Shown here: in pieces, positions 1 through 64,000 of the stretch
Position numbering within the stretch: the first letter of the stretch is position 1
How the letters are laid out: every line of letters starts with the position of its first letter
Assembly: GCF_045037415.1 (NCBI RefSeq)
Contig: NZ_CP173438.1
Source: Escherichia coli
Lineage (GTDB): Bacteria > Pseudomonadota > Gammaproteobacteria > Enterobacterales > Enterobacteriaceae
Strand: one strand, 5' to 3'
DNA: 64,000 nt
Notes under the pieces: model-generated
Told to the model about the DNA's origin: nothing
What the model saw: only the letters and a program-made list of their open reading frames with translations
Databases searched by the model: none
Made by a program: the position numbers and the translations under genes

Positions 1-504
1 GTGATCGCCACGCGGGAAATCACTGCGCCCTACTCCGCCTTTGAAAATAACATCGCCAGAAATGAGCAGCCTTGCCTGCTCATTAAAAAACACCACATGA
101 CCCGGCGTATGCCCGGGGCAATGTAACACCTGTAAAGTCACATTCCCTATGCTGATGGTATCGCCTTCGTTCAGCCAACGATCTGGCGTCAGCGGCTGGC
201 ACTCTTCCAGACCAAACATACGACTTTGCGCAGGCAAGCCTTGCAGCCAGAACTCATCTTCTTTTTCCGGGCCAAAAACCGGCACGCCGTAATGTTGCGC
301 CAGTTCCGCCGCTGCGCCAACGTGGTCCAGATGACCATGAGTCAGCAGGATCTGCATCAGTGTCAGGCCGCTGGCATCAACTTCCTGTTTGATTTTTTCC
401 GCATCGCCGCCAGGATCGACCAGTGCGGCCAGACGGGTTTGTTCACACCAGATCAATGAACAGTTCTGGGAGAATGCGGTGACCGGAATAATACGATAGT
501 TCAT
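1..504 (-). CDS. gloC: Hydroxyacylglutathione hydrolase GloC (YcbL), 3' end truncated by window edge
   Basis: Reverse-complement translation from ATG at 502-504 gives [61 protein letters not shown] (metallo-beta-lactamase fold THGHLDH motif); conserved position next to ycbK. Not in ORF track because it runs off the window. Confidence 0.7.
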
Positions 505-530
505 ACTGCCCCTGTTTCGTTAAGCGATTA

Positions 531-1079
531 CTACCAGTGCCGTGCTGGCCCGGTATCAATATGCACAAAGTTACTACGTGGGTAATATCCTACACCACCT
601 GCGCGCATAGATAACGCGGCTTTGCGAATATTGCTTAACGCGATACCTTCAATGTGGAAATCCATCGCCTGGCCTTTGGTGTGATAGCTTTTCTTCGCTA
701 CTCCACGGCTGCGGGCGCGTAGTTCATTGTTGGTATCAATGGAACGATAACCGGAAATGAGTTGCACCGGTTTGCGGGTGCCTAACAACCCTTGCAGGCG
801 ATACAACTGGTCGAATAATCCTGGGTCGATGGACTTTATTTTGTTCGCGCGGTAATCGCGGAAAAAATGGTTAAGTTTTGCCAATTCTTCCTGAATATAG
901 CCTCTGCCATCGAAAAACTCCGCTTTGATTGACTCTCCGGTATGAAGATTATTGAGTGTCAAAATGCGCGGGCGTGGGGTAGAGAGTGTTGCAAACGCCG
1001 GGGTCGGCAGGATGGCGGCACCGAGTGCAACGCCACCAAGCGCCAGCAGTTTGCGGCGATTAGCGTCGAATTTGTCCAT
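531..1079 (-). CDS. mepK: Murein endopeptidase MepK (YcbK), Tat-signal periplasmic peptidase
   Basis: ORF 531..1088; twin-arginine-like signal MDKFDANRRKLLALGGVALGAAILPTPAFA; start set at Met4; identity by recall of YcbK and synteny. Confidence 0.7.
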   Translation of the reverse strand: MDKFDANRRKLLALGGVALGAAILPTPAFATLSTPRPRILTLNNLHTGESIKAEFFDGRGYIQEELAKLNHFFRDYRANKIKSIDPGLFDQLYRLQGLLGTRKPVQLISGYRSIDTNNELRARSRGVAKKSYHTKGQAMDFHIEGIALSNIRKAALSMRAGGVGYYPRSNFVHIDTGPARHW

Positions 1080-1259
1080 GATAATCAAGTCTACAGGTCA
1101 ATGTTATCGTTTATATGCACTTCTGGCGCACAAGAGGCACCTTAACCGCCCGTAAAGAAGACGTCAAGATGACTCAACCCCAGCAGTGACGGGGGCTGCA
1201 GAGAATCGCCCCCGATCATGCTAATTATTACGACAACTGATTTCCCCGAACTGCTTCAT

Positions 1260-3107
1260 TTACCTGATTAATTGTTCCGCTTTCGATACAATTTGCGAGC
1301 TGGATCGCGCAGGCAGATCATAATTGTAAATATCTGTACGATACTGGGTACGACCATCAGCACCAACAAAGGCCGTCAGATAGTAGAGATTCACCGGAAT
1401 CGACTGCCGAATATTGACGTAACGCGTATCGCCCTGCTTCAGCGCATCAGAAATACGTTTGTCATTCCATCCTGCATCCTGCAACAGCATATTCGCCAGA
1501 TCGGAAGCTTTATTCACTCGTACACAGCCTGAGCTCAATGCGCGTGTATCACGTTTGAACAGATTGTGGTTCGGCGTGTCATGCAAATAAATGGCCTCTG
1601 AACTCGGCATATTGAATTTATAGCGCCCCAGCGAGTTCCGTGGGCCTGGAGCCTGCTGGAAACGGAACGGTAAATTCGAGGCCGTGATTGTAGACCAGTC
1701 AACCTGCCATGGGTCAATCGCTTCTCTGCTGTTCCAGCCGCGCATCACCGTATAGCCATGGCTTTCGAGATATCCCGGATCGTTGCGCACTTTCGGCAGA
1801 ATATCTTTGCGTGCCAGAGTTGGTGGTACGTTCCACGGCGGGTTTACCACTACGTTGTTAAGTGCACTGCTCATCATCGGCGTTTTGCGATCGGGGCGAC
1901 CGACAATGACTCGCGAATCCAGCACCTGATTGCCGTTCTGATAGTAGACCAGCGAATAGGCTGGAATGTTAACCATGATCCCGGTAGAAAGCTCTGTTGG
2001 CAGCAAGCGCAATCGCTGGATGTTGAGTGCCAACACGCCAGCACGCTGGGCGGGCGTTACGTTTAACCAGTCACGCGTTGCCGGGCCAATAGCACCATCT
2101 GCTCCCAATCCTTGCCATGCCTGAAAACGTTTAACGGCTTCCACCAGTTCATTATCGTAGGCGGCGCGAACGGCAGGCGCAGGTTTACTACGAGACGTAG
2201 TTTGTTTGTCCATCAGCTTAGTTTCTGCTGTTTCAACAGTAACAGCCGATGGGCTGACTACCGCGTCAGTTGGCGTGTCATCGCCAGGTAGCGTAATTTT
2301 CGGTCCCCCGTCCAACATGCCTGTACGTTGCAATATTTCGCGCAACGCCGGTACGTCGTTACTCCACTGTCCTGGGCGCAACGTTGCTTTACCGGTCAGT
2401 TGAGGCCACGGTTTGGTGTCACTGAGTAAGGCCAGTAACGATTCATGCATCGCCGCATATTGCGGATGCTGCGGTGCCAGTCCTGCAACAAACGTCGGCA
2501 ATTGACCTTTATCCAGCGCCAGCTGCCATTGGTTAATCACCGAAAGCGGCGGCGTTGCAAGCGCATAAGGTTTACTGCTATATAGCCAGCGAGTGCCTTT
2601 GACCGGAATATTTGCAATGAAATGGAGATAGCCCATCATCGCATCAGAGAGCACCACGTCGCGTGCCATCCCGTTAACACCAGGATCGGTCAGTAACTCT
2701 ACCCATTTATTAAACTGCGGCTGGAAACCGGCAATCGCCACCTCTGCCAGCTGTTGCTGGAAGGCTTTAACAGCATCACGGTTTTCCCACATGGGTTGCA
2801 TATCGCGTGCGGCATACAACAATTGAAGCTGGTTAAGATAAACCGGCTTATAACCTGCGGGTAATTGAGATTCGATTTGCGTGCGGGCTTTTTCAGCCGC
2901 ACCTTCAGGCAATGGCTGGATCCCCGCCATTATTGCCGTGGCTTGCGCCTGCGGCAGTGCCTCGCCCTGTTCACTGACAGCCACCGGGCTGTCGCCAGGG
3001 ATTACTTCAGGCTCATCGGCCTGCGCATTGAACAGTGGAGCGAATGTTACGGCCAGGCACAAACTGATTGCCGACAGCCGACGACCACACATCATATTAA
3101 GCAACAT
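1260..3107 (-). CDS. ldtD: L,D-transpeptidase LdtD (YcbB)
   Basis: 615 aa; N-terminal signal peptide; C-terminal YkuD-type catalytic motif [11 protein letters not shown]...SSGCVRV; synteny upstream of mukB. Confidence 0.8.
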
Positions 3108-3330
3108 CCCTTGCCCCCTGTTTTTATCATACTCTGAATAGCCAGGCTGTTATTTTACGACTTGCCTGTACAACGCCAATACTCACGAAAGTATGACGAG
3201 CAAGCCTGTTACTCATCAGGCTTATCTTCAGTATATAAACGCCGATACGTTTTTACATAACCTAATGTAAAGAAGTTTAAAGAAAAGCGCGCCGTAATGT
3301 GCCACTTTTTTAGTGCAGAAACGGAGTTTT

Positions 3331-3361
3331 CGGAAAAAGAAAAGGCGGCATTGCTGCCGCC
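3331..3361 (-). terminator. Rho-independent terminator downstream of mukB
   Basis: Hairpin ggcggca-ttgc-tgccgcc (3344..3361) followed on minus strand by a U-run (complement of aaaaagaaaa at 3331..3343), 7 nt after the mukB stop. Confidence 0.55.
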
Positions 3362-3367
3362 TTAATT

Positions 3368-6300
3368 TTAACTCGCCTGAGAAGGCGCTTCGTCACTTCC
3401 TGGAAGCGTTTCAGGGAGTTGAGGCGCAAATCCTCGCAGGCCGACGACGTGAACGTGTTCGGTATTCTGGAAGACTTTACGTACCAGTTTATAGGTGGTG
3501 CCTTTCTCCGGGCTGATATTTTCCGGCGCTGCGATAATGAGCTGCATTTGCAAACGTTCACACAATTCAAACAGCGTGGCGATGGAACGGGCGTCCAGTC
3601 GCGCTGCTTCATCGAGGAACAGCAGGCGGCAAGGAGAGATATCTTTACCGCGCAGGCGGCGAGATTCATCTTCCCAGCTTTGTACCACCATCACCAGAAT
3701 CGACATACCGGTACCAATCGCCTCACCGGTCGACAATGCACCAGACTCTGCACGCAACCAGCCATCGGAACCACGGTTAACCTCAACTTCCATTTCCAGA
3801 TAGTTGCGGTAATCCAGCAGTTCTTCACCGATGGTCTGCGGCGTGCGCTGCCCCATATCAATCTGCGGGTTAAGACGTTGATACAGTTTCGCCAGCGCTT
3901 CTGAGAAGGTCAGGCGGTTGCTGTTAAACAGATCCTGATGCTGCTCGTGCTGTTCAGAGAGCACATCCAGCAGCATGGCGTGCGTTTCACGTACGTTCAC
4001 GTTCAGACGTACGCTGTTCACCTGGCCAAACGATACGTTCTGCAACCCCTGGTTGAGCATACGGATACGGTTCTGCTCGCGCTGAATGGTTTTGCGAATG
4101 ATGTTCGCCACGCTGCGGGAACTGATCGCCAGTTTCTGTTCACGAGAGGTTAATTCTTCGGTCAGACGGCTAAGCTCGATCTCCATCTGTTCGATAGCTT
4201 CCACCGGATCATCGGTACGAATAATATCCTGACGAATACGTTCACGCAGATGCTGATAAACCGCCACGAAGAACTGAATTTTACGTTCCGGACGTTTTGG
4301 ATCTTCCGACATCCGCAGCACGTCGCGCAGATGTTCGTTATCCGCCACCGCCAGACGCAGCGCACCTAACGCCTTATCCGACATGGAGCGCAAATCATCA
4401 GCGGAGAGATAAGCCAGCTCACGACGGTGTAAGCGACGCTCAACGCCATTATCTTTCACCATGCGCATCACCGCACACCAGCCCGCTTTGGCGGTCACTA
4501 CCTGCTCGCGCATCTCAAAGTAATCCCGCTCCAGCTTGCGCAGTTTACGGGTCAGGTTGTCCATCTCCGCTTCGCAGAAGGTAAGCGCTTTTTCCAGTTG
4601 ATTGCGTCGTGAACGGTTATTGCTCAGTTGCGCGTGCAACTCGTCACGGCGAATACGTGCCCGCTCTTCTGCCCCGCTATCAGCACGCACGCCGATATCC
4701 TGCAATTCACGTTGCAGATCGTTAAGTAGCTCTTTTTTGGTGTCATACGAACTTTTCAGCGAAGCCAGCACCTGGTTGTACTGATTCAACTGCGCTGCGT
4801 GTCCGCGCAACGCTTCACGAGCGCGGGTACGCTCCGCTTCCGCCTGTTCCAGACGTTCACGCAGTTTTTCGTTGAGATCGCTGTTACCGCTAAGCATTTC
4901 TGCCGAGTCAGAGTAGCTAAAGTGCGCACGACGCTGCACCACTTCCGTCAGGGCAAACGCCTGCTGACGGGCATCGCGCTGCATCTGCTGAGAGTACGCG
5001 TAATCTTCTTTTAATTGTTCGAACTGTTCCGGGTCGCTCTGCAATACCGAAACGATCGGCTCCAGTTTCGCCAGTTGATTGCCAAACTGCTGAACAAAAC
5101 GCGCGGCTTCCTGGGCTTCATCCAGACGTTCGCGGATTTCATCGACGCGATCCGCCAGGCTGTCATCAGCCAACAGGTTGAGACGCGGCAGAATGCGGTT
5201 CAGCGCCGTAACGCCCTCTTTCGCCTGCTCAAACTGAATACGCTGCTGCTGGTTATCATTTTCATGATTACTCAACGCCCGTTCCAGTTCGACGCGACGG
5301 CTGTTCAGTTGACGGATTTCTGCTTCCGGGTCAGACTCAAACGCCACCGCCAGATGACTGCCGATAAAGCGGCTGAACGCCTGATGCAGACGCTGGGTTT
5401 TCTGTACATCAAAGGAAAGCGTGGCGAAGCGTTCGGAAAGCACTTCCCGCTCGGCATGGAGGCTTTCAATACGGCTTTCACGCGCAGCACGACCAAACAG
5501 CGGCACTTCCGGGAAACGTGAATAACGCCACTGACGATCGGCGATTTTCACCACCACCGCTTTTTCCAGCTCATCAACGCTGAACACGCTGTCATCGAAT
5601 GACTGCGGATCCCCTTCGATCAAATAGAGATCTTCCGGGCAATCGGTCAAGCCTTCCAGGTGTTCGGTTACCTGTGACAGATCTGGCACCACGATGGCGT
5701 GGCGTGACGGGCCATACAGTGCTGAGAAGTACGGCGCATCTTCCAGGCTAACGTCGTCATAAATTTCTGACAGCAGCACACCACCAAAACGCTCCGCCAG
5801 CGCGTTCAGACGCTGATCTTCAGAACCACCTGGCTGGCTTAAACGTTCGATCTCTTCATCGACGGCGTTTTTGCGCGCGCCTACTTCATCGCGTTCAACA
5901 ATTGCCTCGCGCTCACGCTCCAGCAACTGTTGCAGAAATTCGGTGACATCCTGGCTGGAGGTGAACTCTTCGCCGCACTGTTCGCTCAACTGGTTGAGAC
6001 TGTTTTGCGCTGCCAGCCAAACCGGCGCACGCTGCATCAAACTCTGAATGCGAGACTGCAGCTGTTCCTGCTCCTGGCGCAGTGCCATCCGCTCTTCTCG
6101 GGCGTTAGAGACGCTATCGGAAAGAGAGGCAATGCGTGCTTCCAGCTCCTGATGCAGAGCTTCCAGTTCATCAATATCAAAATTCTTGCCCTGACGTTTG
6201 CAGAAATCTGCCAGCAGACGCTCAGCTTCTTGCTGCTCACGCAGACGCTGTTCCAGTTCGCTTAAGCGCATCCGCAACGGCTGAACCTGCTCTGCCAGGT

Positions 6301-7828
6301 GACGCTGATCGACCCCTTCGCGCAATAGTTCGCGAGCGACATCCCACGCCTCGTTACGCGCCAGCGGGCCGTTGATTGCCACCACCAGCTGATAAGCCTG
6401 CTCAAACTGGCTGTGCGCGGTTTGCGCCATGCTCATTTTCTGCTCAAGAGAGAGCATTTTTTCGGTCGCTTCCAGCTCTTTCGCCTGGAAGGTTTCCAGC
6501 CATTCGGCAGCGCTGTCGGCGGTTAAGTCCGGCAGATGGCACAGTTCTTTGGCACGATTAAGCGCAGCAATCGCCTGGTTATACTGGATCGCGCGCGTTT
6601 GCTGGACGTCCAGCGCCTGCTGGTAGTCAGCAAGCTGGCTTTTCAGCTCGTCCACTTCCAGTTCGGCAGCTTCCGCACGAGCCTCGTTCTCTTCCTGGCG
6701 TTCGATGGCTTCTGCCACCACTTCGTTTTGCTCTTCCAGACGGATCTGCAGCTCATCGAGATCCGCTTCGTAGCGTTCGATCTTCTCCTGCTGACGCAGT
6801 GCGGTTTGCACCAGGTTCAGGTGATCGCTGGCCGCCTGATAATCCGCTTCCAGATCGCCTTCGGCACCGTTGTGCTCAGCCAGCTCTCGCGCCATGTCGA
6901 CGTGTTTGTACTGCTCAGCCGCCAGTTGCTGACGCGAAGTATGTAGCTCGCGACGAAACTCCAGGGCCTTATCGAGATGAACACGGCGCTCGTTGGCGTG
7001 ACGCATGTAGTCCGCCGCCACGTAGTTGGTGGCTTCGCTGATCAGATGCTTAAACAGGTCACGGTCCGACTGGGTGACACGAATCGCTTCCAGCGTCATG
7101 CGGTTTTCACGCAGCGCCGCTTCCATGTCCTGGAACGCTTTCCACACCCCACTGTTTTCCGGCAACAGGTAGTCGCGCAGAGAACGAGTAATGGCGCTGG
7201 AGATCCCGCCATACAGCGAGGCTTCGATCAGACGATAGAATTTACTACGGTCAGACGCTGAGCGCAGACGACGCGCGATGATGCCCAGATCGAACATCAG
7301 CGAGTGGTAATCGGTAATGGAGTTGAACTGTTTAAACTGCACGCCTTCCATCGCCTCGAGCTTGTCTTTCAGCTCGTTAAGCGGCAGCACGCGCGCCTGG
7401 CGTTCGTTCAGAGTTTCGGTCACCAGTTGTGTCGGCTGCACCGACATCGGCAGTCCCTGAATGGCAAACGGCTTGATATCCACTTTACGATCGCGTCCGG
7501 CAACCTGTTGCAGACGCACACCGACCACCACGCGCTGGTGACGCGAGTTAATGGTGTCGAGCATCGAATAACAGACACCCGCTTTCAGCTTACCGTGCAG
7601 ACCTTTATCGCGCGAACCGCTGGTGGCCCCGGCTTCCGTAGTGTTACGGAAATGCAGCAGGGTCAGATCGGGGATAAGCGCCGTAACGAACGCCGCCATG
7701 GTGGTGGATTTACCCGCCCCGTTACCGCCAGAAAGCGTCGTGACCAGCTCGTCAAGGTCAAAAGTTCGGGCAAAAAAGCCGTTCCAGTTAATCAGCGTCA
7801 GTGAGCGAAATTTACCGCGTTCAATCAT
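3368..7828 (-). CDS. mukB: Chromosome partition protein MukB (SMC-like condensin)
   Basis: 1486 aa; N-terminal Walker [10 protein letters not shown]; very long coiled-coil; mukF-mukE-mukB order. Confidence 0.95.
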
Positions 7829-8532
7829 TATTCTTCCTCTCCGCTATCTGGCTGACTCTCTTCGGTTTCATCGTTGAGTTGCAGATGATTTTCAATCGGC
7901 ATTGCTTCACCATCACGAATCAGGCGACGCTGTGCTTCACGGGGATCGTCGCCAGCACGCACATCGGCGCCGAAGCGGAACACCGATTCGGTAATGCGGA
8001 ACTTGCTGCTGTCGTGGCCCATAAACCACACCATGCCTAAACGACGCAGACGGTTGAGCGAAGAACGTACTTTTTCCTGCAACTTCTGACGGTCAACGTC
8101 TGAACCGGTTGAACGGTTGTTCACCAGTTTCAGCAGTTTCGCTTCATCGGCCAGGGTGAGCAGTTCGTCGTACAGTTCCTGTTGAGTAAAAATCCCCTCA
8201 TTCGCCAGCCGTTCCGGGCTGAGATAGAGATAACAGAGGATTTTCCCGACCATCATATCCAGTTCCGACAAGACGGAACGAGGGATCAGCGTGGTGGAAC
8301 GTGGGCGTAGATAGAAGAACCCTTCCGGTGCACGAATAAGCTCAACGTTATAACGCGCGTAAAACTCTTCCAGATATTCCTGAAAATCCATCAGGAATGC
8401 ATGATTATCCAGTTCGTCGAGGCCAATATGGCGGCCTGAACGTAAGGCGCTATCCAGCGCCGGAAATAACGGATTCGCCAGCGCCTGCGCCAGCTTAACC
8501 GGCATCACTTGTTCAATATTTGTCGATGACAT
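7828..8532 (-). CDS. mukE: Chromosome partition protein MukE
   Basis: ORF 7828..8559; start likely at internal [16 protein letters not shown]; acidic C-terminus; located between mukF and mukB. Confidence 0.85.
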
Positions 8533-9835
8533 GCGCCTGTACCTTGGCTCCGTAATCATTAATCGGCTGCCATTTCGCTGGCAGTCCGGTGAAATCTGCT
8601 TGCGCTACGCCAAGACGTACCGCCTGATCAATAACAATGCGCGCAACGTCAAAGTGACGTGCACGCGGATACTGTGACAGATATTCGCGTACCACCAGAC
8701 CAAGATCCAACGGCACTTGTCTGGTTTTGTACACGGCAAGTTGTTCTTCGATGATCGCCGCCAGCTGTTCGCGGATCTCGTTAAACTCTTCGTACTCCAG
8801 ATCCTCAGGAAGTTCCCCAGTCACTTCTTCATCGCGCAGTACCATCTCTTCGTCACGCATATCCAGCAGACGATCGGCATTGGCATAAGTTAGCGCCCAC
8901 GGCTCATCAAAATAGGTTTGTACCGACTGACGTAACCGCTGAGCAAAGACGCGGTTTTTATCCATATCGATCGCAGTACGAATAAATTTGTGTACGTGGC
9001 GGTCGTAGCCAATCCACAAGTCGATGGATTGCTGGCCCCAACTGATAATACGGTCGAGTTTGCTCTGAAGATCGAACACCAGACGATCGACAAAATGCAG
9101 GTCGTCATGGGTCATCGTCGCATCCTGAATGCGTAACAGGTTGGCCTGCAATTTATCGCCTGCCGCTTCCAGCGTATCCTGCAATTCACGCAGCGTTCCG
9201 GAAGTTTCTGAAAGCAACAATTCACAGCTGGAAATCGCCGCCCGCCAGTCTTTGTTCAACAACTGGGCGATATCATCCTTCACCTGCTGCTGCTGTTCAT
9301 CCATCAGACGTTGCGTCAGGTCGATACTGTCGAAAATTTCTGCTACCGAATATTTCAGTGGCGCATAAACATTGCGGTGCCAGTGAAATTCATCACCGCC
9401 CTCTTCGGCGGCATCTGCTGCGCGTTTGAGCTCACCCGCCACAATCGACAATTGCATAGAAAGGCGCAGCGTAGAAAACTCGCGCTGACGAATGTAATAG
9501 TCAGTGATGCCGATGCCGAGCGGCGTCAGACGGTAAATTGCGTTCCCTTCCGCCTGCTCGCTGGTAAAGCGGTTCAGCAGACGTTGACGCACCATGTCGT
9601 TGATCGCGTTGTTGGCGCGCACGCCGATGGTTTCGCTGGTTTGCTCAAACGCATCACTCACATGGCGGAATGCATCCACCAGCTCGCCTTCACTCATCTC
9701 ACCATCCAGACGCTCGCCGTTCAGCGTGGCAACCGCCAGCAGAAAAGAGAGTCGGTCTACCGGCAGCGAGATGGAGAAGTCATTTTTTCTGGCCCAGGCA
9801 ACCAGTTCGGGGACTGTCTGGGAAAATTCACTCAT
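8513..9835 (-). CDS. mukF: Chromosome partition protein MukF (kleisin)
   Basis: 440 aa; N-terminal [22 protein letters not shown]; mukFEB operon context. Confidence 0.9.
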
Positions 9836-10617
9836 ACTTTATCCTTGCTCTGCGGTTTGCGCGCGGTGACATGAATATAACGCCCCAGGGTAATATACGG
9901 TTCCTGACGGCAATAACGCGTTTCTAATTCAAGTAATGCTTCATAGCAGTCGCGCTGCTGGTGCTTCTCACGCAGATAATCATGAAACACGCGAACGCCT
10001 GTCTTACCCAGAATTTGCCAACCAGCTTCTTCCAGCCACAGATAAACCTGCGCCGGGTCGCGTGGATAATCTGGCGAAAGCGTCCGTTTTTTCTTTTTCG
10101 GCATTCCCGCCTGCACGTAATCAAAATTCCCGGCGACCATGTTATGCATCAACAAACCATGCGCATTGTAGAACATTAACGACAACACGCCGCCTGGACG
10201 CAACACTGACCACAGGGTCTGTAATACGCTGCGGGGATCGGCCACCCACTCGAGCACCGCATGGAACAATATCAGATCAACGGGCGTTTCCAAATGCGAA
10301 GCAACATCCTGAGCGGCGCAATGTATAAATTGCATGTTGTCGCTCACACCTTTTGCTTCTGCCGCCTGTTTTGCGCGGTCGATCATCTGCGCAGAAAGAT
10401 CGCATAAAATGACCTGATGCCCGCGCTCGGCCATTTTGATTGCGGTCTGCCCTTCTCCACCGCCAGCATCCAGCACACGCAGTTTTTGCGGGCCTATTTC
10501 TGCCAGCACGCGATCGAGATCCTGCCACAGAATAGCCTGTCGAAGCTGCCCTTTGGTGGTGCCGTAAATGTTACGGGAAAACTTTTCCGCAATATCATCA
10601 AAATTGCGATCCTGCAT
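9832..10617 (-). CDS. cmoM: SAM-dependent methyltransferase CmoM (SmtA)
   Basis: ORF 9832..10629; class I methyltransferase motif VLDAGGGEG; directly upstream of mukF as in E. coli; start set at MQDRNFDD. Confidence 0.8.
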
Positions 10618-10752
10618 TGCTTTCTCCACCGGTTGGCTAAGACGTTTTCTGATAAAGACGCTATTTTGTCACAGCCACGGCGAGAATGAACCCGTCTGGT
10701 GTAATATCGCTGGCGATCCCTTGCTATATGGTTAAAAAAGGAACCAGAAAGG

Positions 10753-11532
10753 ATGCTTTTTACACTGAAAAAAGTGATTGGCAATATGTTGCTGCCACTT
10801 CCGCTAATGTTGTTGATTATTGGCGCTGGCCTGGCGCTGCTGTGGTTTAGCCGTTTTCAAAAAACCGGGAAGATTTTTATTAGCATTGGGTGGCTGGCGC
10901 TCTTGTTATTGAGTTTGCAACCGGTAGCCGACCGCCTGCTGCGTCCCATCGAAAGCACCTATCCGACATGGAATAATTCGCAAAAAGTGGACTATATCGT
11001 GGTGCTCGGAGGTGGTTATACCTGGAACCCGCAGTGGGCGCCGAGCTCTAATTTAATCAATAACAGTCTGCCACGCCTGAATGAAGGTATTCGCTTATGG
11101 CGCGAAAATCCGGGATCAAAACTGATCTTCACGGGAGGCGTAGCTAAAACCAATACGGTGAGCACAGCCGAAGTCGGTGCCAGAGTTGCGCAATCGCTGG
11201 GCGTGCCGCGCGAGCAAATTATCACCCTGGATTTGCCAAAAGATACCGAAGAAGAAGCTGCAGCAGTGAAACAGGCGATTGGTGACGCACCTTTCCTGCT
11301 GGTGACCTCCGCATCACATCTGCCGCGGGCGATGATCTTTTTTCAGCAGGAAGGGTTAAATCCGCTACCAGCCCCGGCGAATCAGTTGGCCATCGACTCG
11401 CCGCTTAATCCGTGGGAACGGGCAATCCCTTCTCCGGTTTGGTTGATGCATAGCGACCGCGTTGGCTATGAAACGCTTGGCCGGATCTGGCAGTGGCTGA
11501 AAGGTTCGTCAGGCGAGCCACGGCAAGAGTGA
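10753..11532 (+). CDS. elyC: Envelope biogenesis factor ElyC (YcbC), DUF218 membrane protein
   Basis: 259 aa; two N-terminal TM helices then YdcF/DUF218-like domain; synteny. Confidence 0.7.
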   Translation: MLFTLKKVIGNMLLPLPLMLLIIGAGLALLWFSRFQKTGKIFISIGWLALLLLSLQPVADRLLRPIESTYPTWNNSQKVDYIVVLGGGYTWNPQWAPSSNLINNSLPRLNEGIRLWRENPGSKLIFTGGVAKTNTVSTAEVGARVAQSLGVPREQIITLDLPKDTEEEAAAVKQAIGDAPFLLVTSASHLPRAMIFFQQEGLNPLPAPANQLAIDSPLNPWERAIPSPVWLMHSDRVGYETLGRIWQWLKGSSGEPRQE

Positions 11533-12402
11533 TTTTGATGCCAGATCGAAGTTACGCCGATTAAATCGTCCGGTGTTGACCAGTTGCGCAACTTCATCCC
11601 ATAACACATACAACCAACGCCGCCAGATGAACGACTCCGCCACTGGCGCGCGTTGCAGATAACTCCAGAGCAAATCTTCCGCCAGAGAATTATCCATTAG
11701 TCGGAACAGTTCGTATTCTCGCGGTGCCCAAAGCATTAGTCCCGGTCCGACCATCGCCAGTAACTGATCGCTGCGCGAATCTTTCAGCATGCTGCGTAAA
11801 CAGAAGTTACCGTGAATCAGTACACAATTGTCGTTAAAGCCTTCAAATAATGCCGGGAGACATTCGCGAGTGCGAAACAGGATCCGCTTATCCTGCATCG
11901 ATAGACCGGTGTTATTGAACTGATTGAGCGTGGTCCATAGCACTTCAACATGTTGCCGGTACCATGAGGGCCAGAAATTTTCCTGAGTATTGTCGACCGC
12001 GCCGACGCAACCACGACTGTCCTGACGGTGCCAGGCCAGTAAGGCTTCAACGATTTGGTCTTTGAGTTGTTCCCAGCGTTCTGGTGTTCGGGCTGGTGCC
12101 TCCACCGAAACACCACGCATTCGCTCCAGTAGCAGGACATCGGGGCCGGGGTGTTCTTCATGCGTCATCACACCATAAATAGTCGGCATACGGACAGTCC
12201 CACTTCTTGCCAGCATGGTGGTTTTCCATGCCAGTTGTCGGGCTTTTCCGGGCGTACTAAAGCTTCTTGCCATTAACGGCATTGGGTTTCCCTGGCTGTC
12301 ATACAAAGCCCACAACGCCGTATCCGCTTTTTCATTGACGCACTCAATACGACTGAGTTTTTCGCCCAGTAAATGGCTTAATTCGGCACGCAGCTGTTCC
12401 AT
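11509..12402 (-). CDS. ycbJ: Putative phosphotransferase YcbJ
   Basis: 297 aa; convergent with elyC; synteny with kdsB; identity by recall. Confidence 0.65.
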   Translation of the reverse strand: MEQLRAELSHLLGEKLSRIECVNEKADTALWALYDSQGNPMPLMARSFSTPGKARQLAWKTTMLARSGTVRMPTIYGVMTHEEHPGPDVLLLERMRGVSVEAPARTPERWEQLKDQIVEALLAWHRQDSRGCVGAVDNTQENFWPSWYRQHVEVLWTTLNQFNNTGLSMQDKRILFRTRECLPALFEGFNDNCVLIHGNFCLRSMLKDSRSDQLLAMVGPGLMLWAPREYELFRLMDNSLAEDLLWSYLQRAPVAESFIWRRWLYVLWDEVAQLVNTGRFNRRNFDLASKSLLPWLA

Positions 12403-12555
12403 TCAGATTACCCTCATAAAAGCTACTGCTTTCATAATGAGCGCCAATATAAAAGATGTCACCTGAATGAGATCAATTGTTGAAAAGAAAAATTGAGGAA
12501 AATCGTAACGGTACGACACTCCTCCCAAAATTGGCTGGAGTGTCGTGAAGTGAAA

Positions 12556-13481
<926 letters not shown>

Positions 13482-13532
13482 AGTTCCTCCAGATGGATCG
13501 GGTTATGAATGCATAAATCTTATCATAATCAT

Positions 13533-25288: not shown

Positions 25289-26004
25289 CTGGCCTCCAGT
25301 TTCTGTTGTTCCTGCCCACTGACCGGGCGGTGCAGTCTGACGTTCTGCCCTTCACGAAACCCCGCATAGCGCGAGGCGTCGCCATTGCGGCTTCTTCCCG
25401 GTTTACGCGCCCTGGTGGTTTGCGTCTGCGGGTATTTATGTTCCAGCCACTGCTGCATCAGTTCACGCTCATCATCGGTCAGGGCAAAGGACTGTATTTC
25501 ACTGATAACGGCCAGCACCCAGCCTTCGGCAAACTGGTCTCCACGGCTGGTGCGGGTGGCGGTTTTTATTCTTTTGTTCTGTGCACTGATATACTGCTGA
25601 CGCGCCTTTTTCAGCTGACGGGCCAGCACTTCCCAGGTGTATGCAGCCAGTGCCGCACGTTCCCGGTTGCCGTAGAACCCCACAGACGGATGCGTGCCGG
25701 GGTGAATGATGGAGTTAACACCAAATACCTCGCGGATGATGTTCATCAGGCCCAGCATGTAGCGCGGTGGACGGAGACTGCCTGTCGGCCAGTAGTGACT
25801 GATGGTTTCATCAATATCACTCATAGCAATGTCGGAATGTGTGATGCCGTGAACATCCATCAGTTTACGGGCTCGGCGCAGTGCCAGAGCGGCCTCGTGC
25901 GGGTTGCCGGATGCGGCCAGCGCCAGCAACTTTTTCAGTTTCTCAATGTGTTTATTCTGGTCTGTCATTGTTCTGTATCTCCGGTATTTTTCTGCCGTTT
26001 CCAT
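25285..26004 (-). CDS. DUF2786-like hypothetical protein
   Basis: 239 aa; N-terminal IEKLKKLLALAASGNPHEAALALRRARKLMDVHGI signature recalled for DUF2786. Confidence 0.4.
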   Translation of the reverse strand: METAEKYRRYRTMTDQNKHIEKLKKLLALAASGNPHEAALALRRARKLMDVHGITHSDIAMSDIDETISHYWPTGSLRPPRYMLGLMNIIREVFGVNSIIHPGTHPSVGFYGNRERAALAAYTWEVLARQLKKARQQYISAQNKRIKTATRTSRGDQFAEGWVLAVISEIQSFALTDDERELMQQWLEHKYPQTQTTRARKPGRSRNGDASRYAGFREGQNVRLHRPVSGQEQQKLEAR

Positions 26005-26180
26005 GCCCGGACAGCGTCGGACAGCTCTTTCAGGCTGTATGCTGCTTTAAGCTTTTCCCATAACCACTGTGTTGTTATGTGCATCAGCAGGGCAGCCAGG
26101 GCTGCCCCCGCACTGAGGCATGTCGCCAGGCCAGTAAGAATCAGTGTCCATGCGGTGATTTCCCTGAGTATGTCAGCCAT
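25965..26180 (-). CDS. Small membrane protein (71 aa)
   Basis: One or two predicted TM helices (WTLILTGLATCLSAGAALAALLM). Confidence 0.35.
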   Translation of the reverse strand: MADILREITAWTLILTGLATCLSAGAALAALLMHITTQWLWEKLKAAYSLKELSDAVRAWKRQKNTGDTEQ

Positions 26181-26194
26181 TGAATGCCTCCCGG

Positions 26195-26491
26195 TTACTC
26201 GTTCGTGTAAATCACGCCCAGTCGTGCAGCCAGACGTTCCAGTTTTTTCTGTTTGTGGAAGTCAATCAGCCGGTCCATCCCCTGAAGGCGCAGTTGCTCT
26301 GTCATGATTTCCACGTCTGCCAGCTCTGCCGCGAGGTCACTTTCGCTGCCCTGTCCGTTCAGGTTGCGGGCGGCACTGGCCGCCAGTTCAGCGGCCTCTT
26401 CTGCCAGTTTCAGGGCCTGTGCGTCCGGCCCGAAACGCTGCAGGGCCAGACGGTAGAGGGCGGTGCGGGTGAGTTCGGTGTTTCGTGTCAT
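26195..26491 (-). CDS. MazG-like all-alpha NTP pyrophosphohydrolase (putative)
   Basis: 98 aa; acidic motifs LKLAEEAAELAASAAR and DLAAELADVEIMTEQL resemble the EExxE...DxxELxD signature of the MazG/HisE-like family. Confidence 0.45.
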   Translation of the reverse strand: MTRNTELTRTALYRLALQRFGPDAQALKLAEEAAELAASAARNLNGQGSESDLAAELADVEIMTEQLRLQGMDRLIDFHKQKKLERLAARLGVIYTNE

Positions 26492-26500
26492 GCCGCGCCC

Positions 26501-26773
26501 TCAGTGCTTCCGGCTGACGGTGATGTGCAGGCCGCCTTCTGCAGTGGTTTCCATCCGGTACGGCACCTCATGCTCTGCCGTGTGGGTGAGTGTGTTCATC
26601 AGTACCTGCAGGGCAGCCTCCTTTCCGTTGGTCGCCACAATGGCCTGTGTGGCCATGCTGATTAGCGCCGTCAGGACGTGCTTCACATCGGTGAGGTCGC
26701 GGCATTCACACTCGTTGACATAGTGTTCAACAAGGGTTCGGGTGCGCTGTCGTGCTTCCTGTGGGGTAATCAT
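26501..26773 (-). CDS. Hypothetical phage protein (90 aa)
   Basis: Start/stop coupled to neighbours (ATGA-type overlaps). Confidence 0.35.
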   Translation of the reverse strand: MITPQEARQRTRTLVEHYVNECECRDLTDVKHVLTALISMATQAIVATNGKEAALQVLMNTLTHTAEHEVPYRMETTAEGGLHITVSRKH

Positions 26774-26964
26774 TGCGAGTCCTCCCTGTCAGGGCGGGAG
26801 AATTCCATGACGGGCACGTCTGCCGAAAAATGCTGGCTGCAGTACGGGCAGACCAGGGTGACGCGTACCGCAGGGATGTGGTATTTACCGGACATCACGG
26901 CGATGGCGCTGTGAAAACGCAGGGCTGTTATATCCCTCTCGCACTGAATACATTTAAATATCAT
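26770..26964 (-). CDS. Small zinc-ribbon protein (64 aa)
   Basis: CxxC (CIQC) and CxxC (CPYC) pairs 35 residues apart. Confidence 0.4.
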   Translation of the reverse strand: MIFKCIQCERDITALRFHSAIAVMSGKYHIPAVRVTLVCPYCSQHFSADVPVMEFSRPDREDSQ

Positions 26965-27061
26965 GATTTAATTCTCCTCTGTTTCCGGCGTGCAGAAGCC
27001 CGCGGCGCTGACGTCGGAATAAAAAAGAAAATGTTTTTATTAAATAATTAACGTGGTGTGT

Positions 27062-27592
27062 TTACTGCACATCCTGCTCAAAAGGAATTATTGAAAAATC
27101 CTCAATGTCGCTTTTAATGGAAATACCGGGAATATTTTTCACGGCCTCTTTTTCATTCAGGATAGCGTCTTTATTTATTTCCTCTTTTACACGAATAAAG
27201 CGCTCAAGCCCCAGACGTCTCAGTAATTCAATAACATTATCCGCCCCACGGATACTGACTGATGGCGGACGGTTTCGCCACTGCACCTCGCCGGTGGTGA
27301 GGTTAGCGAACTTCACCTTCCCGTTGCCGGTCAGTTCATCACGGTGTGCCTCACACCATGTCTGAATACCGGACTGCAGTTCGGCCATGCGTTTTTTCAG
27401 GCTCTCGGTGAGCGGGGCATAACGTGCGGTGATATCGCCAATGGCGTCATTCATTTCTGTTTCAGCCCTGACCAGTTCACGTTGTGCGTCACCGAGTAGT
27501 CTGATTCCCTCAATGACCTCTTCACGTGTCCCCGGCACCCAGAGTGCTGCTGCGGCCTTGATACGTTTTGCACCTTTTGTACTTTTTGCCAT
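27062..27592 (-). CDS. gam: Host-nuclease inhibitor Gam (Mu Gam-like)
   Basis: 176 aa; strong similarity to recalled Mu Gam over its length (ETEMNDAI..., WCEA.RDELT..GKVK.ANL.TG.V.WR.RPPSVSIRG, DFSIIPFEQ). Confidence 0.75.
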   Translation of the reverse strand: MAKSTKGAKRIKAAAALWVPGTREEVIEGIRLLGDAQRELVRAETEMNDAIGDITARYAPLTESLKKRMAELQSGIQTWCEAHRDELTGNGKVKFANLTTGEVQWRNRPPSVSIRGADNVIELLRRLGLERFIRVKEEINKDAILNEKEAVKNIPGISIKSDIEDFSIIPFEQDVQ

Positions 27593-27619
27593 TTTTTATG
27601 ATTTCTCCAGTTGTGCTGA

Positions 27620-27889
27620 TTACCACAAAGATTCCGGCCACACGACGCGACAGCCGTGCAGTTCGAAAACGCCCTGACGGAAATATCCCCTGTGGTCATG
27701 TCCGGTATACAGATAACAGGCCTTTCCCTGCTCAAGCATGCGCATGCAATGCGCACTCCGGGAAACGCGGATGACAGGTTTGTTACCCCTGATGGTGATG
27801 CTTTGTACATCCGTGTTCGTCGCCTTAAGCGCCATAATGGCTGACTGCACTTTGCTGATTTGCTGGTTGATACCTGTGGTGGATTTCAT
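27620..27889 (-). CDS. Hypothetical early protein in the Kil position (89 aa)
   Basis: Between MuB-like gene and gam; Cys/His-rich; no confident family. Confidence 0.35.
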   Translation of the reverse strand: MKSTTGINQQISKVQSAIMALKATNTDVQSITIRGNKPVIRVSRSAHCMRMLEQGKACYLYTGHDHRGYFRQGVFELHGCRVVWPESLW

Positions 27890-27891
27890 TA

Positions 27892-29097
27892 TTAAACCCC
27901 TTTGACAACGTCAGCGTTGACCTGTGGAACCCCGATTTCAGCGGCCAGATTCATGGCGGCTATTACCAGGTTACTGACGGCCAGCGGATACAGCAGGCTG
28001 ACCATATTTTTACGGTGACTTCCCGGATTGCTCAGGCGGGCACGTATGGCATCCACTGCACCGGCGTCCATAATGTCCGTCAGCTGTTTACCGGCCCGTT
28101 GCAGTTTGAACGTCAGAAATTCTTCAAGGTTATTGTCCAGAGGCAGAAGTTCGACCACCTCACAGCGCTGAACGACTTCACGGACTTCCATATTGCGTTC
28201 AGACAGTTTTGTCGCCAGTTCCGGCTGGCCAATCAGCACGATGGACAGCAGTTTTTTGAAACCGGACTCCAGCTCAAAAAAGCGTTTGAGGTGTTTCAGT
28301 GTCGGAATGGGCAGACTGTGGGCCTCCTCAATCACCAGAACGTGGCTGAACCCCGCCTGGCTGCTGTCTTTCAGGACGCGATGCAACTGGCGAAAACGGG
28401 CGTCCTGACTGCGTCTGATGCTTTCCAGTGGTGCGATGGTACTGATAATGGCTTCGGCAATAGCTGCTGCCTTCAGGGTTTTCCCTTTCACATCGTTGTC
28501 TTCCATAGCGATGATGTATGGCTCGATAACAATTACCGGCGCATTCTCGCGGTTGATACGTTCAGTCAGGTCGCGGCGCAGCGTGGATTTACCCGCACCG
28601 GACTCACCGATGACGGCCATAAACCCACCATGACGGGCTGTCTGGTACAGCGCCTCACGCACGTAGCGAATGTCCGGGGTGGTGAACACATCATCAGAAC
28701 CCTGCATGGCTTCGTCGGCGAACGGGTCACGGAAAAGACCAAACGCTTTTTTGGTTGCTGGAAATAACACCTGTTTTTTGAGTAACATATTCTCTTCCTC
28801 ACTGAGGCTCGTTTTATCTGTGGTACCCGCTGTACGGGGCGTGGCCGCGCCCTGTACAGCATCAAAACTCTTCGTTGTATCAATCCCCTGACTTTCCAGC
28901 CAGGACGCAAGACGCCGGCGCACTTCTCCGGGGCTGGTGCGGGGCCACGCGTTATGATTCACAATCTGGGCCAGCGTGGCCTCAGAAACATCGACAGCTC
29001 TCGCCACCACCGCCTGTGGAATACGGGCCTCTTTCAGTTGCTGCTTCAGTACCAGCATGTTTCCCTCCTCAGTTGCCGTTAACAATGCTGATAACAC
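27892..29097 (-). CDS. Transposition ATPase (MuB-like, AAA+)
   Basis: 401 aa; N-terminal HTH-like region; Walker A VIGESGAGKST; Walker B-like VLVIEEAH; immediately downstream of transposase. Confidence 0.65.
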   Translation of the reverse strand: MLSALLTATEEGNMLVLKQQLKEARIPQAVVARAVDVSEATLAQIVNHNAWPRTSPGEVRRRLASWLESQGIDTTKSFDAVQGAATPRTAGTTDKTSLSEEENMLLKKQVLFPATKKAFGLFRDPFADEAMQGSDDVFTTPDIRYVREALYQTARHGGFMAVIGESGAGKSTLRRDLTERINRENAPVIVIEPYIIAMEDNDVKGKTLKAAAIAEAIISTIAPLESIRRSQDARFRQLHRVLKDSSQAGFSHVLVIEEAHSLPIPTLKHLKRFFELESGFKKLLSIVLIGQPELATKLSERNMEVREVVQRCEVVELLPLDNNLEEFLTFKLQRAGKQLTDIMDAGAVDAIRARLSNPGSHRKNMVSLLYPLAVSNLVIAAMNLAAEIGVPQVNADVVKGV

Positions 29098-30838
29098 TGC
29101 TGCGGGCCGGTGTGGTCAGCGTGGCCATGACTTCATCCAGTGCGGCTTCCGGTACGCCGTCCGGGTACTGTGCCGTTAACTGGCGGTAATGTTCCGGCGT
29201 CCAGGTAAGGCCGTCGGCGCTGAACTTATCGCGCAGGGCTTTCGCGGCCTCCACATGAGTCATGGGACGTTGTTCAGTGCGCGGCCCGCGTACGTCAGAG
29301 GCCTGACCACGCTTCGGCATATAGGCCGGAAGTGTGGTGTCGTCGATATGTTTATACGGGTCAAGCCGCCCGCCGAACGGCAGCGCCTTCGCCTTGCGTG
29401 CGGCGGCTGCATCTGCGGCGTTGTCTGTACCGGTAACCAGCGCTTCGGTTTCTTTTGCCGCCATCTGTGCCGGGGTTTCCGGCAGGGCTTTGTAACTTTC
29501 GCCAAATACCGCCGCGCCTTCAGCAAAGCCAAACTCGTTCTTTCTGACCTCTTCGACCAGGAAGAACGTCTCGTGGCCGTCCTCACCGGTCAGAACCACC
29601 TGTGCCACATCGCTGCGCCATGGGTTACGGGTAATCATCAGTTTTTCACCAACCAGTACGCCCGGTACCGTTGATACGTCAAATTCAGTGCCCCGGAACG
29701 AGACACGAAGTTTTGGCGTGACTTTGCGGAGTTCTGGTGCCGCCACAGCCAGTTCACGACATACCTCAACGGAAGGCGCTTTTTTCAGCTGCTCAGCAGT
29801 AATCTTCAGCCAGATATCCGTGCGGGTTTTACCGTGGCGGCTGTGAACAGCCGTGGCGTTAAAGTGGCTGCGCCATTTCGCGGCCAGCGCGTTGAGTTCT
29901 TCCAGACTGTGAACCGGCCGGAACTTCAGACCCGGCTCCAGCTTGCGTTCGATAATGTCACGCGCCTTTTCCACCTGTCCGGTGGCGCGGGCGTTATGCG
30001 GCTTGTGCGCTATCAGGTCGATGCCCAGTGAGCGGCACATGTTTTTCGTCATACCCGCGGTGTTTGCCGAGCCGGGGTCGAGATAGAGTATTTTCGGCAC
30101 GCCGTGCAGCACGTCTGCGCCGCCACGCTCCTGCATGGCGTTGATAAGCACAGAACACAGGTTCTCACCTGATTCCGCGCCCGTCACATACTCAACGTAA
30201 ATCCAGCCGCTGGCATGGTCGGTAATCTCGTAACTCCACACGCGGTCACTGGCGATACGGGCAAGGTTAGCGGGCTTGTTCTTGTAGAACTTCGCGCTGT
30301 CCATCACCTGCAGCCCTTTATGTCCATTGCTCAGGTAGTAAAGCGTGCAGAGTGAGGCGTCAATCTGCCAGACATGATTGGGATGCAGACTGGCCACTTC
30401 GGTATGTGGTGCAGGGGCATCCAGTTGTTCCGGGTGCAGGCCATAGTTACGCAGAGCACGGCTGATGGCATCTTCAGACAACGGGAAAAACTCACTGGTG
30501 GTTTCATCTGTTCTGCCTGCGGTGATAAAGCCGTTAGCCCGCAGGGTTTCCACTGCATCTGCGATGGAATAGAGACGCTTACCGTTCTTGCGGGTGGCCT
30601 CACGCAGTGTGGCAGATATCAGCGCGGCTTCGTCGCGGGTCAGGGCGCTGCGCCCGGCATCGGCGCGTTTTTTGCGTTTATCAGTCACAGATACCTCCTT
30701 CAGCCTGCGCAGCAGAGTGGCGCGGGACATGCCAAGTTCAGCACAGGCAGCGTCGTATATTGCACCGCGTTTACCATGCCCCGCGTCACGTGCCGCGCGG
30801 GCTGTTTCAACCAGTTTTTCAGTCAGTGCCGGGGTCAT
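29069..30838 (-). CDS. DDE transposase (Mu A-like, rve/integrase core)
   Basis: 589 aa; N-terminal HTH; catalytic core HVWQIDASL...YLDPGSANTAG...ATGQVE consistent with D,D,E triad. Confidence 0.8.
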   Translation of the reverse strand: MTPALTEKLVETARAARDAGHGKRGAIYDAACAELGMSRATLLRRLKEVSVTDKRKKRADAGRSALTRDEAALISATLREATRKNGKRLYSIADAVETLRANGFITAGRTDETTSEFFPLSEDAISRALRNYGLHPEQLDAPAPHTEVASLHPNHVWQIDASLCTLYYLSNGHKGLQVMDSAKFYKNKPANLARIASDRVWSYEITDHASGWIYVEYVTGAESGENLCSVLINAMQERGGADVLHGVPKILYLDPGSANTAGMTKNMCRSLGIDLIAHKPHNARATGQVEKARDIIERKLEPGLKFRPVHSLEELNALAAKWRSHFNATAVHSRHGKTRTDIWLKITAEQLKKAPSVEVCRELAVAAPELRKVTPKLRVSFRGTEFDVSTVPGVLVGEKLMITRNPWRSDVAQVVLTGEDGHETFFLVEEVRKNEFGFAEGAAVFGESYKALPETPAQMAAKETEALVTGTDNAADAAAARKAKALPFGGRLDPYKHIDDTTLPAYMPKRGQASDVRGPRTEQRPMTHVEAAKALRDKFSADGLTWTPEHYRQLTAQYPDGVPEAALDEVMATLTTPARSSVISIVNGN

Positions 30839-30853
30839 AGCTTGTCTTCCCTG

Positions 30854-31171
30854 TTATCCGATTCTGGCGGCAATTTTTCTGGCGAGGTCGCACAGTGTTT
30901 CGCCATCGCAGGTTTTCACCACGGTATTTACCGGTTGCGGTGCAACTACCGGGCGTAATGCTGACTGATTCTGCAGACGTCTTATCTGCTGCATCAGCAT
31001 CACCTCCATCGTCAGTACAAACGGGTGCGTCTCCTGTGCGGGTACGCAGATTTCACCGGAAGGGGTCACCACGCGGAAACCCTGCACCATCTCCGGCAGC
31101 AGATTACACAGTGCGTGCCCCAGTGCCTCCGGGCTGTCCATCAGGGTATTTTGTGTGTTATTCGTATTCAT
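30854..31171 (-). CDS. Hypothetical protein (105 aa)
   Basis: Operon-coupled between transposase and the 306-aa ORF; no motif recognised. Confidence 0.35.
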   Translation of the reverse strand: MNTNNTQNTLMDSPEALGHALCNLLPEMVQGFRVVTPSGEICVPAQETHPFVLTMEVMLMQQIRRLQNQSALRPVVAPQPVNTVVKTCDGETLCDLARKIAARIG

Positions 31172-32091
31172 TACTGCATATCCTCCGGTCGGTTGATTTC
31201 AGGTTCCGGTTCGGTCAGCCAGGCGGGGGCATCGTTACCCGATGGAGCGGCCTCAAGGTCAAACGTCTCACGTAATGCATGAACACTGCGTTCAATCTGG
31301 CAGACCAGACCGGCCATGAAATCTCTGGGGGTATCGATCATGTTTTTGGTGCAGTATTCACACAGGGTCTCAAAAACACTGGACAGCCGGACGGCGATAG
31401 CCGATTCGGCCTCAACCGCTAATGCCGTCACTTCCGCCCGCAATTTTTTCAGTTCTTCGTCTGGCGGCGGAGGTTGCAGGCGCGATTTCTTCTCCAGTTT
31501 TGTGGCCAGTTCGTTGATTTTTTCGTCCTTTCCGGCAAGCACCTGTTGCTGAGCTGCGTTGGTTTCGCGCGCTTCACGCAGGGCGGCCTTCAGTTCGCGG
31601 CTGGTCATGCGATCAATATCATCAAGCGTTGCACCGGCGACGGTTCCACCATCAGCTAATGCGTCGAGTTCTTCGTCATCCAGAACCATCAGTTCATATA
31701 ACTTGGTTTTTCCCAAAACGCTCAGCGCTGAGCGTTTTGGCTGTTCATCTCCATTGCCGAGAAATTTCACGCTGGCCTGCATCATGCGACGAGCTACCTG
31801 TGGTGCTAATCCGAGGTCGTTTTCCAGAATATTTGTGAAATCACCATGCGGTTCATTTTCTTTTAAGATGATCAGCCGCTTACCCGCTTCCAACATAGAT
31901 TCAGCACTCTGCGCCATATAAAAACGTGCTTCGTGAACGATGCGTTCACGTTCATAAGGCAGTCCATCACCAAACTGCTGCATGATCTCCATGCGATGCT
32001 GTGTCATGGCATTCAGGCTGACGTTGAGATCATCCGACAGCGGTACATCGGCGTTCAGTTCAGTGTTAATCGGTGATTTGGTACGTCCCAT
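31171..32091 (-). CDS. Hypothetical coiled-coil protein (306 aa)
   Basis: Long predicted coiled-coil in the central region; located between ner and transposase, a position empty in Mu. Confidence 0.4.
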   Translation of the reverse strand: MGRTKSPINTELNADVPLSDDLNVSLNAMTQHRMEIMQQFGDGLPYERERIVHEARFYMAQSAESMLEAGKRLIILKENEPHGDFTNILENDLGLAPQVARRMMQASVKFLGNGDEQPKRSALSVLGKTKLYELMVLDDEELDALADGGTVAGATLDDIDRMTSRELKAALREARETNAAQQQVLAGKDEKINELATKLEKKSRLQPPPPDEELKKLRAEVTALAVEAESAIAVRLSSVFETLCEYCTKNMIDTPRDFMAGLVCQIERSVHALRETFDLEAAPSGNDAPAWLTEPEPEINRPEDMQ

Positions 32092-32101
32092 TGATTACTC
32101 C

Positions 32102-32416
32102 TTACAAACGACTACCTGAAATGACACGTTGGTTAATTTCGTTAATACGATCCTGTGCACGTGCCATCTCGTTACTGTGGGCCATGGCGATCTGCAGTAA
32201 CTGGATGCCCGGTGCAAAACGTCCGTTCTCCAGTTTCAGAGCCAGCCCTTCTTCAATGAGGGTGTTGAGTGCCCGGTTGATGTTTGCCGGTGACTCGTGC
32301 AGTGCTGTCGCCAGTTCACCGTTAGAAATACCGTTCAGGGCATGACCGCGCAGCGCTTTGAGTACCCGGAGGATGCGACTGCCGGAGCTTGAAACATTCG
32401 TCTTACTCATCTGCAT
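32102..32416 (-). CDS. Putative winged-helix DNA-binding protein (104 aa)
   Basis: Segment RILRVLKALRGHALNGISNGELATALHESPANINRALNTLIEEGLA resembles an IclR/MarR-type wHTH. Confidence 0.4.
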   Translation of the reverse strand: MQMSKTNVSSSGSRILRVLKALRGHALNGISNGELATALHESPANINRALNTLIEEGLALKLENGRFAPGIQLLQIAMAHSNEMARAQDRINEINQRVISGSRL

Positions 32417-32462
32417 ACCTCTTTTGCGATATGTGATAACCTTTTACAAAGACTCAAAATAT

Positions 32463-32651
32463 TTAGGCCGCCTGAGCTGTTGATTTCAGTCCCAACTTCA
32501 CGGCGATTTCATGGGATTTACCGTAACGGGCTTTGGTCTGCCCGTTGAGAACGCGGTATACCTCATTGCGGTTGTAGCCGTTTTCTTCTGCCCAGCGGGT
32601 GAAAGTGATCCCGCGCTGGCGGAAGAGAGCTTTGACTTGTTCTGCAGTCAT
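32463..32651 (-). CDS. ner: Ner-like DNA-binding regulator
   Basis: 62 aa; first gene of the leftward early operon, divergent from repressor; Ner/Nlp-like HTH by recall. Confidence 0.6.
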   Translation of the reverse strand: MTAEQVKALFRQRGITFTRWAEENGYNRNEVYRVLNGQTKARYGKSHEIAVKLGLKSTAQAA

Positions 32652-32703
32652 CGTTGTCTCCTTTGTTGATGCAATGATGTTTGCCTTATATGTGTTAGAT
32701 TAT

Positions 32704-32721
32704 TGCTCATAATTATGAGCA
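32704..32721. promoter_or_regulatory. Candidate operator: perfect 18-bp palindrome TGCTCATAATTATGAGCA in the ner/repressor divergent intergenic region
   Basis: Read directly; centred in the 93-bp gap between divergent ner and repressor starts; half-site ATGAGCA recurs at 32745. Confidence 0.5.
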
Positions 32722-32744
32722 TATCAAGATAGAGATTCACTTTT

Positions 32745-33101
32745 ATGAGCAAAGATATAGGAGAGCGCGTTATTTCTGTGAGGAAGAAAGCAGGGTTGAA
32801 CCAGAGAGAATTTGCAGCTCGTTTAGGTATTTCTAATGGTGGTATCAGTCAGATTGAAAATGGAAAGGCGATGCCTGGAGGGGAGTTTCTGTTAAAGATG
32901 CATCAAGAGTTTAATGTTGATGTAAATTGGTTGCTCACTGGAATGAGCACAGATGGTATGACTAGAAACCAGAATCAAATTTCCCCAGAAAAACAAAAAC
33001 TAATAGATACTTTTGACGACATGACACCAGACCAACAACGCTCATTTCTTGAGATTGGGCGATTCTATACTCAGCCAAAACCAGGAAAAATCGCAGGCTG
33101 A
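32745..33101 (+). CDS. Prophage repressor (XRE-family HTH)
   Basis: 118 aa; N-terminal HTH LNQREFAARLGISNGGISQIENGKAMP; divergent from ner. Confidence 0.65.
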   Translation: MSKDIGERVISVRKKAGLNQREFAARLGISNGGISQIENGKAMPGGEFLLKMHQEFNVDVNWLLTGMSTDGMTRNQNQISPEKQKLIDTFDDMTPDQQRSFLEIGRFYTQPKPGKIAG

Positions 33102-33186
33102 TACTGACCCGGACACAAAGGACAGGTGGTTGATCTGGATGCTTTCAGAAAACATCGCCAGTGACATAGTGGAAGTTGTTTGGTTT

Positions 33187-33218
33187 ACCGGAAAGCATTG
33201 TGCTTTCCGGTTTTGTTT
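33187..33218 (+). terminator. Rho-independent terminator after repressor gene
   Basis: Hairpin accggaaagca-ttg-tgctttccggt followed by ttttgttt. Confidence 0.5.
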
Positions 33219-33982
33219 CAGAAGTTGCAGATTAGCAGTTCACGGCGCGGCGTGGGTTTACCCGCCAGACTGTAGTTGATATTCACTGTCTGTATGTTCA
33301 GTCCAGTGAACACCTCGCGCATCTGCGGGATGTCGTTCACCGAAATTATCATTTTTCCTCTGATGCACCGGGCCAGCTCTGCCAGCCGCGAGTAGTTCCC
33401 TTCAGGAAAATCCACACCATAGCCTTCCGTACCCAGGTACGGTGGGTCGCAGTAGAACAGCGTGTGCGGACGATCATAACGCTCAATGCACTGTTGCCAG
33501 TCCATGTGTTCTATGACTGTTCTGGAAAGCCGCAGGTGTGCCGCTGACAGTTCTTCTTCAATACGTAGCAGGTTGAAGCGTGGCGGGGATGTGGTGGAGG
33601 TACCGAAGCTGTGCTCTGCCACCTTGCCGCCAAACGCCTGCTTCTGAAGGTAGTAGAACCGTGCCGCACGCTGGATATCCGTCAGTGTTTCTTCCGGGGT
33701 GATCTGCAGCCATTTGTAGATCTGACGGCTGACCAGCGCCCATTTGAACTGGCGGACAAATTCTTCCAGGTGATGCTTTACCACCCGGTACAGATTCACC
33801 AGTTCACCGTTGATATCATTGATGACTTCGATCTTGCCGGGTGTCTTAAGAAAATAGAGCGCTGCTGCCCCACAAAACGGCTCCACATAACATTCATGCG
33901 CCGGAAACAGCGGCAGAATGTGTTTTGCAAGGCGGCGTTTGCCACCAATCCACGGCACGATGGGTAATGTCTGCATTTTCAT
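33218..33982 (-). CDS. Dam-like N6-adenine DNA methyltransferase (D12 class)
   Basis: ORF 33218..34072; likely start MKMQTLPIVPWIGGKRRL at 33982; SAM-binding FCGAAA and catalytic DPPY motifs. Confidence 0.7.
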   Translation of the reverse strand: MKMQTLPIVPWIGGKRRLAKHILPLFPAHECYVEPFCGAAALYFLKTPGKIEVINDINGELVNLYRVVKHHLEEFVRQFKWALVSRQIYKWLQITPEETLTDIQRAARFYYLQKQAFGGKVAEHSFGTSTTSPPRFNLLRIEEELSAAHLRLSRTVIEHMDWQQCIERYDRPHTLFYCDPPYLGTEGYGVDFPEGNYSRLAELARCIRGKMIISVNDIPQMREVFTGLNIQTVNINYSLAGKPTPRRELLICNF

Positions 33983-34172
33983 AATCTGCAAGCCTTTTAC
34001 AATTATTAAAAAATATGGCAGTCTGGTCAGGTCTCGCGAGACTGACTGAACCTTGGTCGGCTCACAGCGCATTCCTGTGGGGCGATGACCAGCCCGGCTT
34101 TCGGGTGCCGGGCTGGTCGTTCTTTCATGATGCGGCAGGGATGGCGGGATTTCTGTTAATGTGGTTTAGGGA

Positions 34173-34388
34173 TTATCCGGGGCGATTTTCTGACCTTATC
34201 CGGTCCAGGGCATAAGTAATACCTTCTGCAAAAACAGAAGTATCAAACTGCTTTTGTATTCCCTGAAAATGAAAAGCGGCACGACAGACACTCAGTTCTC
34301 CGCGGTATAACCGGATAATATCTTCCAGAACATTGTTCACTGCTTCAGCACGGCGCTGATGTTCTGTTAACGTTAATCGGGGATTCAT
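34173..34388 (-). CDS. Hypothetical small protein (71 aa) in cargo module
   Basis: ORF only; its start overlaps the start of the divergent 134-aa ORF, so one of the two may be spurious. Confidence 0.25.
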   Translation of the reverse strand: MNPRLTLTEHQRRAEAVNNVLEDIIRLYRGELSVCRAAFHFQGIQKQFDTSVFAEGITYALDRIRSENRPG

Positions 34389-34791
34389 GATGCACTCCTT
34401 AAATGATGATTTTTATGTACTCACCGGCAAAATATTCTGCCGATTACTGAACACGCATCCGGCACCTCAGGTTTTGATTTATTCTGGTTTTTTCGATATC
34501 CCGGACCAGGTTGATCACGACCAGAAAAAGTGCCGGTGTTTTATTGATACGCTGATATGGCTTCGGGATAACAGCTATATTCGTTACTCTCAGTTGCTGG
34601 CTGTGGGAGCGGCTGATGTCGTCCTCACGGAAAAAACGCTCTGTCTGCTCAATGCCATGCCGACCTTTCTGCAGCCCCGGCCCGTACCATTTAAAGAGTC
34701 ACTTCTGGATGCAGTAAAAACCGGTGAAAATGCAGTCATCGCTGAATGCGTATCCCGGATTATGCGTTACGTGTTTAATGAACGTAAGTGA
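34387..34791 (+). CDS. Hypothetical protein (134 aa) in cargo module
   Basis: ORF only; convergent 25-nt overlap with the P-loop gene; no motif recognised. Confidence 0.3.
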   Translation: MMHSLNDDFYVLTGKIFCRLLNTHPAPQVLIYSGFFDIPDQVDHDQKKCRCFIDTLIWLRDNSYIRYSQLLAVGAADVVLTEKTLCLLNAMPTFLQPRPVPFKESLLDAVKTGENAVIAECVSRIMRYVFNERK

Positions 34792-35495
34792 GGTTTATCC
34801 GCTGTCTGCATAATCCCGATAGCCAGTGCGAGGGGAAGTAATTCCGGGGAAACTCTTTCAAACAGCGATGCCCATTCTCCTCTCGCCATCACTCTGTCCA
34901 GCCCGCCCTCCAGTTGCATTTCAGCAATCTTCCTGATTTCCCGGAACAACGCCGCTTTGATCTCTTCATGCTCAGCTTTATTTTCCGGTGTCAGAAGGTA
35001 TTCGTCGAAGAACCGGGGAGGCTGGTTAATCGGGATGTGTTCCTGTTTGCCGTACTTCGGGGACGAACAACATTCTGTTGACTGACCAGTGAGTTTACGT
35101 AACTCCTTCATGAGCAGCTCCTGATCGTAAACTGTCATCAGTGCCGCAATGGTGGCATGCAGTGCATCGGGCAGTATCCAGGGTTGCCGGCCCGTGGGGC
35201 ATATAACATCCAGCAGCTCATTCGTCCGACAGATACGCTCCTCGCCGTATGACAACAGGCCCTGTCCCGTGTATTCCTCCAGCCTGATCACTGTGCCAGC
35301 CCGTGGTTTCTGCCATGTGCTCAGATCATCCCCACTCATACGGCGCTCACCGTCCACGTCTGCGGCGTCGACAATGACGCTGTTTCCGAATTCCTGTTTC
35401 ACCACTTCCTCTATTCGCGCCAGTACGTAACTTTTACCGCTGCCCACAGGACCGGACACGGTGACAGTGATGACCGGATTCAGTGTCTGCGTCAT
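34767..35495 (-). CDS. P-loop NTPase-like protein of unknown function (242 aa)
   Basis: Walker A VTVSGPVGSGKSY at N-terminus; remainder unrecognised. Confidence 0.45.
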   Translation of the reverse strand: MTQTLNPVITVTVSGPVGSGKSYVLARIEEVVKQEFGNSVIVDAADVDGERRMSGDDLSTWQKPRAGTVIRLEEYTGQGLLSYGEERICRTNELLDVICPTGRQPWILPDALHATIAALMTVYDQELLMKELRKLTGQSTECCSSPKYGKQEHIPINQPPRFFDEYLLTPENKAEHEEIKAALFREIRKIAEMQLEGGLDRVMARGEWASLFERVSPELLPLALAIGIMQTADKPHLRSLNT

Positions 35496-35625
35496 ATCGT
35501 ATTCTCCTCTGTGAATAATTCATCGTTTATCCTGCACATCCCGTATCCCCGGCTCTCTTAACGCGCTTTAAAATCCTTCGCGCCCTGTATTTGTGATGCT
35601 GTCTCCACCAGATAAGGAGACACAC

Positions 35626-35976
35626 ATGAAAAACCTGAAAAAATTCATTCCCCCTGTTAAAAAACCTCGCCTCAGCGGCTGGCTGCTGACCTCAGTGCTG
35701 TTGCTGGGCACCATCGCTCTGGTCTCACCACAGCAGCTGCCTGTTGTGATCTACAAGCTGGCACTCATCACGCTGGCAGCAGTGCTGGGTTACTGGCTTG
35801 ACCGTTCGCTCTTCCCCAAAGCCCGTCCCGGTCAGTACCTGAAACATGACGACAGGCTGATGGCTGAAGGGCGTTTCCCGGTACAGACCGGCCTTCACCT
35901 GGTGTTTTCTGCTGCGTTAATCCGCCGTGCACTGATTGTTGCAGCGGTCTGCCTGGCTGTTGCGATGGGGCTTTAA
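35626..35976 (+). CDS. Putative holin / small membrane protein
   Basis: ORF 35593..35976; ATG at 35626 preceded by SD aaggaga; about 3 predicted TM segments; first gene of lysis cassette. Confidence 0.4.
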   Translation: MKNLKKFIPPVKKPRLSGWLLTSVLLLGTIALVSPQQLPVVIYKLALITLAAVLGYWLDRSLFPKARPGQYLKHDDRLMAEGRFPVQTGLHLVFSAALIRRALIVAAVCLAVAMGL

Positions 35977-35978
35977 TC

Positions 35979-36719
35979 ATGAACTGGCCGCAGATCACCT
36001 GGATTGTATGCATGTCCCTGAAACTGGCTTTCGAAGCCTTTCGGGTCTTCATCAGAACCGAACGCCTGTCAGTCCGCGCCGGGACCTTTCTGGTTCATAT
36101 GGCATGGGTATTCTTTGTCGCAATGTTGCTCTGGTGTGGCGGCTTTTTCAGCCAGGCATGCGCAGCACAACCTCCGCAGGCTGCGCTGCAGTATCGCGAT
36201 GATGTGATCCGTAATGCCCGGCTTGAATGGGGACTGTCTGCGCCGGTGGCCGATTTCGCCGCGCAACTGCATCAGGAAAGCGGCTGGCGACCTGATGCGA
36301 TCTCGCCGGCTGGCGCTCAGGGACTGGCGCAGTTCATGCCTGCCACTGCCGACTGGATAAGCCAGTTGATACCGATGCTGAGCAGTCGTGAGCCGTTTAA
36401 TCCGGCATGGGCTATCCGGGCGCTGGTCAGCTATGACCGCTGGCTGTGGCAGCGTGTCAGCGCCGCCAGTGACTGCGAGCGTATGGCCATGACACTGTCG
36501 GGCTATAACGGTGGTCTGGGCTGGGTACAACGGGACAGGCGGCTTGCATCACAGAAAGGTCTGGACAGCACCCGCTGGTTCGGACATGTCGCCACGGTGA
36601 ATGCCGGACGCAATGCGGCCAGCTGGCGGGAGAACCGCCATTATCCGCAGCGCATCCTGCGCGAACTGGCACCGCGATATCTCACATGGGGAGGCAGCAG
36701 TTGTGTGGCATCTGGTTAA
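35979..36719 (+). CDS. Endolysin, lytic transglycosylase (SLT domain) with hydrophobic N-terminus
   Basis: 246 aa; motif LHQESGWRPDAISPAGAQGLAQFMPATA typical of SLT domains; hydrophobic N-terminal stretch suggests signal or SAR anchor; true start may be internal. Confidence 0.65.
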   Translation: MNWPQITWIVCMSLKLAFEAFRVFIRTERLSVRAGTFLVHMAWVFFVAMLLWCGGFFSQACAAQPPQAALQYRDDVIRNARLEWGLSAPVADFAAQLHQESGWRPDAISPAGAQGLAQFMPATADWISQLIPMLSSREPFNPAWAIRALVSYDRWLWQRVSAASDCERMAMTLSGYNGGLGWVQRDRRLASQKGLDSTRWFGHVATVNAGRNAASWRENRHYPQRILRELAPRYLTWGGSSCVASG

Positions 36720-37353
36720 AAAGCTGCCGTGGCGCGGCATTCTGCTGGCCATTCTTATCAATGCCTTTCTGGTCGGCCTGTATGCCATGGGATACAGAAG
36801 TGGTCATGACTCTGCAAAGCGTGACGGTGATACCGCGCTAAGTCAGTTGCAGTCAGCATTTGACGCGTACAAAACGGAGCAGGCAACGCTTGAGAATGCT
36901 GCGCTGCGGGCCTGGGCCAGACGGTATCAGGAGCAGGTGGCCGCCGGGCAGCGGGCTGAAGCCGGTTATCTTGAGCAGATTGCTCAACTGGAGAGCCGGA
37001 ACAAACAACTACAGGGGCAAATTAACGATGTCACACAGCGCTGGATTGATGAAAAAGGTAAGAGTCATCCCATTGAGTGCGTGTTTACTCGCGGTTTCGT
37101 GCGCCAGTACAACGCCGCACTCGGATATGACAACGCATCCGTCGACACCGGTCATTCAGACTCAGTTGCCGCCACTGGCACCCGCTCTGGCACAGCGACC
37201 GGGCAACCTGAAACCACTGACACCCGGTTACGCGATTCGGGTGTCTCCCAGCGTGACGTTCTCGCCAACATCATCGACAACGCATGGCAATGTCGTCGCT
37301 GGCGGAACCAGATAAACGCGCTGCTGGATGAACGGGAAGGATTACAGAAATGA
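36703..37353 (+). CDS. Rz-like i-spanin
   Basis: ORF 36601..37353; GTG at 36703 preceded by ggagg; N-terminal TM (ILLAILINAFLVGLYAM) then coiled-coil. Confidence 0.5.
   Translation: MWHLVKKLPWRGILLAILINAFLVGLYAMGYRSGHDSAKRDGDTALSQLQSAFDAYKTEQATLENAALRAWARRYQEQVAAGQRAEAGYLEQIAQLESRNKQLQGQINDVTQRWIDEKGKSHPIECVFTRGFVRQYNAALGYDNASVDTGHSDSVAATGTRSGTATGQPETTDTRLRDSGVSQRDVLANIIDNAWQCRRWRNQINALLDEREGLQK
37049..37315 (+). CDS. Rz1-like o-spanin lipoprotein embedded in Rz (+1 frame)
   Basis: Within ORF 36860..37315; MKKVRVIPLSAC with lipobox LSAC; Pro-rich mature region. Confidence 0.5.
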   Translation: MKKVRVIPLSACLLAVSCASTTPHSDMTTHPSTPVIQTQLPPLAPALAQRPGNLKPLTPGYAIRVSPSVTFSPTSSTTHGNVVAGGTR

Positions 37354-37676
37354 CACTGCAGGTTGAATTCTGGACGGTGGTGAGTTTTCTGCTCACCTTC
37401 ATGAGGTTTGTGGGAGGGCTCGCCAAATGGTTGTTCAGTAAAACAGAAGAACGCCAGGCGGCACGATTCGCCTCCCTTGAACAGGCCCTGCAACAATCCG
37501 CCTCCAACTGGGGCGAGCTGGAAAAAGAATTTATGCGATTTAAAGCGGATTTACCGCTGAATTATGTCCGTCGAGAGGATTATATCCGTGGCCAGACAGT
37601 CATTGAGGCCAAACTGGACGCGCTTTATAACAAACTGGAAGTGGTACAGCAGTACCGCAATACCGGAGGTCAATAA
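37350..37676 (+). CDS. Membrane-anchored phage protein (108 aa)
   Basis: N-terminal TM helix then helical region. Confidence 0.4.
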   Translation: MTLQVEFWTVVSFLLTFMRFVGGLAKWLFSKTEERQAARFASLEQALQQSASNWGELEKEFMRFKADLPLNYVRREDYIRGQTVIEAKLDALYNKLEVVQQYRNTGGQ

Positions 37677-37987
37677 TGGTCGATATTACCCGGGTACGCC
37701 GCGAATCCCTGCGCTGGAGTCTGCTGGTTGCCCTGAACAAGACCCGCCCTTACACCGCCAGCGAGACGCTGCTGCTGGATGTGTCCCGTGCCATCTACCC
37801 GGACACCACACCGCTGGAACTGCGCCGCGAACTGGATTATCTGGCTGACCGTAAAATGGTTGAGCTGGAGAAAAAACCTTCTGGCGACTGGTTTGCTGAC
37901 CTGACCCGCCTCGGCGTAGACCTGGTGGAATACACCGTGGAATGTGGTCCGGGTATTGCCCGCCCGGAAAAGTACTGGAGTGAATAA
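37676..37987 (+). CDS. Hypothetical phage protein (103 aa)
   Basis: Start/stop coupled (ATGG overlap) within late operon. Confidence 0.35.
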   Translation: MVDITRVRRESLRWSLLVALNKTRPYTASETLLLDVSRAIYPDTTPLELRRELDYLADRKMVELEKKPSGDWFADLTRLGVDLVEYTVECGPGIARPEKYWSE

Positions 37988-38532
37988 TGGCCAGACGCAG
38001 CACAATAGAAAAGCTGCCGGAAGACGTGCGCCGCTGGCTTGAACGGGCGCTGACTGAATCCGGCTTCAGCGGGTATAACGAGCTGGAGTCACTGTTGCGT
38101 GAGCGGGGGTACGTCATCAGCAAATCCGCTATCCATCGCTATGGACAGAAGATTGAGCGCCGCTATGGTGCTATCCGTGCGGCAACAGAAGCGGCCCGCA
38201 TGCTGACCGAAGGCGCAGCAGACGATCAGGATGCGCGTTCGGAGGCTGTGATAGCCCTTATTCAGACCGAGCTGTTCGAGAGTATTGTCCAGTTGCAGGA
38301 GGCGGAAGAAGGCGAAGTCGATCCTAAAGAACGCGTGGCCCTGCTGTCGAAGGTGGCGAAGAATGTGGCTACGCTGTCCCGCGCGTCCGTCAACCTCAAA
38401 AAGTTCCAGTCTGAAGTACGGGCCAGAGCGCAGCAGGCAGCCAGCAACGCCGAGAAAATTGCCCGTAAGGGGGGACTGTCAAGCGACGCAGTACAGGCGC
38501 TTCGTCGCGAGATTCTGGGGATTGCCACATGA
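37987..38532 (+). CDS. Putative terminase small subunit (Mu gp27-like)
   Basis: 181 aa; immediately upstream of large terminase; helical, basic N-terminus. Confidence 0.5.
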   Translation: MARRSTIEKLPEDVRRWLERALTESGFSGYNELESLLRERGYVISKSAIHRYGQKIERRYGAIRAATEAARMLTEGAADDQDARSEAVIALIQTELFESIVQLQEAEEGEVDPKERVALLSKVAKNVATLSRASVNLKKFQSEVRARAQQAASNAEKIARKGGLSSDAVQALRREILGIAT

Positions 38533-40124
38533 CAAAATCATCCGGAGTGATTTTAAACGCCGCTGGCGGCGGCCCCGAAGGGATGAGTCCCATGGACGGG
38601 AGGAATAACCTTGCTCCCGTTTTGCCTGATACCTCGGCGCTGGATGCCCCTCCCGTTCTGTTGCCTTACCAGCAGCGCTGGGTGGCAGACACCTCTCCGC
38701 TTAAGGTGATAGAAAAGAGCCGTCGTACCGGTATTACATGGGCTGAGGCATCCGATAACGTACTGACCGCCGCCTCTTCTGCGCCAGCAGGCGGGATGAA
38801 TGTGTATTACATCGCTTATAACCAGGACATGACCGTCGAATACATTCAGGCGTGTGCGATGTGGGCACGGGCATTCAACTATGCGGCCAGTGAAATTGAA
38901 GAAGGATTCTGGGAAGAGGACGACGACGACAAACACATCAAGACTTACACCATCAAATTTCCTGACTCCGGCTTTCGTATTGTTGCGCTCTCCAGCCGCC
39001 CGTCTAACCTGCGTGGCCGTCAGGGTATTATTGTTATCGACGAAGCGGCGTTCCATGAGCAACTGGACGAACTGCTGAAAGCGGCGCTGGCGATGCTTAT
39101 CTGGGGGGGAAAGGTACGCGTTATCTCCACCCATGACGGTGACGACAATCCGTTCAATACGCTTATCGGGGATATCCGTGCCGGACGTCAGGGAGGCAGC
39201 ATACATCGCATCACTTTCCGGGAAGCCGTATCTGAGGGGCTGTTCCGGCGCGTCTGTCTGCGCACCGGGAAGGAATGGTCGGAGGCATCCGAGCAGGCCT
39301 GGATGGCATCGGTGTACAAATTCTACGGTGCCGGCGCATCCGAAGAGCTTGACTGTATTCCGGCCAACGGTGGCGGTGCCTGGCTGTCCCGTGCCCTGAT
39401 AGAGTCCCGCATGTCCGCTGATACGCCGGTATTGCGTCTGACCTGCAAGGAAGGTTATGAACTGCTGTCTGATGAGGTTCGCTTCCGCGAGACGCAGGAC
39501 TGGCTTGATGAGTATCTGAAACCATTGCTGGAGGCACTCCCCACTGATGCCCGCTCTTTCCTGGGGCGCGACTTTGGCCGTAGCGGTGATTTGTCGGTGG
39601 ACTATCCCCTGCTGCAGGAGAAGAACCTGGTACGACGCGTGCCATTCGTACTGGAGCTGCGTAACGTGCCGTTCAGACAGCAGGAGCAAATCACCTGGTA
39701 TCTGATGGATGGCCTGCCCGGTCTGCTGGGTGCAGCGTTTGATGCCCGTGGTAATGGTGCCTATCTGGCTGAATACGCCATGCAGCGCTACGGCTCCGGC
39801 CGGGTTCAGCAGGTGATGCCAACCGAAGGCTGGTACCGGGAGCATATGCCTCCGGTCAAAGCTGCACTGGAAGACGGCAACCTGGTGGACTTACCAAAGG
39901 ATGAAGACACACTGGATGACCTGCGGGCCGTTCAGGTGGTGAACGGTGTCCCCCGCGTACCGGAGCAACGCTCAAAAGCAAAGGCTGACGGTGGTAAACG
40001 CCACGGGGATTCAGCCATCGCACTGGCGCTGGCGTATTTCGCCAGCCGTGAAATTAACAAAGGGCCGGTGAAGGCAAGCTCACGCCGTCGTCGTCAGGCG
40101 GCCCGTATGCTGGAGGGATTCTGA
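38529..40124 (+). CDS. Terminase large subunit (Mu gp28-like)
   Basis: 531 aa; ATPase region with Walker B-like IIVIDEAAF; nuclease C-terminal region; followed by portal. Confidence 0.7.
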   Translation: MTKSSGVILNAAGGGPEGMSPMDGRNNLAPVLPDTSALDAPPVLLPYQQRWVADTSPLKVIEKSRRTGITWAEASDNVLTAASSAPAGGMNVYYIAYNQDMTVEYIQACAMWARAFNYAASEIEEGFWEEDDDDKHIKTYTIKFPDSGFRIVALSSRPSNLRGRQGIIVIDEAAFHEQLDELLKAALAMLIWGGKVRVISTHDGDDNPFNTLIGDIRAGRQGGSIHRITFREAVSEGLFRRVCLRTGKEWSEASEQAWMASVYKFYGAGASEELDCIPANGGGAWLSRALIESRMSADTPVLRLTCKEGYELLSDEVRFRETQDWLDEYLKPLLEALPTDARSFLGRDFGRSGDLSVDYPLLQEKNLVRRVPFVLELRNVPFRQQEQITWYLMDGLPGLLGAAFDARGNGAYLAEYAMQRYGSGRVQQVMPTEGWYREHMPPVKAALEDGNLVDLPKDEDTLDDLRAVQVVNGVPRVPEQRSKAKADGGKRHGDSAIALALAYFASREINKGPVKASSRRRRQAARMLEGF

Positions 40125-41620
40125 TGGCGAGGGGTATCTGGGTTTCACCCGATGAATTTGTTGCTTTTTCTGAGCCTCAGAAATCACTGACCGCGCAGAT
40201 TGCCTCCCGCAGCCGCGCGATCGACTTTTACGGACTGGGCATGTATCTGCCCAATCCTGATCCCATTCTCAAGGCTCAGGGACGGGATATCCGTATCTAC
40301 CGCGAACTGCGCACCGACCCGCTGGTCGGGGGCTGTATCCGCAGACGTAAAGCAGCGCTCAAATCGCTGGAGCGTGGACTGGAGCGTGGTCACGCCTCTG
40401 CCCGGGTCTTCCGTTTCATCCGCGACATGCTCGACGATCTGGATCTGTCCCGCATCATCGGTGAAATGAGCGATGCCGTGCTCTACGGGTATCAGCCCTG
40501 TGAAATCATGTGGGGCCGTTCGGTCAGGTCGTGGGCGGTGACGGATATTGTCGGCAAACCGCCTGAGTGGTTTCAGTTTGATACGGACAACTGCCTGCGC
40601 TTTCGGGCGCGTGATGCGGGTGTGGAGGGTGAGCTGCTGTCACCGTCAAAATTCGTGGTGCCGGCACAGGATGCCTCGTATGACAATCCTTACGGTTTCC
40701 CGGACCTGTCCATGTGCTTCTGGCCGGTCGCCTTCAAGAAAGGCGGGATGAAATTCTGGCTCCGCTTTGCCGAAAAGTTTGGCTCCCCGTGGGTGATCGG
40801 TAAGCACCCGAGGGGCGCAAATGATGCAGAGATTGAAAAACTGCTGGACTCCATGGAGCAGATGGTGGAGGACGCGGTGGCCGCCATCCCCGATGACAGC
40901 AGTATTGAGCTCAGGGCAGCGGATGGCAAGGCAGACAGCAGCGAGGTATTTCGCGAGCTGATCACACTGTCACGCAGTGAGATCTCCATTGCATTACTCG
41001 GTCAGAATCAGACCACGGAAGCGAACAGTAACAAGGCCTCTGCACAGGCCGGGCTGGAGGTAACGGCTGATATCCGCGATGCGGATGCGGACATCATTCA
41101 GGCGGCAGTGAATCAGGTCATCAGAACGGTGGTCACCCTGAACTTCGGCGATGTGCCGTGTCCGGTCTGGGCCATGTGGGAACAGGAGGCCATTGATGAC
41201 ACCCGTGCCACCCGCGACGAAAAACTCACCCGGGCGGGTCTGCGTCTGACCCCGCAGTACTTCAAGCGTGAGTACCAACTGCAGGACGGCGATATTGACG
41301 AGACACCACCGTCGGAACGCCAGAATAACATGCTGCCGCTGTCATTTGCCGAGGCGATTGATGCTGATATTCAGGCTCAGCAGCAGCTTGACGACGCGCT
41401 GGACATTCTGATGAACGGAGGCGCGTTAAATGGCACGCTGGAACCCGTCCTGGCACCTCTGTTCAGGCGGGTCGAAAACGGGGTTAACCCGTCTGAGCTG
41501 CTGGGCGAACTGGCGGAGCTCTACCCTCAGATGAACACGGACGATCTGCAGGAGCGGCTGGCCCGCATTCTCTTTGTGGCAAATATCCGGGGACGTCTGC
41601 ATGAGCGTGACAACGGCTGA
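40124..41620 (+). CDS. Portal protein (Mu gp29-like)
   Basis: 498 aa; gene order terminase-portal-F. Confidence 0.65.
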   Translation: MARGIWVSPDEFVAFSEPQKSLTAQIASRSRAIDFYGLGMYLPNPDPILKAQGRDIRIYRELRTDPLVGGCIRRRKAALKSLERGLERGHASARVFRFIRDMLDDLDLSRIIGEMSDAVLYGYQPCEIMWGRSVRSWAVTDIVGKPPEWFQFDTDNCLRFRARDAGVEGELLSPSKFVVPAQDASYDNPYGFPDLSMCFWPVAFKKGGMKFWLRFAEKFGSPWVIGKHPRGANDAEIEKLLDSMEQMVEDAVAAIPDDSSIELRAADGKADSSEVFRELITLSRSEISIALLGQNQTTEANSNKASAQAGLEVTADIRDADADIIQAAVNQVIRTVVTLNFGDVPCPVWAMWEQEAIDDTRATRDEKLTRAGLRLTPQYFKREYQLQDGDIDETPPSERQNNMLPLSFAEAIDADIQAQQQLDDALDILMNGGALNGTLEPVLAPLFRRVENGVNPSELLGELAELYPQMNTDDLQERLARILFVANIRGRLHERDNG

Positions 41621-42422
41621 ACTGGCGTACTGCATGACGCTTCCCCCGAAGCGGGCAATCAACTACCTGAAGTCCAAAGGATATCAGATTACCTGGGACT
41701 GGGAAGAAATGTGGCAGGAGGCCCATGCCCGCGCCTTTACCGTTGCTAAAGTGACCCGCCTGGATATCCTGGAAGATATTCGCGGGGCACTGCAGCAGGC
41801 TGTCGATGAAGGAAAAACCGATCGCTGGTTCCGGCAGGAGCTGGAGCCGGTGCTGAAGCGTAAGGGATGGTGGGGACCACGTGACACGACTGACCCGGTA
41901 ACGGGTGAGCCGGTCACCATTCAGCAGGGCAGTCCGTGGCGGCTCGATACCATCTTTCGCACCAATATGTCCGTACTCTACAGCGCCGGTCGTTGGGCGG
42001 AACAGATGGAAAACGTCGACGACAGGCCGTACTGGATGTATACCGGCATCAACGACAGCCATACCCGCAGGAGCCATCTGGCGCTGCATGGTCTGGTGCT
42101 GCGCTGGGATGACCCGTTCTGGCAGGCATTTTACCCGCCGAACGGCTGGCGCTGCCGCTGTAGTGTTATTGCCCTGAGTGCGGCGGATGTACGTGCCCGT
42201 GGCCTGAAGGTTATCAGCTCCGGCTCTGCCATGGGCCAGGAACTGAAACTGGTCTCAGAGAAAACCGGCGAAATGCGGAACGTGGCCACCTTTAATACCG
42301 GCACCACGAAGGTGACCACCGACGTCGGCTGGTCTTATGCTCCGGGGGCAGCATACCGTCCCGACCTGGCCCGCTATCAGGGTACGCTTCAGCCACTGGC
42401 ACAACAGGAACTGAGAGGATAA
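41601..42422 (+). CDS. Head morphogenesis protein (Mu F-like)
   Basis: ORF 41574..42422; ATG at 41601; follows portal. Confidence 0.6.
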   Translation: MSVTTAELAYCMTLPPKRAINYLKSKGYQITWDWEEMWQEAHARAFTVAKVTRLDILEDIRGALQQAVDEGKTDRWFRQELEPVLKRKGWWGPRDTTDPVTGEPVTIQQGSPWRLDTIFRTNMSVLYSAGRWAEQMENVDDRPYWMYTGINDSHTRRSHLALHGLVLRWDDPFWQAFYPPNGWRCRCSVIALSAADVRARGLKVISSGSAMGQELKLVSEKTGEMRNVATFNTGTTKVTTDVGWSYAPGAAYRPDLARYQGTLQPLAQQELRG

Positions 42423-42424
42423 CA

Positions 42425-42883
42425 ATGGCTTCCGATAACCTGGTCAGTATCACCATTAACGATAAGTCCCTGCGCCGGAGCCTCCGTGCGCTGGATCTTG
42501 CTGCCACAGACCTGGAGCCCGCGATGCGCAAAATCGCCGGAACCCTGCTGGCGGAAACACAGTTTAACTTTCTTGATGAGGGGCGTCCGGGGTGGATGCC
42601 CTCGCTGGCAGCGGAAGAACGTGACGGGCAGACACTGCAGGATACCGGGCGTCTGATGGGGTCAGTATCAACCGACCATGACGACCGGCAGGCTGTTGTG
42701 GGGACCAACGTTGTTTACGGTGCCATTCACCAGTTCGGGGGTAAAACGGGGCGTAATGAGTCTGTTGAACTTCCGGCCCGCCCGTTCCTGCCGGTGACGG
42801 GGGATGGAGAACTACAGCCTGAAGTGGTAATCCCCATCCTCGATACCATTGTCCGCCATCTTGAATCAGCGGCCCGTCGCTGA
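42425..42883 (+). CDS. Virion morphogenesis protein (Mu G-like)
   Basis: 152 aa; position after F-like gene. Confidence 0.5.
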   Translation: MASDNLVSITINDKSLRRSLRALDLAATDLEPAMRKIAGTLLAETQFNFLDEGRPGWMPSLAAEERDGQTLQDTGRLMGSVSTDHDDRQAVVGTNVVYGAIHQFGGKTGRNESVELPARPFLPVTGDGELQPEVVIPILDTIVRHLESAARR

Positions 42884-43097
42884 GTTTTCTCTCTTCAGGC
42901 GGGTGATTTATCATTGCCAGCGAATGAGGGGCTGTATTACCTTTATAAAGGCTTTACAGCCTCTGTTTTATAACCGCCTCCGGTTCACCGCATTGCTTTC
43001 CCTGTCCTTCTCCCCTGATGTTTTCTAAAGCAGATTAAAATCGCCGGGCCTGCATTTCTCACAAACTGTCTCCGACAACATAACGCGGGACAGCAAA

Positions 43098-44213
43098 ATG
43101 TCAGCCATTCACATTTTTAAAGCCGGTACTCATACCGATATGCACGGCAAAAAACTGCCGTTCACGCCAGACGATCTTGCCGCCTGCGTGAAAGCCTATG
43201 ACCCGTCCGTCCATGAAGCACCACTCGTGATTGGTCATCCCAGAACGGAAGACCCGGCGTGGGGCTGGGTGAAAGCCCTGTCGCTCAGCGGCGTCGATCT
43301 GATGGCAGAGCCTGCCCAGCTGGACCCGCAGTTTGCTGAGATGGTCACCGACGGACGATTCAAAAAAGTGTCCGCCTCTTTCTACCTCCCGGATTCACCG
43401 TCCAATCCGAAGCCCGGCGTGCTCTACCTTCGCCATGTGGGCTTTCTCGGGGCACAGCCACCTTCCGTCAAGGGGCTGAAACAGGTGTCCTTCAGTGAGC
43501 AGGAAGAAGGTGTGGTGGAGTTCGCCGACTGGCAGGCCATCACGAATGCCTCCCTGTGGGGAAAGCTGCGCGATTTTCTGATCGCCCGCTTCAGTCTGGA
43601 CGAGGCAGAAAAAGTCCTGCCGGAATGGCAGCTCAACAGTCTGCGCGAAGAGGCGTACCGCGACACACTGTCGCAGGATGCAGCAGGTGCACAATTCAGT
43701 GAGACAGGCCCGGGGCCGTCTTCCGCAAGTAACGAGGAATCATCGATGACAAAAGAAGAGATTGAAGCCCTTCAGGAGGAGAACCGCCGCCTGAAGCAGC
43801 AGGCTGCTGATCGCGATGCGCGTGATGCACAGGTCAGACAGGAGCAACTGCATAAGGACAATGTGGCCTTTGCAGAAAAACTGGTCGCAGAGGGCCGTCT
43901 GGCTCCCCGCGCCTCCTCCGTGGTGGTTGCCCTGCTGGATGCCGTCGCCGGTGGCGACAAGCCGGTGGAGTTTGCTGAGGGGGAAAGCCGCACACCGCTG
44001 GCCACCGCCTTTCGTTCATTGCTCTCCGACGGGGAGCCGGTGATGAATTTCGCCGAACAGGCCACAAAAGAGCGTGTCGGCGACACGGTGAAGGTGGATG
44101 TGGCAGAGTTTGCGGAAGCCGATCCTGAGCGTCTGGCCCTGCATCAGAAAGCAGTGGCCCTGTCCAAAAAAGAAGGCATCAGCTATGAGGCTGCTGTCGC
44201 ACGCTGCCTGTAA
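43098..44213 (+). CDS. Head protease/scaffold (Mu I-like)
   Basis: 371 aa; precedes major head gene; acidic helical C-terminal half consistent with scaffold. Confidence 0.55.
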   Translation: MSAIHIFKAGTHTDMHGKKLPFTPDDLAACVKAYDPSVHEAPLVIGHPRTEDPAWGWVKALSLSGVDLMAEPAQLDPQFAEMVTDGRFKKVSASFYLPDSPSNPKPGVLYLRHVGFLGAQPPSVKGLKQVSFSEQEEGVVEFADWQAITNASLWGKLRDFLIARFSLDEAEKVLPEWQLNSLREEAYRDTLSQDAAGAQFSETGPGPSSASNEESSMTKEEIEALQEENRRLKQQAADRDARDAQVRQEQLHKDNVAFAEKLVAEGRLAPRASSVVVALLDAVAGGDKPVEFAEGESRTPLATAFRSLLSDGEPVMNFAEQATKERVGDTVKVDVAEFAEADPERLALHQKAVALSKKEGISYEAAVARCL

Positions 44214-44227
44214 TTTAAGGAGAGAGC

Positions 44228-45181
44228 ATGTCTGATTACTTAAAAGGTAAACGTGTCGTTGATCCGGTACTGACCAGTATCGCCCGTGGCTATAAAAATG
44301 CCGCATTCATCGGCGAACGTATTTTCCCCGTCGTGCTGACGGACAAGGAAGGCGTGCGTGTACCGACCTTCGGGAAAACCGCCTTTGTGGAATATGACAC
44401 CGAGCGTGCCGTCGGGGCGGACAGCAATGTTCTGGTCCGTGAAAAAACAGGCACGCTGGACCTGGTGCTGGGTGAACACGATCTGGCTGCGCCGGTGGAC
44501 TATCGCGAGCAGGCGGAGTCCATGTTTAACGAAGAGAGCAAGGCCATCCGTCGCGCCACGAATGGCGTGAACCTGCGCCGTGAACTTATCGCTGCCCGTC
44601 TGGCTCAGGATGAAAAGGTCTACCGTACCGGGCACGTCAAAAAACTGACAGCCAGTGATCGCTGGGCCGGTGGTAAGGGGGACCCCATCGGGGTGATTGA
44701 AGCCGGTATGGAAGCGGTCCGTACGGCCACGGGGCTGCGTCCTAACCTGATGACCATGGGGGCCGGCGTGATGGCGCTGCTGAAGTTCCACCCGGCGATT
44801 CAGGCCGCCATCGGAGCCAACGAACGCAAGCGCATCACCACAGAAATCCTGCAGGACCTCTTTCAGATCGAAGAGATCGTCATCGGTGCCCCAGTCTCCC
44901 TGCCGTCCATGAAAGCGGCAATGGATAAGAACAGCGTGCCGGCGGATATCTGGGGAGACAATCTGATGCTGCACTATGTCGGCAAACCGCAGCCGGGGGC
45001 GGACAGCGCGGACGAGAACGAGCCGTCCTTCGGCTACACCCTGCGTCGTAAGGGGATGCCTGTTGCCGACAAATACGACGGAGCCGGTGGCAAGGTGAAG
45101 TACTGCCGTTATACCGATATCTACAAAGTCGCCGTGGTTGGTGGCGATGCCGGGTATCTCATTACCGGTATCAGTAAATAA
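44228..45181 (+). CDS. Major head subunit (Mu T-like)
   Basis: 317 aa; strong SD aaggagaga before ATG; position after protease/scaffold. Confidence 0.6.
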   Translation: MSDYLKGKRVVDPVLTSIARGYKNAAFIGERIFPVVLTDKEGVRVPTFGKTAFVEYDTERAVGADSNVLVREKTGTLDLVLGEHDLAAPVDYREQAESMFNEESKAIRRATNGVNLRRELIAARLAQDEKVYRTGHVKKLTASDRWAGGKGDPIGVIEAGMEAVRTATGLRPNLMTMGAGVMALLKFHPAIQAAIGANERKRITTEILQDLFQIEEIVIGAPVSLPSMKAAMDKNSVPADIWGDNLMLHYVGKPQPGADSADENEPSFGYTLRRKGMPVADKYDGAGGKVKYCRYTDIYKVAVVGGDAGYLITGISK

Positions 45182-45190
45182 GGAGGCGTT

Positions 45191-45529
45191 ATGGGAACCA
45201 CTCAGCAGGTCATTCTGATCACAACCGTAACGGCAGGGGCAGCACTGGCACAGCAGCGTTTTGTCGGGGCAGATAATACCCCCTGTAAAGCCGGTGCCGC
45301 AGCGCTCGGGGTTGCCGAAGTGGATGCTGTTACCGGCGACAGCACGCCGGTGAGCGTTCTGGGCATTATTGCTGTCGAGGCCGGGGCCGCTGTCAGCCGT
45401 GGTGTGGCTGTTCAGTCAGATGCTCAGGCCAGAGCCGTGCCGCAGTCCGGCGACGGTAAATCCTGTGGTATTGCACTTGATGAAGCCGGGGGTGAAGGCG
45501 ACGTCATTCGTATCCTGCGCGGGGTGTGA
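45191..45529 (+). CDS. Small head-associated protein (112 aa, Ala/Gly-rich)
   Basis: SD aaggagg; follows major capsid. Confidence 0.4.
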   Translation: MGTTQQVILITTVTAGAALAQQRFVGADNTPCKAGAAALGVAEVDAVTGDSTPVSVLGIIAVEAGAAVSRGVAVQSDAQARAVPQSGDGKSCGIALDEAGGEGDVIRILRGV

Positions 45530-45530
45530 C

Positions 45531-45977
45531 ATGTACTGCACCCTGGAGGATTTGCTTGCGCAGGTGCCGGAGCGGACGCTTATCGAGCTCACCAGTGAAG
45601 AGATGGACTTCGACTCACCTGCAACAGTGAATACCCGTGTGGTGGACAGCTGTATCCGCTATGCCGACGAGCTGATTGATGCCCATCTGCGCGGACGCTA
45701 TATCCTGCCACTGGCAGAGATACCGACTGTTCTGCGGGACATTGCCATCACGCTGGTCCGTTACCGGCTCTACGCCCGCCGCCCGGAAGGTGACCTCCCG
45801 GATACGGTGAAGGATGACCACAAAGAAGCGCTGCGGCAACTCAGGGAGTTACGTGATAACAGGCTCACGCTGGGGCTGCCGTCCACTCAGAAAGATGTGC
45901 CTGAGCCTGGCGAGTTTCGTGTACGCAGTCGCCCGGCCACTTTCGGCGGTCGTGACGGTTTACTGGAGAAATACTGA
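45531..45977 (+). CDS. Head completion/connector-like protein (Mu gp36-like)
   Basis: Within ORF 45369..45977; ATG at 45531 right after previous stop. Confidence 0.4.
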   Translation: MYCTLEDLLAQVPERTLIELTSEEMDFDSPATVNTRVVDSCIRYADELIDAHLRGRYILPLAEIPTVLRDIAITLVRYRLYARRPEGDLPDTVKDDHKEALRQLRELRDNRLTLGLPSTQKDVPEPGEFRVRSRPATFGGRDGLLEKY

Positions 45978-46441
45978 TGAACGTTCTGCCCGTCCTTGAT
46001 GCGGTACTGGCCCGGTTACGCGAGAAGCTGCCGCAACTGCAGGTGGAGTACTTCCCGGAGAAACCGGCTGAATATCGCCTGAACCATCCGGTTGGCGCGT
46101 TGCTGTTGAGCTATGCCGGTTCGCGCTTTGACAGGCCGGATGATACCGGTGCGGTGATCCAGTCTCAGACTATCCAGCTCTGCGTCACGGTGGTCTTCCG
46201 CCAGCTCAACGGTAAAAAAGGGGCGATTAATGTCCTGGATGCTGTCCGCCGCATTCTCGGTGGCCACACCCCGCCCGGCTGCCGCCGCCGTATCTGGCTG
46301 ACCCGCGAGGTGTTTATCGGTGAAGTCAGGGGGCTGTGGCAGTACGCCCTCGACTTCGCGACTGAAAGCGTCTTTATCGAAGACAGCGATTTACCGTCCG
46401 GCCCGCTGTTAACCGAAGTGAACTATGAGGAAAGCGAGTGA
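45977..46441 (+). CDS. Phage structural protein (Mu gp37-like)
   Basis: 154 aa; ATGA overlap with previous gene. Confidence 0.4.
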   Translation: MNVLPVLDAVLARLREKLPQLQVEYFPEKPAEYRLNHPVGALLLSYAGSRFDRPDDTGAVIQSQTIQLCVTVVFRQLNGKKGAINVLDAVRRILGGHTPPGCRRRIWLTREVFIGEVRGLWQYALDFATESVFIEDSDLPSGPLLTEVNYEESE

Positions 46442-46692
46442 TGAAAGAATACCGCTATTCCGGCCCGGCCAGCGGCGTCACGCTGTCGGACGGAACCGAA
46501 ATCCTGCTCTGGCCGGGGAAGACGGTTTCCCTGCCGGAGGAGCATGACTACGTGAAGGTACTGGTGGCGCTGAAACATCTGACGCCGGTACCTGAAGAGA
46601 CTAAACCCGCCGGCACACCGGCTGTGCAGTCACCAAAGCGCAGAAGCAGCAGTGACAGCGAAGTGAAAACGGAGGACACCCATGGCAGCTAA
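46438..46692 (+). CDS. Small structural protein (Mu gp38-like)
   Basis: 84 aa; overlaps neighbours by 4 and 11 nt. Confidence 0.35.
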   Translation: MMKEYRYSGPASGVTLSDGTEILLWPGKTVSLPEEHDYVKVLVALKHLTPVPEETKPAGTPAVQSPKRRSSSDSEVKTEDTHGS

Positions 46693-48109
46693 CTATCTGC
46701 ATGGTCCCGAAACCATTGAGGTGGAAAACGGTGCCCGCCCGGTTAAAACGGTGAAATCTGCCGTTATTGGCCTGATTGGTACCGCCCCGATGGGGGATGT
46801 CAATACGCTGGTACAGTGCCTGTCTGAGAAAGACGCAGCGGCATTTGGCAGCCAGTTCACCGGCTTTACCATTCCGCAGGCGCTGGATGCGATTTATGAC
46901 CATGGTGCAGGCACCGTTCTGGTCATTAACGTCCTCGACCCGGCGAAACATAAAACGGCGATCGAGGATGAGGTGGTTACCTTTGACAAATCGACAGGGC
47001 AGGCCAGACTGGCGCATCCGGTTGTCGCTAATGTGGTGGTGAAAAACAGTGAAGGCAGCACCACCCACACGGCGAACACGGACTACCGTGTTGATGCGCA
47101 GGCGGGTGTGCTCACGAACCTGGGCAAGGCTATTGAGGCCGGTGGCAGCGTGAAGGTGAGCTATGAGTACGCGGACCCGTCGAAGGTGACTGCGGCGGAC
47201 ATCATCGGCGGGGTGAACAGCGCCGGAAACCGAACCGGCATGAAGCTGCTTAACGACAGCTTCAACCTGTACGGCTATTTCGCCAAAATTCTGATTGCGC
47301 CGGTGTTCTGCACCCAGAAGAGTGTCGCAGTTGAGCTTATCGCCATGGCAGAGAAGCTGGGCGCGGTAACCTACATTGATGCGCCTGTCGGTACCACCTT
47401 TGCACAGGCTCTGGCAGGTCGTGGCCCGGAAGGCACCATCAACTTCAATACCAGCTCCGACCGCGTCCGTCTGTGCTATCCGCATGTGAAGGTATATGAC
47501 CCGGTGACAAACACAGAGCGTCTGGAGCCGCTCAGCCAGCGTGCAGCAGGTCTGCGTGCCAGAGTCGATCTGGACAAGGGCTACTGGTGGTCATCCTCCA
47601 ATCAGGAGATTCTGGGGATCACCGGCGTGGAGCGCCAGCTGTCCGCGATGATTGATGACCCGCAGAGTGAGGTGAACCTGCTTAACGAACAGGGGATCAC
47701 CACGGTATTCAGCAGTTACGGCAGCGGCCTTCGTCTGTGGGGTAACCGGACGGCAGCATGGCCAACGGTCACCCATATGCGTAACTTTGAGAACGTTCGC
47801 CGCACCGGTGATGTGATCAACGAGTCCATTCGTTATTTCAGCCAGCAGTACATCGACATGCCGATTACTCAGGCGCTGATTGATGCACTGACGGAGTCGG
47901 TCAACGCCTACGGTCGCAAAATGACTGGTGATGGTGCGGTACTGGGCTTCCGTTGCTGGTTTGATCCGGCCCGCAATCCGGAGACGGAGCTGGCCGCCGG
48001 GCACCTGTTGCTGAGCTACAAATATACGCCACCACCGCCGCTGGAGCGACTGACGTTTGAGACTGAGATCACCTCGGAATACCTGTTAACCCTGAAAGGG
48101 GGCAACTGA
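46682..48109 (+). CDS. Tail sheath protein
   Basis: 475 aa; followed by tube gene; contractile-tail module order. Confidence 0.7.
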   Translation: MAANYLHGPETIEVENGARPVKTVKSAVIGLIGTAPMGDVNTLVQCLSEKDAAAFGSQFTGFTIPQALDAIYDHGAGTVLVINVLDPAKHKTAIEDEVVTFDKSTGQARLAHPVVANVVVKNSEGSTTHTANTDYRVDAQAGVLTNLGKAIEAGGSVKVSYEYADPSKVTAADIIGGVNSAGNRTGMKLLNDSFNLYGYFAKILIAPVFCTQKSVAVELIAMAEKLGAVTYIDAPVGTTFAQALAGRGPEGTINFNTSSDRVRLCYPHVKVYDPVTNTERLEPLSQRAAGLRARVDLDKGYWWSSSNQEILGITGVERQLSAMIDDPQSEVNLLNEQGITTVFSSYGSGLRLWGNRTAAWPTVTHMRNFENVRRTGDVINESIRYFSQQYIDMPITQALIDALTESVNAYGRKMTGDGAVLGFRCWFDPARNPETELAAGHLLLSYKYTPPPPLERLTFETEITSEYLLTLKGGN

Positions 48110-48630
48110 TGTCAAAGATTGAGATAAACCGCATCACGAATGCCAACATCTATCTGGATGGTACTAACCTGCTGGGACGGGCTGAGGAAGTTAAACTCCC
48201 CGATGTCTCCATGATTATGCAGGAACACAAGGCGCTGGGGATGGTGGGTAAGGTGGAACTCCCGGCTGGTTTTGACAAACTGGAAGGCGAAATCAAATGG
48301 AACAGCTTTTACCGCGATGCGATGCTGTCTGCCGCGAACCCGTACAGGTCGCTGGCACTGCAGTGTCGTTCCAGCGTCCAGCGCTACAGCTCGCAGGGGC
48401 TGATTGACGAAATCCCGCTGGTCACCTTCCTGACGATTATGTTCAAGAAGAACCCGCTGGGGACGTTCAAACAGCACGAGAACGCCGAGTTCTCCAGTAG
48501 CTTCACCTGCACGTATATCAGACAGGTACTGGATGGTGAAGAGCTGCTGCAACTGGACTATCTGGCCAACATCTTCCGGGTCGGCGGTGTTGATCAACTG
48601 ACTGACTACCGTATCAATATCGGGGGCTGA
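48109..48630 (+). CDS. Tail tube protein
   Basis: 173 aa; ATGA overlap with sheath stop. Confidence 0.6.
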   Translation: MSKIEINRITNANIYLDGTNLLGRAEEVKLPDVSMIMQEHKALGMVGKVELPAGFDKLEGEIKWNSFYRDAMLSAANPYRSLALQCRSSVQRYSSQGLIDEIPLVTFLTIMFKKNPLGTFKQHENAEFSSSFTCTYIRQVLDGEELLQLDYLANIFRVGGVDQLTDYRINIGG

Positions 48631-48632
48631 CG

Positions 48633-48914
48633 GTGAGTGTTGAACTGACGGATAAAGGAGGACGATGTGCGGCACTGGGCATGTCAAATGGTACGTGGTT
48701 TACCCTCCTTGATATTCCGGGGGTGGAAACCCTTTTTAATACCCGTAAAACCAATGACCCGATTGACTGCACACGTTCAAAGGCCCGCAAACTGGCGGAT
48801 TTGATTGAAGCATGGGAGCCTCCCGACCACTGGTTCTCCGGCATCGGCAAATCTGAGGGAAAGACGCTTCTCATCGCTTTCCTGCGTAACTGCAAGGGGT
48901 TTCGCACTTGCTGA
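48633..48914 (+). CDS. Hypothetical small protein between tube and chaperone
   Basis: ORF only; possible internal ATG start after SD aaggagga. Confidence 0.3.
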   Translation: MSVELTDKGGRCAALGMSNGTWFTLLDIPGVETLFNTRKTNDPIDCTRSKARKLADLIEAWEPPDHWFSGIGKSEGKTLLIAFLRNCKGFRTC

Positions 48915-49011
48915 CATCACAGGGGCTCCGGCCCCTTCTTCTTAATCTCCTTTAATATCCGTCACGCGCTTCTCCCGACATACTGCCCTGAACTTACACA
49001 GGAGCACAATC

Positions 49012-49347
49012 ATGTCACAGACCCCATCCGATACTTTTAAATTGTCTTATCCCTTCACCACTGCTGCAGGCACCAGAATTGAGCTGGTTGAACTGAAACG
49101 CCTGACGGTAAAAGACCTGAAGCAGGTGCGCAAAATCAGCAAAAACCCGGCAGACTGGGACGAACCGCTGATTGCCCGCAGTACTGGTCTTCTCCCGGAG
49201 GATCTCGACAATATGGATCTGGCTGATTACCTGCAGTTACAGAAACGATTTCAGCTCATCACGGGGATGGGTGAGAGCAACCAGGGCGCTGACGCAGGCG
49301 CAGGGGCTGCTGGCGAGATGGTTCCGGTTTCAGCCGGGGGAGATTGA
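49012..49347 (+). CDS. Tail assembly chaperone (putative)
   Basis: 111 aa; immediately upstream of tape measure; overlapping second-frame ORF 49172..49429 with acidic C-terminus. Confidence 0.45.
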   Translation: MSQTPSDTFKLSYPFTTAAGTRIELVELKRLTVKDLKQVRKISKNPADWDEPLIARSTGLLPEDLDNMDLADYLQLQKRFQLITGMGESNQGADAGAGAAGEMVPVSAGGD

Positions 49348-49504
49348 TGCCCTCGATACTGACGATCTGGAGATGTGGCTGGAGCAGGCTGAAGAGCAAA
49401 TCAAAAGCGAGTACGGCGACAAATCATAGTACAGACAGCCGCCAGTAGCGGCTGTTCTGCGTTATCCCCTCACGTCTTTTCACCTTCCCCGGAGGTTAAC
49501 CACT

Positions 49505-52456
49505 ATGTCGGGACAGTTTTCAGTCGGCGTTGTTATCGGCGGGATGATTGGCAGCACATTCCGTTCTGCAATGAGCGGTACCCGCCGTGCGCTTGATTCC
49601 CTGAGCGATACCTCACGCCGCCTGCAGGAACGTCAGAACGCTTTAACCCGTGCAACAGAACGTTATGGTCAACTGGGTTCTTCCCGGATGCAGCATCTCA
49701 ACAGCGAGCTGCTGCGGGTAAGCCGCACCATGGAGCAAATTGAGCGCCAGCAGCGCCGTCTGTCAGCGGCATCCGCTACCAGTGATGCGCTGAAAGCTAA
49801 CCGCATGGCGCTGTATGGTCAGGGGATTGAAGCGTATGGCATGGCACAGACTGTTTATCATACGGTTTCCCCTGCCGTTCAGCAGTCCATGTCTTTTCAG
49901 GACAAAATGATTGATATGTCGATCACCGCAAAATATGACAATAAAACGCGGGATGCACTTGCCGGACAGATAAAAGGCTGGGCGCTTAAATACAATCAGT
50001 ATCAGGATGAGCTGCAGGAGGCGATGGGTTCACTCATCAGCGACAATATTGATAATGTGTCAGATATCGGTTTTCTGATGCCGGATATTGCCCGCGCGGC
50101 AACGGCAACACGCACGTCTGCTCAGGACTGGGCAAAAGTGGCCGCAGTCTGGCAAAACTCCCTGAAAGGCGCGGCCAGAGATTTTGGTGCCGTTCAGAAT
50201 ATTATGGCTTATGCCGGTGACCAGGGGTCATTTGAAATCCCGGATCAGGTCAAGTGGATGCAGTCCCTGGCCCCAATGATGGCGGGTATTGCCAGTGGAA
50301 AAGAGGCTGTTGCTGAAATCGGGGCCAGTCTCCAGATAGCAAAAATCGGTGCAGGTTCCACCGACGAAGCAGCCAATAATTTTAAAAACTTTCTTACCAA
50401 AATTTTTGCCCGCGATACTCAGAAACAGTTTGCTGATCTGGGTATTGATTTGCAGGGATCTATTGCGAGTTATAAAGCTGCGGGGATCTCTCCGATTGAA
50501 GGGATGTTGAGTGTTATAGAACGTTACCTCAATGCCAAAAGCCCCGAAGCGCTGGCCGGCTTCAAATCAGCCATGAAAATAAAGAATGATACGGCAAGAG
50601 ATGAGGCACTTCAGGCTCTGGCGAAAAACTTTGGTCTGGGCGATATGTTCGCGGATATGCAGGTCATGGCATTTATCCGCCCGATGCTGGCCAACATGGA
50701 CAGATATCGAGAGATCCGTGCCGGTGCTCTCAGGGCTGCGGATAACGATTTGCTTGCCAGTGCTTATGATCAGCGGCTGAAATCTCCCCTTGAAGCCACT
50801 AAAACACTTATGGTCAGCAGTCGCGATCTGGCAATTACGCTGGGCGATCAATTAGCTCCATCTTTTATTTCTCTGACTCAGGACTTGCTCCCACTCATTC
50901 AGGGGACAAAACACTGGGTGGCGACTCACCCGCAATTTGTCAGTGGGGCTTTTAAGCTCATCAGTGCGCTCCTTGCGATTAAGATAGCGACTGTTGGTCT
51001 CAAACTGGGGCTGAATCTCCTTATTTCCCCCTTTGTGAACGTCTGGAAAACTGCTGTTTTACTCCGGACCAACTGGCATCGACTGACTACCGCACTCGGA
51101 GAAGGTGGCAAATTACGCTGGCTTGTCACTGGATTCAGCCGACTGACCAGCGGAGGACTGAAACTCAGCAAAGTTCTGGCGGGCAGCCTCGTTCGCGGTT
51201 TTATGAGCGCTGCACGTGCCGTTCTCTGGATTGGGCGAGCGCTGATGATGAATCCCATCGGTCTCGTTATCACCGCTGTCGCGGCAGCAGCTTACCTTAT
51301 CTACCGCAACTGGGGGGCAGTCAGTGGCTGGTTTAAACAGCGCTGGGCTGACATTCAGGAAGCCTTTAACGGCGGTATCGCGGGAACTGGTAAGCTGCTG
51401 ATTAACTGGTCGCCGGCAGGCCTGCTCTATAAAGCCTTTGCGGCTGCGCTGAAATATTTCGGCGTTACTCTGCCGGCAAAGTTCACCGACTTCGGTGGCC
51501 ATCTTATCGACGGTTTGATTAACGGTATCAAAAACAAATGGGGGTCGCTCAAATCCAGTGTAACCGGAATGGGTGACAGCATCAGTAGCTGGTTTAAACA
51601 ATGCTGGGCTGACATTCAGGAAGCCTTTAACGGCGGTATCGCGGGAACTGGTAAGCTGCTGATTAACTGGTCGCCGGCAGGTCTGCTCTATAAAGCCTTT
51701 GCAGCTGCGCTGAAATATCTTGGTGTTGATCTGCCGGCAAAGTTTACCGACTTCGGTGGCCATCTTGTCGATGGTCTGATTAACGGTATCAAAAACAAAT
51801 GGGAGTCGCTCAAATCCAGTGTAACCGGAATGGGCGACAGCATCAGTGGCTGGTTCAGCGAAAAGCTGGGCATTCATTCGCCGAGCCGCGTGTTTATGGG
51901 CTTTGGTGACAATATCGCGCAGGGGGCCGCCATTGGCCTGCAGCGGACCACTCCGCTTGCAGCTCTGGCCGGGCAGCGAATGGCCAGTGAACTGCTCCCC
52001 AGAATGCCCGTGAGCATTCAGGGGCCAGAAATACGGGATAACACTTCAGGTGTTCGCTTCAGTATGCCGTTGCCCGATATCAATGGGTTTATGTCGTCTG
52101 CTAAAAATGCGATCGGAGCCGTAATCAATAGTTTGTCTTCCATGCCCGCTATTCCGCTCTCCACCCGGGCATCGATTTTACCAGGGCAACGTCTGGCAAA
52201 TGAGATGACACCGGATGTTCCCCGTATCCCCTCGCCTGAAATCCTGGCTGCCGGATATTCAGGCCGTGGTGCAGCTGCAACCGGCGGTGGAACGTCTGGT
52301 GGTATCCAGGTCAGCTTTAATCCTCAGTTTTTCCTCAATGGCAGGGAAACCACAGCGCCTGCAGGACTGACTGGTGCCCTGAATATGAGTCTGCATGAGC
52401 TGGAAAAAATGCTGGAGCGTCTGCTGGCTCAGAAACAACGTAAGGAGTACCGCTGA
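49505..52456 (+). CDS. Tail tape measure protein
   Basis: 983 aa; largely helical, internal repeats; located between chaperone and baseplate genes. Confidence 0.8.
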   Translation: MSGQFSVGVVIGGMIGSTFRSAMSGTRRALDSLSDTSRRLQERQNALTRATERYGQLGSSRMQHLNSELLRVSRTMEQIERQQRRLSAASATSDALKANRMALYGQGIEAYGMAQTVYHTVSPAVQQSMSFQDKMIDMSITAKYDNKTRDALAGQIKGWALKYNQYQDELQEAMGSLISDNIDNVSDIGFLMPDIARAATATRTSAQDWAKVAAVWQNSLKGAARDFGAVQNIMAYAGDQGSFEIPDQVKWMQSLAPMMAGIASGKEAVAEIGASLQIAKIGAGSTDEAANNFKNFLTKIFARDTQKQFADLGIDLQGSIASYKAAGISPIEGMLSVIERYLNAKSPEALAGFKSAMKIKNDTARDEALQALAKNFGLGDMFADMQVMAFIRPMLANMDRYREIRAGALRAADNDLLASAYDQRLKSPLEATKTLMVSSRDLAITLGDQLAPSFISLTQDLLPLIQGTKHWVATHPQFVSGAFKLISALLAIKIATVGLKLGLNLLISPFVNVWKTAVLLRTNWHRLTTALGEGGKLRWLVTGFSRLTSGGLKLSKVLAGSLVRGFMSAARAVLWIGRALMMNPIGLVITAVAAAAYLIYRNWGAVSGWFKQRWADIQEAFNGGIAGTGKLLINWSPAGLLYKAFAAALKYFGVTLPAKFTDFGGHLIDGLINGIKNKWGSLKSSVTGMGDSISSWFKQCWADIQEAFNGGIAGTGKLLINWSPAGLLYKAFAAALKYLGVDLPAKFTDFGGHLVDGLINGIKNKWESLKSSVTGMGDSISGWFSEKLGIHSPSRVFMGFGDNIAQGAAIGLQRTTPLAALAGQRMASELLPRMPVSIQGPEIRDNTSGVRFSMPLPDINGFMSSAKNAIGAVINSLSSMPAIPLSTRASILPGQRLANEMTPDVPRIPSPEILAAGYSGRGAAATGGGTSGGIQVSFNPQFFLNGRETTAPAGLTGALNMSLHELEKMLERLLAQKQRKEYR
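51328..51849 (+). repeat. Near-perfect tandem duplication (2 x 261 bp) inside tape measure gene
   Basis: Unit starting ctggtttaaacagcgctgggctgacattcaggaagcc at 51328 recurs at 51589; encodes SWFKQxWADIQEAFNGGIAGTGKLLINWSPAGLLYKAFAAALKY... twice. Confidence 0.85.
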
Positions 52457-53340
52457 TGTTTGCCGTACTGGGTGATATTGAGTTTGAGCTGATTACCTAC
52501 TGGGACGGCTTCGAGGCCACGTTCGGCGTCGATTATGCGGAGCATGCCCGCATCGGGGGTAAGCCTGGTCTGCAGTTCGTCGGCGACAGGCTGGACGAAA
52601 TCCAGATAACTCTGGTTTTCCATCAGCATTATTGTGTACCCGATGTGGAGCTGGCGAGACTGCGAACAGCCATGAAAGCCCATCAGGCACTGGCGCTGGT
52701 CTTCGGCAACGGTGACTATCGCGGCTGGTTCGTGATCACCGATGTGACTGCAACCAGCGAGCAGACTGACAGTACCGGCAACGTGCTGGCTGTCAGTGCC
52801 ACCGTGTCTCTCCGGGAATACACCGGTGACCCGAAAAATCCTCTGCAACCACCGGCAATACGCACGAAGCTCCCGGGTGTCGGGGCGGTCTCCGGTGCCA
52901 TACCTTCACCTTCAGGGGTGGCGCAGTTCATCCGCAACGGCGTCAACTATGCGAAACAGGCGCAGTCTGTACTCCAGACCACTATCAGCGCCGTTCGGGT
53001 GACACAGAAAATGAAGGATAACCCCGTTGTCGCACTGACCCGTGTGCCGGGGCTGATGAGCGGACTGGGTAATATCTCCGGGGCTCTGGGGAAAAGTGTT
53101 CCGGCGTTTAACGCACTCTCTGAATCCATGCCCGATGCCATCAGTCTGGCCAGAACAGCCAGCGAAGCAGCCACGTATGTACAGCAGGCACAGTCTGCGC
53201 TGAGTGGTGTGGACAAAAGAAATATTGCAGGTGCTCTGGATACCGTTTCCGGGCAGCTTAACGCCGTCGGCACAGCATTCAACCGCATGTCTCCGGGATT
53301 AAGTGCAATGGCCGCCAGAATACTGACGAGGAGTGTGTGA
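52456..53340 (+). CDS. Tail/baseplate protein following tape measure (Mu N-like position)
   Basis: 294 aa; ATGA overlap with TMP stop. Confidence 0.4.
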   Translation: MFAVLGDIEFELITYWDGFEATFGVDYAEHARIGGKPGLQFVGDRLDEIQITLVFHQHYCVPDVELARLRTAMKAHQALALVFGNGDYRGWFVITDVTATSEQTDSTGNVLAVSATVSLREYTGDPKNPLQPPAIRTKLPGVGAVSGAIPSPSGVAQFIRNGVNYAKQAQSVLQTTISAVRVTQKMKDNPVVALTRVPGLMSGLGNISGALGKSVPAFNALSESMPDAISLARTASEAATYVQQAQSALSGVDKRNIAGALDTVSGQLNAVGTAFNRMSPGLSAMAARILTRSV

Positions 53341-53552
53341 TGTTTCTTGAACATGTTACCCGTGACGGAGAGCGCTGGGATTCGCTGGCATGGCAGTACT
53401 ACGGTGACCCGCTGGGCTATCCCCGGATTATTGCCGCCAATCCGCACGTGGCCATCACGCCGGTGCTGCCCTCCGGGCTGTTGTTACTGATCCCGGTGAT
53501 TGAGGCTGAAGAAGCCCGTACAGAAGAGGATATTGCCCCATGGCTGAGATAA
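53337..53552 (+). CDS. Tail protein X-like small protein
   Basis: 71 aa; size and position match gpX-like proteins upstream of hub gene. Confidence 0.4.
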   Translation: MMFLEHVTRDGERWDSLAWQYYGDPLGYPRIIAANPHVAITPVLPSGLLLLIPVIEAEEARTEEDIAPWLR

Positions 53553-54694
53553 ACAGCACTGCGCAAGTCACATCAGCGTTAACCGGCGTCAGCGATGTGC
53601 TGACACCGGTGTTCACTCTGTGGTATCTGCAGAAAAACATCACCTCTGATATCGCGCCTTATGTCACCCGTGTGACCTGGAGCGATAACATCAAAAATGA
53701 GTCCGATACCATTGAGGTGGAGCTGGACGACACCGATGGCCGCTGGCTGGATAAATGGTATCCGGGCAAGGGTGACACGCTGACGCTGAAAATGGGCTAT
53801 CAGGGCGAGAAGCTGCTGTCCTGCGGTACGTTCTCTATAGACGAGATCGAAGTGAGTTCGCCCGCTTCCGTTGTTTCTATCCGTGGGGTGGCCACCTCGG
53901 TTAACAGTGCCCTGCGGACTAAAACCAGTCGTGGTTTTGAGAACACCACGCTGGCAGCTGTTGCGGGGCGGATTGCCAGAAAGCACCGGCTGAAACTGGT
54001 GGGCAGCATTGAGTCCATCAGAATCGACCGGGTGACCCAGTATGCTGAAACCGACGTGGGTTTTCTGCGCCGGCTGGCCAGCGAGTATGGTTATGCAGTG
54101 AAAGTGGTCAGTGACCAGCTGATTTTTTCTCATCTGGCCACACTGCGCAGTCAGGAGCCGGTCAGGCAGTTAAAACCGCAGGATGTGGCCCGCTTTTCCC
54201 TGCGTGACACCATCAACCGGGTCTATAAATCTGCAAAGGTAAAACACCAGAAAAGCAGCAGTAAAAAACTGATCGTCTACGAAGCTGATGGTGGTACCCG
54301 TGAAAGCGACAAAAAGCTCAAAGGTGGTAAGGTTACCAGCGCTGACTCACTTAAAGTTAACAGCCGCGTCAGCGACCCGGACAGTGCCCGGATTAAAGCG
54401 GATTCAGCACTGGCCAGACATAACGAATACCAGCAGAACGGCTCCCTGACGCTGACGGGAACACCTCAACTGACAGCAGGCAACAAAATTGAACTGGTGA
54501 GTTTTGGGCAGTTATCCGGGCCATGGCTCATAACCACTGCCCGCCATGCGTTTGACCGTAACAGCGGCTACACCACAGAGCTGGAAGTGGCACGGGGGCC
54601 AGTCACAAGAGGGAAAAAACAAAAAACTCAGAAACTCACGGTTTATCACCCGGATGGCAGTACATCGACGGTGATTAAGGAGAAGAAAAAATGA
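53540..54694 (+). CDS. Baseplate hub protein (Mu P / P2 gpD-like)
   Basis: 384 aa; position and size. Confidence 0.55.
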   Translation: MAEINSTAQVTSALTGVSDVLTPVFTLWYLQKNITSDIAPYVTRVTWSDNIKNESDTIEVELDDTDGRWLDKWYPGKGDTLTLKMGYQGEKLLSCGTFSIDEIEVSSPASVVSIRGVATSVNSALRTKTSRGFENTTLAAVAGRIARKHRLKLVGSIESIRIDRVTQYAETDVGFLRRLASEYGYAVKVVSDQLIFSHLATLRSQEPVRQLKPQDVARFSLRDTINRVYKSAKVKHQKSSSKKLIVYEADGGTRESDKKLKGGKVTSADSLKVNSRVSDPDSARIKADSALARHNEYQQNGSLTLTGTPQLTAGNKIELVSFGQLSGPWLITTARHAFDRNSGYTTELEVARGPVTRGKKQKTQKLTVYHPDGSTSTVIKEKKK

Positions 54695-55287
54695 CTGGTG
54701 TCACTCGTCAGGTCGGTACGGTCAGTGCCGTTGATGCCGACAGGGTTCAGGCCCGCGTTCGTCTGCCTGAATGCGATAACCTGCGCACAAACTGGCTTAA
54801 CGTGCTGCAGCGCAATACCCAGGATAACAAAGATTACTGGCTCCCTGACGTGGGGGAGCAGGTTGAGGTGCTGCTCGATGCCAACGGCGAGGATGGTGTT
54901 ATTCTGGGCGCGGTGTATTCAGACGTCGATAAACCACCGTTCAGTGACAAAAATATCCGGGGAACCCGGTTTGCTGATGGTGCAGAGTACAGCTACAACC
55001 GGAAGACGCACACTCTGATCATCCGGGGCGGCATTGAGCATATTGTCATTGAGTGTGGTGCTGATGTGGTATTGAAAACACAGAAAGCCACGATTGACGC
55101 ACCGGAAACCGAACTTACCGGAGATCTGCGTGTCAGGGGTAAGCTGATTTACGAAGGAGGCATGGCGGGTTCTGGTGGTGAAGGTGTTACCGCGACCATC
55201 CATGGCAATATCGAGATTAAAGGGAATGTCCATGCCACGGGCAGTATGTTGTCTGATGGCGAAAACTCCAGCCACCACTCCCACTGA
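54691..55287 (+). CDS. Baseplate spike protein (gpV-like)
   Basis: 198 aa; Gly-rich C-terminal region; position between hub and W-like gene. Confidence 0.55.
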   Translation: MTGVTRQVGTVSAVDADRVQARVRLPECDNLRTNWLNVLQRNTQDNKDYWLPDVGEQVEVLLDANGEDGVILGAVYSDVDKPPFSDKNIRGTRFADGAEYSYNRKTHTLIIRGGIEHIVIECGADVVLKTQKATIDAPETELTGDLRVRGKLIYEGGMAGSGGEGVTATIHGNIEIKGNVHATGSMLSDGENSSHHSH

Positions 55288-55341
55288 GCTTTTTAAACGC
55301 CTTTAATATCAGCGTTCCCGCACGGGGGCAATACTGCCCCC

Positions 55342-55689
55342 ATGAAAACAACCTCAGTATTCTGGCAACCAGCCCTGCAGGCTCCCGGCGAAATTGTCCG
55401 GGGGCTGGATGATATCCGGCAGGCGATTCAAATTATCCTGCGGACTCCCCGCGGCAGCGACCCGCATCGCCCGGAGTTCGGCAGCAATCTGCATCTTTAT
55501 ATCGACTGGCCTGTAGACCGGGCCATTCCGCATGTGGTGCGCGAATCCGTCGATGCCATCCGGCGCTGGGAGCCCCGCTGCCAGCTTATGTCAGTTAAAC
55601 CCGCCGTCGACGGCGAACATCTTACGCTCCGGGTGAGCTGGAAAGGCTCAGACGGACAGACCCGGACTCAGGAGCTGCTATGGCGCTGA
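55342..55689 (+). CDS. Baseplate wedge protein (gpW/gp25-like)
   Basis: 115 aa; precedes J-like gene. Confidence 0.5.
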   Translation: MKTTSVFWQPALQAPGEIVRGLDDIRQAIQIILRTPRGSDPHRPEFGSNLHLYIDWPVDRAIPHVVRESVDAIRRWEPRCQLMSVKPAVDGEHLTLRVSWKGSDGQTRTQELLWR

Positions 55690-56783
55690 CAGAACCCGAT
55701 TTTATTGAACGCGATGCCGACAAAATCACGGCAGAAATGATTGCGAAGTATGAAGCGGATACCGGCAAAACGCTGTACCCGGCACAGGCAGAACGTCTGC
55801 TGATTGATCTGTGGGCCTATCGCGAAATGCTGGTCAGGGTTGCGGTACAGGAGGCAGCAAAGCAGAATCTGGTCGCCTTTGCCCGTGAGCCGATGATTGA
55901 TTACCTCGGTGAACTGGTCGGTGTATACCGTCTTGCCGCGCAGCCTGCCACCACCACGCTCCAGTTCTCCGTAGATGAGGCACTGGCCATTGATGTGCTG
56001 ATCCCGGCAGGCACCCGCGTCAGCGCTTCCGACAGCGTTATTTTTGCCACCGATACAGATGTGGTACTGAAGGCCGGATTGCTGCTGGTCAATGTCACGG
56101 CCACCTGTACCGAACCCGGTACCGCTGGTAACGGCTGGCAACCTGCGCAGGTCAGTCAGTTACTCGATGAGATTGATAACGTTAACCTGCTGGTGAGCAA
56201 TCTGATGGCCAGTTCCGGCGGTTCAGAACAGGAAGACGATGACAGGCTCCGGGAGCGTATCAGGCTGGCCCCGGAGTCATTCACCAATGCCGGAAGCCGT
56301 GGCGCATACCGCTTTCATGCCATGCAGGCCCATCCCAACATTGTCGATGTTGCTGTGCTTTCCCCGGTTCCCGGGACCGTAGATCTGTATCCGCTGCTCA
56401 GTACCGGTCTGCCGGACGGCGGTGTTCTCACGCTGGTAGAGAGTTTCTGCTCTGATGAGAAAGTCAGGCCACTCACTGATACAGTGCGGGCTAAAACACC
56501 AGTGAAGGTGGATTACACCATTGAAGCCAGGATTACGATCTATCGTGATCAGGATGCCAGGTCTGTAAAAGATGCCGCTAACAGCGCCATACAGAACTGG
56601 GTGGCATCACGTGCCGCCACGCTGGGGCGCGATATTGTCCCCAGCCAGATTATCAGTGCATTGTCCGTTTCCGGGGTGTACCAGGTTGAACTGGTGACAC
56701 CGGCACTGCGGGTGGTGGCAGAAAACGAATGGGCAAACTGTACGGCAATCACTCTTAACATGACTGGAGTGTCTGATGACTGA
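55680..56783 (+). CDS. Baseplate J-like protein
   Basis: 367 aa; canonical W-J-I order. Confidence 0.65.
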   Translation: MALTEPDFIERDADKITAEMIAKYEADTGKTLYPAQAERLLIDLWAYREMLVRVAVQEAAKQNLVAFAREPMIDYLGELVGVYRLAAQPATTTLQFSVDEALAIDVLIPAGTRVSASDSVIFATDTDVVLKAGLLLVNVTATCTEPGTAGNGWQPAQVSQLLDEIDNVNLLVSNLMASSGGSEQEDDDRLRERIRLAPESFTNAGSRGAYRFHAMQAHPNIVDVAVLSPVPGTVDLYPLLSTGLPDGGVLTLVESFCSDEKVRPLTDTVRAKTPVKVDYTIEARITIYRDQDARSVKDAANSAIQNWVASRAATLGRDIVPSQIISALSVSGVYQVELVTPALRVVAENEWANCTAITLNMTGVSDD

Positions 56784-57354
56784 GCCATTACAACTCCCGC
56801 CACCGCTTGAGGGTGATATCAGTCTCAGGACGCTGGGAAGACTGGCAGGACGGCTGGATAACATCGACCTGAGCGTACTGATGGTCTTTCTCGTCGATAT
56901 CGTCGACAGTTCCGCGCTGCCATGGCTGGGCGAGCAGTTCTCACTGTCTGGCGATGGCTGGGAGCTGGCGGAATCGGACGATGTTCGCCGCATGCTTATA
57001 AAAGCAGCCATCGAACTGCACCGGTATAAAGGGACGCCGTGGTCAATCCGGGAAGTTATCCGCCGTTTTGGCTTTGGTGAAGTGGATCTGATTGAAGGCA
57101 CAGGTCGTCTCAGTTACGACGGCAATCGCAGCTATAACGGACTGTTTGTTCATGGAGATGCAGCCGCCTGGGCAGTTTATCGCGTTATTCTGAAACAGCC
57201 CATTACTAACGATCAGGCCGCGATGCTGCGTCAGACGCTGGCTGCATTTGCACCGGCCCGCTGCCATCTGGCCAGCCTGGAGTATCAGTCTGTGGCCATT
57301 CGCTATAACAATACCGCCATCCATGATGGCAGTTATAACCACGGGAGCAGTTGA
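56776..57354 (+). CDS. Baseplate/tail protein (gpI-like)
   Basis: 192 aa; overlaps J-like stop and fibre start. Confidence 0.5.
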   Translation: MTEPLQLPPPLEGDISLRTLGRLAGRLDNIDLSVLMVFLVDIVDSSALPWLGEQFSLSGDGWELAESDDVRRMLIKAAIELHRYKGTPWSIREVIRRFGFGEVDLIEGTGRLSYDGNRSYNGLFVHGDAAAWAVYRVILKQPITNDQAAMLRQTLAAFAPARCHLASLEYQSVAIRYNNTAIHDGSYNHGSS

Positions 57355-58688
57355 TTATGGGAAACCTGAATGAAACAGAAAAGTGGGAAGAAAATATCTA
57401 TCAACTGGAGACATCAGATCCGGTTCTGGGTGGTGCAGACGGGATATCAAATCGAGCCCCCCGGCAACTGGCAAACAGGACGAAATGGCTGAAGAAGAAA
57501 ACGGAGGAAGCCGCACAGTCACTGGCTGAACACGTACGTTCCCGTAACCACCCGGACGCGACACTGACAGCTAAGGGGTTCACCCAACTGAGCAGTGCCA
57601 CCAACAGCACCTCTGAAACGCTGGCCGCCACACCAAAAGCGGTCAAGGCTGCATACGACCTGGCAGCCGGCAAGGCGCCTGCCAGCCACACTCACCCGTG
57701 GAGTCAGATAACGGGAGTGCCTGCGGCTTCACTGACGGCAAAAGGCACCGTACAACTGAGCAGCGCCACGGACAGTCAATCAGAAACTGAGGCTGCCACG
57801 CCGAAGGCGGTCAAGGCTGCATACGACCTTGCAGCCGGCAAGGCGCCCGTCAGCCACACTCACCCGTGGAGTCAGATAACGGGAGTGCCTGCTGCCTCGC
57901 TGACGGCAAAAGGCACCGTACAATTGAGCAGTGCCATCAACAGCACGTCTGAAATACTGGCCGCCACACCGAAAGCGGTCAAGGCTGCATACGATCTGGC
58001 AAACGGAAAACAACCGGCAGATGCCACGCTCACTGCTCTGGCAGGACTTGCCACTGCAGCAGATCGGTTGCCTTATTTTACCGGAGCAGACCGCGCAGAG
58101 CTGGCAACCCTTACAGCTATTGGTCGCGCTATTATCGCTAAGGGCAGTATAAAAGATGTCCTCAATTACCTTGGTTTAGGAGAAGGCTCGGCGCTACCCG
58201 TTGGTGTGCCTGTTCCGTGGCCCACCGCCACACCGCCAGCAGGCTGGTTAAAGTGCGACGGGCGCGCCTTTACAAAAGAACAATATCCTGTTCTGGCCAG
58301 AGTCTACCCGACCCTCCGTCTTCCCGATTTACGCGGTGAGTTTATCCGTGGATGGGACGACGGGCGCAAAGTTGATACAGGACGTAAGTTGCTGTCCGCA
58401 CAAGGGGCAACGCTGTTAAGAACAGCAATGCTGGATTATTATAACCAGGACACTACGGGAACCTCGGGGATAGTCGGCATGGGATTCAACAATGAAGATT
58501 CCATTACAGACCTTCGTGAGGGCAGCTTTAAAATGCCGGACGGGACAACATTCAGCGATCCTGTCGTGGCAATGTCAGACAATGGTATGCAGGCTACTAT
58601 TCTGACCTCTATCAGAAGCGGGTATGCGAAGGGTATCACTGTCAGACCCCGTAGCATTGCACTTAATTACATTGTGAGGGCAGTTTAA
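57351..58688 (+). CDS. Tail fibre protein (constant N-terminal part fused to variable C-terminal cassette 1)
   Basis: 445 aa; three tandem fibre repeats (TAKG.QLSSAT.S.SE..AATPKAVKAAYDLA.GK); C-terminal part homologous to the two inverted cassettes. Confidence 0.8.
   Translation: MIMGNLNETEKWEENIYQLETSDPVLGGADGISNRAPRQLANRTKWLKKKTEEAAQSLAEHVRSRNHPDATLTAKGFTQLSSATNSTSETLAATPKAVKAAYDLAAGKAPASHTHPWSQITGVPAASLTAKGTVQLSSATDSQSETEAATPKAVKAAYDLAAGKAPVSHTHPWSQITGVPAASLTAKGTVQLSSAINSTSEILAATPKAVKAAYDLANGKQPADATLTALAGLATAADRLPYFTGADRAELATLTAIGRAIIAKGSIKDVLNYLGLGEGSALPVGVPVPWPTATPPAGWLKCDGRAFTKEQYPVLARVYPTLRLPDLRGEFIRGWDDGRKVDTGRKLLSAQGATLLRTAMLDYYNQDTTGTSGIVGMGFNNEDSITDLREGSFKMPDGTTFSDPVVAMSDNGMQATILTSIRSGYAKGITVRPRSIALNYIVRAV
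57561..58005 (+). repeat. Three tandem copies of about 50-aa tail-fibre repeat
   Basis: Protein-level repeat seen directly in the translation. Confidence 0.7.
58160..58185. other. Candidate invertase crossover site 1 (gix/hix-like)
   Basis: TCCTCAATTACC-TT-GGTTTAGGAGAA; right half-site complement TTCTCCTAAACC resembles Gin/Hin half-site TTCCTGTAAACC; at constant/variable junction of fibre gene. Confidence 0.55.
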
Positions 58689-59302
58689 TGAGTAACACTG
58701 CAGTTCTGGATGAAAACGGTATCGCCACTGTAGCGGGCGATATCACTGTATATCACTATGACGAGGAAACCCGGGAATACACCTCATCCTCTGTGGAGTA
58801 TCTCGCCCTTGGGGTGGGTACTCCGGCACATTCGTGCGCCGATGCACCGCCGGAAGCAATTTCGGGTTACGTGGTTTGCCGGACTGCCACGCTGAACGGG
58901 TGGGAGCATGTGCCTGATCACCGCGGCGAGACGGTATACAGCACGGAGAACGGTAACCCCGTTCTGATTACCCAACCGGGTGATTACCCGGCGGACACCA
59001 CCACAAAACAGCCAGCCACGCCATGGGATACCTGGAACGGTGAGGCGTGGGTAACCGATACTGAACGGCAGCGAGCCGCAGAACTGGAGGTTGCCAGACA
59101 GCAACGCCAGCAACGGGTGAAACAGGCGATGGCGTCCGTCGATCTTATCAACCTCAAACTGCGTGCTGGTCGCAGTCTGAAACCAGAAGAAACGGCAAAA
59201 CTGAACGCCGTGCTGGATTATATCGACGAGCTGAACGCACTGGATATCAGCAAGGCACCTGAAATCAGCTGGCCGGAAGCGCCACTGGCGCTTGCCGGCT
59301 GA
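58688..59302 (+). CDS. Tail fibre assembly protein (putative)
   Basis: 204 aa; ATGA-coupled to fibre stop. Confidence 0.5.
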   Translation: MSNTAVLDENGIATVAGDITVYHYDEETREYTSSSVEYLALGVGTPAHSCADAPPEAISGYVVCRTATLNGWEHVPDHRGETVYSTENGNPVLITQPGDYPADTTTKQPATPWDTWNGEAWVTDTERQRAAELEVARQQRQQRVKQAMASVDLINLKLRAGRSLKPEETAKLNAVLDYIDELNALDISKAPEISWPEAPLALAG

Positions 59303-59308
59303 ACGGTA

Positions 59309-59770
59309 TCACGCCGCCCTCACGATATAGTTAAATGCGATATTGCGGGGGCGAGCTGATACATAAGCCCACCAGTCATATCTTTGTGCACCTTTAGAGG
59401 ATGCATCAAATATCCACTTTTTGCCATTTAAGACCCCCAGTTGATTAGAGGTTAAAGCGTCACCAAATCCGTATTGTGTAGAGCCGAGCGAACTGATATC
59501 TCCGGTATCATTATCATCAAAACCGGATACGATAGTCCCTTCCTGAAATGAAAGTAGCGCACGCCCGGTATCAACCTTGCGACCACCGTCCCATCCACGG
59601 ATAAACTCACCGCGCAAATCGGGAAGACGGAGGGTCGGGTAGACTCTGACCAGAACAGGATATTGTTCTTTGGTGAACGTAGCTCCGTTGCACTGTAACC
59701 AGCCTGCTGGCGGTGTGGCGGTGGGCCATGGAACCGGTACACCAACAGGCAATGCAGAGCCTTCCCCCAA
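59309..59770 (-). CDS. Alternative tail-fibre C-terminal cassette 2 (inverted, promoterless)
   Basis: 153 aa; begins GEGSALPVGVPVPWPTATPPAGWL..., ends RPRNIAFNYIVRAA, both matching the resident fibre C-terminus; starts at crossover site 2. Confidence 0.6.
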   Translation of the reverse strand: MGEGSALPVGVPVPWPTATPPAGWLQCNGATFTKEQYPVLVRVYPTLRLPDLRGEFIRGWDGGRKVDTGRALLSFQEGTIVSGFDDNDTGDISSLGSTQYGFGDALTSNQLGVLNGKKWIFDASSKGAQRYDWWAYVSARPRNIAFNYIVRAA

Positions 59771-59787
59771 ACCAACGTTTCTATGCC
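59762..59787. other. Candidate invertase crossover site 2 (inverted relative to site 1)
   Basis: TTCCCCCAAACC-AA-CGTTTCTATGCC. Confidence 0.5.
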
Positions 59788-60209
59788 GCCCTTACGATGT
59801 AATTAAACGCAATGTTACGGGGACGAATGGTCACATAATTAACCCCATCGCCTCGCGAAGGACCTGCAAATGAAAAACGGGAGAATCCAGGTTGGTTGTC
59901 AACGATTTGGTCATAGTTATTGATTGAATGACCAGACCCAATGTCAAAATTACCTGCGTAATGAGAAAAACTTGTACCATCCTGCCGTGAAAGCAGATCG
60001 CGCCCTGTATCCACTTTTCGCCCGTCGTCCCATCCACGGATAAACTCACCGCGTAAATCGGGAAGACGGAGGGTCGGGTAGACTCTGGCCAGAACAGGAT
60101 ATTGTTCTTTTGTAAAGGCGCGCCCGTCGCACTTTAACCAGCCTGCTGGCGGTGTGGCAGTGGGCCACGGAACAGGTACACCAACGGGCAGCGCCGAGCC
60201 TTCCCCCAA
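59781..60209 (-). CDS. Alternative tail-fibre C-terminal cassette 3 (inverted, promoterless)
   Basis: 142 aa; first 70 residues nearly identical to the resident variable part; ends RPRNIAFNYIVRAA. Confidence 0.6.
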   Translation of the reverse strand: MGEGSALPVGVPVPWPTATPPAGWLKCDGRAFTKEQYPVLARVYPTLRLPDLRGEFIRGWDDGRKVDTGRDLLSRQDGTSFSHYAGNFDIGSGHSINNYDQIVDNQPGFSRFSFAGPSRGDGVNYVTIRPRNIAFNYIVRAA

Positions 60210-60227
60210 ACCAACGTTTATCTCTCA
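60202..60227. other. Candidate invertase crossover site 3 (same orientation as site 2)
   Basis: TTCCCCCAAACC-AA-CGTTTATCTCTC; immediately upstream of invertase gene. Confidence 0.5.
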
Positions 60228-60280
60228 AATCCTCCCCACATTATCTCAGTACTTTAACCACTCAAAAGGGAGTATTTTTA

Positions 60281-60853
60281 ATGCTGATTGGCTACATACG
60301 TGTGTCAACAAATGACCAAAACACAGATTTGCAACGCAATGCATTAATGTGCGCAGGATGTGAACAGATTTTTGAGGACAAAATGAGCGGAACCAAGTCG
60401 GAACGACCAGGCCTGAAACGCGCTTTAAAGTGCCTTAAAAGAGGGGATACATTGGTGGTCTGGAAGCTGGATCGGTTGGGTAGAAGAATGAAACACCTCA
60501 TTGCTCTCACAGAAGAGCTACGCGCAAAAGGTGTCAATTTTCGCAGTCTGACGGATTCAATCGATACCAGCACTCCGATGGGAAGGTTCTTTTTTCATAT
60601 GATGGGTGCACTGGCAGAAATGGAGCGTGAACTGATAGTTGAGCGCACGCTGGCTGGACTGGCTGCTGCGCGAGCACAAGGAAGAGTTGGAGGACGTCGC
60701 CCGAAACTGACGAAGGAGCAGCATGAGCAGATCGCAAGATTGCTCCAGAAAGGGTATGACAGAAAGCGGCTGGCAATTATCTATGATATTGGACTGTCAA
60801 CGATCTACCGCTATCACCCTGTTGGGACTGTCATAACGCAACCTGAAATGTAA
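60281..60853 (+). CDS. Serine-recombinase DNA invertase (Gin/Hin/Pin/Cin family)
   Basis: Within ORF 60152..60853; ATG at 60281 after SD aaaggga; N-terminal MLIGYIRVSTNDQNTDLQ with catalytic Ser; C-terminal HTH. Confidence 0.85.
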   Translation: MLIGYIRVSTNDQNTDLQRNALMCAGCEQIFEDKMSGTKSERPGLKRALKCLKRGDTLVVWKLDRLGRRMKHLIALTEELRAKGVNFRSLTDSIDTSTPMGRFFFHMMGALAEMERELIVERTLAGLAAARAQGRVGGRRPKLTKEQHEQIARLLQKGYDRKRLAIIYDIGLSTIYRYHPVGTVITQPEM

Positions 60854-60910
60854 TTCTTTTTCAAATAATGAAACGCCGCGTGGATGCCATTTATCGCACA
60901 AGATAGAGTG

Positions 60911-60931
60911 CATTTATCGCGCGGCGCATCA
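60911..60931 (-). repeat. Prophage right terminal inverted repeat (reverse complement TGATGCGCCGCGCGATAAATG)
   Basis: Ends in CA at 60931; a second GCGATAAATG-like motif at 60888..60897. Confidence 0.6.
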
Positions 60932-60937
60932 TTCTTC
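60932..60937. repeat. Right copy of target-site direct repeat (ttcttc), overlapping displaced ycaL start codon
   Basis: 60932..60939 reads ttcttcat; on minus strand this is ATG AAG AA, i.e. ycaL codons 1-3. Confidence 0.6.
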
Positions 60938-61108
60938 ATGTGAATCATCCGTTGATTAATTATATATAAACATTATGTATCAACAAGTTACATTGATAAT
61001 TAACGCTACCATTAATAAAAATACCCCACAAGGTCCGAAAAAAAACGCCGGCAATGTGCCGACGTCTTTGAAAAGAAAGGATTGTCTATGTTATCGCCCG
61101 TTATTCAT

Positions 61109-62393
61109 TCAGCCGGGTTGACTTATCCGCGCCAATTGCTCGAAATAGTCTGGAAAAGTTTTAGCGGTACATTTTGGATCAAGAATCGTCACAGGCGTAT
61201 CTGATAATGCGACCAGCGAGAAACACATCGCCATCCGGTGATCATTATAAGTGGCGATCTCAGCAAATTTCAGTTTTTCCGGTGGCGTAATGCGAATGAA
61301 ATCATGCCCCTCTTCGACTTCCGCACCGACTTTACGCAGTTCTGTTGCCATCGCAAACAGGCGATCGGTTCTCTTTAACACGCCAGTTATAGATATTGCG
61401 CAGCGTGGTGGTGCCTTTTGCAAATAACGCCGCGGTGGCAATGGTCATCGCCGCATCGGGAATATGGTTCATATCCATATCAATGGCGTTCAGTTCACCA
61501 CGCGTGCAGGAAATATAATCATCGCCCCAGCAAATGGTCGCGCCCATTTTTTCCAGAACATCAGCAAAGCGAATATCACCCTGCATACTGTTGCGTCCAA
61601 TGCCGGTCACTTTTACAGTGCCGCCTCTGATTGCTGCTGCTGCCAGGAAATAAGAAGCCGAAGATGCATCGCCTTCAACCAAATAAGTGCCCGGAGACTG
61701 GTAAGACTGCCCCCCTTTTACGACAAATTGTTGATAGTGCTGATTTTCAATTTCAACACCAAACGTCTTCATCAGATTGAGGGTGATATCGATATAAGGT
61801 TTAGAAACCAGATCGCCTTTAATACGAATCACCGTATCTTCCGGCGCAAGAGGCGCAGTCATTAACAGTGCGGTGAGGAACTGGCTGGAAACGGAGCCAT
61901 CAACATCAACGTTGCCGCCAGTAAAGCCGCCCTGTAAACGCAATGGCGGATAATTTTCTTGTTCCAGGTAAGTGATCTTCGCCCCGCCCTGGCGCAGCGC
62001 ATCCACCAGATGACCAATCGGGCGTTCTTTCATTCGCGGTTCACCGCTCAGTACAATATCATTGCTACCCAGGCAAAGTGCTGCCGCCAGCGGACGCATT
62101 GCCGTTCCGGCGTTACCGAGGAACAACTCCCGGGCACTTTCTGCGTGTAATGGACCACCGTTACCGATAATTTCGCAACGCGTACGATCGGCTGAAAGCG
62201 TATAGCTTACCCCTAACGCTGTTAATGCATTCAGCATATGGCGCACGTCATCGCTATCCAGCAGATTGGTTAATACTGTTTTGCCGTGTGCTAATGCCGC
62301 CAGCAATAAAGCGCGGTTAGAAACGCTCTTGGAACCGGGCAGATTAATAGTGCCATCGACACGAGCGATGGGTTGTAACGTTAGGGATTCCAT
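61109..62393 (-). pseudogene. aroA: aroA (EPSP synthase) with internal +1 frameshift
   Basis: N-terminal 353 codons (61332..62393) read ...NIYNWRVKE then go out of frame; AroA sequence resumes as [16 protein letters not shown]... in ORF 61109..61441. Consistent with a 1-bp insertion at the GGTT at 61367..61370. Confidence 0.75.
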
Positions 62394-62463
62394 GAACTCA
62401 ACTCTCTACAACAGAAATAAAAACCCCACAGGCTGGCTGTGGGGATTATGCAAAATTTCGACA

Positions 62464-63552
62464 TTAGCCGTGACGACGTTCGAACTCAACCATGAAGTCT
62501 GTCAGTGCTTTAACACCTTCCAGCGGCATGGCGTTATAAATAGACGCACGCATTCCGCCGACCACTCGGTGACCTTTCAGCGCATGTAAGCCCGCAGCGA
62601 AAGACTCTTCGAGGAACAATTTATCAAGCGCGCTATCCGCCAACTGGAACGGCACGTTCATCCGCGAACGGTTAGCTTTCGCCACATCATTGCGGTAGAA
62701 ATCGCTGTTATCAATCACCCCATACAGCAGTTCTGCTTTTTGCTGATTGATCTTATCCATTGCAGCCACACCGCCGTTCGCTTTCAGCCATTTGAAGACC
62801 AGGCCAGATAAGTACCAGGCAAATGTCGGCGGCGTGTTGAACATGGAATCGTTATCGTTGAGGATGGAGTAATCCAGAATCGATGGGCAGGCGATATTCG
62901 CTTTGCCCAGCAAATCTTCACGAACGATGACGATTGTCAGGCCAGCCGGGCCGATATTTTTCTGCGCGCCAGCGTAAATTACACCATAACGGCTGACATC
63001 AATCGGACGGGAAAGAATGGTTGAAGAGAAGTCAGCGGCGACCACCACGTCTTTACCGAAGTCTGGTGTTTCATCGATAGCGATACCATCGATGGTTTCG
63101 TTCGGGCAGTAATGCATATAAGCAGCATTATCAGAGAGTTGCCATTCACTCATTGGCTTAACTGCGCGAAGACCATCAACGGTCACTTTCGCATCAAACA
63201 CATTTGGTGTGCAGTATTTTTTCGCTTCTTTGATAGCACTTGCTGCCCAGTAACCCGCATCAACATAATCTGCAGTGGTTTTATCACCAAGAATATTCAA
63301 CGGTACTGCAGCAAATTGACCGCGACCACCGCCATGGCAGAACAATACTTTGTAGTTGGAGGGGACGTTAAGAAGATCGCGAAAATCCTTCTCGGCTTCC
63401 TCTGCAACCTGAATGAACTCTTTGCCACGGTGACTCACTTCCATCACCGACGTACCAAGACCGTTCCAGTCGCGCAGTTCCTGTTGAGCCTGTTTAAGCA
63501 CCTCTGCCGGTAGCATTGCCGGACCAGAACTAAAATTGAAGATTTGAGCCAT
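62464..63552 (-). CDS. serC: Phosphoserine aminotransferase SerC
   Basis: 362 aa; [26 protein letters not shown]; class V aminotransferase; serC-aroA order. Confidence 0.95.
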
Positions 63553-64000
63553 TTCCCCTCACCACGTTGCGTTGCTATTAACCCGCGGTCAATCGATTGC
63601 GACCACAGGTAATACATTATTCCAGTGGCTATCGGTTTTATCATTCAGTGACACACATCGCAATGAGTAAAACCGTTGAGGGCAAAAATGTGGCTTGCAT
63701 CACACAAAAGAATCTCTCGGATTATTAGCAAAAAGCCGATGTTTTTGCTGTCAGGTCACCCGTTTAGCTCGACTTGCCTTCGTCCATTCTGGATTTGCAC
63801 AGCGCGGACATAATTGTTTTTCCCCCGCGTTCATATGAATGATTTCACTGCAACGGATGCAGGCATAGTCCGCCGACTCCGGCACCACTTTGTAACGCTG
63901 AGTACAGTCACTGGGTAAAATAAGTAACCCCGGTTTCACCTTGTCATCTTCAAAGAAATAAACACTGATTTGCCCGTTGGTTTCGAGAATCGCCAGACGT

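Follow-up and report, generated by a model that had tools for sequence, protein, structure and literature searches.

What does the 98-codon gene at 26195-26491 encode, and on which nucleotides would its product act during the life of the phage that carries it? Phages commonly carry MazG-like pyrophosphatases as accessory genes, and the few phage enzymes tested differ in their substrates: dGTP/dCTP, dGTP for Z-genomes, or ppGpp. We studied the gene within the window, that is, the whole 64,000-nucleotide stretch of DNA analysed. The 98-aa protein is identical to RefSeq WP_001295929.1 and to XRL29418.1 of phage PhiKM, both of which are named 'hypothetical protein' (RefSeq, GenBank). Its gene is a newly recognised, unannotated member of an ordinary kind of phage accessory enzyme.

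The gene and its place in the early array

The window is E. coli chromosome with a BcepMu-like transposable prophage. Positions 24000-29200 were 100% identical to Escherichia phage PhiKM, genus Bcepmuvirus, and in E. coli chromosomes the prophage adjoins ycaL/cmk/rpsA. It was found in 375 of 5,426 complete E. coli genomes, counting those in which one place covered at least 80% of a 20-kb query spanning prophage DNA. As the gene is still called 'hypothetical' in a prophage of about this frequency, its correct annotation is a small practical gain. Prophage copies elsewhere are broken by insertion sequences that the window is without: IS1 splits gam in strain AH21C062 (L002 7563-8869, NZ_CP196276), and ISEc23 (IS66 family) is annotated inside the matched span of many other E. 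coli genomes. These interrupted copies suggest that the prophage is decaying in some E. coli lineages.

The early region contains the following features (all on the minus strand):

32727-32699, minus: promoter-like site, TTGATA-17-AATAAT (10/12 consensus match only)
24050..32727, minus: early gene array (ORFs, annotated identical DNA, synteny in 63 related loci, promoter-like site)
29069-30838, minus: DDE transposase (ORFs, annotation of identical DNA)
27892-29097, minus: MuB-like ATPase, ExeA family (ORFs, annotation of identical DNA)
27062-27592, minus: Gam (ORFs, annotation of identical DNA)
26770-26964, minus: 64-aa ORF with two CxxC pairs, zinc-ribbon-like (PHROG 3401)
26501-26773, minus: 90-aa ORF (PHROG 3691)
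26498..26502, minus: Shine-Dalgarno GAGGG, 6 nt upstream of the ATG (read from sequence)
26195..26491, minus: MazG/HisE-like coding sequence, including stop (ORF list, identical records, PHROG 2245, dN/dS, AlphaFold2)
25965-26180, minus: 71-aa predicted membrane protein (PHROG 3958)
25285-26004, minus: DUF2786 protein (PHROG 421)
24411-24860, minus: GemA (ORFs, annotation of identical DNA)
24050-24439, minus: Mor (ORFs, annotation of identical DNA)

The minus-strand frame comprises 98 codons and opens with ATG. Pairwise Nei-Gojobori comparison with 13 homologues (58-95% amino acid identity) gave dN/dS values of 0.08-0.24, indicating purifying selection on the frame. The ORF is thus a real, conserved gene. 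Two plus-strand ORFs overlap it, at 26180-26665 and 25306-26307. These run antisense to the conserved minus-strand gene array, were annotated in none of the records examined and were discounted as artefacts opposite GC-rich coding sequence.

The gene is packed in the tight manner typical of an operon. The GAGGG of the MazG-like gene shares letters with the TGA that ends the upstream 90-aa gene (26501-26503), and this overlap suggests that the two genes may be translationally coupled within the operon. The 71-aa membrane ORF starts 12 nt past the stop of the MazG-like gene and has its own GGGAGG.

The earlier note had placed the gene in the early region, and its position bears this out: it lies in the minus-strand early array between the MuB-like ATPase/Gam and GemA/Mor. 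In order, the array holds Ner-like/regulatory genes, the DDE transposase, the MuB-like ATPase, an 89-aa ORF and Gam, then the 64-aa and 90-aa ORFs, the MazG-like gene, the 71-aa membrane ORF and DUF2786, and finally two small ORFs, GemA and Mor. The 64-aa, 90-aa, 71-aa and DUF2786 neighbours are themselves conserved phage ORFs. A homologue of the MazG-like gene occupied the same interval in all 63 IMG/VR loci compared; these were chosen via the gene itself (at least 57% identity) and so show a conserved position, not universality. Around it in these loci, Gam, the 90-aa ORF, the membrane ORF and a 76-aa ORF were variably present.

Upstream of the Ner-like/regulatory genes, 32699-32727 is the strongest sigma-70-like site of the early region. 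As a candidate early promoter it could drive the entire minus-strand array, including the MazG-like gene; overall, the promoter/terminator scan performed no better than on shuffled sequence (7 sites against 6.4 expected). The scan found no convincing terminators downstream of the site. Together these observations would fit co-transcription of the MazG-like gene with the transposition genes.

Fold, acidic motifs and family membership

The earlier note had described paired acidic motifs in a MazG/HisE-like protein and had proposed structure prediction as a check. The AlphaFold2 model of the monomer, built from the family alignment, was entirely helical with high confidence (pLDDT 95.7, pTM 0.81), and the protein has the all-alpha helical-bundle fold of MazG/HisE type. 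Foldseek against AFDB50 returned 26 matches at E<=1e-3. Many were proteins of about 90 aa named 'NTP pyrophosphohydrolase MazG putative catalytic core domain', matching at TM 0.75-0.84 and 26-39% identity; AFDB neighbours that match it in length and fold spanned TM 0.75-0.98 and 26-96% identity. Foldseek against the PDB gave no significant match for the model. Together, PHROG 2245, the motif and the AFDB matches support the MazG/HisE-like reading as regards fold and superfamily. In UniProt, several AFDB50 neighbours some 90-100 aa long bear the name 'Antitoxin' (e.g. A0A661Q2K1, A0A550JLR0, A0A2N6EVX1) and one relative of 165 aa is called 'Terminase small subunit'; both names are probably automatic mis-annotations.

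Residues 1-97 matched PHROG 2245, 'nucleoside triphosphate pyrophosphohydrolase', at E=5.5e-34, and three further MazG-like PHROGs matched more weakly. An exhaustive phmmer search recovered 1625 cluster representatives at E<=1e-3. Conservation was assessed in an alignment of 64 members, mostly 35-45% identical. E31 and Q66 were invariant, and A16, G21, Q25, E32, E35, L36, E56, A58, D59, I62, K83 and L87 were conserved in at least 90% of sequences. The two acidic motifs described earlier are therefore present, with each acidic residue (E31/E32/E35 and E56/D59) at least 90% conserved across the 64 members:

26387..26401, minus: EExxE motif, codons E31-E32-A-A-E35, helix 2, predicted Mg2+ ligands (conservation, 5ie9 alignment)
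26315..26326, minus: ExxD motif, codons E56-L-A-D59, helix 3, predicted Mg2+ ligands (conservation, 5ie9 alignment)

In Bacillus MazG 5ie9 the EExxE motif aligns to EEMGE and the ExxD motif to EELGD. The metal-binding tetrad E32-x2-E35-x20-E56-x2-D59 is present. EEXX(E/D)...EXXD is the metal-binding tetrad of all-alpha NTP pyrophosphatases, formed by E119/E122/E138/D141 in Mtb MazG and by E46/E49/E74/D77 in the C. jejuni dUTPase (PMC10014863).

Assignment by Pfam was less direct. The 98-aa protein had no match to Pfam MazG (PF03819) at E<=10, and its sole Pfam match was PRA-PH at a sub-threshold E=0.029. Among the 64 relatives, Pfam MazG was matched by 3 at E<=1e-3 and by 21 at E<=0.1, against 10 for PRA-PH at the latter threshold. 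The link to Pfam MazG would thus be transitive only, and by these profiles the protein is placed outside HisE and not formally in Pfam MazG. Single-sequence phmmer against the PDB found chance helical matches only (e.g. IWS1, designed repeats). The family profile aligned motif-to-motif with 5ie9 (E=0.025) and weakly matched 2q5z, 2gta and 2q73. The integron iMazG (2q5z/2q73), Bacillus 5ie9, YpjD 2gta and Sulfolobus 1vmg are about 20% identical to the 98-aa protein, with sequence E-values that are not significant (0.025-0.2). The protein is indistinguishable from PHROG 2245, a family equivalent to the 'MazG putative catalytic core domain' proteins (about 90 aa) in AFDB/InterPro, with which it shares EExxE...ExxD. 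The MazG, HisE and dimeric dUTPase enzymes were reportedly united as the all-alpha NTP pyrophosphohydrolase superfamily by Moroz et al. in 2005. We place the 98-aa protein firmly in PHROG 2245 and in this superfamily, where it is almost certainly a minimal nucleotide pyrophosphatase of MazG/HisE type.

Part of this is already known. The family is named NTP pyrophosphohydrolase in PHROGs, some members carry the name in JGI/InterPro-derived annotation, and MazG-like genes have been described in phages including BcepMu (PMC3483164). Our literature search found no biochemically characterised member of the PHROG 2245 family, and no paper on the family of the 98-aa protein or on MazG-like genes of Mu-like phages from enterobacteria. 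In unrelated phages, remote family members lie between terminase and portal beside a DNA methyltransferase or have RNase H and repair genes around them. Rather than being specific to Mu, the family is an accessory gene that moves among phages.

Variation in domain architecture was also seen. In P0050, P0061 and P0089 the approximately 90-aa domain is tandemly duplicated; in some tandem duplicates one copy has degenerate acidic motifs, recalling the two-domain E. coli MazG. In Klebsiella/Enterobacter-type relatives (P0012/P0029/P0031, 169 aa; L041 and L062, ~8001-8510) the MazG-like domain runs on at its C-terminus into a conserved stretch of some 70 aa (…LPxRELLEDWCGAVPNSAFIGA…), which replaces the separate 71-aa membrane ORF of the window.

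The same slot in other transposable phages

Using tblastn, the 98-aa protein matched 4 of 50,697 phage records: PhiKM, Klebsiella KP12, Escherichia Phi06_2974 B and Klebsiella Kp4866-3. The MuB-like protein was common to 69 phage records. The family HMM found nothing in Mu 1-12000, BcepMu 1-14000 or B3 1-9000; its absence from canonical Mu, claimed in the earlier note, is thus upheld.

In BcepMu, the type phage of the genus, the slot downstream of the MuB-like gp08 and gp07, and upstream of GemA/Mor, is held by gp06, annotated 'pyrophosphatase' (L085 2668-3105, minus strand; PHROG 5658). BcepMu gp06 and phiE255 gp37 share their superfamily with the 98-aa protein; in BcepMu gp06 also shares its early-strand slot, and the gp06 motif SEVAEAME...EVELAD gives the same E-x2-E...E-x2-D pattern. 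However, proteins of the gp06 family are 129-145 aa long and have their own invariant residues, unlike the 98-aa family. The gp06 family profile matched S-2L MazZ (E=6e-4) and DCTPP1 in the PDB, suggesting a MazZ/DCTPP1-like branch. Previous work linked gp06 to E. coli MazG via AH2 gp25, with an HHpred probability of 99.76% (PMC3483164).

Kinship between the 98-aa and gp06 families was considered and rejected. The gp06-family HMM found nothing in the window, neither HMM detected the other family, and hhalign gave E=0.11 with a meaningless alignment that indicates no relation; they were kept as separate families of one superfamily. On these profile comparisons, one and the same position in the early operon of BcepMu-like phages is taken by two different branches of the MazG superfamily, in what looks like non-orthologous replacement within one superfamily. 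Neither family was found in the B3-like and Mu-like phages (Pseudomonas B3, Mu). The recurrent occupation of one slot by two unrelated families suggests that a MazG-type activity is selected for during transpositional replication. This recurrence is the mildly interesting point of the locus, and the prophage offers a tractable E. coli system (induction, clean deletion) for learning what such enzymes do.

Proposed activity and its alternatives

The best explanation, which we regard as probable, is that the gene encodes an early-acting, single-domain, all-alpha Mg2+-dependent NTP pyrophosphohydrolase of the MazG/HisE superfamily. E31/E32/E35 in helix 2 and E56/D59 in helix 3 would bind the metal ion or ions that activate water. 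The alpha-beta phosphoanhydride of a nucleotide would then be cleaved to give (d)NMP and PPi, whilst K83 and neighbouring conserved basic residues of the C-terminal helix would hold the phosphates. Like other superfamily members, the protein probably acts as a homodimer or tetramer; the tandem-copy relatives P0050, P0061 and P0089 support a homo-oligomer indirectly. Probable co-transcription with the transposition/replication genes from the early promoter would place its action in lytic, transpositional replication.

The substrate may be (d)NTPs, with a role in sanitation or rebalancing of the pool for phage DNA synthesis. This is a finely balanced call. It was favoured over (p)ppGpp, which we consider an unlikely substrate, because the BcepMu enzyme in the syntenic position is like the dNTP-specific MazZ/DCTPP1. 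Cyanophage S-PM2 MazG and S-2L MazZ are also phage-encoded all-alpha NTP pyrophosphatases and act on dNTPs, and S-2L MazZ (7ody) ranked 34th in Foldseek for the 98-aa protein with a weak structural score (E=2.6). Those two enzymes serve dedicated programmes, however, namely GC-biased dNTP recycling and Z-base synthesis, and no companion genes for either were found in the window prophage.

The main alternative is an Atd1-type alarmone hydrolase that would counter host defence by cleaving (p)ppGpp early in infection or induction. It would thereby block stringent-response shutdown and the activation of alarmone-dependent toxins or abortive infection. Atd1, a minimal MazG-like domain from Pectobacterium phage PcCB7V, hydrolyses ppGpp with a Km of about 50 uM but none of the rNTPs tested, and it protects against TIR-STING and retron-TIR, blunting TIR-based abortive infection (bioRxiv 10.1101/2022.06.09.495361). 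From the paper's description, we infer that Atd1 is the 86-aa ORF QQG33500.1 (L084 2104-2364, minus strand; EEVEEL...EMSD). This ORF lies two genes from a phage NTase, is named 'phosphoribosyl-ATP pyrophosphatase' in GenBank and belongs to PHROG 6408, 'unknown function'. Both Atd1 and the 98-aa protein are minimal phage MazG-like domains of similar size with twin acidic motifs, hhalign aligned EEVEEL...EMSD with the motifs of the 98-aa family, and an early-operon location would fit host takeover or counter-defence.

Against this, the hhalign result for the putative Atd1 was not significant (E=0.12), and the two were kept as separate families of one superfamily. The family HMM found nothing in PcCB7V, and the putative Atd1 falls in another PHROG. 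Atd1 comes from a lytic Vequintavirinae phage, near an NTase, whereas the 98-aa gene sits in the early operon of a transposable phage. Cyanophage MazG, long presumed to be a (p)ppGpp hydrolase, prefers dGTP and dCTP and leaves (p)ppGpp untouched (PMC6850273). A PADLOC search of the 98-aa protein and five neighbours gave no match at E<=0.1, and no link to defence neighbours was seen. We consider the Atd1-type reading doubtful, both for (p)ppGpp cleavage and for the ensuing block on shutdown and toxin activation. The broader proposal, of a transposable-phage counter-defence enzyme acting against an alarmone, an immune or toxic nucleotide or a nucleotide-targeting defence, seems equally doubtful. 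If true, it would make the MuB-to-GemA interval an anti-defence slot, in which MazG-superfamily enzymes are swapped in response to host immunity.

Rather improbable is an inert helical protein that has the MazG fold only and acts by binding, whether by soaking up nucleotides, by regulation or by pairing with the small proteins encoded nearby. Five acidic residues are at least 90% conserved in a family only 35-45% identical, which is hard to explain without metal-dependent chemistry, and the 'Antitoxin' names are unverified automatic annotations. That the phage acquired HisE, the phosphoribosyl-ATP pyrophosphatase of histidine biosynthesis, is highly improbable: HisE membership is ruled out by a TIGR03188 score of 14.6 bits against the curated equivalog cut-off of 42.7, direct Pfam and NCBIfam scans gave only sub-threshold PRA-PH/HisE matches, the family favours Pfam MazG over PRA-PH, E. 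coli already possesses HisIE, the histidine-pathway context of the HisE/PRA-PH enzymes (1yvw, 6j22, 7bgm) is absent here, and relatives in unrelated phages adjoin terminase, methyltransferase or RNase H genes, not his genes.

Returning to the proposed pyrophosphohydrolase, a few homologues depart from the metal-binding pattern. L059 carries E56K in the ExxD motif, and L065 is missing residues 36-56 between the motifs, as is the 74-aa P0043, named for Candidatus Erwinia dacicola. The natural variants L059 and L065 may be inactive.

Follow-up and report, generated by a model that had tools for sequence, protein, structure and literature searches.

A predicted operator of the short XRE-type repressor in the early-promoter spacer of a BcepMu-like Escherichia coli prophage

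Introduction

In the transposable phage Mu, the lysis/lysogeny switch consists of the promoters Pe and Pc and the operators O1 to O3, and the Mu repressor blocks Pe. The operators of phage P22, like the element described below, are 18 bp long. Auxiliary operators and DNA looping are known from several systems, with lac O2 lying in lacZ, gal OI lying in galE, and OL and OR acting together in lambda.

Closer to the locus considered here are the transposable phages of the BcepMu and B3 types. In Fc02, a member of the B3 family, the temperature-sensitive substitution G64E in the homologous short repressor derepresses the promoter pE upon a temperature shift, and the resulting burst of transcription begins at the ner-like gene (PMC9936078). 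Promoters pE and pC2 that overlap are reported for B3 and Fc02; in Fc02, the gap that holds them measures 106 bp and a distal promoter, pC1, is described as well, but operators are not (PMC9936078). In the literature that we found, no operators are described for phages of the BcepMu/B3 type, the B3 and BcepMu genome papers, which might mention palindromes, lying outside that search.

We analyzed a window of 64 kb of E. coli DNA, by which we mean the whole stretch at its full length. The original prediction for this DNA was that a perfect 18-bp palindrome, situated between the divergent starts of a repressor gene and a ner gene, is an operator of the lysis/lysogeny switch. Based on comparison with related loci, we propose that this palindrome, O1, serves the prophage's 118-aa XRE-type repressor as its high-affinity operator, that the repressor would silence the early promoter Pe from it and thereby keep the prophage lysogenic, and that two more elements, O2 and O3, are further sites for the same protein. 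We put the probability of this reading at about 85%.

Results

The prophage and its divergent immunity region

The window carries a BcepMu-like (Mu-like) transposable prophage of E. coli ST131. Over the 1-kb segment 32102-33101, the window does not differ from Escherichia phage PhiKM (PQ738613.1; 100% identity), which is classed in Bcepmuvirus, and the immunity type is found at ≥99% identity in 390 of 5,426 complete E. coli genomes, those listed including ST131 strains such as JJ1887. In JJ1887, the prophage adjoins ycaL and the early operon extends from the control region as far as a Mor gene at the prophage end. The GenBank record of PhiKM leaves the 118-aa repressor ORF unannotated; in its place, it has a 41-aa ORF on the other strand (6941-7066 of the record, 33042-33167 of the window).

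The control region is a 93-bp AT-rich gap, 32652-32744, bounded exactly by two divergent ORFs, the minus-strand one at 32651..32463 and the plus-strand one at 32745..33101. The genes and the element that close this region are as follows.

32463..32651, minus strand: 62-aa DNA-binding protein of the gp16 family (TIGR04111, phrog_925), first gene of the early operon, in the position of ner in Mu
32745..33101, plus strand: immunity repressor of 118 aa with an HTH_3/XRE domain, consisting of an N-terminal helix-turn-helix (HTH) domain of the 434/P22 c2 type, a linker and a C-terminal helical hairpin
33187..33211, plus strand: strong terminator-like hairpin of 11 pairs followed by a T-run, 3' of the repressor gene and before a convergent Dam methylase gene

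The gp16-family gene is followed on the minus strand by an IclR-like HTH gene, a DUF3102 gene and a DDE (rve) transposase gene, which, together with the divergent HTH repressor, gives the BcepMu/B3-like layout; BcepMu gp16/gp17 and B3 ORF17/ORF18 are arranged as in the window. As in B3/Fc02 (Beetrevirus) and BcepMu, the early operon begins with a gp16-family gene, a short HTH repressor is encoded divergently, the control region measures ~100 bp, and a palindrome lies in the spacer of the early promoter. The sequence of the operator and the DNA-binding domain of the repressor differ from theirs, making this a separate immunity type.

The c/ner region of Mu is similar in that the phage is transposable, the repressor gene diverges from the early genes, and a short control region holds three operators, which here are predicted. 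The differences are several. The repressor is of the XRE type, whereas c of Mu is of the MuA-like winged-helix type; the early operon points to the near prophage end, as it does in BcepMu; and neither an IHF site nor a role as an enhancer was found. Furthermore, the 62-aa gene, which had been called ner, holds that name by position only: its product is a member of the BcepMu gp16 family (97 bits against TIGR04111; phrog_925) and scores 17.9 bits against the Pfam family of Ner proteins (HTH_35, PF13693), below the cut-off of 25. A sequence search with this protein against solved structures returned no match. Its role is presumably that of a Cro- or Ner-like regulator. In most lineages, the ner-like protein has -AA at its C terminus (AQAA, TDAA, SNAA, SLAA or KLAA; 32463-32474 in the window), recalling ssrA-type degradation tags, and such an ending could make the protein short-lived.

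A perfect palindrome between the divergent starts

The sequence TGCTCATAATTATGAGCA at 32704-32721 is a perfect gapless palindrome of 18 bp, TGCTCA-TAATTA-TGAGCA, so that both the location and the symmetry claimed for it were confirmed.

32704..32721, no strand: O1, predicted primary operator; the palindrome is the spacer of Pe, and its arms are kept and its center varies in orthologous loci

It occurs once in the 64-kb window, even when up to 3 mismatches are allowed. The half-site TTATGAGCA is found again at 32743-32751, across the repressor ATG at 32745, in agreement with the recurrence that had been noted at the start codon; the window holds 3 copies of this half-site, two of them being the arms of O1, against 0.52 expected. 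The gapped pattern TGCTCA-N6-TGAGCA has exactly 2 occurrences in the window, at 32704 and 32932, both of them in the immunity region.

Perfect palindromes of this length are not rare by themselves. In simulations, a 64-kb stretch held 0.25 perfect gapless 18-bp palindromes on average, with a probability of 0.22 of finding at least one, and the window does contain a second one (31718-31735). That O1 arose by chance in AT-rich intergenic DNA has nevertheless a negligible probability, given that the expectation within the 93-bp gap is ~5e-4, that the arm pattern is found again at a distance of just 228 bp, and that, as described below, the arms are kept in six orthologous loci and the same design is found across the family.

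The palindrome is the spacer of the predicted early promoter

A promoter scan of 30800-33300 predicted a single consensus sigma-70 promoter, the leftward (minus-strand) Pe, TTGATA-17-AATAAT, which matches the consensus at 10 of 12 positions and has O1 as its spacer.

32722..32727, minus strand: -35 hexamer of Pe, TTGATA, between O1 and O2, with a -35-like hexamer at the same place in relatives
32699..32704, minus strand: -10 hexamer of Pe, AATAAT, whose first base is the last base of O1

The geometry, in which the palindrome overlaps the predicted early promoter as its spacer, is the same in 45 related loci, and in these 45 loci the -10 hexamer ends 44 to 49 nt upstream of the gp16 ATG. Pe is the strong promoter predicted to drive the operon that runs from the gene in the ner position (gp16) to the transposase gene.

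On the plus strand of 30800-33300, the consensus scan found neither a promoter for the repressor gene nor a distal promoter comparable to pC1. Two further elements of the gap are candidates for a function in the switch.

32693..32701, plus strand: candidate extended -10 element, TGtTAGATT (in TGTTAGATT), of a rightward repressor promoter, overlapping the -10 hexamer of Pe on the opposite strand
32664..32685, minus strand: leader element CAAACATCATTGCATCA, between the -10 hexamer of Pe and the ribosome-binding site of gp16

The motif TGnTAGATT is kept in all E. coli immunity types and is a candidate for the extended -10 element of the repressor promoter. The CAAACATCATTGCATCA leader is kept from Enterobacterales, including E. 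coli, to Pseudomonas and Xanthomonadales, in contrast to the neighboring promoter spacer, which is hypervariable; across the family, the conserved sequence 3' of the -10 hexamer reads CAAACATC(A/T)TTGCATCA...GGAG. From this conservation, the leader is a candidate binding site of the gp16 protein or a candidate RNA element. Separately, ATATGTGATA (32429-32438), which lies between the ner-like and IclR-like genes, resembles ATATGTGTTA of the control region (32688-32697) at 9 of 10 bases. The distal repressor promoter pC1 of Fc02 is antisense to the part of the operon that matches the ATATGTGATA region; around 32429-32438, the scan found no consensus promoter.

A short repressor with a 434/P22 c2-type DNA-binding domain

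The repressor matches the HTH_3 (cro/C1-type) family PF01381 of Pfam with an E value of 4.6e-15 and a score of 55.8 bits, against a cut-off of 23. Its AlphaFold model (pLDDT 81) comprises five N-terminal helices (residues 3 to 65), a disordered linker, a helical hairpin (residues 81 to 109) and a floppy tail. With Foldseek, the N-terminal domain aligned to P22 c2 with 35% identity and an rmsd of 1.2 Å over 63 residues, and to the 434 repressor with 41 to 42% identity; SinR was also matched. The locus thus resembles the 434 and P22 c2 systems in having the same DNA-binding fold. Unlike those repressors, the protein has just 118 aa and a predicted two-helix hairpin at its C terminus in place of the Peptidase_S24/LexA-like domain; Pfam reported no Peptidase_S24 self-cleavage domain, which sets it apart from the cleavable repressors of the lambda cI/LexA type.

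The organization of a short phage-repressor-like HTH domain followed by a C-terminal helical multimerization hook recalls that of SinR from Bacillus subtilis. The full-length alignment to SinR (in the SinR/SinI complex, 1b0n_A) is loose, with an rmsd of 10.3 Å, so that the order of the domains alone is comparable, and no SinI-like partner was identified. The C-terminal ~40 residues of the repressor (81-118; 32985-33098 in the window), SPEKQxLxDAFDxMxPEQRRxxLExG...KPxKxAG, are common to E. coli repressors with unrelated DNA-binding domains. The modeled hairpin may therefore be a common oligomerization module or else the target of an anti-repressor, and its conservation across immunity types hints at a repressor oligomer that could bridge two operators.

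The palindrome changes with the repressor

The other E. coli immunity types keep the ner-proximal half of the gap up to ...TAGATTAT, and this half is followed directly by a different palindrome of ~18 bp and then by a -35-like hexamer on the minus strand.

Type L002: palindrome TATCCCAATAATGGGATA, -35-like hexamer TTTACA
Type L007: palindrome TATACACAAATGTGTATA, -35-like hexamer TTGCTT
Type L003: palindrome GGTGCAGATTACCTCACC, -35-like hexamer TTGACT
Types L004 and L005: palindrome ATGAGAACTATTGTTCTCAT, -35-like hexamer TTGACA
Type L006: palindrome GGTAGAAAATTTTCAACC, -35-like hexamer TTGAAA

The window and the L003 type are 97.9% identical through the ner-position gene, and their homology goes no further than 32703, a single base short of the palindrome. 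These two loci encode an identical gp16 protein (WP_000123378.1) and have different palindromes and repressors. The same holds for L002 and L007, which share one gp16 protein (WP_021518100.1), and for L002 and L003, which share an identical IclR-like protein (WP_000047758.1). Because pairs that share these proteins differ in both palindrome and repressor, the palindrome travels with the repressor and not with gp16 or the IclR-like protein.

These pairs bear on the identity of the protein that reads the palindrome. Cro-type proteins often use the operators of the repressors, as in lambda and 434, and the palindrome lies in a control region that gp16 and the repressor share; the palindrome could hence be a Cro-like site of the ner-like protein and not of the repressor. 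We consider this very unlikely. Identical gp16 proteins are paired with unrelated palindromes, gp16 is 73 to 87% conserved across the E. coli types while their palindromes have no arms in common, and what is conserved along with gp16 is not the palindrome but the leader (32664-32685). Of the original view of a control region for both repressor and Ner, the comparison thus supports the repressor as the predicted binder of the palindrome and speaks against Ner in this role.

A host factor or another phage regulator might likewise be the binder, since the early operon encodes a second HTH protein, the IclR-like one, and since the operator region of Mu doubles as a transposition enhancer, which suggests the transposase as a candidate. 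This is unlikely as well, if slightly less so than a gp16 site: L002 and L003, whose palindromes differ, encode one and the same IclR-like protein, host factors leave unexplained why palindromes should be type specific within one host species, and the pairing of type-specific palindromes with conserved transposases argues against the transposase as the reader of the arms.

The spacer palindrome and its co-variation with the repressor across the family

The comparison was extended to a set of 60 loci, which includes the six other E. coli immunity types and 53 loci from a scan with a gp16 alignment, one genome per species. The 53 further loci come from Enterobacterales, Pseudomonas, Photorhabdus, Xenorhabdus, Neisseria, Xanthomonadales, Gallionellaceae and Magnetococcales. 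A spacer with at least 7 of 8 symmetric arm pairs was present in 30 of the 60 loci (22 of the 50 distinct sequences), compared with 1.15% for a random null under the same search; about half of the related loci show weaker spacer symmetry (≤6 of 8 pairs). The early promoter of B3, TTGACA-GGTGCAATATTTGGCAC-CACTAT, and that of BcepMu, TTGACA-GGTAATCAAACGCATAC-CATACT, both have a palindrome in the spacer, and in Fc02 TGGGAC-N6-GTCCCA lies within the pE spacer. The operators of some relatives resemble a CRP site (L048, TGTGATC...GATCACA), with a different spacing.

Among 33 distinct types, the identity between repressor N-terminal domains correlated with the similarity between operator arms (Spearman coefficient of 0.35, permutation p = 2e-4). 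Pairs with N-terminal domains at least 80% identical have 13.4 of 14 arm bases in common, a number that falls to 9.7 at 60 to 80% identity and to ~4.3 below 40%. One exception is L019, from Pseudomonas sp. PH1b, whose operator TGCTCAAAATATTGAGCA has the TGCTCA/TGAGCA arms of O1 and whose repressor has an unrelated DNA-binding domain. This identity appears to be due to convergence, and arm sequence is therefore not one-to-one with repressor sequence. Together with the position in the Pe spacer, the type-specific palindromes and the conservation of the arms in orthologs, the co-variation lends comparative support to the claim that the palindrome is an operator of the lysis/lysogeny switch.

Conservation of the arms in orthologs of the repressor

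A protein search with residues 1 to 72 retrieved relatives with 70 to 87% identity in Klebsiella, Pluralibacter, Citrobacter, Serratia and metagenomes. Six loci encoding them were compared with the window in an alignment of 7 sequences with a mean column identity of 80%. All six have O1 as TGCTCA-N6-TGAGC(A/G), with the centers TTATTT, TTATAA, TAATTG, CAATAA, TTATTA and TAATTA. All six also have O2 as (G/A)ATTCA...ATGAGCA, in which ATGAGCA is an invariant block of 7 bp, and O3 as TGCTCA-N6-TGAGCA at the same position. The longest invariant runs of the alignment are ATGCCTGG, ATGAGCA (O2), TGAGCA and TGCTCA (O3), and TGCTCA and TGAGC (O1), so that operator blocks make up five of the six longest. 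The recognition-helix region of the repressor, LGISNGGISQIE, is nearly invariant in the same group. A further likeness to 434 and P22 c2 is the two-fold symmetry of the operator, whose outer bases are conserved around a variable, AT-rich center.

The pattern of conservation is informative about a role of the palindrome as nucleic acid structure. Perfect arms of 7 to 9 bp could pair, and would be transcribed if the repressor promoter lies upstream, so that the palindrome might work as an RNA stem-loop in the leader of the repressor mRNA, or as a DNA cruciform, instead of as a protein site. The arms of the orthologs never change, however, and thus offer no compensatory pairs, while the would-be loop varies freely; the O3 copy with its other center and the O2 half-site cannot fold alike; and the arm sequence tracks the DNA-binding domain of the repressor. 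We regard a structural role as extremely unlikely and favor a site bound by the repressor.

In the Serratia locus (L064, 854-1408) and in one metagenome locus (L066, 859-1407), a gene of ~183 aa with a Mor domain comes first after the operator and promoter, before the ner-like gene, and uses the same conserved leader.

Two further predicted sites, one of them inside the repressor gene

Each region was searched with its own O1, and the O1 sequences of unrelated types served as controls. The sites predicted in the window are the following.

32734..32751, no strand: O2, predicted weaker, asymmetric operator, GATTCA-CTTTTA-TGAGCA (GATTCACTTTTATGAGCA), with its right arm over the repressor start codon (ATG AGC A)
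32932..32949, no strand: O3, predicted auxiliary operator, TGCTCA-CTGGAA-TGAGCA (TGCTCACTGGAATGAGCA), in repressor codons 63 to 68 (LLTGMS), 228 bp from O1

The center of O2 is 30 bp from that of O1; the match is complete in the right arm and limited to TCA in the left. A cognate second site was found in 21 of 34 distinct immunity types, 19 times 29 to 35 bp away from O1, in the direction of the repressor start or across it, and twice at 20 to 21 bp; for 18 types, no noncognate control scored equally well. Adjacent sites of graded strength that overlap the lytic promoter are likewise known from 434 and P22 c2. The operator considered here differs from theirs in lying in the promoter spacer and not over the hexamers, and the phage is transposable, not lambdoid.

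O3 matches O1 at 13 of 14 arm positions at +228, a score that no noncognate control equals. A cognate distal site is present in 11 of 34 types, that is, O3 is detectable in about one-third of them, 175 to 259 bp away inside the repressor gene and at nonhomologous codons; in 9 of these 11 types, no control scored equally well. Of the 110 degenerate codons in the ortholog alignment, no more than 8 keep the same third base throughout, and the arms of O3 hold 3 of them (Leu63 TTG, Leu64 CTC and Ser68 AGC), while the wobble bases of Thr65 and Gly66, in the center of O3, vary. The conservation of O3 is partly due to protein constraint, the site overlapping the conserved WLLTG motif. We rejected the idea that O3 is a mere by-product of this protein motif, given that WLLTG is encoded by different codons in other immunity types and that the synonymous positions of the arms are invariant.

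The segments 32737-32756 and 32935-32954 are 80% similar, which had raised an internal translation start at the ATG at 32943 as a candidate. It was dropped: the O2 and O3 operator copies explain the similarity, codon 67 is GTG in 5 of 7 orthologs, and the flanking AGAT is not conserved.

An extra cognate site within a coding sequence, held at synonymous positions at a distance of ~200 bp, is reminiscent of lac and gal. The site described here differs in lying within the repressor's own gene, and looping, like oligomerization of the repressor, is in this case a proposal.

Discussion

From the observed sequences, positions, conservation and co-variation with the repressor domain, we infer how binding, cooperativity and looping could operate at this locus, and where the repressor promoter and the gp16 site may lie. 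A repressor dimer would place one HTH motif on each 6-bp arm (TGCTCA and TGAGCA), and the central 6 bp would not be read base by base. Bound to O1 within the spacer, the repressor would exclude RNA polymerase from Pe, so that the operon of the gp16 (ner-like), IclR-like and transposase genes would stay silent and lysogeny would be held. O2, ~three helical turns away on about the same face of the DNA, with the -35 hexamer in between, would probably be filled cooperatively, and its position over the start of the repressor gene suggests that it probably limits transcription of that gene, as a form of negative autoregulation. O3, 228 bp from O1, probably raises occupancy via DNA looping or else acts as a roadblock. 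Upon loss of the repressor, Pe would fire and gp16 would be made. The gp16 protein may then bind the leader at 32664-32685, as the analogy with Ner and Cro suggests; this leader shares sequence with the -35 region of the promoter proposed for the repressor gene.

The overall arrangement is that of a classic textbook repressor/operator switch. What is new lies in the detail, namely, the predicted operator in the promoter spacer throughout the family, the recombination boundary exactly at the -10/operator junction, and the predicted third operator in the repressor gene. We tentatively propose, at somewhat less than even odds, that BcepMu/B3-like phages share a family-wide immunity cassette of fixed geometry, made of a spacer operator, a start-codon operator and, in about one-third of the types, an intragenic third operator that would act with O1 by looping or as a roadblock, and that this cassette is swapped by recombination exactly at the -10/operator junction. 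If this proposal is correct, the family would be a natural library in which >30 repressors and their operators form orthogonal pairs on a single promoter scaffold, and it would offer an undescribed case of an operator held by synonymous-site selection inside a repressor gene.

For the prophage itself, the operator set indicates which DNA to mutate or titrate in order to induce or lock it, and it predicts which related prophages are hetero-immune. More generally, the family comparison supplies a table of repressors and their cognate operators on a promoter scaffold that stays constant; such a table should be useful for the study of HTH recognition and for synthetic circuits.

The second perfect palindrome of the window belongs to a longer element within the DUF3102 early gene. 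This element, CCAAAACGCTCAGCGCTGAGCGTTTTGG at 31713-31740, is a 28-bp perfect palindrome composed of an A-tract, a GC hairpin and a T-tract. Its inner part, 31718-31735, was considered as a fourth operator and rejected, its GCTCA/TGAGC arms being spaced by N4 and not by N6 and the element being absent from most related types. The 28-bp palindrome as a whole is likewise absent from most other types. From its sequence, it looks like a bidirectional terminator and may attenuate sense or antisense transcription through the early operon. Its RNA fold has a z score of -3.55, and the IAI39-type relative L005 retains a 26-bp palindrome by way of a compensatory change in the center, from CAGCGCTG to CAACGTTG.

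Follow-up and report, generated by a model that had tools for sequence, protein, structure and literature searches.

A Probable Composite Accessory Region Between the Repressor and Lysis Genes of a BcepMu-Like Prophage in Escherichia coli

Genes and Boundaries of the Locus

The window examined here comprises 64,000 nucleotides of Escherichia coli DNA and includes a prophage in which four open reading frames (ORFs) occupy the interval between the immunity repressor gene (32745-33101, + strand) and the lysis genes. From left to right these are a methylase ORF, first called at 33218-34072 (- strand, 284 aa) and over-extended in that form, a 71-aa gene (34173-34388, - strand), a gene for a 134-aa winged-helix protein (34387-34791, + strand), and a gene for a 242-aa mosaic protein (34767-35495, - strand). 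All four were recovered at these positions on re-reading the sequence, as were the motifs quoted in the first-pass annotation: residues 15-22 of the 242-aa protein read GPVGSGKS, and the methylase contains PFCGAAA and CDPPY. The reported overlap between the divergent starts of the 71-aa and 134-aa genes is likewise present and amounts to 2 nt, within tCATGa at 34386-34389. The 134-aa and 242-aa genes are convergent, and their 3' ends overlap by 25 nt.

The orientation of the module also agrees with the initial description: the methylase gene (- strand) faces the repressor, and the 242-aa gene (- strand) diverges from the late operon, whose holin gene (phrog_1528) begins with an ATG at 35626. 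An intrinsic terminator hairpin (33187-33211, + strand; terminator scan, -18.5 kcal/mol, z -4.95), followed by UUUUGUUU on the + strand, comes after the repressor gene and separates it from the end of the methylase gene. On the right the cargo slot is bounded by the conserved late (lysis) promoter region before holin (35556-35626, + strand), in which TTAACGC..TTTAAAATCC is followed in turn by TGTGATGCTGTCTCC, AAGGAGAC and the holin ATG. A promoter scan together with direct reading found no convincing sigma-70 promoter for the 242-aa gene within 35496-35626.

The prophage matches phage PhiKM (Bcepmuvirus) and prophage Phi2 of strain EC958 at 100%, and it occupies the same chromosomal site as Phi2 in EC958, aroA-ycaL. 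It is of the BcepMu-like transposable type and not Mu-like; phages of the BcepMu type have an inverted early operon. The earlier remark that Mu has no genes at this position thus took the wrong reference phage, as BcepMu carries accessory genes gp18-20 at the equivalent place. G+C content is 0.43-0.50 across 32500-34750, below that of the remainder of the phage. Among 5,426 complete E. coli genomes the region was detected in 626, and 475 carry at least 80% of it.

The locus had been put forward as an undescribed system. This holds for the three non-methylase ORFs insofar as they have no assigned function: each encoded protein falls in a PHROG family labelled function unknown (phrog_4490, phrog_2266 and phrog_3787 for the 71-, 134- and 242-aa proteins, respectively), and Pfam and NCBIfam searches gave no significant match for any of them; run with whole family alignments, these searches returned nothing beyond Walker-A-level similarity. 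It does not hold for the methylase, which is published, nor for the ORFs as such, since RefSeq genomes already annotate all four. Literature searches on PhiKM and on DUF2513 (see below) yielded nothing useful.

The Orphan Methylase M.EcoMIV

RefSeq and homologous proteins start at MKMQ, which places the corrected methylase gene at 33218-33982 (- strand, 254 aa); the additional 90 nt of the 284-aa ORF overlap a conserved RNA structure on the opposite strand. The enzyme is M.EcoMIV (EC958_1101), the sole methylase of prophage Phi2 in EC958, and nothing sets the gene apart from this already catalogued protein. M.EcoMIV was described in E. coli ST131 as an orphan methyltransferase encoded by Phi2 (Forde et al., 2015, PMC4659465). 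Its transcription in the EC958 lysogen lies far below that of dam, and attempts to assign it a methylation motif failed (PMC4659465), both of which weaken the suggestion that the methylase provides epigenetic self-marking of the lysogen. The genes neighbouring M.EcoMIV and the RNA element are absent from that description (PMC4659465).

The protein is predicted from its sequence to be an N6-adenine DNA methyltransferase of the D12 class, or Dam family. It matches Pfam PF02086 over residues 11-234 (E 6.9e-29) and TIGR00571 at 116 bits (cut-off 114.85), belongs to phrog_56, and has readable SAM-binding motif I (FxGxG; EPFCGAAALYF) and catalytic motif IV (DPPY; CDPPYLG). The closest solved structures are those of DpnM (E 6.5e-17) and E. 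coli Dam (E 5.5e-14). It fails the E. coli Dam equivalog model NF008152, however, scoring 66.5 bits against a cut-off of 441. The hairpin NGLxR..FNVPxGRY, which is common to Dam and DpnM and reads GATC, is replaced in the alignment by FGGKVAEHSFGTSTTSPPRF, so that even methylation of GATC is conjectural for this enzyme. M.EcoMIV is an orphan and not part of a Type II restriction-modification system: no restriction endonuclease lies beside it, its neighbours being the repressor, the 71-aa ORF and the winged-helix gene, and PADLOC returned matches to MTase_II models for the methylase and no REase model. A relationship to the non-specific methylase M.EcoGII was considered and rejected, M.EcoGII being a beta-class enzyme.

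A Structured RNA Opposite the Methylase

A structured RNA element identified by covariation lies at 34014-34133 on the + strand, opposite the methylase, and a promoter-like site (TTTTCA-16-TACAAT; 33976-34003, + strand; scan) is found just upstream of it. Helix P0 (34025-34043) is followed by P1 (34044-34126), which closes P2 (34056-34086; CUCACAG-N7-CUGUGGG) and P3 (34087-34118; a 12-bp GC stem, then GUUCUUUC), all on the + strand. An alignment of 44 unique sequences has 98.3% of its cells paired and compensatory changes at 12 pairs, and none of 500 shuffles reached the observed values. G-U pairs number 153 when the alignment is read as the + strand and 13 as the - strand. The structure therefore belongs to the + strand. 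A sense-strand leader sequestering the methylase ribosome-binding site was the first RNAalifold reading, and it was dropped because the G-U asymmetry assigns the structure to the opposite strand.

The GC stem of P3 with GUUCUUUC resembles a terminator on the + strand only, and GUUC also pairs with an upstream GAAC in P1, with compensatory changes. Sequence conservation ends at the U-tract. In relatives without further cargo the same lysis boxes stand about 40 nt past this U-tract, and in many relatives the methylase and RNA together directly adjoin the late lysis promoter. Rfam gave no match at E<=1 on either strand of 33000-35700, while a covariance model of the RNA gave a 126-bit match. This covarying, methylase-linked RNA is previously undescribed.

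A pattern search of IMG/VR returned 75 matches to the RNA, and a methylase or its remnant accompanies all 75. The spacing to the methylase start or remnant is 75-78 nt in 72 of them (mostly 76-78 nt), the exceptions being 62, 69 and 90 nt and one of about 712 nt. The RNA is also retained where the methylase has been deleted (relatives A24, L096/97 and L146), which argues against a role confined to control of the methylase.

The methylase occurs in 44 of the 63 related prophage loci surveyed. Such a semi-core unit, with its invariable association in IMG/VR and its frequent position next to the late promoter, could serve the phage's own regulation, and not anti-restriction, by setting the timing of transposition, late transcription or packaging through methylation state. 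Dam exerts control of this kind over Mu mom, IS10 and P1 pac. The presence of Dam in E. coli also speaks for such a role, because a second GATC enzyme would be redundant for protection there. Against it, 19 of the 63 relatives lack the methylase, some of them keeping the RNA only, so the enzyme is dispensable for the phage cycle, and the altered recognition hairpin suggests a site other than that of Dam. On balance self-regulation is an unlikely purpose for the unit.

The Head-to-Head Pair

Each of the two small ORFs is a real gene. The 71-aa protein matches phrog_4490 (E 7e-53), has a Serratia homologue at 31% identity (E 6e-10) and gave no significant Pfam match. The 134-aa protein has the H1-strand-H2-H3-hairpin wing topology of a MarR/PadR-like winged helix and ends in a C-terminal helical hairpin. 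A Serratia homologue with 53% identity to it is named DUF2513 in UniRef; the 134-aa protein itself had no Pfam match at E<=10, and none of 31 members of its own family matched at E<=0.001.

Of 53 loci, 52 keep the CATG overlap of the two start codons and have ribosome-binding motifs on either strand; this survey includes 39 unique junctions and P2-like prophage hotspots. The ribosome-binding site of the 71-aa gene, AAGGAG, falls within the opening codons of the 134-aa gene. Since each gene of the pair has its ribosome-binding site and start within the 5' end of the other, their mRNAs must be complementary there. Synonymous-site conservation near the junction is only mildly raised, and the corresponding test for embedded promoters gave a weak signal.

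In P2-like prophages the pair is present alone, between the portal and replication genes and with variable cargo on both sides, and there both proteins show conserved amino acids alongside synonymous change. This is the old/tin-type hotspot of P2, where the surrounding genes are likely defence cargo (e.g., DUF262-like and reverse-transcriptase-like genes).

The Mosaic 242-aa Protein

The 242-aa protein begins with a mini P-loop domain of about 75 aa (GPVGSGKS ... IRLEE), followed by a middle cassette at approximately residues 90-140 and a C-terminal cassette at approximately residues 170-230. Residues 1-76 alone are common to about 50 other representatives, the C-termini of which vary; an 89-aa Serratia gene matches just residues 177-228, and a cargo-swap breakpoint falls near codon 155. 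The mini-domain also exists as stand-alone proteins of 73-90 aa, the 73- and 78-aa versions of which are complete ORFs. Among 45 sequences G15, G18, G20 and K21 of the Walker A motif are nearly invariant, and a few members carry GKN instead of GK[ST]. In the putative Walker B motif, IRLEE, E74 is nearly invariant; the AlphaFold2 model contains no beta-sheet by DSSP.

That model has a pLDDT of 64.7 and is poor outside residues 10-70, and a Foldseek search with it against the PDB gave no fold match. Profile matches in Pfam, NCBIfam and PDB sequences cover only the Walker A stretch (E>=0.005). A complete alpha/beta P-loop NTPase core of about five strands is absent, as the conserved domain stops near residue 76. 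The protein had been called a P-loop protein that is otherwise unrecognisable. The Walker A motif and the want of any other match both stand, but the motif belongs to a mini-domain of 75 residues to which shuffled cassettes are fused, and the protein is not a recognisable NTPase.

Variability of the Slot

Comparison of the relatives reveals at least six gene contents in the interval from the immunity repressor to the lysis cassette, which supports the view of a variable accessory region at a fixed position. Nor are the genes part of a Bcepmuvirus core, a possibility that had been named as fatal to the proposal: the set of 71-, 134- and 242-aa genes is present in 10 of the 63 loci, and BcepMu itself carries gp18-20 in their place. 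The ten loci of the window type are closely related to one another and cannot be counted as independent cases of co-occurrence. Thirty-two loci have the methylase without the other three genes, and six have the P-loop N-domain without the methylase. In a Serratia relative the methylase, a small ORF and the winged-helix gene are all present, but of the 242-aa protein just the C-terminal cassette remains. The Serratia and E. coli prophages share gene order and conserved 3' overlaps, and by this token the parts could still act together.

These distributions bear directly on the original proposal of one module, in which the methylase, a P-loop NTPase and two accessory proteins would co-operate in anti-restriction, self-marking or toxin/immunity. 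In its favour, the genes lie next to one another and are inherited together in about 475 E. coli genomes, their order is similar in Serratia, and gene ends overlap. Yet the pairing of methylase with NTPase is contradicted by the 32 and six loci in which each occurs without the other, and the four-ORF module by the Serratia block without a P-loop domain and by the pair standing alone in P2-like phages. The supposed NTPase is a 75-aa fragment with GKN in some members, and M.EcoMIV is weakly transcribed in the lysogen. Against PADLOC-DB v2 the 71- and 134-aa proteins had no matches and the 242-aa protein reached only Walker-A-level similarity (best E 0.003); a PADLOC search of the four ORFs with ten alternative cargo proteins from the slot returned only the methylase and weak, non-specific matches. 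No toxin or antitoxin domain was detected by Pfam, NCBIfam or PADLOC. A single four-gene system is accordingly very improbable.

A narrower unit is easier to entertain. The 71-aa gene, the winged-helix gene and the C-terminal cassette of the 242-aa protein might form a self-contained device independent of the methylase, acting in superinfection exclusion, defence or anti-defence and switched by the winged-helix protein. Its parts co-occur in E. coli and Serratia at 31-53% identity with start and 3' overlaps conserved, other relatives have different gene pairs in the same slot, in which a gene on the + strand converges on one for a small cassette protein on the - strand, and the pair sits amid likely defence cargo in the P2 hotspot. 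However, P2-like prophages carry the pair without any homologue of the cassette, PADLOC matched neither small protein and the 242-aa protein only at Walker-A level, and none of the proteins has a recognisable effector-like domain. We regard this three-gene unit as possible, if rather doubtful.

A Probable Two-Layer Accessory Region

The interval is probably a composite accessory region of a BcepMu-like prophage, built in two layers and not as a single system. The first layer would be a semi-core unit of M.EcoMIV and the opposite-strand structured RNA with its terminator-like 3' end, and the second a three-gene insertion between this RNA and the late promoter, consisting of the head-to-head pair and the mosaic protein.

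The analysis shows the gene identities and their distribution, the mosaic structure, the covariation and strand of the RNA, and the winged-helix fold; all of the functional roles that follow are inferred. The methylase may be silent in the lysogen and active during lytic growth, when it would mark replicating phage DNA and thereby let progeny escape restriction, a role like that of Mom in Mu. The RNA could halt rightward transcription before the lysis genes, regulate the methylase, or do both. The winged-helix protein is presumably a DNA-binding regulator, and the complementary 5' ends of the pair's mRNAs may make expression of the 71- and 134-aa genes mutually exclusive.

A bolder version of this composite reading is speculative and, taken as a whole, unlikely. 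Here the 71-aa/winged-helix pair would be a compact, mobile bistable switch for hotspot cargo in P2-like and BcepMu-like phages, forced into an either/or state by the CATG overlap and the embedded ribosome-binding sites, and the methylase-linked RNA would represent a new class of phage RNA that silences the methylase in the lysogen and shields the lysis operon from read-through. Were both regulatory devices real, the 75-residue Walker-A domain would stand beside them as a minimal P-loop protein of natural origin.

The prophage is carried by the pandemic ST131 lineage and by about one in ten complete E. coli genomes, and with so wide a distribution its accessory genes are among the commonest E. 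coli genes without an assigned function. The analysis removes a tempting reading of the locus as a methylase-NTPase defence system and leaves three testable objects: a weakly transcribed orphan methylase with a recognition hairpin unlike that of Dam; a covarying RNA without an Rfam family, usually at near-fixed spacing to the methylase and located before the lysis genes; and a CATG head-to-head pair that two unrelated types of prophage have conserved. Any of the three could be relevant to prophage induction, to evasion of restriction or to the regulation of hotspot cargo, and none as yet touches a long-standing open question.

Comparison with Known Systems

E. coli Dam, DpnM and T4 Dam belong to the same Pfam and TIGR family as M.EcoMIV and share its FxGxG and DPPY motifs; M.EcoMIV is set apart from E. 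coli Dam by the failed equivalog model and by FGGKVAEHSFGTSTTSPPRF in place of the hairpin. The nearest functional parallel, by analogy only, is the mom gene of phage Mu. Mom is an acetamido-adenine modifier encoded at the right end of Mu and is controlled by Com, which binds a sense-strand hairpin. In both cases a transposable phage carries a DNA modifier that is silent in the lysogen and has a structured RNA and a late promoter region as neighbours. There is, however, no sequence relationship between Mom and M.EcoMIV, and the RNA linked to M.EcoMIV is on the opposite strand whereas the mom hairpin is on the sense strand.

The face-to-face switches of P2 (C/Cox) and 186 (CI/Apl) resemble the CATG pair in having divergent small genes with overlapping transcript 5' ends and hence implied interference. 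They differ in that here the start codons themselves overlap and each gene's ribosome-binding site is embedded in the coding sequence of its partner; the proteins of the pair bear no relation to those of the switches, and the promoters of the pair are putative. P-loop NTPases share with the mini-domain the Walker A consensus GxxGxGK[ST] and an acidic residue after a hydrophobic strand (E74), but the mini-domain has only about 75 residues and also stands alone. RefSeq names its relatives variously KAP NTPase and ABC transporter ATPase.

The slot as a whole is comparable to the defence hotspots of P2-like and P4-like elements and to moron loci, which likewise offer a fixed position for interchangeable cargo of low G+C content. 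The cargo of the present slot gave no match to a known defence family in PADLOC, and the slot is distinguished from those hotspots by belonging to a BcepMu-like phage and by its flanks, a methylase-linked RNA on one side and the lysis promoter on the other.

Prophage Context and Gene Content

The window is a segment of an E. coli ST131-type chromosome, with mukFEB, rpsA, cmk, and ycaL, in which a transposable prophage is inserted between ycaL and aroA. EC958 prophage Phi2 is the counterpart of the whole element, and positions 33100-35600 are 100% identical to Escherichia phage PhiKM, a Bcepmuvirus member by classification. Phages of this type have a leftward early operon, here comprising a Ner-like gene (32463-32651), the transposase gene (29069-30838), and, at its far end, a Mor-like activator gene. 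The repressor gene (32745-33101) and the late genes for holin (ATG at 35626), SLT endolysin (35979-36719), and terminase (38529-40124) run rightward. The layout is thus of the BcepMu type, and the comparison with Mu made in the first-pass annotation was misplaced; between repressor and holin, BcepMu carries accessory genes of its own, the three genes gp18-20. At the right prophage end an invertase-like recombinase-family gene lies beside tail-fibre and tail-fibre-assembly genes (60152-60853 and 57351-59770), an arrangement that suggests, by analogy with Mu, an invertible host-range segment; EC958 has partial tail-fibre pseudogenes at this end of its prophage.

The interval from repressor to holin contains a methylase gene (33218-33982, - strand), a 71-aa ORF (34173-34388, - strand), a 134-aa ORF (34387-34791, + strand), and a 242-aa ORF (34767-35495, - strand). 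All four ORFs, together with the Walker A, FCGAAA, and DPPY motifs, are present as first described, and both the 2-nt overlap of divergent starts and a 25-nt convergent overlap are real. The methylase ORF stands, but its start had been over-extended, since RefSeq and all homologues begin at MK(M/E/Q) (33982, 254 aa). RefSeq already annotates all four ORFs; the three non-methylase proteins fall into PHROG 4490, 2266, and 3787, every one of unknown function. A 41-aa ORF (33042-33167, - strand) overlapping the 3' end of the repressor gene is a CDS in the PhiKM record and is absent from the RefSeq annotation, while the 134-aa gene is missing from the annotation of PhiKM.

Variation of the Interval

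The four-gene region is found in 626 of 5,426 complete E. coli genomes, with at least 80% of it in 475 of these. A survey anchored on the SLT endolysin retrieved 80 IMG/VR loci, 63 of them covering the entire repressor-to-holin interval. Thirty-two of the 63 carry the methylase only, 12 have none of the six features surveyed, and 10, all close relatives of the window, have all six; six have the N-terminal mini P-loop domain and middle cassette of the 242-aa protein without the methylase, and three show other combinations, one locus each. Gene content is equally varied among complete E. coli genomes (strains A24, E15, and cS51a) and differs again in another enterobacterial prophage (L008). Loci of the E15 type lose homology to the window around codon 155 of the 242-aa gene. 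A Serratia BcepMu-like prophage has, in the same order, a methylase (83% identity), a small ORF (31%, E 6e-10), a winged-helix gene (53%), and, beside the holin, a gene on the - strand. The product of this last gene has only 89 aa, aligning just with residues 177-228 of the 242-aa protein (46%, E 1e-10), and the P-loop domain is absent from the block. Methylase and P-loop protein are therefore not obligate partners, and their proposed union in one undescribed system does not hold. The C-terminal cassette may nevertheless form a unit with the 71-aa and winged-helix genes.

The slot that these genes fill can carry other cargo. A 188-193-aa + strand protein (phrog_5663, unknown function) is convergent with a 113-127-aa - strand protein (L096 6707-7282; L108 6706-7272; L116 6607-7179; L003 4370-4951). 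The latter resembles, as judged by eye, the C-terminal cassettes of the mosaic family; PADLOC, run on the L003 member alone, gave no match. A second cargo slot lies between the repressor and the methylase 3' end (L004, strain cS51a, 737-2952; L002 and L003, 2853-3839). In cS51a its occupants are a nucleoid-associated protein and a 401-aa protein showing a weak KwaA-like match; in A24, E15, and others the occupant is a 328-aa protein encoded in the same direction as the repressor.

The Methylase and an Adjacent Structured RNA

Profile matches to PF02086 (E 6.9e-29) and TIGR00571 (score just over cut-off) support the original assignment of the methylase to the D12 class, within the Dam family. 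It falls short of the E. coli Dam equivalog model. GATC is read by the NGLxR..FNVPxGRY hairpin of Dam and DpnM; in an alignment with both enzymes the methylase has FGGKVAEHSFGTSTTSPPRF where they share this hairpin. Because the hairpin is replaced, a specificity other than GATC, or a relaxed one, is plausible from the sequence. No endonuclease gene was found among its neighbors, making it an orphan methylase. As Phi2 encodes a single methylase, this is M.EcoMIV of Forde et al. (2015), for which transcription in the lysogen was significantly below that of dam, no methylation motif could be assigned, and no close homologue had been characterised (Forde et al., 2015; PMC4659465). The enzyme may be active in the lytic cycle, protecting or marking phage DNA.

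In every variant, the approximately 150 nt preceding the methylase start are conserved; on the + strand, opposite the methylase, this stretch folds into a structured RNA (34014-34133) with helix P0 and helix P1 enclosing P2 (CUCACAG-N7-CUGUGGG) and P3 (a 12-bp GC stem, then GUUCUUUC). Across 44 unique sequences 98.3% of cells are paired, with compensatory changes at 12 pairs, counts inflated by the relatedness of the sequences. None of 500 shuffles reaches any of five covariation measures, and slid controls drop to 30-56%. Non-Watson-Crick cells include 153 G-U on the + strand versus 13 on the methylase-sense strand, which identifies the + strand as functional. Rfam gives no match. A covariance model recovers the RNA also where the methylase is deleted or a remnant (A24, L096/97, L146). 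Scanning IMG/VR with the exact pattern gave 75 matches: in 72, the opposite strand carries the methylase start or its remnant at a distance of 75-78 nt, the remaining distances being 62, 69, 90, and about 712 nt, and in roughly half of the 75 the holin gene begins only ~172 nt downstream. The RNA would terminate rightward transcription ahead of the lysis genes, control the methylase, or both.

Sequence conservation among variants ends exactly at the U-tract of the RNA, after which late-promoter boxes are conserved in cargo-free relatives; in the window these lie at ~35556-35626. The 71-aa, 134-aa, and 242-aa genes were therefore inserted between the lysis promoter and the RNA, which with the methylase constitutes the older, semi-core unit. 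The boxes upstream of the holin gene (+ strand; TTAACGC..TTTAAAATCC, then TGTGATGCTGTCTCC) are common to distant relatives, and probably represent the late promoter together with the region bound by a Mor/C-type activator.

The Inserted Genes

Sixty relatives of the 242-aa protein were recovered when 1.84 billion representatives were searched exhaustively; most share residues 1-76 alone. Their C-termini differ, consisting of recurring short cassettes in variable order. The mini P-loop domain is conserved at G15, G18, G20, K21, I28, and E74, with GKN in some members. Unrelated phage-like contigs also encode it alone, in complete ORFs of 73-90 aa. Two such complete ORFs encode 73-aa and 78-aa versions (L158 1063-1284; L157 4001-4237); one immediately precedes a ribonucleotide-reductase small-subunit gene, and the other belongs to a series of small ORFs of the kind usual for early genes. 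Pfam, NCBIfam, PADLOC, and PDB sequences match the 242-aa protein over the Walker A stretch only. Its AlphaFold2 model is confident at residues 10-70 only, has no sheet by DSSP, and has no fold match in the PDB. The label 'P-loop protein' thus retains the Walker A motif, one defining feature of P-loop NTPases, but not the complete core, and the protein is not classed as an NTPase. It may engage host or competitor factors.

The 134-aa protein has a winged-helix fold and belongs to a family restricted to Enterobacterales. In P2-like phages Midge, ST147-VIM1phi7.1, and FSL SP-004, and in 40-odd IMG/VR prophages, its gene sits between the portal and replication genes, a P2 variable hotspot with differing cargo on each side. 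The gene's partner at 52 of 53 loci (39 unique junctions) is an ORF of 63-73 aa that runs divergently, and the start codons of the two overlap in CATG. This architecture is kept in two unrelated prophage types (window 34386-34389; L005, L006, L007, L024-L077), with no detectable homology between their small partner ORFs. Shine-Dalgarno-like motifs flank the junction within a few bases on both strands (GGGGAttCATGatgcaCTCCTT in the window). Both ORFs show amino-acid conservation plus synonymous change, synonymous diversity being slightly reduced in the first 10-20 codons. The ribosome-binding site of each gene falls within its partner, so the two mRNAs must be complementary across both initiation regions. 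From this arrangement we infer mutually exclusive expression, and the pair may act as a regulatory switch. Within ~4 kb of the winged-helix gene, the P2-like prophages L036-L077 carry varied cargo, probably of defence type: a Fic protein, DinI-like genes, a 433-aa Walker-A protein partnered by one of 145 aa, a 572-aa protein whose N-terminus is DUF262-like, and a 316-aa protein, annotated as a polymerase, together with an HTH gene.

Comparison with Known Systems

The finding is real and moderately interesting, but is not the undescribed methylase-NTPase system originally proposed. As far as these libraries show, the structured RNA and the CATG pair are undescribed, and the three inserted proteins are uncharacterised families. 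The methylase is a previously described gene, and variable slots are a type of feature already familiar from prophages.

Follow-up and report, generated by a model that had tools for sequence, protein, structure and literature searches.

Is the 214-bp stretch between two late genes of a prophage spare room into which genes can be inserted, or is it a working part of the element? We address this question for positions 42884-43097 of the analysed piece of Escherichia coli DNA (64,000 nucleotides, hereafter the window), a non-coding gap between a G-like gene and a protease gene. The initial annotation delimited this gap exactly and saw in it a nested palindrome, perhaps a terminator plus late promoter, and perhaps an empty hotspot. 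We conclude that the gap is probably the BcepMu-family counterpart of the control region between genes G and I of phage Mu, with a promoter, a terminator and possibly a gyrase site. Lying physically midway along a transposable prophage, it would mark the point where one late operon gives way to the next.

The prophage is of the BcepMu type and spans 37,045 bp (23887-60931, plus strand), with its centre at 42409. Comparison with the empty site in K-12 gives its termini as TGATTAGACTTGAGATAAATGA ... GCATTTATCGCGCGGCGCATCA, a target duplication of 6 bp (TTCTTC) and an insertion point at the 5' end of ycaL. Escherichia phage PhiKM (Bcepmuvirus) matches a 1.4-kb query around the gap (42300-43700) with 100% identity, and its annotation has the genes in the same order as the prophage; the annotation of strain EC958 was also used to assign the prophage. 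The query region was found in 637 of 5426 complete E. coli genomes (about 12%), among them EC958, an ST131 strain.

The gene upstream of the gap encodes a G-like virion morphogenesis protein, or Neck1 (42425-42883, plus strand; 152 aa; PF05069 Phage_tail_S, E 4.9e-23; PHROG 26). It is the final gene of the first late operon. The gene downstream encodes the head maturation protease (43098-44213, plus strand; 371 aa; PHROG 976, E 2.3e-163). It opens the second late operon and is equivalent to Mu I; BcepMu gp32 is annotated as 'Mu I equivalent'. On the minus strand, at 24050-24439, lies a gene for a Mor-family transcription activator (Pfam PF08765 Mor, E 1.3e-43). Its product has 54% identity to BcepMu gp01, from which it hardly differs in the helix-turn-helix, and 30-37% identity to Mor and C of Mu. 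The Mor-family protein is presumed to be the activator of the late promoters. We found no description of the late regulation of this prophage in the literature that we searched.

The gap had been described as the only sizeable one in the late arm. It is the largest, yet not the sole one: others measure 130, 97 and 54 bp, and the 130-bp gap lies upstream of the holin gene. A 157-bp stretch precedes the tape-measure gene; at the corresponding place BcepMu annotates a tail-chaperone frameshift extension. The length of the gap between the G-like and protease genes is 214 bp in six E. coli genomes, KP12 and Phi06_2974B, 201-205 bp in a third enterobacterial lineage (IMG/VR loci L039-L045), 202-214 bp in BcepMu, phiE255 and vB_E427, 214 bp in Stenotrophomonas phage Bhz63 and 284 bp in Chromohalobacter phage YPCBV-1.

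About half of the gap is invariant across the three enterobacterial lineages, whereas third-codon (synonymous) identity in the flanking genes is 0.61-0.79 across the same lineages. Four blocks are invariant or nearly so: CGGGyGATTTA; CCTTTATAAAGG (plus TTTACAGCC); TTTTCTAAAGCAGATTAAAA; and a leader, ACTGTCyCCGACAAC..CGGGACAGCAAAATG. The most variable part of the gap lies between the palindrome and the 20-nt block TTTTCTAAAGCAGATTAAAA. This variable spacer (42962-43012) is about 50% identical between lineages, with compensating 1-nt indels, and includes the T-rich stretch TGTTTTATAA (42964-42973) that the initial annotation had correctly placed after the palindrome. With blocks this constant next to genes whose synonymous sites are only 61-79% identical, the gap is under selection as non-coding DNA and is not spare.

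The downstream third of the gap would be a Mor-dependent late promoter, P_I, a reading that is well supported and that we infer from strong comparative evidence. The block TTTTCTAAAGCAGATTAAAA (43021-43040, plus strand) is identical at 20 of 20 positions in the three lineages. It contains a 14-bp activator box of the TTAA-N6-TTAA type, CTAAAGCAGATTAA (43025-43038, plus strand), and exactly 23 nt after the box follows a -10-like hexamer, CAAACT (43062-43067, plus strand). The same box stands before the three other late operons, in sister promoters that are all on the plus strand: one for the holin gene (35558-35600; box TTAACGCGCTTTAA, 23 nt, GATGCT), one for the tail assembly and tape-measure genes (48942-48984; box TTAATCTCCTTTAA, 23 nt, CATACT) and one for the gpW-like baseplate gene (55293-55335; box TTAAACGCCTTTAA, 23 nt, AATACT, 6 nt, ATG). 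The mRNA of the gpW-like gene is predicted to be leaderless. Upstream of the promoter at 48942-48984 there is also a terminator, GGGGCTCCGGCCCC with a T-run.

The likeness of the late gaps is well above chance. The four late-arm gaps compared, those upstream of the holin, protease, tail-assembly and gpW genes, have in common an ungapped 18-nt segment with 10 identical columns; the maximum in 500 dinucleotide shuffles was 8. Aligned with KP12, BcepMu, the Ralstonia phage and IMG/VR loci, the module reads as an nTAA-N6-TTAA box, 23 nt and the hexamer. At a distance of 23 nt, A2 and T6 of the hexamer are kept in all 21 family promoters; among the remaining offsets between 0 and 44, none exceeds 6 of 21. 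A degenerate pattern of the full module has exactly four sites each in the window, BcepMu and KP12 (shuffles, at most 0.12), every one of them on the late strand and within the four late gaps. The same pattern has no site in Mu.

Start codons add to this picture. In 8 of the 21 promoters an ATG lies 6-7 nt past the hexamer, namely in P_I of BcepMu, of loci L084, L078, L081 and L089 and of the Ralstonia phage, and in P_base of E. coli and Klebsiella. A start codon follows similarly soon in P_base of BcepMu (ATG, 6 nt) and in P_I of L052 (GTG, 7 nt). Such a distance is what is expected of the -10 element of a leaderless mRNA.

For the window itself, transcription from P_I is predicted to start near 43074. 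The centre of the box would then fall near -42, assuming a start 7 nt past the hexamer. In Mu, the site of the activators Mor and C lies just upstream of a poor -35 (PMC4461284; bioRxiv 10.1101/2025.05.02.651988). Here the Mor-family activator would bind the 14-bp box at 43025-43038, and the near-unchanged helix-turn-helix that it has in common with BcepMu gp01 fits a conserved activator box. The bound activator would recruit host RNA polymerase to a promoter without a usable -35, the -10 being CAAACT. Transcription from near 43074 would cover the protease, capsid and tail genes, and the same module would act before the lysis, tail and baseplate operons.

A second candidate for the -10 overlaps the box. 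TAAAAT (43036-43041) is itself a good -10 and may provide an alternative start about 25 nt upstream, in the E. coli lineage only. Its counterpart in the KP12 lineage, lineage 3 and BcepMu is TAAAAG, and TAAAAT is hence more likely to be part of the activator site. TAAWAT as a general -10 was set aside because other lineages have TAAAAG or TGAAAG, whereas the hexamer at 23 nt keeps its two positions throughout.

The leader holds an inverted repeat, CTGTCTC (43066-43072) / GGGACAG (43087-43093), on the plus strand, with a fold of -12.6 kcal/mol (z -2.2). Variation between T and C at 43071 preserves a G-U or G-C pair in this repeat, and the 3' arm contains the Shine-Dalgarno sequence GGGA, 7 nt upstream of the protease ATG. 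The 5' arm would be missing from a transcript begun at about 43074. A similar repeat, TGTCTCC/GGAGACA, lies upstream of the holin gene.

The upstream part of the gap is dominated by the nested palindrome, which is there as first described: GGCTGTA (42930-42936) and TACAGCC (42955-42961) enclose the perfect palindrome CCTTTATAAAGG (42940-42951). A repeat finder extends it to an imperfect palindrome of 19+19 nt (42927-42964, plus strand; arms 42927-42945 and 42946-42964) whose arms are 79% complementary. In its exact form the arm pattern occurs once in the window. Allowing up to 3 mismatches gives 4 matches where 1.9 are expected, so the arm pattern is weak on its own. A repeat search of the window turned up no second instance of either arm, of the inner palindrome or of block B.

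As RNA, the palindrome folds into a two-tier hairpin with a 10-bp outer stem, a 3x3 internal loop and a 4-bp inner stem. Its energy is -20 kcal/mol against -9.9 +/- 2.7 for shuffles (z -3.7), and none of 200 shuffles does as well. The hairpin of the KP12 lineage reaches -24.1 kcal/mol (z -4.7); there, a U-to-C change turns a G-U pair into G-C. The T-run is not conserved: the hairpin is followed by TGTTTTATAA here and by CGCTTTGCAC in the 86%-identical lineage. The tract 3' of the stem reads UGUUUUAU in the lineage of the window and CGCUUUGC in the KP12 lineage. A second terminator-like hairpin, TCAGCGGCCCGTCGCTGA followed by GTTTTCTCTCTT (42866-42895, plus strand; 7 pairs, 4 of them G-C, in a consensus scan), overlaps the stop codon of G. 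Its sequence is kept in the E. coli and Klebsiella lineages, but it is also coding and so its conservation is uninformative. The nested palindrome and the hairpin at the G stop most likely constitute the RNA terminator region of the lysis-packaging operon, a reading that we hold with moderate confidence.

A terminator role does not explain why ten nucleotides of the palindrome are invariant. The core TTTATAAAGG (42942-42951, within CCTTTATAAAGG) occurs in all of the 30+ distinct BcepMu-type gaps examined, although the flanks differ. Its carriers are the E. coli and Klebsiella lineages, BcepMu, phiE255, Ralstonia phage YO107_2 and the IMG/VR loci L074-L086 and L089, and it is single-copy in the window, BcepMu and KP12. 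The outer arms are replaced or absent in two cases, lineage 3 and the Ralstonia phage, where different stems stand upstream of the UUUAUAAAGG core; in lineage 3, a 13-bp G+C hairpin stands just upstream of the core instead of the outer arms. We also considered the spacing from GTGATT to the centre of the palindrome (40, 31 and 22 bp in the three lineages) as helical phasing or a hidden frame. Neither idea was kept, as no protein sequence is conserved and the spacing in the Burkholderia type is different.

Could the centre of the prophage also be a gyrase site? Mu and FluMu are reported to have a strong gyrase site between G and I (PMC2628397; PMC10052514). The same two sources and PMC3820752 describe the central strong gyrase site (SGS) in the G-I interval of Mu as speeding the synapsis of the ends and replication. 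[quoted passage not shown]

The candidate cleavage core in the window is the conserved block GGCGGGTGATTTATC (42898-42912), with a putative cut near 42904-42906 by analogy with Mu. GCGGGTGATTTAT lies 22 bp past the G stop, at 51.3% of the length of the prophage; the Mu cut lies at 48.7% and the BcepMu gap at 51.0%. Within the block, 11 consecutive nt (GCGGGTGATTT) are identical to the middle of the 133-bp fragment that represents the Mu SGS in Sutormin 2019, and CGGGyGATTTA is invariant in the three enterobacterial lineages. Relative to the late genes, Mu has the core on the other strand, and the wild-type Mu sequence departs from it at one base and by one indel. Local alignment of the gap with the Mu SGS does not rise above shuffles (69 of 300 score as well), nor does alignment with the Sp18-type gap, and the candidate core is absent from the Burkholderia-type gaps. 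A GC/AT proxy built from the published gyrase motif consensus gives z of about 1.9 here, but it ranks the true Mu site only 231st in Mu and so lacks power; when the Mu template is correlated by GC/AT instead, the result is z 2.5 (rank 233 of 37,045). A deformability proxy, in which the palindrome-centred 35-mer fell at about the 1st percentile, was dropped because the dinucleotide scale did not reproduce the published Mu percentiles.

By analogy with Mu, we advance the tentative hypothesis that the region from GGCGGGTGATTTATC through the A/T-rich palindrome is a Mu-like central strong gyrase site, which we consider more doubtful than probable. The bound gyrase would supercoil the prophage into a loop and unite both ends for transposition, and the palindrome (42927-42964) would serve as the deformable 'right arm' of the candidate site. 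A specific 70-bp stretch is thereby put forward as a candidate for a second, sequence-independent central strong gyrase site. The TATA-like TTTATAAAGG lies at the genome midpoint of the BcepMu family, in phages of Burkholderia, Ralstonia, E. coli and Klebsiella hosts, and could be the core of a central topological element; we think this unlikely. The proposed element may be a gyrase site with the palindrome as G segment or wrapped arm, or another site of end synapsis. If true, it evolved independently of the sequence of the Mu SGS.

Other readings of the same DNA have to be weighed against a control region. In that of the initial annotation, the hairpin and the adjoining T-rich stretch are terminator and late promoter, and the remainder of the gap is an empty hotspot of the anti-CRISPR type; to us this appears decidedly improbable. 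The hairpin and its T-rich stretch are present, and the outline of a terminator plus a late promoter stands, matching the annotation of the Mu interval. The details do not: the T-rich stretch falls where the gap is least conserved, and it does not form the promoter. The predicted late promoter lies 60-130 bp further downstream, where the conserved module occupies 43021-43074, and it is of the type that depends on a Mor/C activator. As the initial annotation stated, the anti-CRISPR loci of Pseudomonas Mu-like phages do occupy this position, from G to the protease/scaffold gene (Pawluk 2014, PMC3993853). That the slot is an empty hotspot here is poorly supported, since about half of the gap is invariant and the gaps of relatives are conserved. 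In E. coli, 629 of the 637 genomes carry the interval as one uninterrupted match and thus have no insertion; one match below 80% that we examined is a truncated prophage. Among 60+ other relatives with the G-protease order (phages and IMG/VR loci) the gaps are 200-284 bp long, have no conserved ORFs and hold no cargo, with one exception. The initial annotation had named a conserved gap without inserted genes in related phages as evidence against itself, and what the relatives have comes close to this. The exception, the Burkholderia-type relative L086 (IMG/VR), has a two-gene cassette directly after G, made up of a gene with a Tlde1 domain (PF10908, E 1e-32) and an ORF for a hydrophobic product of 88 aa. 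This cassette shows that the G-protease interval is able to take cargo at its upstream edge; yet L086 keeps all of the conserved non-coding elements downstream of the cassette. It is more apt to call the gap in the window fully occupied than to call it an empty slot, and the G-protease gap is not to be read as spare room for cargo.

Two further explanations concern the palindrome and the coding capacity of the gap. As double-stranded DNA, CCTTTATAAAGG might be the binding site of a dimeric protein, such as a phage regulator or an IHF-like nucleoid protein, which might modulate P_I or organise the prophage in place of a role as RNA hairpin. A perfect palindrome in the E. coli lineages, with a core that stays invariant and single-copy while the flanking arms change, speaks for such a site, as does another TTATAA-centred palindrome, CGCGTTATAACGCG, in the same interval of a distant lineage. 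The IHF consensus is WATCAANNNNTTR, and TATAAAGGCTTTA fits it at all but one specified position; however, the IHF-type match fails in lineage 3 and in L081-type loci. No copy of the motif accompanies the other late promoters either, and the distance from core to box, counted on the gap sequences of relatives, varies between 66 and 79 bp, which leaves no fixed phasing to the promoter. Overall we hold a protein-binding role of this kind to be unlikely. It is very improbable indeed that the gap codes for a small product, be it a protein or an RNA. KP12 has a 41-aa ORF annotated in its gap, the window has a GTG-initiated ORF at 42903-43028, the frame past the G stop is open for 29 codons, and the fold of the gap as a whole is somewhat more stable than those of shuffles (z -2.6). 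But the start codon of the 41-aa ORF has become GCG in L039 and L043, and indels shift its frame in lineages 2 and 3; the read-through frame of G meets a TAA two codons past the TGA in L039, L043 and L045. With both frames broken in relatives, the coding potential of the gap was rejected. A Pfam search of the ORFs in the gap gave no match, an Rfam search of the gap gave no family at the gathering threshold (best 16.9 bits against 60), and GC-rich relatives show no protein-level conservation of the small ORFs in their gaps.

The reading of the gap as a control region between late operons thus has its most concrete part in the promoter. The architecture of a 14-bp box, 23 nt and a -10 is testable and applies to all four late operons throughout the BcepMu family, and for several of its members the late mRNAs are predicted to be leaderless.

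How does the gap compare with the corresponding intervals of known phages? In the Pseudomonas Mu-like phages of the JBD30 / D3112 group, the anti-CRISPR locus occupies the same interval, from the G homologue to the protease/scaffold gene (PMC3993853). The interval has no genes here or in any E. coli relative examined, and the cargo of L086 is a Tlde1-domain toxin-like gene with a small hydrophobic protein, not an acr-aca operon.

The gap between gp31 and gp32 of BcepMu is homologous to the one studied here. It is 202 bp long and contains TTTATAAAGGCTTTAC and GTAAAGCCGATTAAAAG; its alignment scores 22, compared with a maximum of 18 in 300 shuffles. BcepMu also has four late promoters of the same architecture. 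It differs in having another stem around the same core (CCCGTAAAG/CTTTACGGG), in lacking the GGGTGATTT core and in the position of the protease ATG, 7 nt past the -10, for which a leaderless mRNA is predicted.

The promoters Pmom and Plys of Mu provide a model for P_I. In Pmom, the C box TTATGCCCCAATAA has the same 4+6+4 geometry and lies 24 nt before the -10 TAAGAT. Pmom, Plys and the predicted promoter of the window all have a 14-bp dyad box that precedes a poor -35 and is separated by 23-24 nt from a non-consensus -10; a T-run beside the box is a further likeness, and ACTGyC is common to the -10 regions. In our own alignment, the -10 regions of Plys and P_I of Mu, TAGACTGCC and CTGACTGCT, resemble CAAACTGTC here. 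The half-sites differ in sequence, and the activator proteins are 30-37% identical.

The G-I region of Mu as a whole is the closest parallel in layout. The same two genes flank it, its length is 196 bp compared with 214 bp here, and both gaps lie near the centre of the genome (48.7% and 51.3%). The Mu record places three elements in the G-I gap: a gyrase cut 20 bp past the stop of G, a terminator prediction and P_I, a C-dependent late promoter. The elements of the window come in the same order from the G stop, with the candidate gyrase core at +22, the hairpin at +44 to +81 and the promoter at +138 to +191. The differences are that the upstream halves of the two gaps have no overall homology, that the box is TTAT-N6-ATAA in Mu and TTAA-N6-TTAA here, that Mu has a two-step cascade of Mor and then C where the prophage has one Mor/C homologue, and that TTTATAAAGG is missing from the Mu gap. 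The Mu SGS fragment and the window nevertheless have the core GCGGGTGATTT(T)AT in common, and the terminator that TransTermHP predicts in Mu has the same two-tier shape and the same relative position as the palindrome of the window. The kind of region that the gap represents is already understood from Mu, and it is TTTATAAAGG and the possible gyrase site alone that could prove to be more.

The distance from the predicted −10 hexamer to the start codon is only 6-7 nt at window 55330-55344, at 30811-30825 of the compared locus L011 and in the BcepMu/Ralstonia-type P_I promoters, the predicted late promoters of the protease operon (loci L011, L070, L078, L081, L084 and L089). Examples, hexamer first, are AATACT gcccccATG and CAACAT ggcggcATG. 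Such a spacing predicts translation from leaderless mRNAs, both for the gpW-like gene of each of the three phages (the window's prophage, KP12 and BcepMu) and for the protease gene of the non-enteric relatives.

The regions upstream of the window's holin gene (35599-35620) and protease gene (43066-43093) have CTGTCTCC in common. In both, an inverted repeat carries the Shine-Dalgarno within its 3′ arm (TGTCTCC/GGAGACA for the holin gene, CTGTCTC/GGGACAG for the protease gene). With a transcription start 7 nt downstream of the −10, the 5′ arm would lie outside the local promoter's transcript. Hence, the predicted hairpin over the Shine-Dalgarno could be limited to read-through transcripts.

The prophage ends (window 23887-23908 and 60910-60931) form the terminal inverted repeat TGAT-N9-GATAAATG, with a 6-bp target duplication, TTCTTC. 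The insertion point is the start of ycaL, an ORF annotated as 783 nt in EC958, longer than the 765 nt in K-12. At the right end (59309-60853), opposed tail-fibre and tail-fibre-assembly gene fragments adjoin a gene of the recombinase family (60281-60853), an arrangement suggestive of an invertible segment that sets host range, as in the G/Gin system of Mu; in KP12, a DNA invertase is annotated at the same end. The KP12 record itself (OM835952.1, "Klebsiella phage KP12 clone KP12_2") is filed under Vequintavirinae. At 34.9 kb, however filed, the sequence is that of a transposable phage of the BcepMu type and is collinear with the prophage in the window; it is probably not KP12 DNA but a prophage that was co-assembled with it.

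In one BcepMu-type prophage (L086, IMGVR_UViG_2754412364_000003), a two-gene cassette lies between G and the protease gene (2001-2817). One gene encodes a 161-aa protein with a Tlde1 domain (PF10908, E = 1.2e-32), from a family of L,D-transpeptidase-like toxins; the other, overlapping it, is an 88-aa hydrophobic ORF that could encode the immunity protein.

[quoted passage not shown] The window's prophage carries the G variant at this difference. According to a review, laboratories used a stronger allele, nuB103 (PMC10052514), which may account for the discrepancy.

In L056 (about 2035-2050) and L057 (about 2828-2842), of a distant lineage whose protease is 36% identical, the G-protease gap contains the perfect palindrome CGCGTTATAACGCG, different from the window's palindrome but with the same TTATAA centre. 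Bhz63 and L053/L054 have GTGTCnGACAC in place of a TTATAA-centred palindrome. In a Mu-like prophage of E. coli O157:H7 (L068), presumed to be Sp18-type, RefSeq annotates a "tRNA-OTHER" at 1150-1237, on the opposite strand and with F and G on either side. In its 176-bp G-protease gap (1750-1925), TTAA-like tetramers occur three times in phase, CTAA-N7-TTAA-N6-TTAAAATC. CTTCAGGCGsGTG is present in both this gap and the window. Unlike the window's late promoters, the gap lacks the layout of 23 nt plus hexamer.

Follow-up and report, generated by a model that had tools for sequence, protein, structure and literature searches.

The tail module and its chaperone gene

The window, i.e. the whole 64-kb stretch of Escherichia coli DNA analyzed here, was explored by means of its list of open reading frames and Pfam searches, which place a contractile-tail module with the gene order of phage P2 at 46682-56783. 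On this basis the module begins with the sheath gene (46682-48109) and continues with the gene of a tail tube protein resembling FII of P2 (48109..48630, + strand; PF04985, E=2.9e-53). A 93-aa ORF (48633-48914) lies between the tube gene and the tail assembly chaperone ORF (49012..49347, + strand; PF10109), whose short zero-frame product of 111 aa is a homologue of P2 gpE. The gene of the tape measure protein follows (49505..52456, + strand; PF10145, E=1.3e-20) and carries the same name in PhiKM and in RefSeq. Downstream of it are homologues of gpU, gpX and gpD and then the baseplate genes, all within the module that extends to 56783.

Searching Pfam with the 111-aa chaperone matched PF10109 (Phage_TAC_7) with E=5.5e-21 and 74.8 bits, above the gathering cut-off of 25. 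This family is titled 'Phage tail assembly chaperone proteins, E, or 41 or 14' and includes gpE of P2 as well as gp41 of Mu. Flanked by the tube gene and the tape-measure gene, the chaperone gene occupies a position of the lambda G/GT type. The window DNA at this locus is 100% identical to Escherichia phage PhiKM, an isolated phage classified as Bcepmuvirus, and 640 of 5426 complete E. coli genomes contain the same 701 bases with almost no change. Judged by its sequence, the host element is a BcepMu-like prophage with P2-type tail genes. We also observed that the prophage carries a Mu-like head and a transposable-phage backbone.

An overlapping +1 frame and its conservation

Frameshifting in tail chaperone genes is textbook knowledge, with the -1, -2 and +1 directions all on record, and given that it is so well known, a frameshift at this locus was to be expected. 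An earlier note on this DNA had described the 3' part of the 111-aa chaperone ORF as overlapped by an ORF in the next frame, and the sequence confirmed this layout, the chaperone occupying 49012-49347 and the second frame ending at 49429. The +1 frame is open from 49172 to a TAG at 49427-49429 and runs 27 codons past the chaperone stop, ending, as had also been described, in an acidic tail (EIDALDTDDLEMWLEQAEEQIKSEYGDKS). The run of five G residues that had been pointed out before the stop was found at 49336-49340, inside CCGGGGGAG (49334-49342), where the chaperone ORF ends with GCC GGG GGA GAT TGA (49333-49347). The positions of the two frames agree with the proposal that the second one is reached by a +1 or -2 shift and not by the usual -1 shift.

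An open +1 frame of 58 codons is by itself unremarkable, being expected by chance in roughly 6% of cases by our rough estimate. We judged the overlap to be real because the layout is conserved among relatives and not because the frame is open. Two scans of viral contigs yielded 160 loci. The loci share ancestry and hence counts of distinct sequences overstate their independence. Throughout the ~120 distinct loci, which were found in Enterobacteria, Burkholderia, Pseudomonas and Ralstonia, the extension is kept in the +1 frame. Scoring the motif ...LLARWFRFQPSEID...W...IK showed that, with respect to the chaperone, the extension is in the +1 frame at 84 of 85 loci in the first set and at 68 of the 69 resolvable loci in the second, and in none of 109 distinct loci does a stop interrupt the +1 frame from the proposed shift site (see below) to the extension. 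A tblastn search with the conceptual fusion as query matched both parts, in two pieces and two frames, in records of Klebsiella, Salmonella, Ralstonia, Pseudomonas and Pasteurella, with identity down to 39-51%. One GC-rich contig (L079, identical to L108) carries the chaperone and the extension in a single frame, i.e. as a natural fusion.

The comparative evidence and the homology to P2 gpE and gpE+E' make it very probable that a programmed change into the +1 frame, and not into the usual -1 frame, occurs at this chaperone gene. In this respect the earlier note was upheld; the slip site that it had proposed, the G5 run, was not.

Selection on the +1 frame

To characterize selection, we scanned 53 distinct enteric sequences. 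Between 49310 and 49348, 13 codons of the +1 frame vary, and 12 of these had a synonymous fraction of 0.82-1.00, while in the chaperone frame it was ~0 over the same stretch; the exception was the G/S codon at 49337-49339, with a synonymous fraction of 0.19. Selection on the +1 frame was clear in the enteric group from ~49271 onwards. In the BcepMu group, substitutions change their pattern exactly at the Phe codon of the proposed shift site. The next +1 codon of this group is GCN with all four third bases in use (57 synonymous versus 13 non-synonymous pairs), and the overlapping zero-frame codon after Phe encodes C, D, G, L, R or S. These patterns indicate purifying selection on the +1 frame, i.e. 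that this frame is translated.

The extension domain

The +1-frame extension (49253..49429, + strand) consists of 58 codons and the TAG. It encodes a linker (SSSRGWVRATRALTQAQG), followed by a gpE'-like domain (Phage_P2_GpE; LARWFRFQPGEIDALDTDDLEMWLEQAEEQIKS) at 49310..49408 on the + strand, recognized by a sub-threshold match to PF06528 and by BLASTP to P2. The match to PF06528 covers profile positions 4-36/37 with E=0.0015-0.008 and 16-18 bits, below the cut-off of 23; the Pasteurella homologue scored 52 bits against the same profile. At E<=0.01, PF06528 was detected in 14 of 37 family members and PF10109 in all 37 conceptual long forms. BLASTP aligned the extension with residues 107-133 of P2 E+E' (E=0.03). 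Structure prediction from the 37 conceptual long forms produced one confident fold for the 138-aa product (pLDDT 88, pTM 0.78). Sequence searches returned no solved structure, all matches of a PDB fold search with the confident model had E > 2, and a search of NCBIfam gave no match.

The proposed shift site

Stop codons in the relatives confine the shift to ~10 codons, from 3 codons before to 6-7 codons after a Phe codon. The nearest +1 stop lies 3 codons upstream of Phe in 11 distinct loci (e.g. '*PTPF' in L110, '*RPDF' in L005 and '*PRCF' in L007), and the earliest zero-frame stops are found 6-7 codons past it (FRGMVS* in L131, FRSMVDN* in L110). In the most tightly bounded lineages, UUU_C is the sole codon able to re-pair. 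In the window, the corresponding cassette is CGA_UUU_CAG (49246..49254, + strand), with the slip codon UUU at 49249-49251 followed by C at 49252, ~90 bases upstream of the G5 run. As at UUU_Y +1 sites, a zero-frame UUU is followed here by a pyrimidine and tRNA-Phe can re-pair on UUY.

TTT followed by C was present in all 109 distinct loci parsed automatically and in 8 more examined by eye, i.e. in 117 of ~120; the share of UUU among the Phe codons of flanking long ORFs was 50% in low-GC, 35% in mid-GC and 21% in high-GC loci. The site takes the form CGA_UUU_CAG in enterics, CGA_UUU_CUG in Ralstonia, and UCC, GCC, GUG or UGU_UUU followed by _CGC or _CGG in GC-rich hosts. The rare arginine codon CGA stands just before UUU in 50 of 51 distinct enteric-type loci, compared with 7.5% of the arginine codons in flanking ORFs. 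Besides the enteric selection pattern and the lack of a stimulatory element in the window (both described below), two features of relatives count against UUU_C as the site. UUG replaces UUU (GUG_UUG_CGG versus GUG_UUU_CGG) in three distinct loci (L155/L156, L157 and L171) that form one small Pseudomonas-type clade with the +1 layout and the extension intact; UUG is unable to re-pair at +1, and the clade is left unexplained by the UUU_C model. The in-frame fusion L079 continues past Phe for 8 residues in the zero-frame reading (FRAMLDTG).

Searching the window for further signals, we found no stimulatory element. Downstream RNA structure was rejected as a stimulator because the folding of 49253-49345 does not differ significantly from that of shuffled controls (z = -0.6 to -1.6); KP12-like sequences, judged by eye only, do not preserve the hairpin at 49254-49278. 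The shift zone of the window contains no canonical -1 heptamer X_XXY_YYZ. Nor does the window resemble a prfB-type +1 site, as no SD-like element precedes UUU and the next codon is CAG, a common codon and not a stop. Some GC-rich relatives carry GAGGUG directly before UUU, a feature that is not general. Among other candidates, GGG_NUG_G, CCC_N, AAA_A and CUU_G were rejected as general sites, each being confined to some lineages, and a shift upstream of UUU was rejected since lineages with a nearby +1 stop leave only 3 codons for it, none of which is slippery or conserved. We also dropped the equation of the Phe (UUC) of Mu DDF with Phe80 of the window, as DDF of Mu aligns with ADY of the window.

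Taken together, the stops, the near-invariance of UUU_C and the substitution pattern of the BcepMu group favor UUU_C at 49249-49252 as the probable site of the shift, a placement that we hold with distinctly less confidence than the frame change itself.

Alternative explanations

The earlier note had pointed to the G5 run (49336..49340, + strand) and to a +1 or -2 move; on GCC_GGG_GGA_GAU_UGA (49333-49347) such a move would give ...VPVSAG(G)EIDALD..., with the junction ...MVPVSAG(G)EIDALDTDDLEMWLEQAEEQIK. A tRNA-Gly could re-pair here, from GGG to GGG at +1 or from GGA to GGG at -2, a stop codon is nearby and Mu uses a G-run for its -2 shift, but the run is not conserved, being replaced by CCGAGTGAG, CCTGGGGAG or CCGGGTGAG among relatives, and in many of them the zero frame terminates before it is reached. 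In KP12-like sequences and many other relatives the zero frame ends with GTG GTT TAG, 21 nt before the run, and the widespread E. coli allele P0012 (90 aa, 914 contigs) has its chaperone stop at the equivalent of 49282; in other relatives the chaperone frame ends with GCC GAG TGA. Furthermore, ~20 +1 codons upstream of the run are under strong purifying selection and, given that this selection is clear from ~49271, ribosomes must already be in the +1 frame well upstream of 49336. A number of database proteins (P0001-P0009) present the 138 aa in frame and are joined exactly at the G5 run. We rejected them as evidence of fusion: the Logan contigs encoding P0004, the one protein checked, carry 1-nt deletions in other homopolymers too, and because the assemblies contain such further deletions, the proteins fused at the run are attributed to homopolymer sequencing errors. 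A Mu-type -2 shift also finds no place in the window, where +1 coding begins upstream of the sole G5 run and where GGG (49264) would land on CGG. Slippage at the G5 run is thus highly improbable. A shift a few codons past UUU_C, within 49253-49281, was kept as the main rival, as the enteric selection pattern fits it too. One candidate there is GGG_AUG_GGU (49264..49272, + strand), which holds a conserved +1 UGG and near which the enteric selection changes; the shift could take place e.g. at GGG_AUG_G (49264-49270), where tRNA-Gly might slip +1 onto GGA from GGG or a -2 move as in Mu might occur on CGGGG, either variant being rather unlikely and giving ...FQLITG(G)WVRATR.... In the enteric group, to which the window belongs, constraint on the zero frame seems to last for ~5 codons past UUU, up to ~49263 (ACN Thr codons vary synonymously and read R, L or Q in the +1 frame), and +1 constraint is clear only from ~49264-49274 (~49271); the GGG is nearly invariant among enteric loci, as is the +1 UGG. 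This pattern would be expected if the short form needs these residues and the +1 linker is loose, but a site located slightly further downstream would account for it as well. The -1 heptamer of the Pasteurella relative maps to the same position, the in-frame fusion L079 stays in the zero-frame reading this far, and Mu, of the same Pfam family, has a verified -2 shift on a G-run. However, GGG is absent from L004 (AGC), L067 (GGA_U), L005, L007 and all GC-rich relatives, and where the zero frame stops 6-7 codons past Phe no re-pairing site but UUU_C is available. A -2 re-pairing from GGG would land on CGG, CUG or CAG, and a downstream site would explain neither why UUU_C is almost universal nor why the rare CGA is conserved. 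Overall, we consider a shift downstream of UUU_C unlikely, though by far the more plausible of these two placements.

Two further readings dispense with a frameshift in this prophage. In one, the +1 ORF is an independent small gene with a start of its own, e.g. GTG at 49271 or TTG at 49172, that encodes a free gpE'-like protein. In NZ_OZ039818, where the ORF is identical, PGAP indeed annotates a 'GpE family phage tail protein' of 52 aa that starts at the GTG corresponding to 49271, the GenBank record of BcepMu lists the +1 ORF as gp42, and GGGGAUGG upstream of the GTG is weakly SD-like. In relatives, however, the position of the GTG is occupied by GCA, GCG, AUA or CUA. ATG, GTG and TTG are all missing upstream of the conserved domain in 29 of 113 distinct +1 ORFs and the position of the start is not shared among the others, so that separate initiation cannot be the mechanism of the family. 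The natural in-frame fusion (L079/L108) and the annotation of the P2 homologue in GenBank as the product of a -1 frameshift (gpE+E') also speak against a separate gene, which we regard as improbable. In the other reading, the overlap is a functionless leftover, either of a decayed element or of a frame open by chance. In some genomes, RefSeq carries an 'incomplete' flag on the tape-measure gene next to it, and many copies of the locus are prophages of unknown activity. Against this stand the purifying selection on the +1 frame across lineages, the identity of the locus to that of the isolated phage PhiKM and its near-constancy in the 640 E. coli genomes, so that a leftover is very improbable, less probable still than a separate gene.

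Proposed mechanism and products

According to the favored reading, i.e. a +1 slip at UUU_C, the majority of ribosomes would read straight through the site and produce the 111-aa short form. In a minority, the P-site tRNA-Phe (anticodon GAA) on UUU (49249-49251) would re-pair with the overlapping UUC (49250-52) at +1, after which decoding would resume at AGC (49253) and, now in the +1 frame, end at the TAG (49427-49429). The predicted long product of 138 aa consists of chaperone residues 1-80 and the residues of 58 codons, which form a short linker and the gpE'-like helical domain; it would correspond to gpE+E' of P2 and gpGT of lambda. The rare CGA that precedes UUU, being weakly paired in the E site, may enhance the slip; weak pairing in the E site plays a part at the RF2 site, and we infer the role of CGA from that case. 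By analogy, a low rate of shifting would set the ratio of short to long form. On the model of lambda gpG and gpGT (PMC5009743), the shared N-terminal part would bind the presumed client, i.e. the tape measure protein, and the extension would recruit the tube protein, its presumed binding partner.

Annotation and significance

None of the GenBank and RefSeq records examined annotates a frameshift at this locus. The record of PhiKM gives only 'tail protein E'. RefSeq gives 'phage tail assembly protein' and once, in addition, a separate 'GpE family phage tail protein' from GTG 49271, and in phiE255 and newer Burkholderia phages the two ORFs are listed as separate genes. Our literature search found no paper on this +1 site in BcepMu-like phages, although such absence is not proof. 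What appears new here is the specific +1 signal, which obeys a simple sequence rule and is common to ~120 distinct loci from several bacterial orders.

The UUU_C rule lets annotators join ORFs that are now separate or unnamed in BcepMu, phiE255, PhiKM and the 640 of 5426 complete E. coli genomes. The family is also a natural test series, as it includes a -1 heptamer, the +1 UUU_C, an in-frame fusion and UUG variants, and it could show how the direction and the efficiency of a shift evolve while the ratio of the proteins is kept. In its broadest form, our interpretation is that bare UUU_C serves as a programmed and evolutionarily maintained bacterial +1 signal that replaces the -1 heptamer at the P2 gpE/E' junction in a large BcepMu-like clade, in the form of UUU_CGN in GC-rich hosts and of CGA_UUU_CAG with CGA as enhancer in enterics; in that case the type phage BcepMu would be mis-annotated and about one in eight complete E. 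coli genomes would carry an unannotated recoded gene. For this interpretation as a whole, we consider the case to be evenly balanced.

Comparison with known systems

The closest parallel is the pair gpE and gpE+E' of the P2 FETUD tail operon, for which a -1 site, GGU_UUU_UUG, is annotated. The window shares with P2 the gene order of sheath, tube, chaperone, tape measure, U, X and D; in both, the N-terminal part belongs to PF10109 and the extension, which is PF06528-like, is homologous, and the frame changes at the same domain junction, the two positions being ~2-3 aligned residues apart. Unlike P2, which uses a -1 heptamer X_XXY_YYZ, the window appears to use +1 via a UUU_C tetranucleotide, and identity between the two proteins is low (18% overall, and E=0.03 for the extension alone). 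The Pasteurella relative reaches the homologous domain in the -1 frame via G_GGA_AAG, the heptamer of lambda, and its -1 site, like that of P2, lies at the same domain junction as the site of the window, within 2-7 aligned residues.

Mu gp41, of the same Pfam family, has a -2 frameshift at CGG_GGG_CGA that is annotated as verified (the annotation cites PMID 15469818), and in Mu, too, it is the +1 frame that encodes the long form. The two systems differ in that the G-run shift of Mu sits much nearer to the 3' end of gp41, and in that the extension of Mu has no match to PF06528 and no evident similarity to that of the window. Moreover, a -2 move is impossible at the UUU of the window because it would land on GAU. 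In lambda, the gene that immediately precedes the tape measure gene yields two N-terminally identical chaperones, gpG and gpGT, whose ratio is fixed (PMC5009743). The lambda locus follows the same two-form logic as the window locus, with a -1 shift at G_GGA_AAG; however, no sequence similarity between the two was detected, and lambda is a siphovirus with a non-contractile tail.

The orthologous locus of BcepMu itself (gp41/gp42/gp43; GenBank AY539836) has the same +1 layout, with UCC_UUU_CGC. In its record, gp42 figures as a lambda-G-like gene of its own with a supposed slippage into 'gp43', and no link is made between gp41 and gp42. The frame of gp43 looks like a spurious GC-rich ORF overlapping the start of the tape measure gene.

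Regarding the signal, UUU_Ynn is reported to be especially prone to +1 shifting in bacteria, E. coli included, and to constitute the YopN-TyeA site of Yersinia, and +1 sites of related form are UCC_UUU_CGU of influenza PA-X and UUU_CGN of amalgaviruses (PMC5009743; PMC5052127). The window has the same tetranucleotide as these UUU_Y sites, and the re-pairing proposed for tRNA-Phe, which would move from UUU to UUC, is also the same. Its genes are unrelated to those of YopN-TyeA, PA-X and the amalgaviruses, and its next codon is CAG and not a rare CGN; the conserved rare codon of the window, CGA, precedes UUU, whereas in UUU_CGN sites the rare codon comes after it. The GC-rich relatives carry exactly UCC_UUU_CGC or GUG_UUU_CGG, close to the +1 sites of influenza and the amalgaviruses, and the UUU_CGN form thus links the bacterial case to a motif of eukaryotic RNA viruses.

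Annotation of the BcepMu locus and homopolymer errors in assemblies

In the GenBank record of the Burkholderia phage BcepMu (AY539836), whose orthologous locus spans positions 24602-25363, gp42 is annotated as a lambda G-like gene said to slip into 'gp43'. Translation of the gp43 frame yields a low-complexity, GC-rich sequence, and this frame overlaps the start of the tape measure gene. gp42 is itself the +1 ORF, and the real event in BcepMu looks like a link of gp41 to gp42 via UCC_UUU_CGC. In public assemblies (Logan contigs L174-L181), homopolymer runs of this region (G5, C4 and T5; window positions 48719, 49336 and 49487, of which 49336 is the G5 run) were repeatedly one base short, and because of these one-base drops false fused or broken genes appear in protein databases.

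Features flanking the chaperone gene

Between the tube and chaperone genes lies an extra ORF of 93 aa, starting at 48633, with a weak match to DUF7739 that is under the cut-off (E=3.5e-5), and 3' of it a GC-rich hairpin with a T-rich tail (48921-48936). The ORF is absent from a Salmonella relative (L004), in which the tube gene is followed directly by the chaperone gene. Immediately past the stop codon of the extension, the +1-frame ORF, and before the tape measure start, we found an inverted repeat (CAGCCGC-CAGTA-GCGGCTG; 49436-49455), for which a terminator scan made no call. The tape measure gene carries a 261-bp tandem duplication (51321-51855; 2.0 copies, 93% identical) repeating about 87 aa of the protein, and tail length could be altered via the copy number of this repeat. 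The record of Escherichia phage PhiKM has a sequencing gap at the duplication, and RefSeq marks the tape measure gene as incomplete in some genomes.

Natural variants of the chaperone and its extension

In one phage (L079 / L108; IMGVR_UViG_3300002920_000058) chaperone and extension are naturally fused in frame as a 127-aa protein. An indel located some 20 nt past UUU_C, the proposed slip site, sets it apart from L128 and L132, its relatives with the +1 layout; this phage is expected to make the long form alone, unless a frame shift yields the short one. A common E. coli allele (L025, L027) has a chaperone-frame TAG in place of CAG at the equivalent of 49282-49284, a change that is synonymous in the +1 frame, and its product is a short form of 90 aa (P0012), found on 914 contigs. 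In one clade (L155/L156, L157, L171) the codon proposed to slip reads UUG rather than UUU, yet the +1 layout is retained. Many loci neighbouring this clade contain GGA_GGA_GAC_CUU_G about 8 codons downstream of that codon, a sequence not conserved outside these loci; with its Shine-Dalgarno-like sequence followed by CUU, it resembles the prfB cassette.

What the first reader, a model, noticed from the sequence alone, without database searches (positions are those of the whole stretch)
51328..51849. Recent 261-bp tandem duplication inside the tape measure gene
Two consecutive 87-aa units are almost identical at nucleotide level, implying a recent in-frame duplication. Tape measure length sets tail length, so this would lengthen the tail by roughly 13 nm; it could also be an assembly artefact.
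Basis: partly seen in the sequence, partly recalled or inferred. Interest (0 to 1): 0.45.

Follow-up and report, generated by a model that had tools for sequence, protein, structure and literature searches.

The report
Copy-number-variable repeat in tape measure gene
The tail tape measure gene of a Mu-like prophage common in E. coli ST131 really carries two in-frame copies of an 87-residue module, but the duplication is old and widely shared, and related prophages carry one, two or three copies, so it is an ordinary though tidy case of tape-measure length variation.

Summary
The repeat is real. It spans 51321-51855, has a 261-bp period and 2.0 copies, has no indels, and lies in frame in the 983-aa tape measure ORF (49505-52456). 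The copies are 93.9% identical (16/261 nt, 7/87 aa; dS 0.17, dN/dS 0.21), so they are not near-identical.

It is not an assembly artefact. 370 complete E. coli genomes carry the gene at >=99% identity, and many of them are 100% identical over all 2952 nt.

It is not recent. The same diverged first-unit and last-unit types occur in alleles whose flanks differ by about 4%. More distant relatives, including Klebsiella phage KP12, have a single unit that mixes states of both types.

Copy number is polymorphic. Among 635 carrier genomes, about 420 have two units, about 150 have three, and 64 have one. No allele has four.

Hybrid units in the one- and three-unit alleles mark unequal homologous crossovers. 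One example is a one-unit allele that is an exact unit1/unit2 chimera of the window allele.

The predicted gain of about 13 nm of tail per unit follows from published tape-measure ruler experiments and was not tested here.

This is a new member of a known kind and is of modest interest.

The parts
49505..52456 (+). Tail tape measure protein gene (983 aa) of a Mu-like transposable prophage with a P2-type contractile tail
   Evidence: ORF. Pfam PF10145 PhageMin_Tail matches aa 159-340 at E 1.3e-20. PHROG 28, 794 and 58, all 'tail length tape measure protein', match. RefSeq annotates the identical gene as a tape measure protein.
51323..51583 (+). Repeat unit 1 (aa 607-693), the first-unit type: SGWFKQR...YFGVT...HLIDG...KWGSLK
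   Evidence: Haplotype comparison across 17 alleles.
51584..51844 (+). Repeat unit 2 (aa 694-780), the last-unit type: SSWFKQC...YLGVD...HLVDG...KWESLK. It differs by only 4 nt from the last unit of three-unit alleles.
51845..51855 (+). Start of a third period (SGWF...). This is the shared boundary sequence that extends the repeat beyond two full units.
   Evidence: TRF end coordinate 51855 and the offset-261 identity trace.
51971..52183 (+). A second length-variable segment of the same gene (aa 823-893, 71 aa). It is absent from the 820-825-aa relatives, and its first 21 residues resemble the start of the following segment.
   Evidence: Alignment A1. Local alignment score 49 against shuffles of 23.7 +/- 4.4, reached by 1 of 500 shuffles.
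49012..49347 (+). Tail assembly chaperone (gpE-like) immediately upstream of the tape measure gene
   Evidence: ORF. PHROG 166 'tail protein' at E 2.8e-32. Annotated as 'phage tail assembly protein' in identical genomes.
46682..48630 (+). Tail sheath (46682-48109) and tail tube (48109-48630) genes. The number of sheath and tube rings is what the tape measure is expected to set.
   Evidence: ORFs. Annotations of the matching genes in PhiKM and RefSeq genomes.

Best explanation
The two 261-bp units are an old, fixed, in-frame tandem duplication of a conserved, mostly helical 87-residue module of the tape measure protein. The gene belongs to a Mu-like prophage inserted between aroA and ycaL in ST131-type E. 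coli.

Because the units remain about 94% identical and lie head to tail, they act as a substrate for unequal homologous recombination. Across E. coli this has repeatedly produced one-, two- and three-unit alleles of 896, 983 and 1070 aa.

By the established ruler mechanism, the tube polymerises along the tape measure protein and stops at its end, at about 0.15 nm per residue. Each unit should therefore add about 13 nm, roughly three tube and sheath rings, to the tail.

Shown here: the repeat, its age relative to allele divergence, the copy-number polymorphism and the recombinant units. Inferred: the effect on tail length and any selective value.
For: - **Repeat and reading frame:**
- **Tape-measure identity and context:**
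- **Not an artefact:** 635 of 5426 complete E. coli genomes carry the gene family, and 370 carry it at >=99% identity, many at 100% over all 2952 nt.
- **Copy-number census:**
  - A flank-only query gave spans of 1935 nt (two units) in 40 sampled rows and 2195-2196 nt (three units) in 14, out of 54 full-coverage rows spaced evenly down the ranking. No four-unit span appeared.
  - A one-unit query found 64 genomes with a single unit. Three of them match the window's flanks at 100%.
  - Protein lengths in the 5.8-billion-sequence collection cluster at 1070, 983 and 896 aa. Apart from one odd 1084-aa protein, nothing longer than 1070 aa appears among the 120 listed hits.
- **Age:**
  - dS 0.17 and dN/dS 0.21 between the window's two units, compared with dS 0.017 between the two newest units of a three-unit allele.
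  - First-type and last-type units are shared across flank haplotypes that differ at 70 of 1818 nt.
  - Outgroup single units (L006-L008) carry a mixture of both types' states.
- **Recombination signatures:**
  - L013, L015 and L016 carry the parental two-unit arrangement.
  - L004 and L014 have a middle unit that is a last-type 5' half joined to a first-type 3' half.
  - L002 and L018 have a single unit made of a first-type 5' half and a last-type 3' half, on the same flank haplotype as L004 (6 of 1818 differences).
  - L017 is an exact chimera of window unit 1 (5') and window unit 2 (3'), including the private base at unit site 252.
- **Helical module:** the AlphaFold2 model is almost all helix across the unit, at mean pLDDT 65.
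- **Ruler mechanism:** PMC3271669, PMC5099701 and PMC8718954.
- **Recurrence in the wider family:** of 91 near-full-length representatives that contain the module, 24 have two copies, 1 has three and 1 has four.
Against: - No tail length was measured, and no solved structure contains this protein.
- The structure model has low confidence and is a monomer.
- The module lies next to hydrophobic segments and about 200 residues from the C-terminus. Part of it could sit in the baseplate hub, or act after ejection, rather than measure tube length.
- Some one-unit alleles, especially the mosaic 896-aa proteins from draft assemblies (P0054 and P0078), may be collapsed assemblies rather than real deletions.
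- The counts of two- and three-unit alleles are extrapolated from a 60-row sample and are not a full enumeration.
- Gene conversion between units blurs any dating.
Confidence: 0.8

Rival explanations
1. Assembly artefact: the second copy was created by misassembly and the true gene has one unit.
For: Tandem repeats can be misassembled. The phage PhiKM record breaks at exactly this repeat with a 100-N gap.
Against: - The two copies differ at 16 sites, so this is not a simple duplication of reads.
- The identical two-unit gene occurs in hundreds of independently finished genomes from many laboratories.
- The longest identical run, about 78 nt, is shorter than a typical read.
- Artefacts would be expected to collapse the repeat, not expand it.
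Confidence: 0.02
2. A recent, strain- or clone-specific duplication.
For: Identity of 94% is high, and more distant relatives have one unit. Truly recent unit gains do occur at this locus: units 1 and 2 of L003 differ at only 3 nt.
Against: - dS between the window's units is 0.17.
- The window's unit 2 is only 4 nt from the last unit of alleles on other flank haplotypes.
- The same two-type architecture is present in about 570 genomes of diverse origin, including human, bird, cattle and seawater isolates.
Confidence: 0.05
3. The duplication is real but does not change tail length. The module would belong to a part of the tape measure that lies in the baseplate hub or acts after ejection, in membrane or periplasm crossing. 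Copy number would then tune envelope penetration or be neutral.
For: - The module directly follows strongly hydrophobic, transmembrane-like segments at aa ~476-605 (sequence).
- It precedes the conserved GIHSPSRVF motif.
- Tape measure proteins are proposed to form the membrane channel after ejection (PMC8718954).
- In TP901-1 about 127 residues do not contribute to tail length (PMC5099701).
Against: In TP901-1, deletions in the hydrophobic region as well as in the repeats shortened the tail in proportion to their size. The module is predicted to be helical, like the ruler segments. Two units total 174 residues, which is large relative to any hub cavity.
Confidence: 0.2
4. The prophage is defective, and the copy-number changes are neutral decay of a gene that is no longer used.
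For: RefSeq marks some three-unit alleles and some tail-fibre genes of this prophage as pseudogenes.
Against: - The 'pseudogene' tape measure ORFs are uninterrupted at 1070 aa.
- Every length change found is in frame.
- dN/dS between units and between alleles is 0.0-0.3.
- A near-identical element was deposited as an isolated phage, PhiKM.
- The prophage keeps its transposase, MuB-like gene, Mor, and head, tail and lysis genes.
Confidence: 0.08

Closest known systems
Tape measure repeat units with duplication and loss histories (Belcaid, Bergeron & Poisson 2011, PMC3271669), for example the 44-aa block present three or four times in Bacillus prophage tape measures
   Same: These are in-frame tandem blocks inside a tape measure gene whose number differs between related prophages. 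Orthologous units are more alike than paralogous ones, which shows a shared duplication history.
   Different: The unit here is a large 87-aa module with no significant 11- or 18-residue aromatic periodicity (z about 0.9-1.0). Copy number varies from one to three within a single bacterial species, and the recombinant units can be read directly.
Engineered deletions and duplications in lambda gpH, TP901-1 TMP and T4 gp29 that change tail length proportionally (Katsura & Hendrix as cited in PMC3271669; Mahony et al. 2016, PMC5099701; gp29 in PMC8718954)
   Same: They share the same logic: residues added in frame to the tape measure should lengthen the tail at about 0.15 nm per residue. The T4 case shows that the ruler also applies to contractile tails.
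   Different: Those were laboratory constructs with measured tails. Here the alleles are natural and no tail has been measured.
Single-unit tape measures of related prophages and phages: Klebsiella phage KP12 (OM835952) and E. coli JNEC-KY180 and IAL7250, at 820-825 aa
   Same: They have the same gene order, N- and C-termini, hydrophobic segments, module and GIHSPSRVF motif.
   Different: They carry one module and also lack the 71-aa segment at aa 823-893. The window protein is 158-163 residues longer.

Membership tests
Phage tail tape measure protein (Pfam PF10145 PhageMin_Tail; PHROG 28/794/58) | Significant match to tape-measure profile models | tested here: met
   PF10145 matches aa 159-340 at E 1.3e-20. 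phrog_28 matches at E 9.8e-136, and phrog_794 and phrog_58 also match; all are described as 'tail length tape measure protein'.
Phage tail tape measure protein (Pfam PF10145 PhageMin_Tail; PHROG 28/794/58) | Gene lies after the sheath, tube and tail-assembly chaperone genes and before the gpU/X/D-type tail and baseplate genes | tested here: met
   ORF order, and annotations of identical or near-identical loci.
Phage tail tape measure protein (Pfam PF10145 PhageMin_Tail; PHROG 28/794/58) | Long, predominantly alpha-helical protein | tested here: inconclusive
   The AlphaFold2 model of the module with its flanks is almost entirely helical, but mean pLDDT is only 65 and pTM is 0.30. Only 177 residues were modelled.
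Phage tail tape measure protein (Pfam PF10145 PhageMin_Tail; PHROG 28/794/58) | Protein length sets tail length | not testable with these tools
   This needs electron microscopy of virions from one-, two- and three-unit alleles.
Tape measures with 11-residue (or 11-11-18) aromatic-marker repeats (Belcaid 2011; Mahony 2016) | Trp/Phe recurring at 11- or 18-residue spacing | tested here: not met
   Autocorrelation of W/F over the hydrophobic region, one unit and the downstream flank gave z 0.90 at lag 11 and z 1.01 at lag 18, against 2000 shuffles.
Copy-number-variable tandem repeat maintained by unequal homologous recombination | Head-to-tail units of constant period, with alleles that differ by whole units | tested here: met
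   Alleles carry 1, 2 or 3 units of exactly 261 nt, in genes of 2691, 2952 and 3213 nt.
Copy-number-variable tandem repeat maintained by unequal homologous recombination | Hybrid units at the junctions of gain and loss alleles | tested here: met
   Hybrid units are the middle unit of L004 and L014, the single unit of L002 and L018, and the single unit of L017, which is a chimera of window unit 1 and unit 2.

The most novel reading that the evidence does not exclude
The one-, two- and three-unit alleles sit on otherwise near-identical Mu-like prophages. They would form a natural allelic series of contractile tails differing in steps of about 13 nm (about three rings). Copy number would be switched repeatedly by unequal recombination and possibly selected by differences in host envelope or capsule thickness. 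The series would allow a direct test of how a continuous ruler is reconciled with discrete tube and sheath rings in a myovirus.
Probability: 0.3. Interest if true: 0.45.

Novelty: new member of a known kind. Interest (0 to 1): 0.3.

Why it matters
Internal duplications and losses in tape measure genes are an established route of tail-length evolution, so the finding does not change the overall picture.

Its practical value has three parts:
- It gives a well-populated natural series of one-, two- and three-unit alleles, in a prophage carried by the pandemic ST131 lineage. The series could be used to measure nm per residue and ring quantisation in a contractile tail without any engineering.
- It shows that the recombination history of the repeat can be read directly from hybrid units.
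- It flags a recurrent annotation and assembly problem. Intact three-unit genes are called pseudogenes, phage assemblies are gapped at the repeat, and draft assemblies may have collapsed it.

Tried and rejected
- **Census by query coverage.** Counting copy-number classes from the coverage figures of the whole-gene search does not work. BLAST reuses a single subject unit for several query units, so a one-unit genome scored 100% coverage (H46). I replaced this with a flank-only query read by record span and a one-unit query.
- **11/18-residue aromatic periodicity.** It is not significant, so the repeat is not of the Belcaid type.
- **Solved structures.** A sequence search of the Protein Data Bank found no match at E <= 0.01.
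- **Literature on this prophage.** Searches for an ST131 Mu-like prophage at aroA, and for phage PhiKM, returned nothing relevant.
- **Antisense ORF.** The minus-strand ORF 51113-51877 (254 aa) overlaps the repeat. I did not pursue it as coding, because differences between units and alleles show purifying selection in the plus-strand frame (dN/dS 0.0-0.3) and the plus-strand product matches tape-measure profiles. I did not test it further.
- **Ring quantisation.** The periods of older duplications of the module in distant tape measures (76, 87, 113-114 aa and others) show no common multiple, so I make no claim.
- **A single reciprocal event.** The one-unit (L002) and three-unit (L004) alleles share a flank haplotype, but their crossover points differ (unit sites 105-130 versus 59-75). 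They come from separate events of the same kind.

Full report
**1. The observation**

Tandem Repeats Finder reports a single array in 49000-56000. It lies at 51321-51855, with period 261, 2.0 copies, 93% matches, no indels and score 958. Comparing each base with the base 261 nt downstream shows identity starting at 51321 and ending at 51594 in the first copy.

The array lies inside the 983-aa ORF 49505-52456 on the plus strand. The codon-aligned units are 51323-51583 (aa 607-693) and 51584-51844 (aa 694-780). They differ at 16 of 261 nt, in 14 codons, 7 of which change the amino acid.

**2. What the gene is**

- The ORF matches Pfam PF10145 PhageMin_Tail and several PHROG 'tail length tape measure protein' families.
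- It follows the sheath, tube and gpE-like chaperone genes and precedes gpU/X/D-like tail genes.
- The surrounding element is a Mu-like transposable prophage. It has a DDE transposase, an ExeA/MuB-like gene, Gam, Mor, a Mu-type head module, a P2-type contractile tail, and an invertase next to the tail-fibre genes. In an identical-gene genome it lies between aroA and ycaL.
- A near-identical element is deposited as Escherichia phage PhiKM, labelled Bcepmuvirus.

**3. Not an artefact**

A megablast of the gene against 5426 complete E. coli genomes finds it in 635. Of these, 370 match at >=99% identity, and many are 100% identical over all 2952 nt. Most of the identical ones are O25b:H4-ST131 isolates sequenced by many groups.

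Assembly trouble at this locus runs in the opposite direction:
- The PhiKM record has a 100-N gap that starts inside unit 1 and resumes at unit position 22.
- RefSeq marks several three-unit genes as split pseudogenes, although the 1070-aa ORF is uninterrupted.
- Some 896-aa proteins from draft assemblies are odd mosaics of the two units and may be collapsed assemblies.

**4. Copy number is polymorphic**

Loci fetched from E. coli genomes carry one unit (gene 2691 nt, 896 aa), two units (2952 nt, 983 aa) or three units (3213 nt, 1070 aa). The period is always exactly 261 nt.

- **Flank-only query.** A query made only of the unique flanks gave 54 full-coverage rows in an evenly spaced sample. 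Forty had a span of 1935 nt (two units), 14 had 2195-2196 nt (three units), and none had four.
- **One-unit query.** This found 64 genomes with a single unit. Three match the window's flanks at 100% and 14 lie on a divergent haplotype. The remaining roughly 47 also lack a 71-aa segment further downstream.
- **Scaled estimate.** Among the 635 carriers this gives roughly 420 two-unit, 150 three-unit and 64 one-unit alleles.
- **Protein collection.** In the 5.8-billion-protein collection, relatives cluster at 1070, 983 and 896 aa. Apart from one odd 1084-aa protein, nothing longer than 1070 aa is among the 120 listed hits.

**5. Age and mechanism**

Units fall into recognisable types: a first-unit type (3' half 'A') and a last-unit type (3' half 'B'). 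There are also two variants of the 5' half.

- The window's unit 2 is only 4 nt from the last unit of three-unit alleles on other flank haplotypes, but 16 nt from its own neighbour.
- Between the window's units, dS is 0.17 and dN/dS is 0.21. The two newest units of a three-unit allele differ at only 3 nt, with dS 0.017.
- Single units of more distant relatives carry a mixture of A and B states, so both copies have diverged since the duplication. These relatives are E. coli JNEC-KY180, E. coli IAL7250 and Klebsiella phage KP12.

The duplication therefore predates the diversification of this prophage lineage.

The gain and loss alleles carry the hybrid units expected from unequal homologous crossover:
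- L013, L015 and L016 have the parental two-unit arrangement.
- L004 and L014 have a middle unit with a last-type 5' part and a first-type 3' part.
- L002 and L018 have a single unit with a first-type 5' part and a last-type 3' part. Their flank haplotype is the same as that of L004 (6 of 1818 differences).
- L017 (TUM14759) is an exact chimera of the window's unit 1 and unit 2. It includes a base otherwise seen only in the last unit of the window-type alleles.

The crossover points differ among alleles, so several independent events are recorded.

**6. The module in the wider family**

A search with one 87-aa unit against 1.84 billion representative proteins found 594 proteins at E <= 0.001. 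Among the 91 listed proteins of at least 700 aa, 65 have one copy, 24 have two, one has three and one has four.

The periods vary: 76 aa in ten proteins, and 87, 113-114 and other values in the rest. Identity between copies is 22-71% for the periods near unit length. Duplication of this module is therefore a recurrent, older theme in related tape measures.

The module shows no significant 11- or 18-residue aromatic periodicity. It is not one of the short-unit arrays described by Belcaid et al.

**7. Likely consequence**

Published work establishes that tail tubes polymerise along the tape measure protein and stop at its end (PMC8718954). It also shows that in-frame deletions shorten tails in proportion to their size (PMC3271669; PMC5099701). 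In TP901-1, 118 nm corresponds to about 810 length-determining residues, and deletions in the hydrophobic region also count.

An AlphaFold2 model of the module with its flanks is almost entirely helical, though at low confidence (mean pLDDT 65).

At 0.146-0.15 nm per residue, 87 residues predict 12.7-13 nm. With rings of 38-43 Å, that is about three tube and sheath rings per unit. This step is inference, because no tail was measured and no solved structure matches the protein.

The main rival is that the module lies outside the measuring part of the protein, or acts after ejection, and so does not affect tail length.

**8. Verdict**

- This is a real, in-frame, old and widely shared tandem duplication in a tape measure gene.
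- The locus is recombinationally active, and one to three copies segregate in E. coli.
- The phenomenon belongs to a known kind. Its interest lies mainly in offering a ready-made natural series for testing the ruler in a contractile tail, and in serving as a cautionary case for annotation and assembly.

Noticed in passing
window 51971-52183: There is a second length polymorphism in the same tape measure gene. A 71-aa segment (aa 823-893) is absent from the 820-825-aa relatives. Its first 21 residues (GQRMASELLPRMPVSIQGPEI) resemble the start of the next segment (GQRLANEMTPDVPRIPSPEI). It may be an older duplication or an insertion at a repeated motif.
   Followed up: partly
L004 1501-4713; L005 1501-4713; L011; L014: RefSeq/PGAP annotates three-unit tape measure genes as two partial pseudogenes. 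In L004 and L005 the 1070-aa ORF is uninterrupted; the ORFs of L011 and L014 were not checked. This looks like an annotation artefact caused by the repeat.
   Followed up: yes
L001 7915-8014 (PhiKM PQ738613): The only closely matching isolated-phage record has a 100-N sequencing gap exactly inside the repeat, so its copy number is unknown.
   Followed up: yes
proteins P0006 (1084 aa) and P0053 (995 aa): These are other in-frame length variants of the same protein. One has a 101-aa duplication running from the hydrophobic region into unit 1, and the other has a 12-aa duplication (GDSISSWFKQCW) at the unit junction. They are either real alternative duplication endpoints or misassemblies.
   Followed up: no
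proteins P0054 and P0078 (896 aa): These single-unit proteins sit on the window's flank haplotype, and their unit is an irregular mosaic of unit-1 and unit-2 states. This is consistent with a collapsed short-read assembly or with gene conversion.
   Followed up: no
window about 60280-60850 (from L009 3148-3720) and the adjacent tail-fibre genes: The prophage ends with a serine recombinase (invertase-like) next to tail-fibre and fibre-assembly genes. Some of these are annotated as partial, which suggests a Mu G-segment-like invertible host-range region.
   Followed up: no
window 51113-51877, minus strand: A 254-aa antisense ORF spans the whole repeat. I judged it non-coding because the substitution pattern fits the plus-strand frame, but I did not test it further.
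   Followed up: partly
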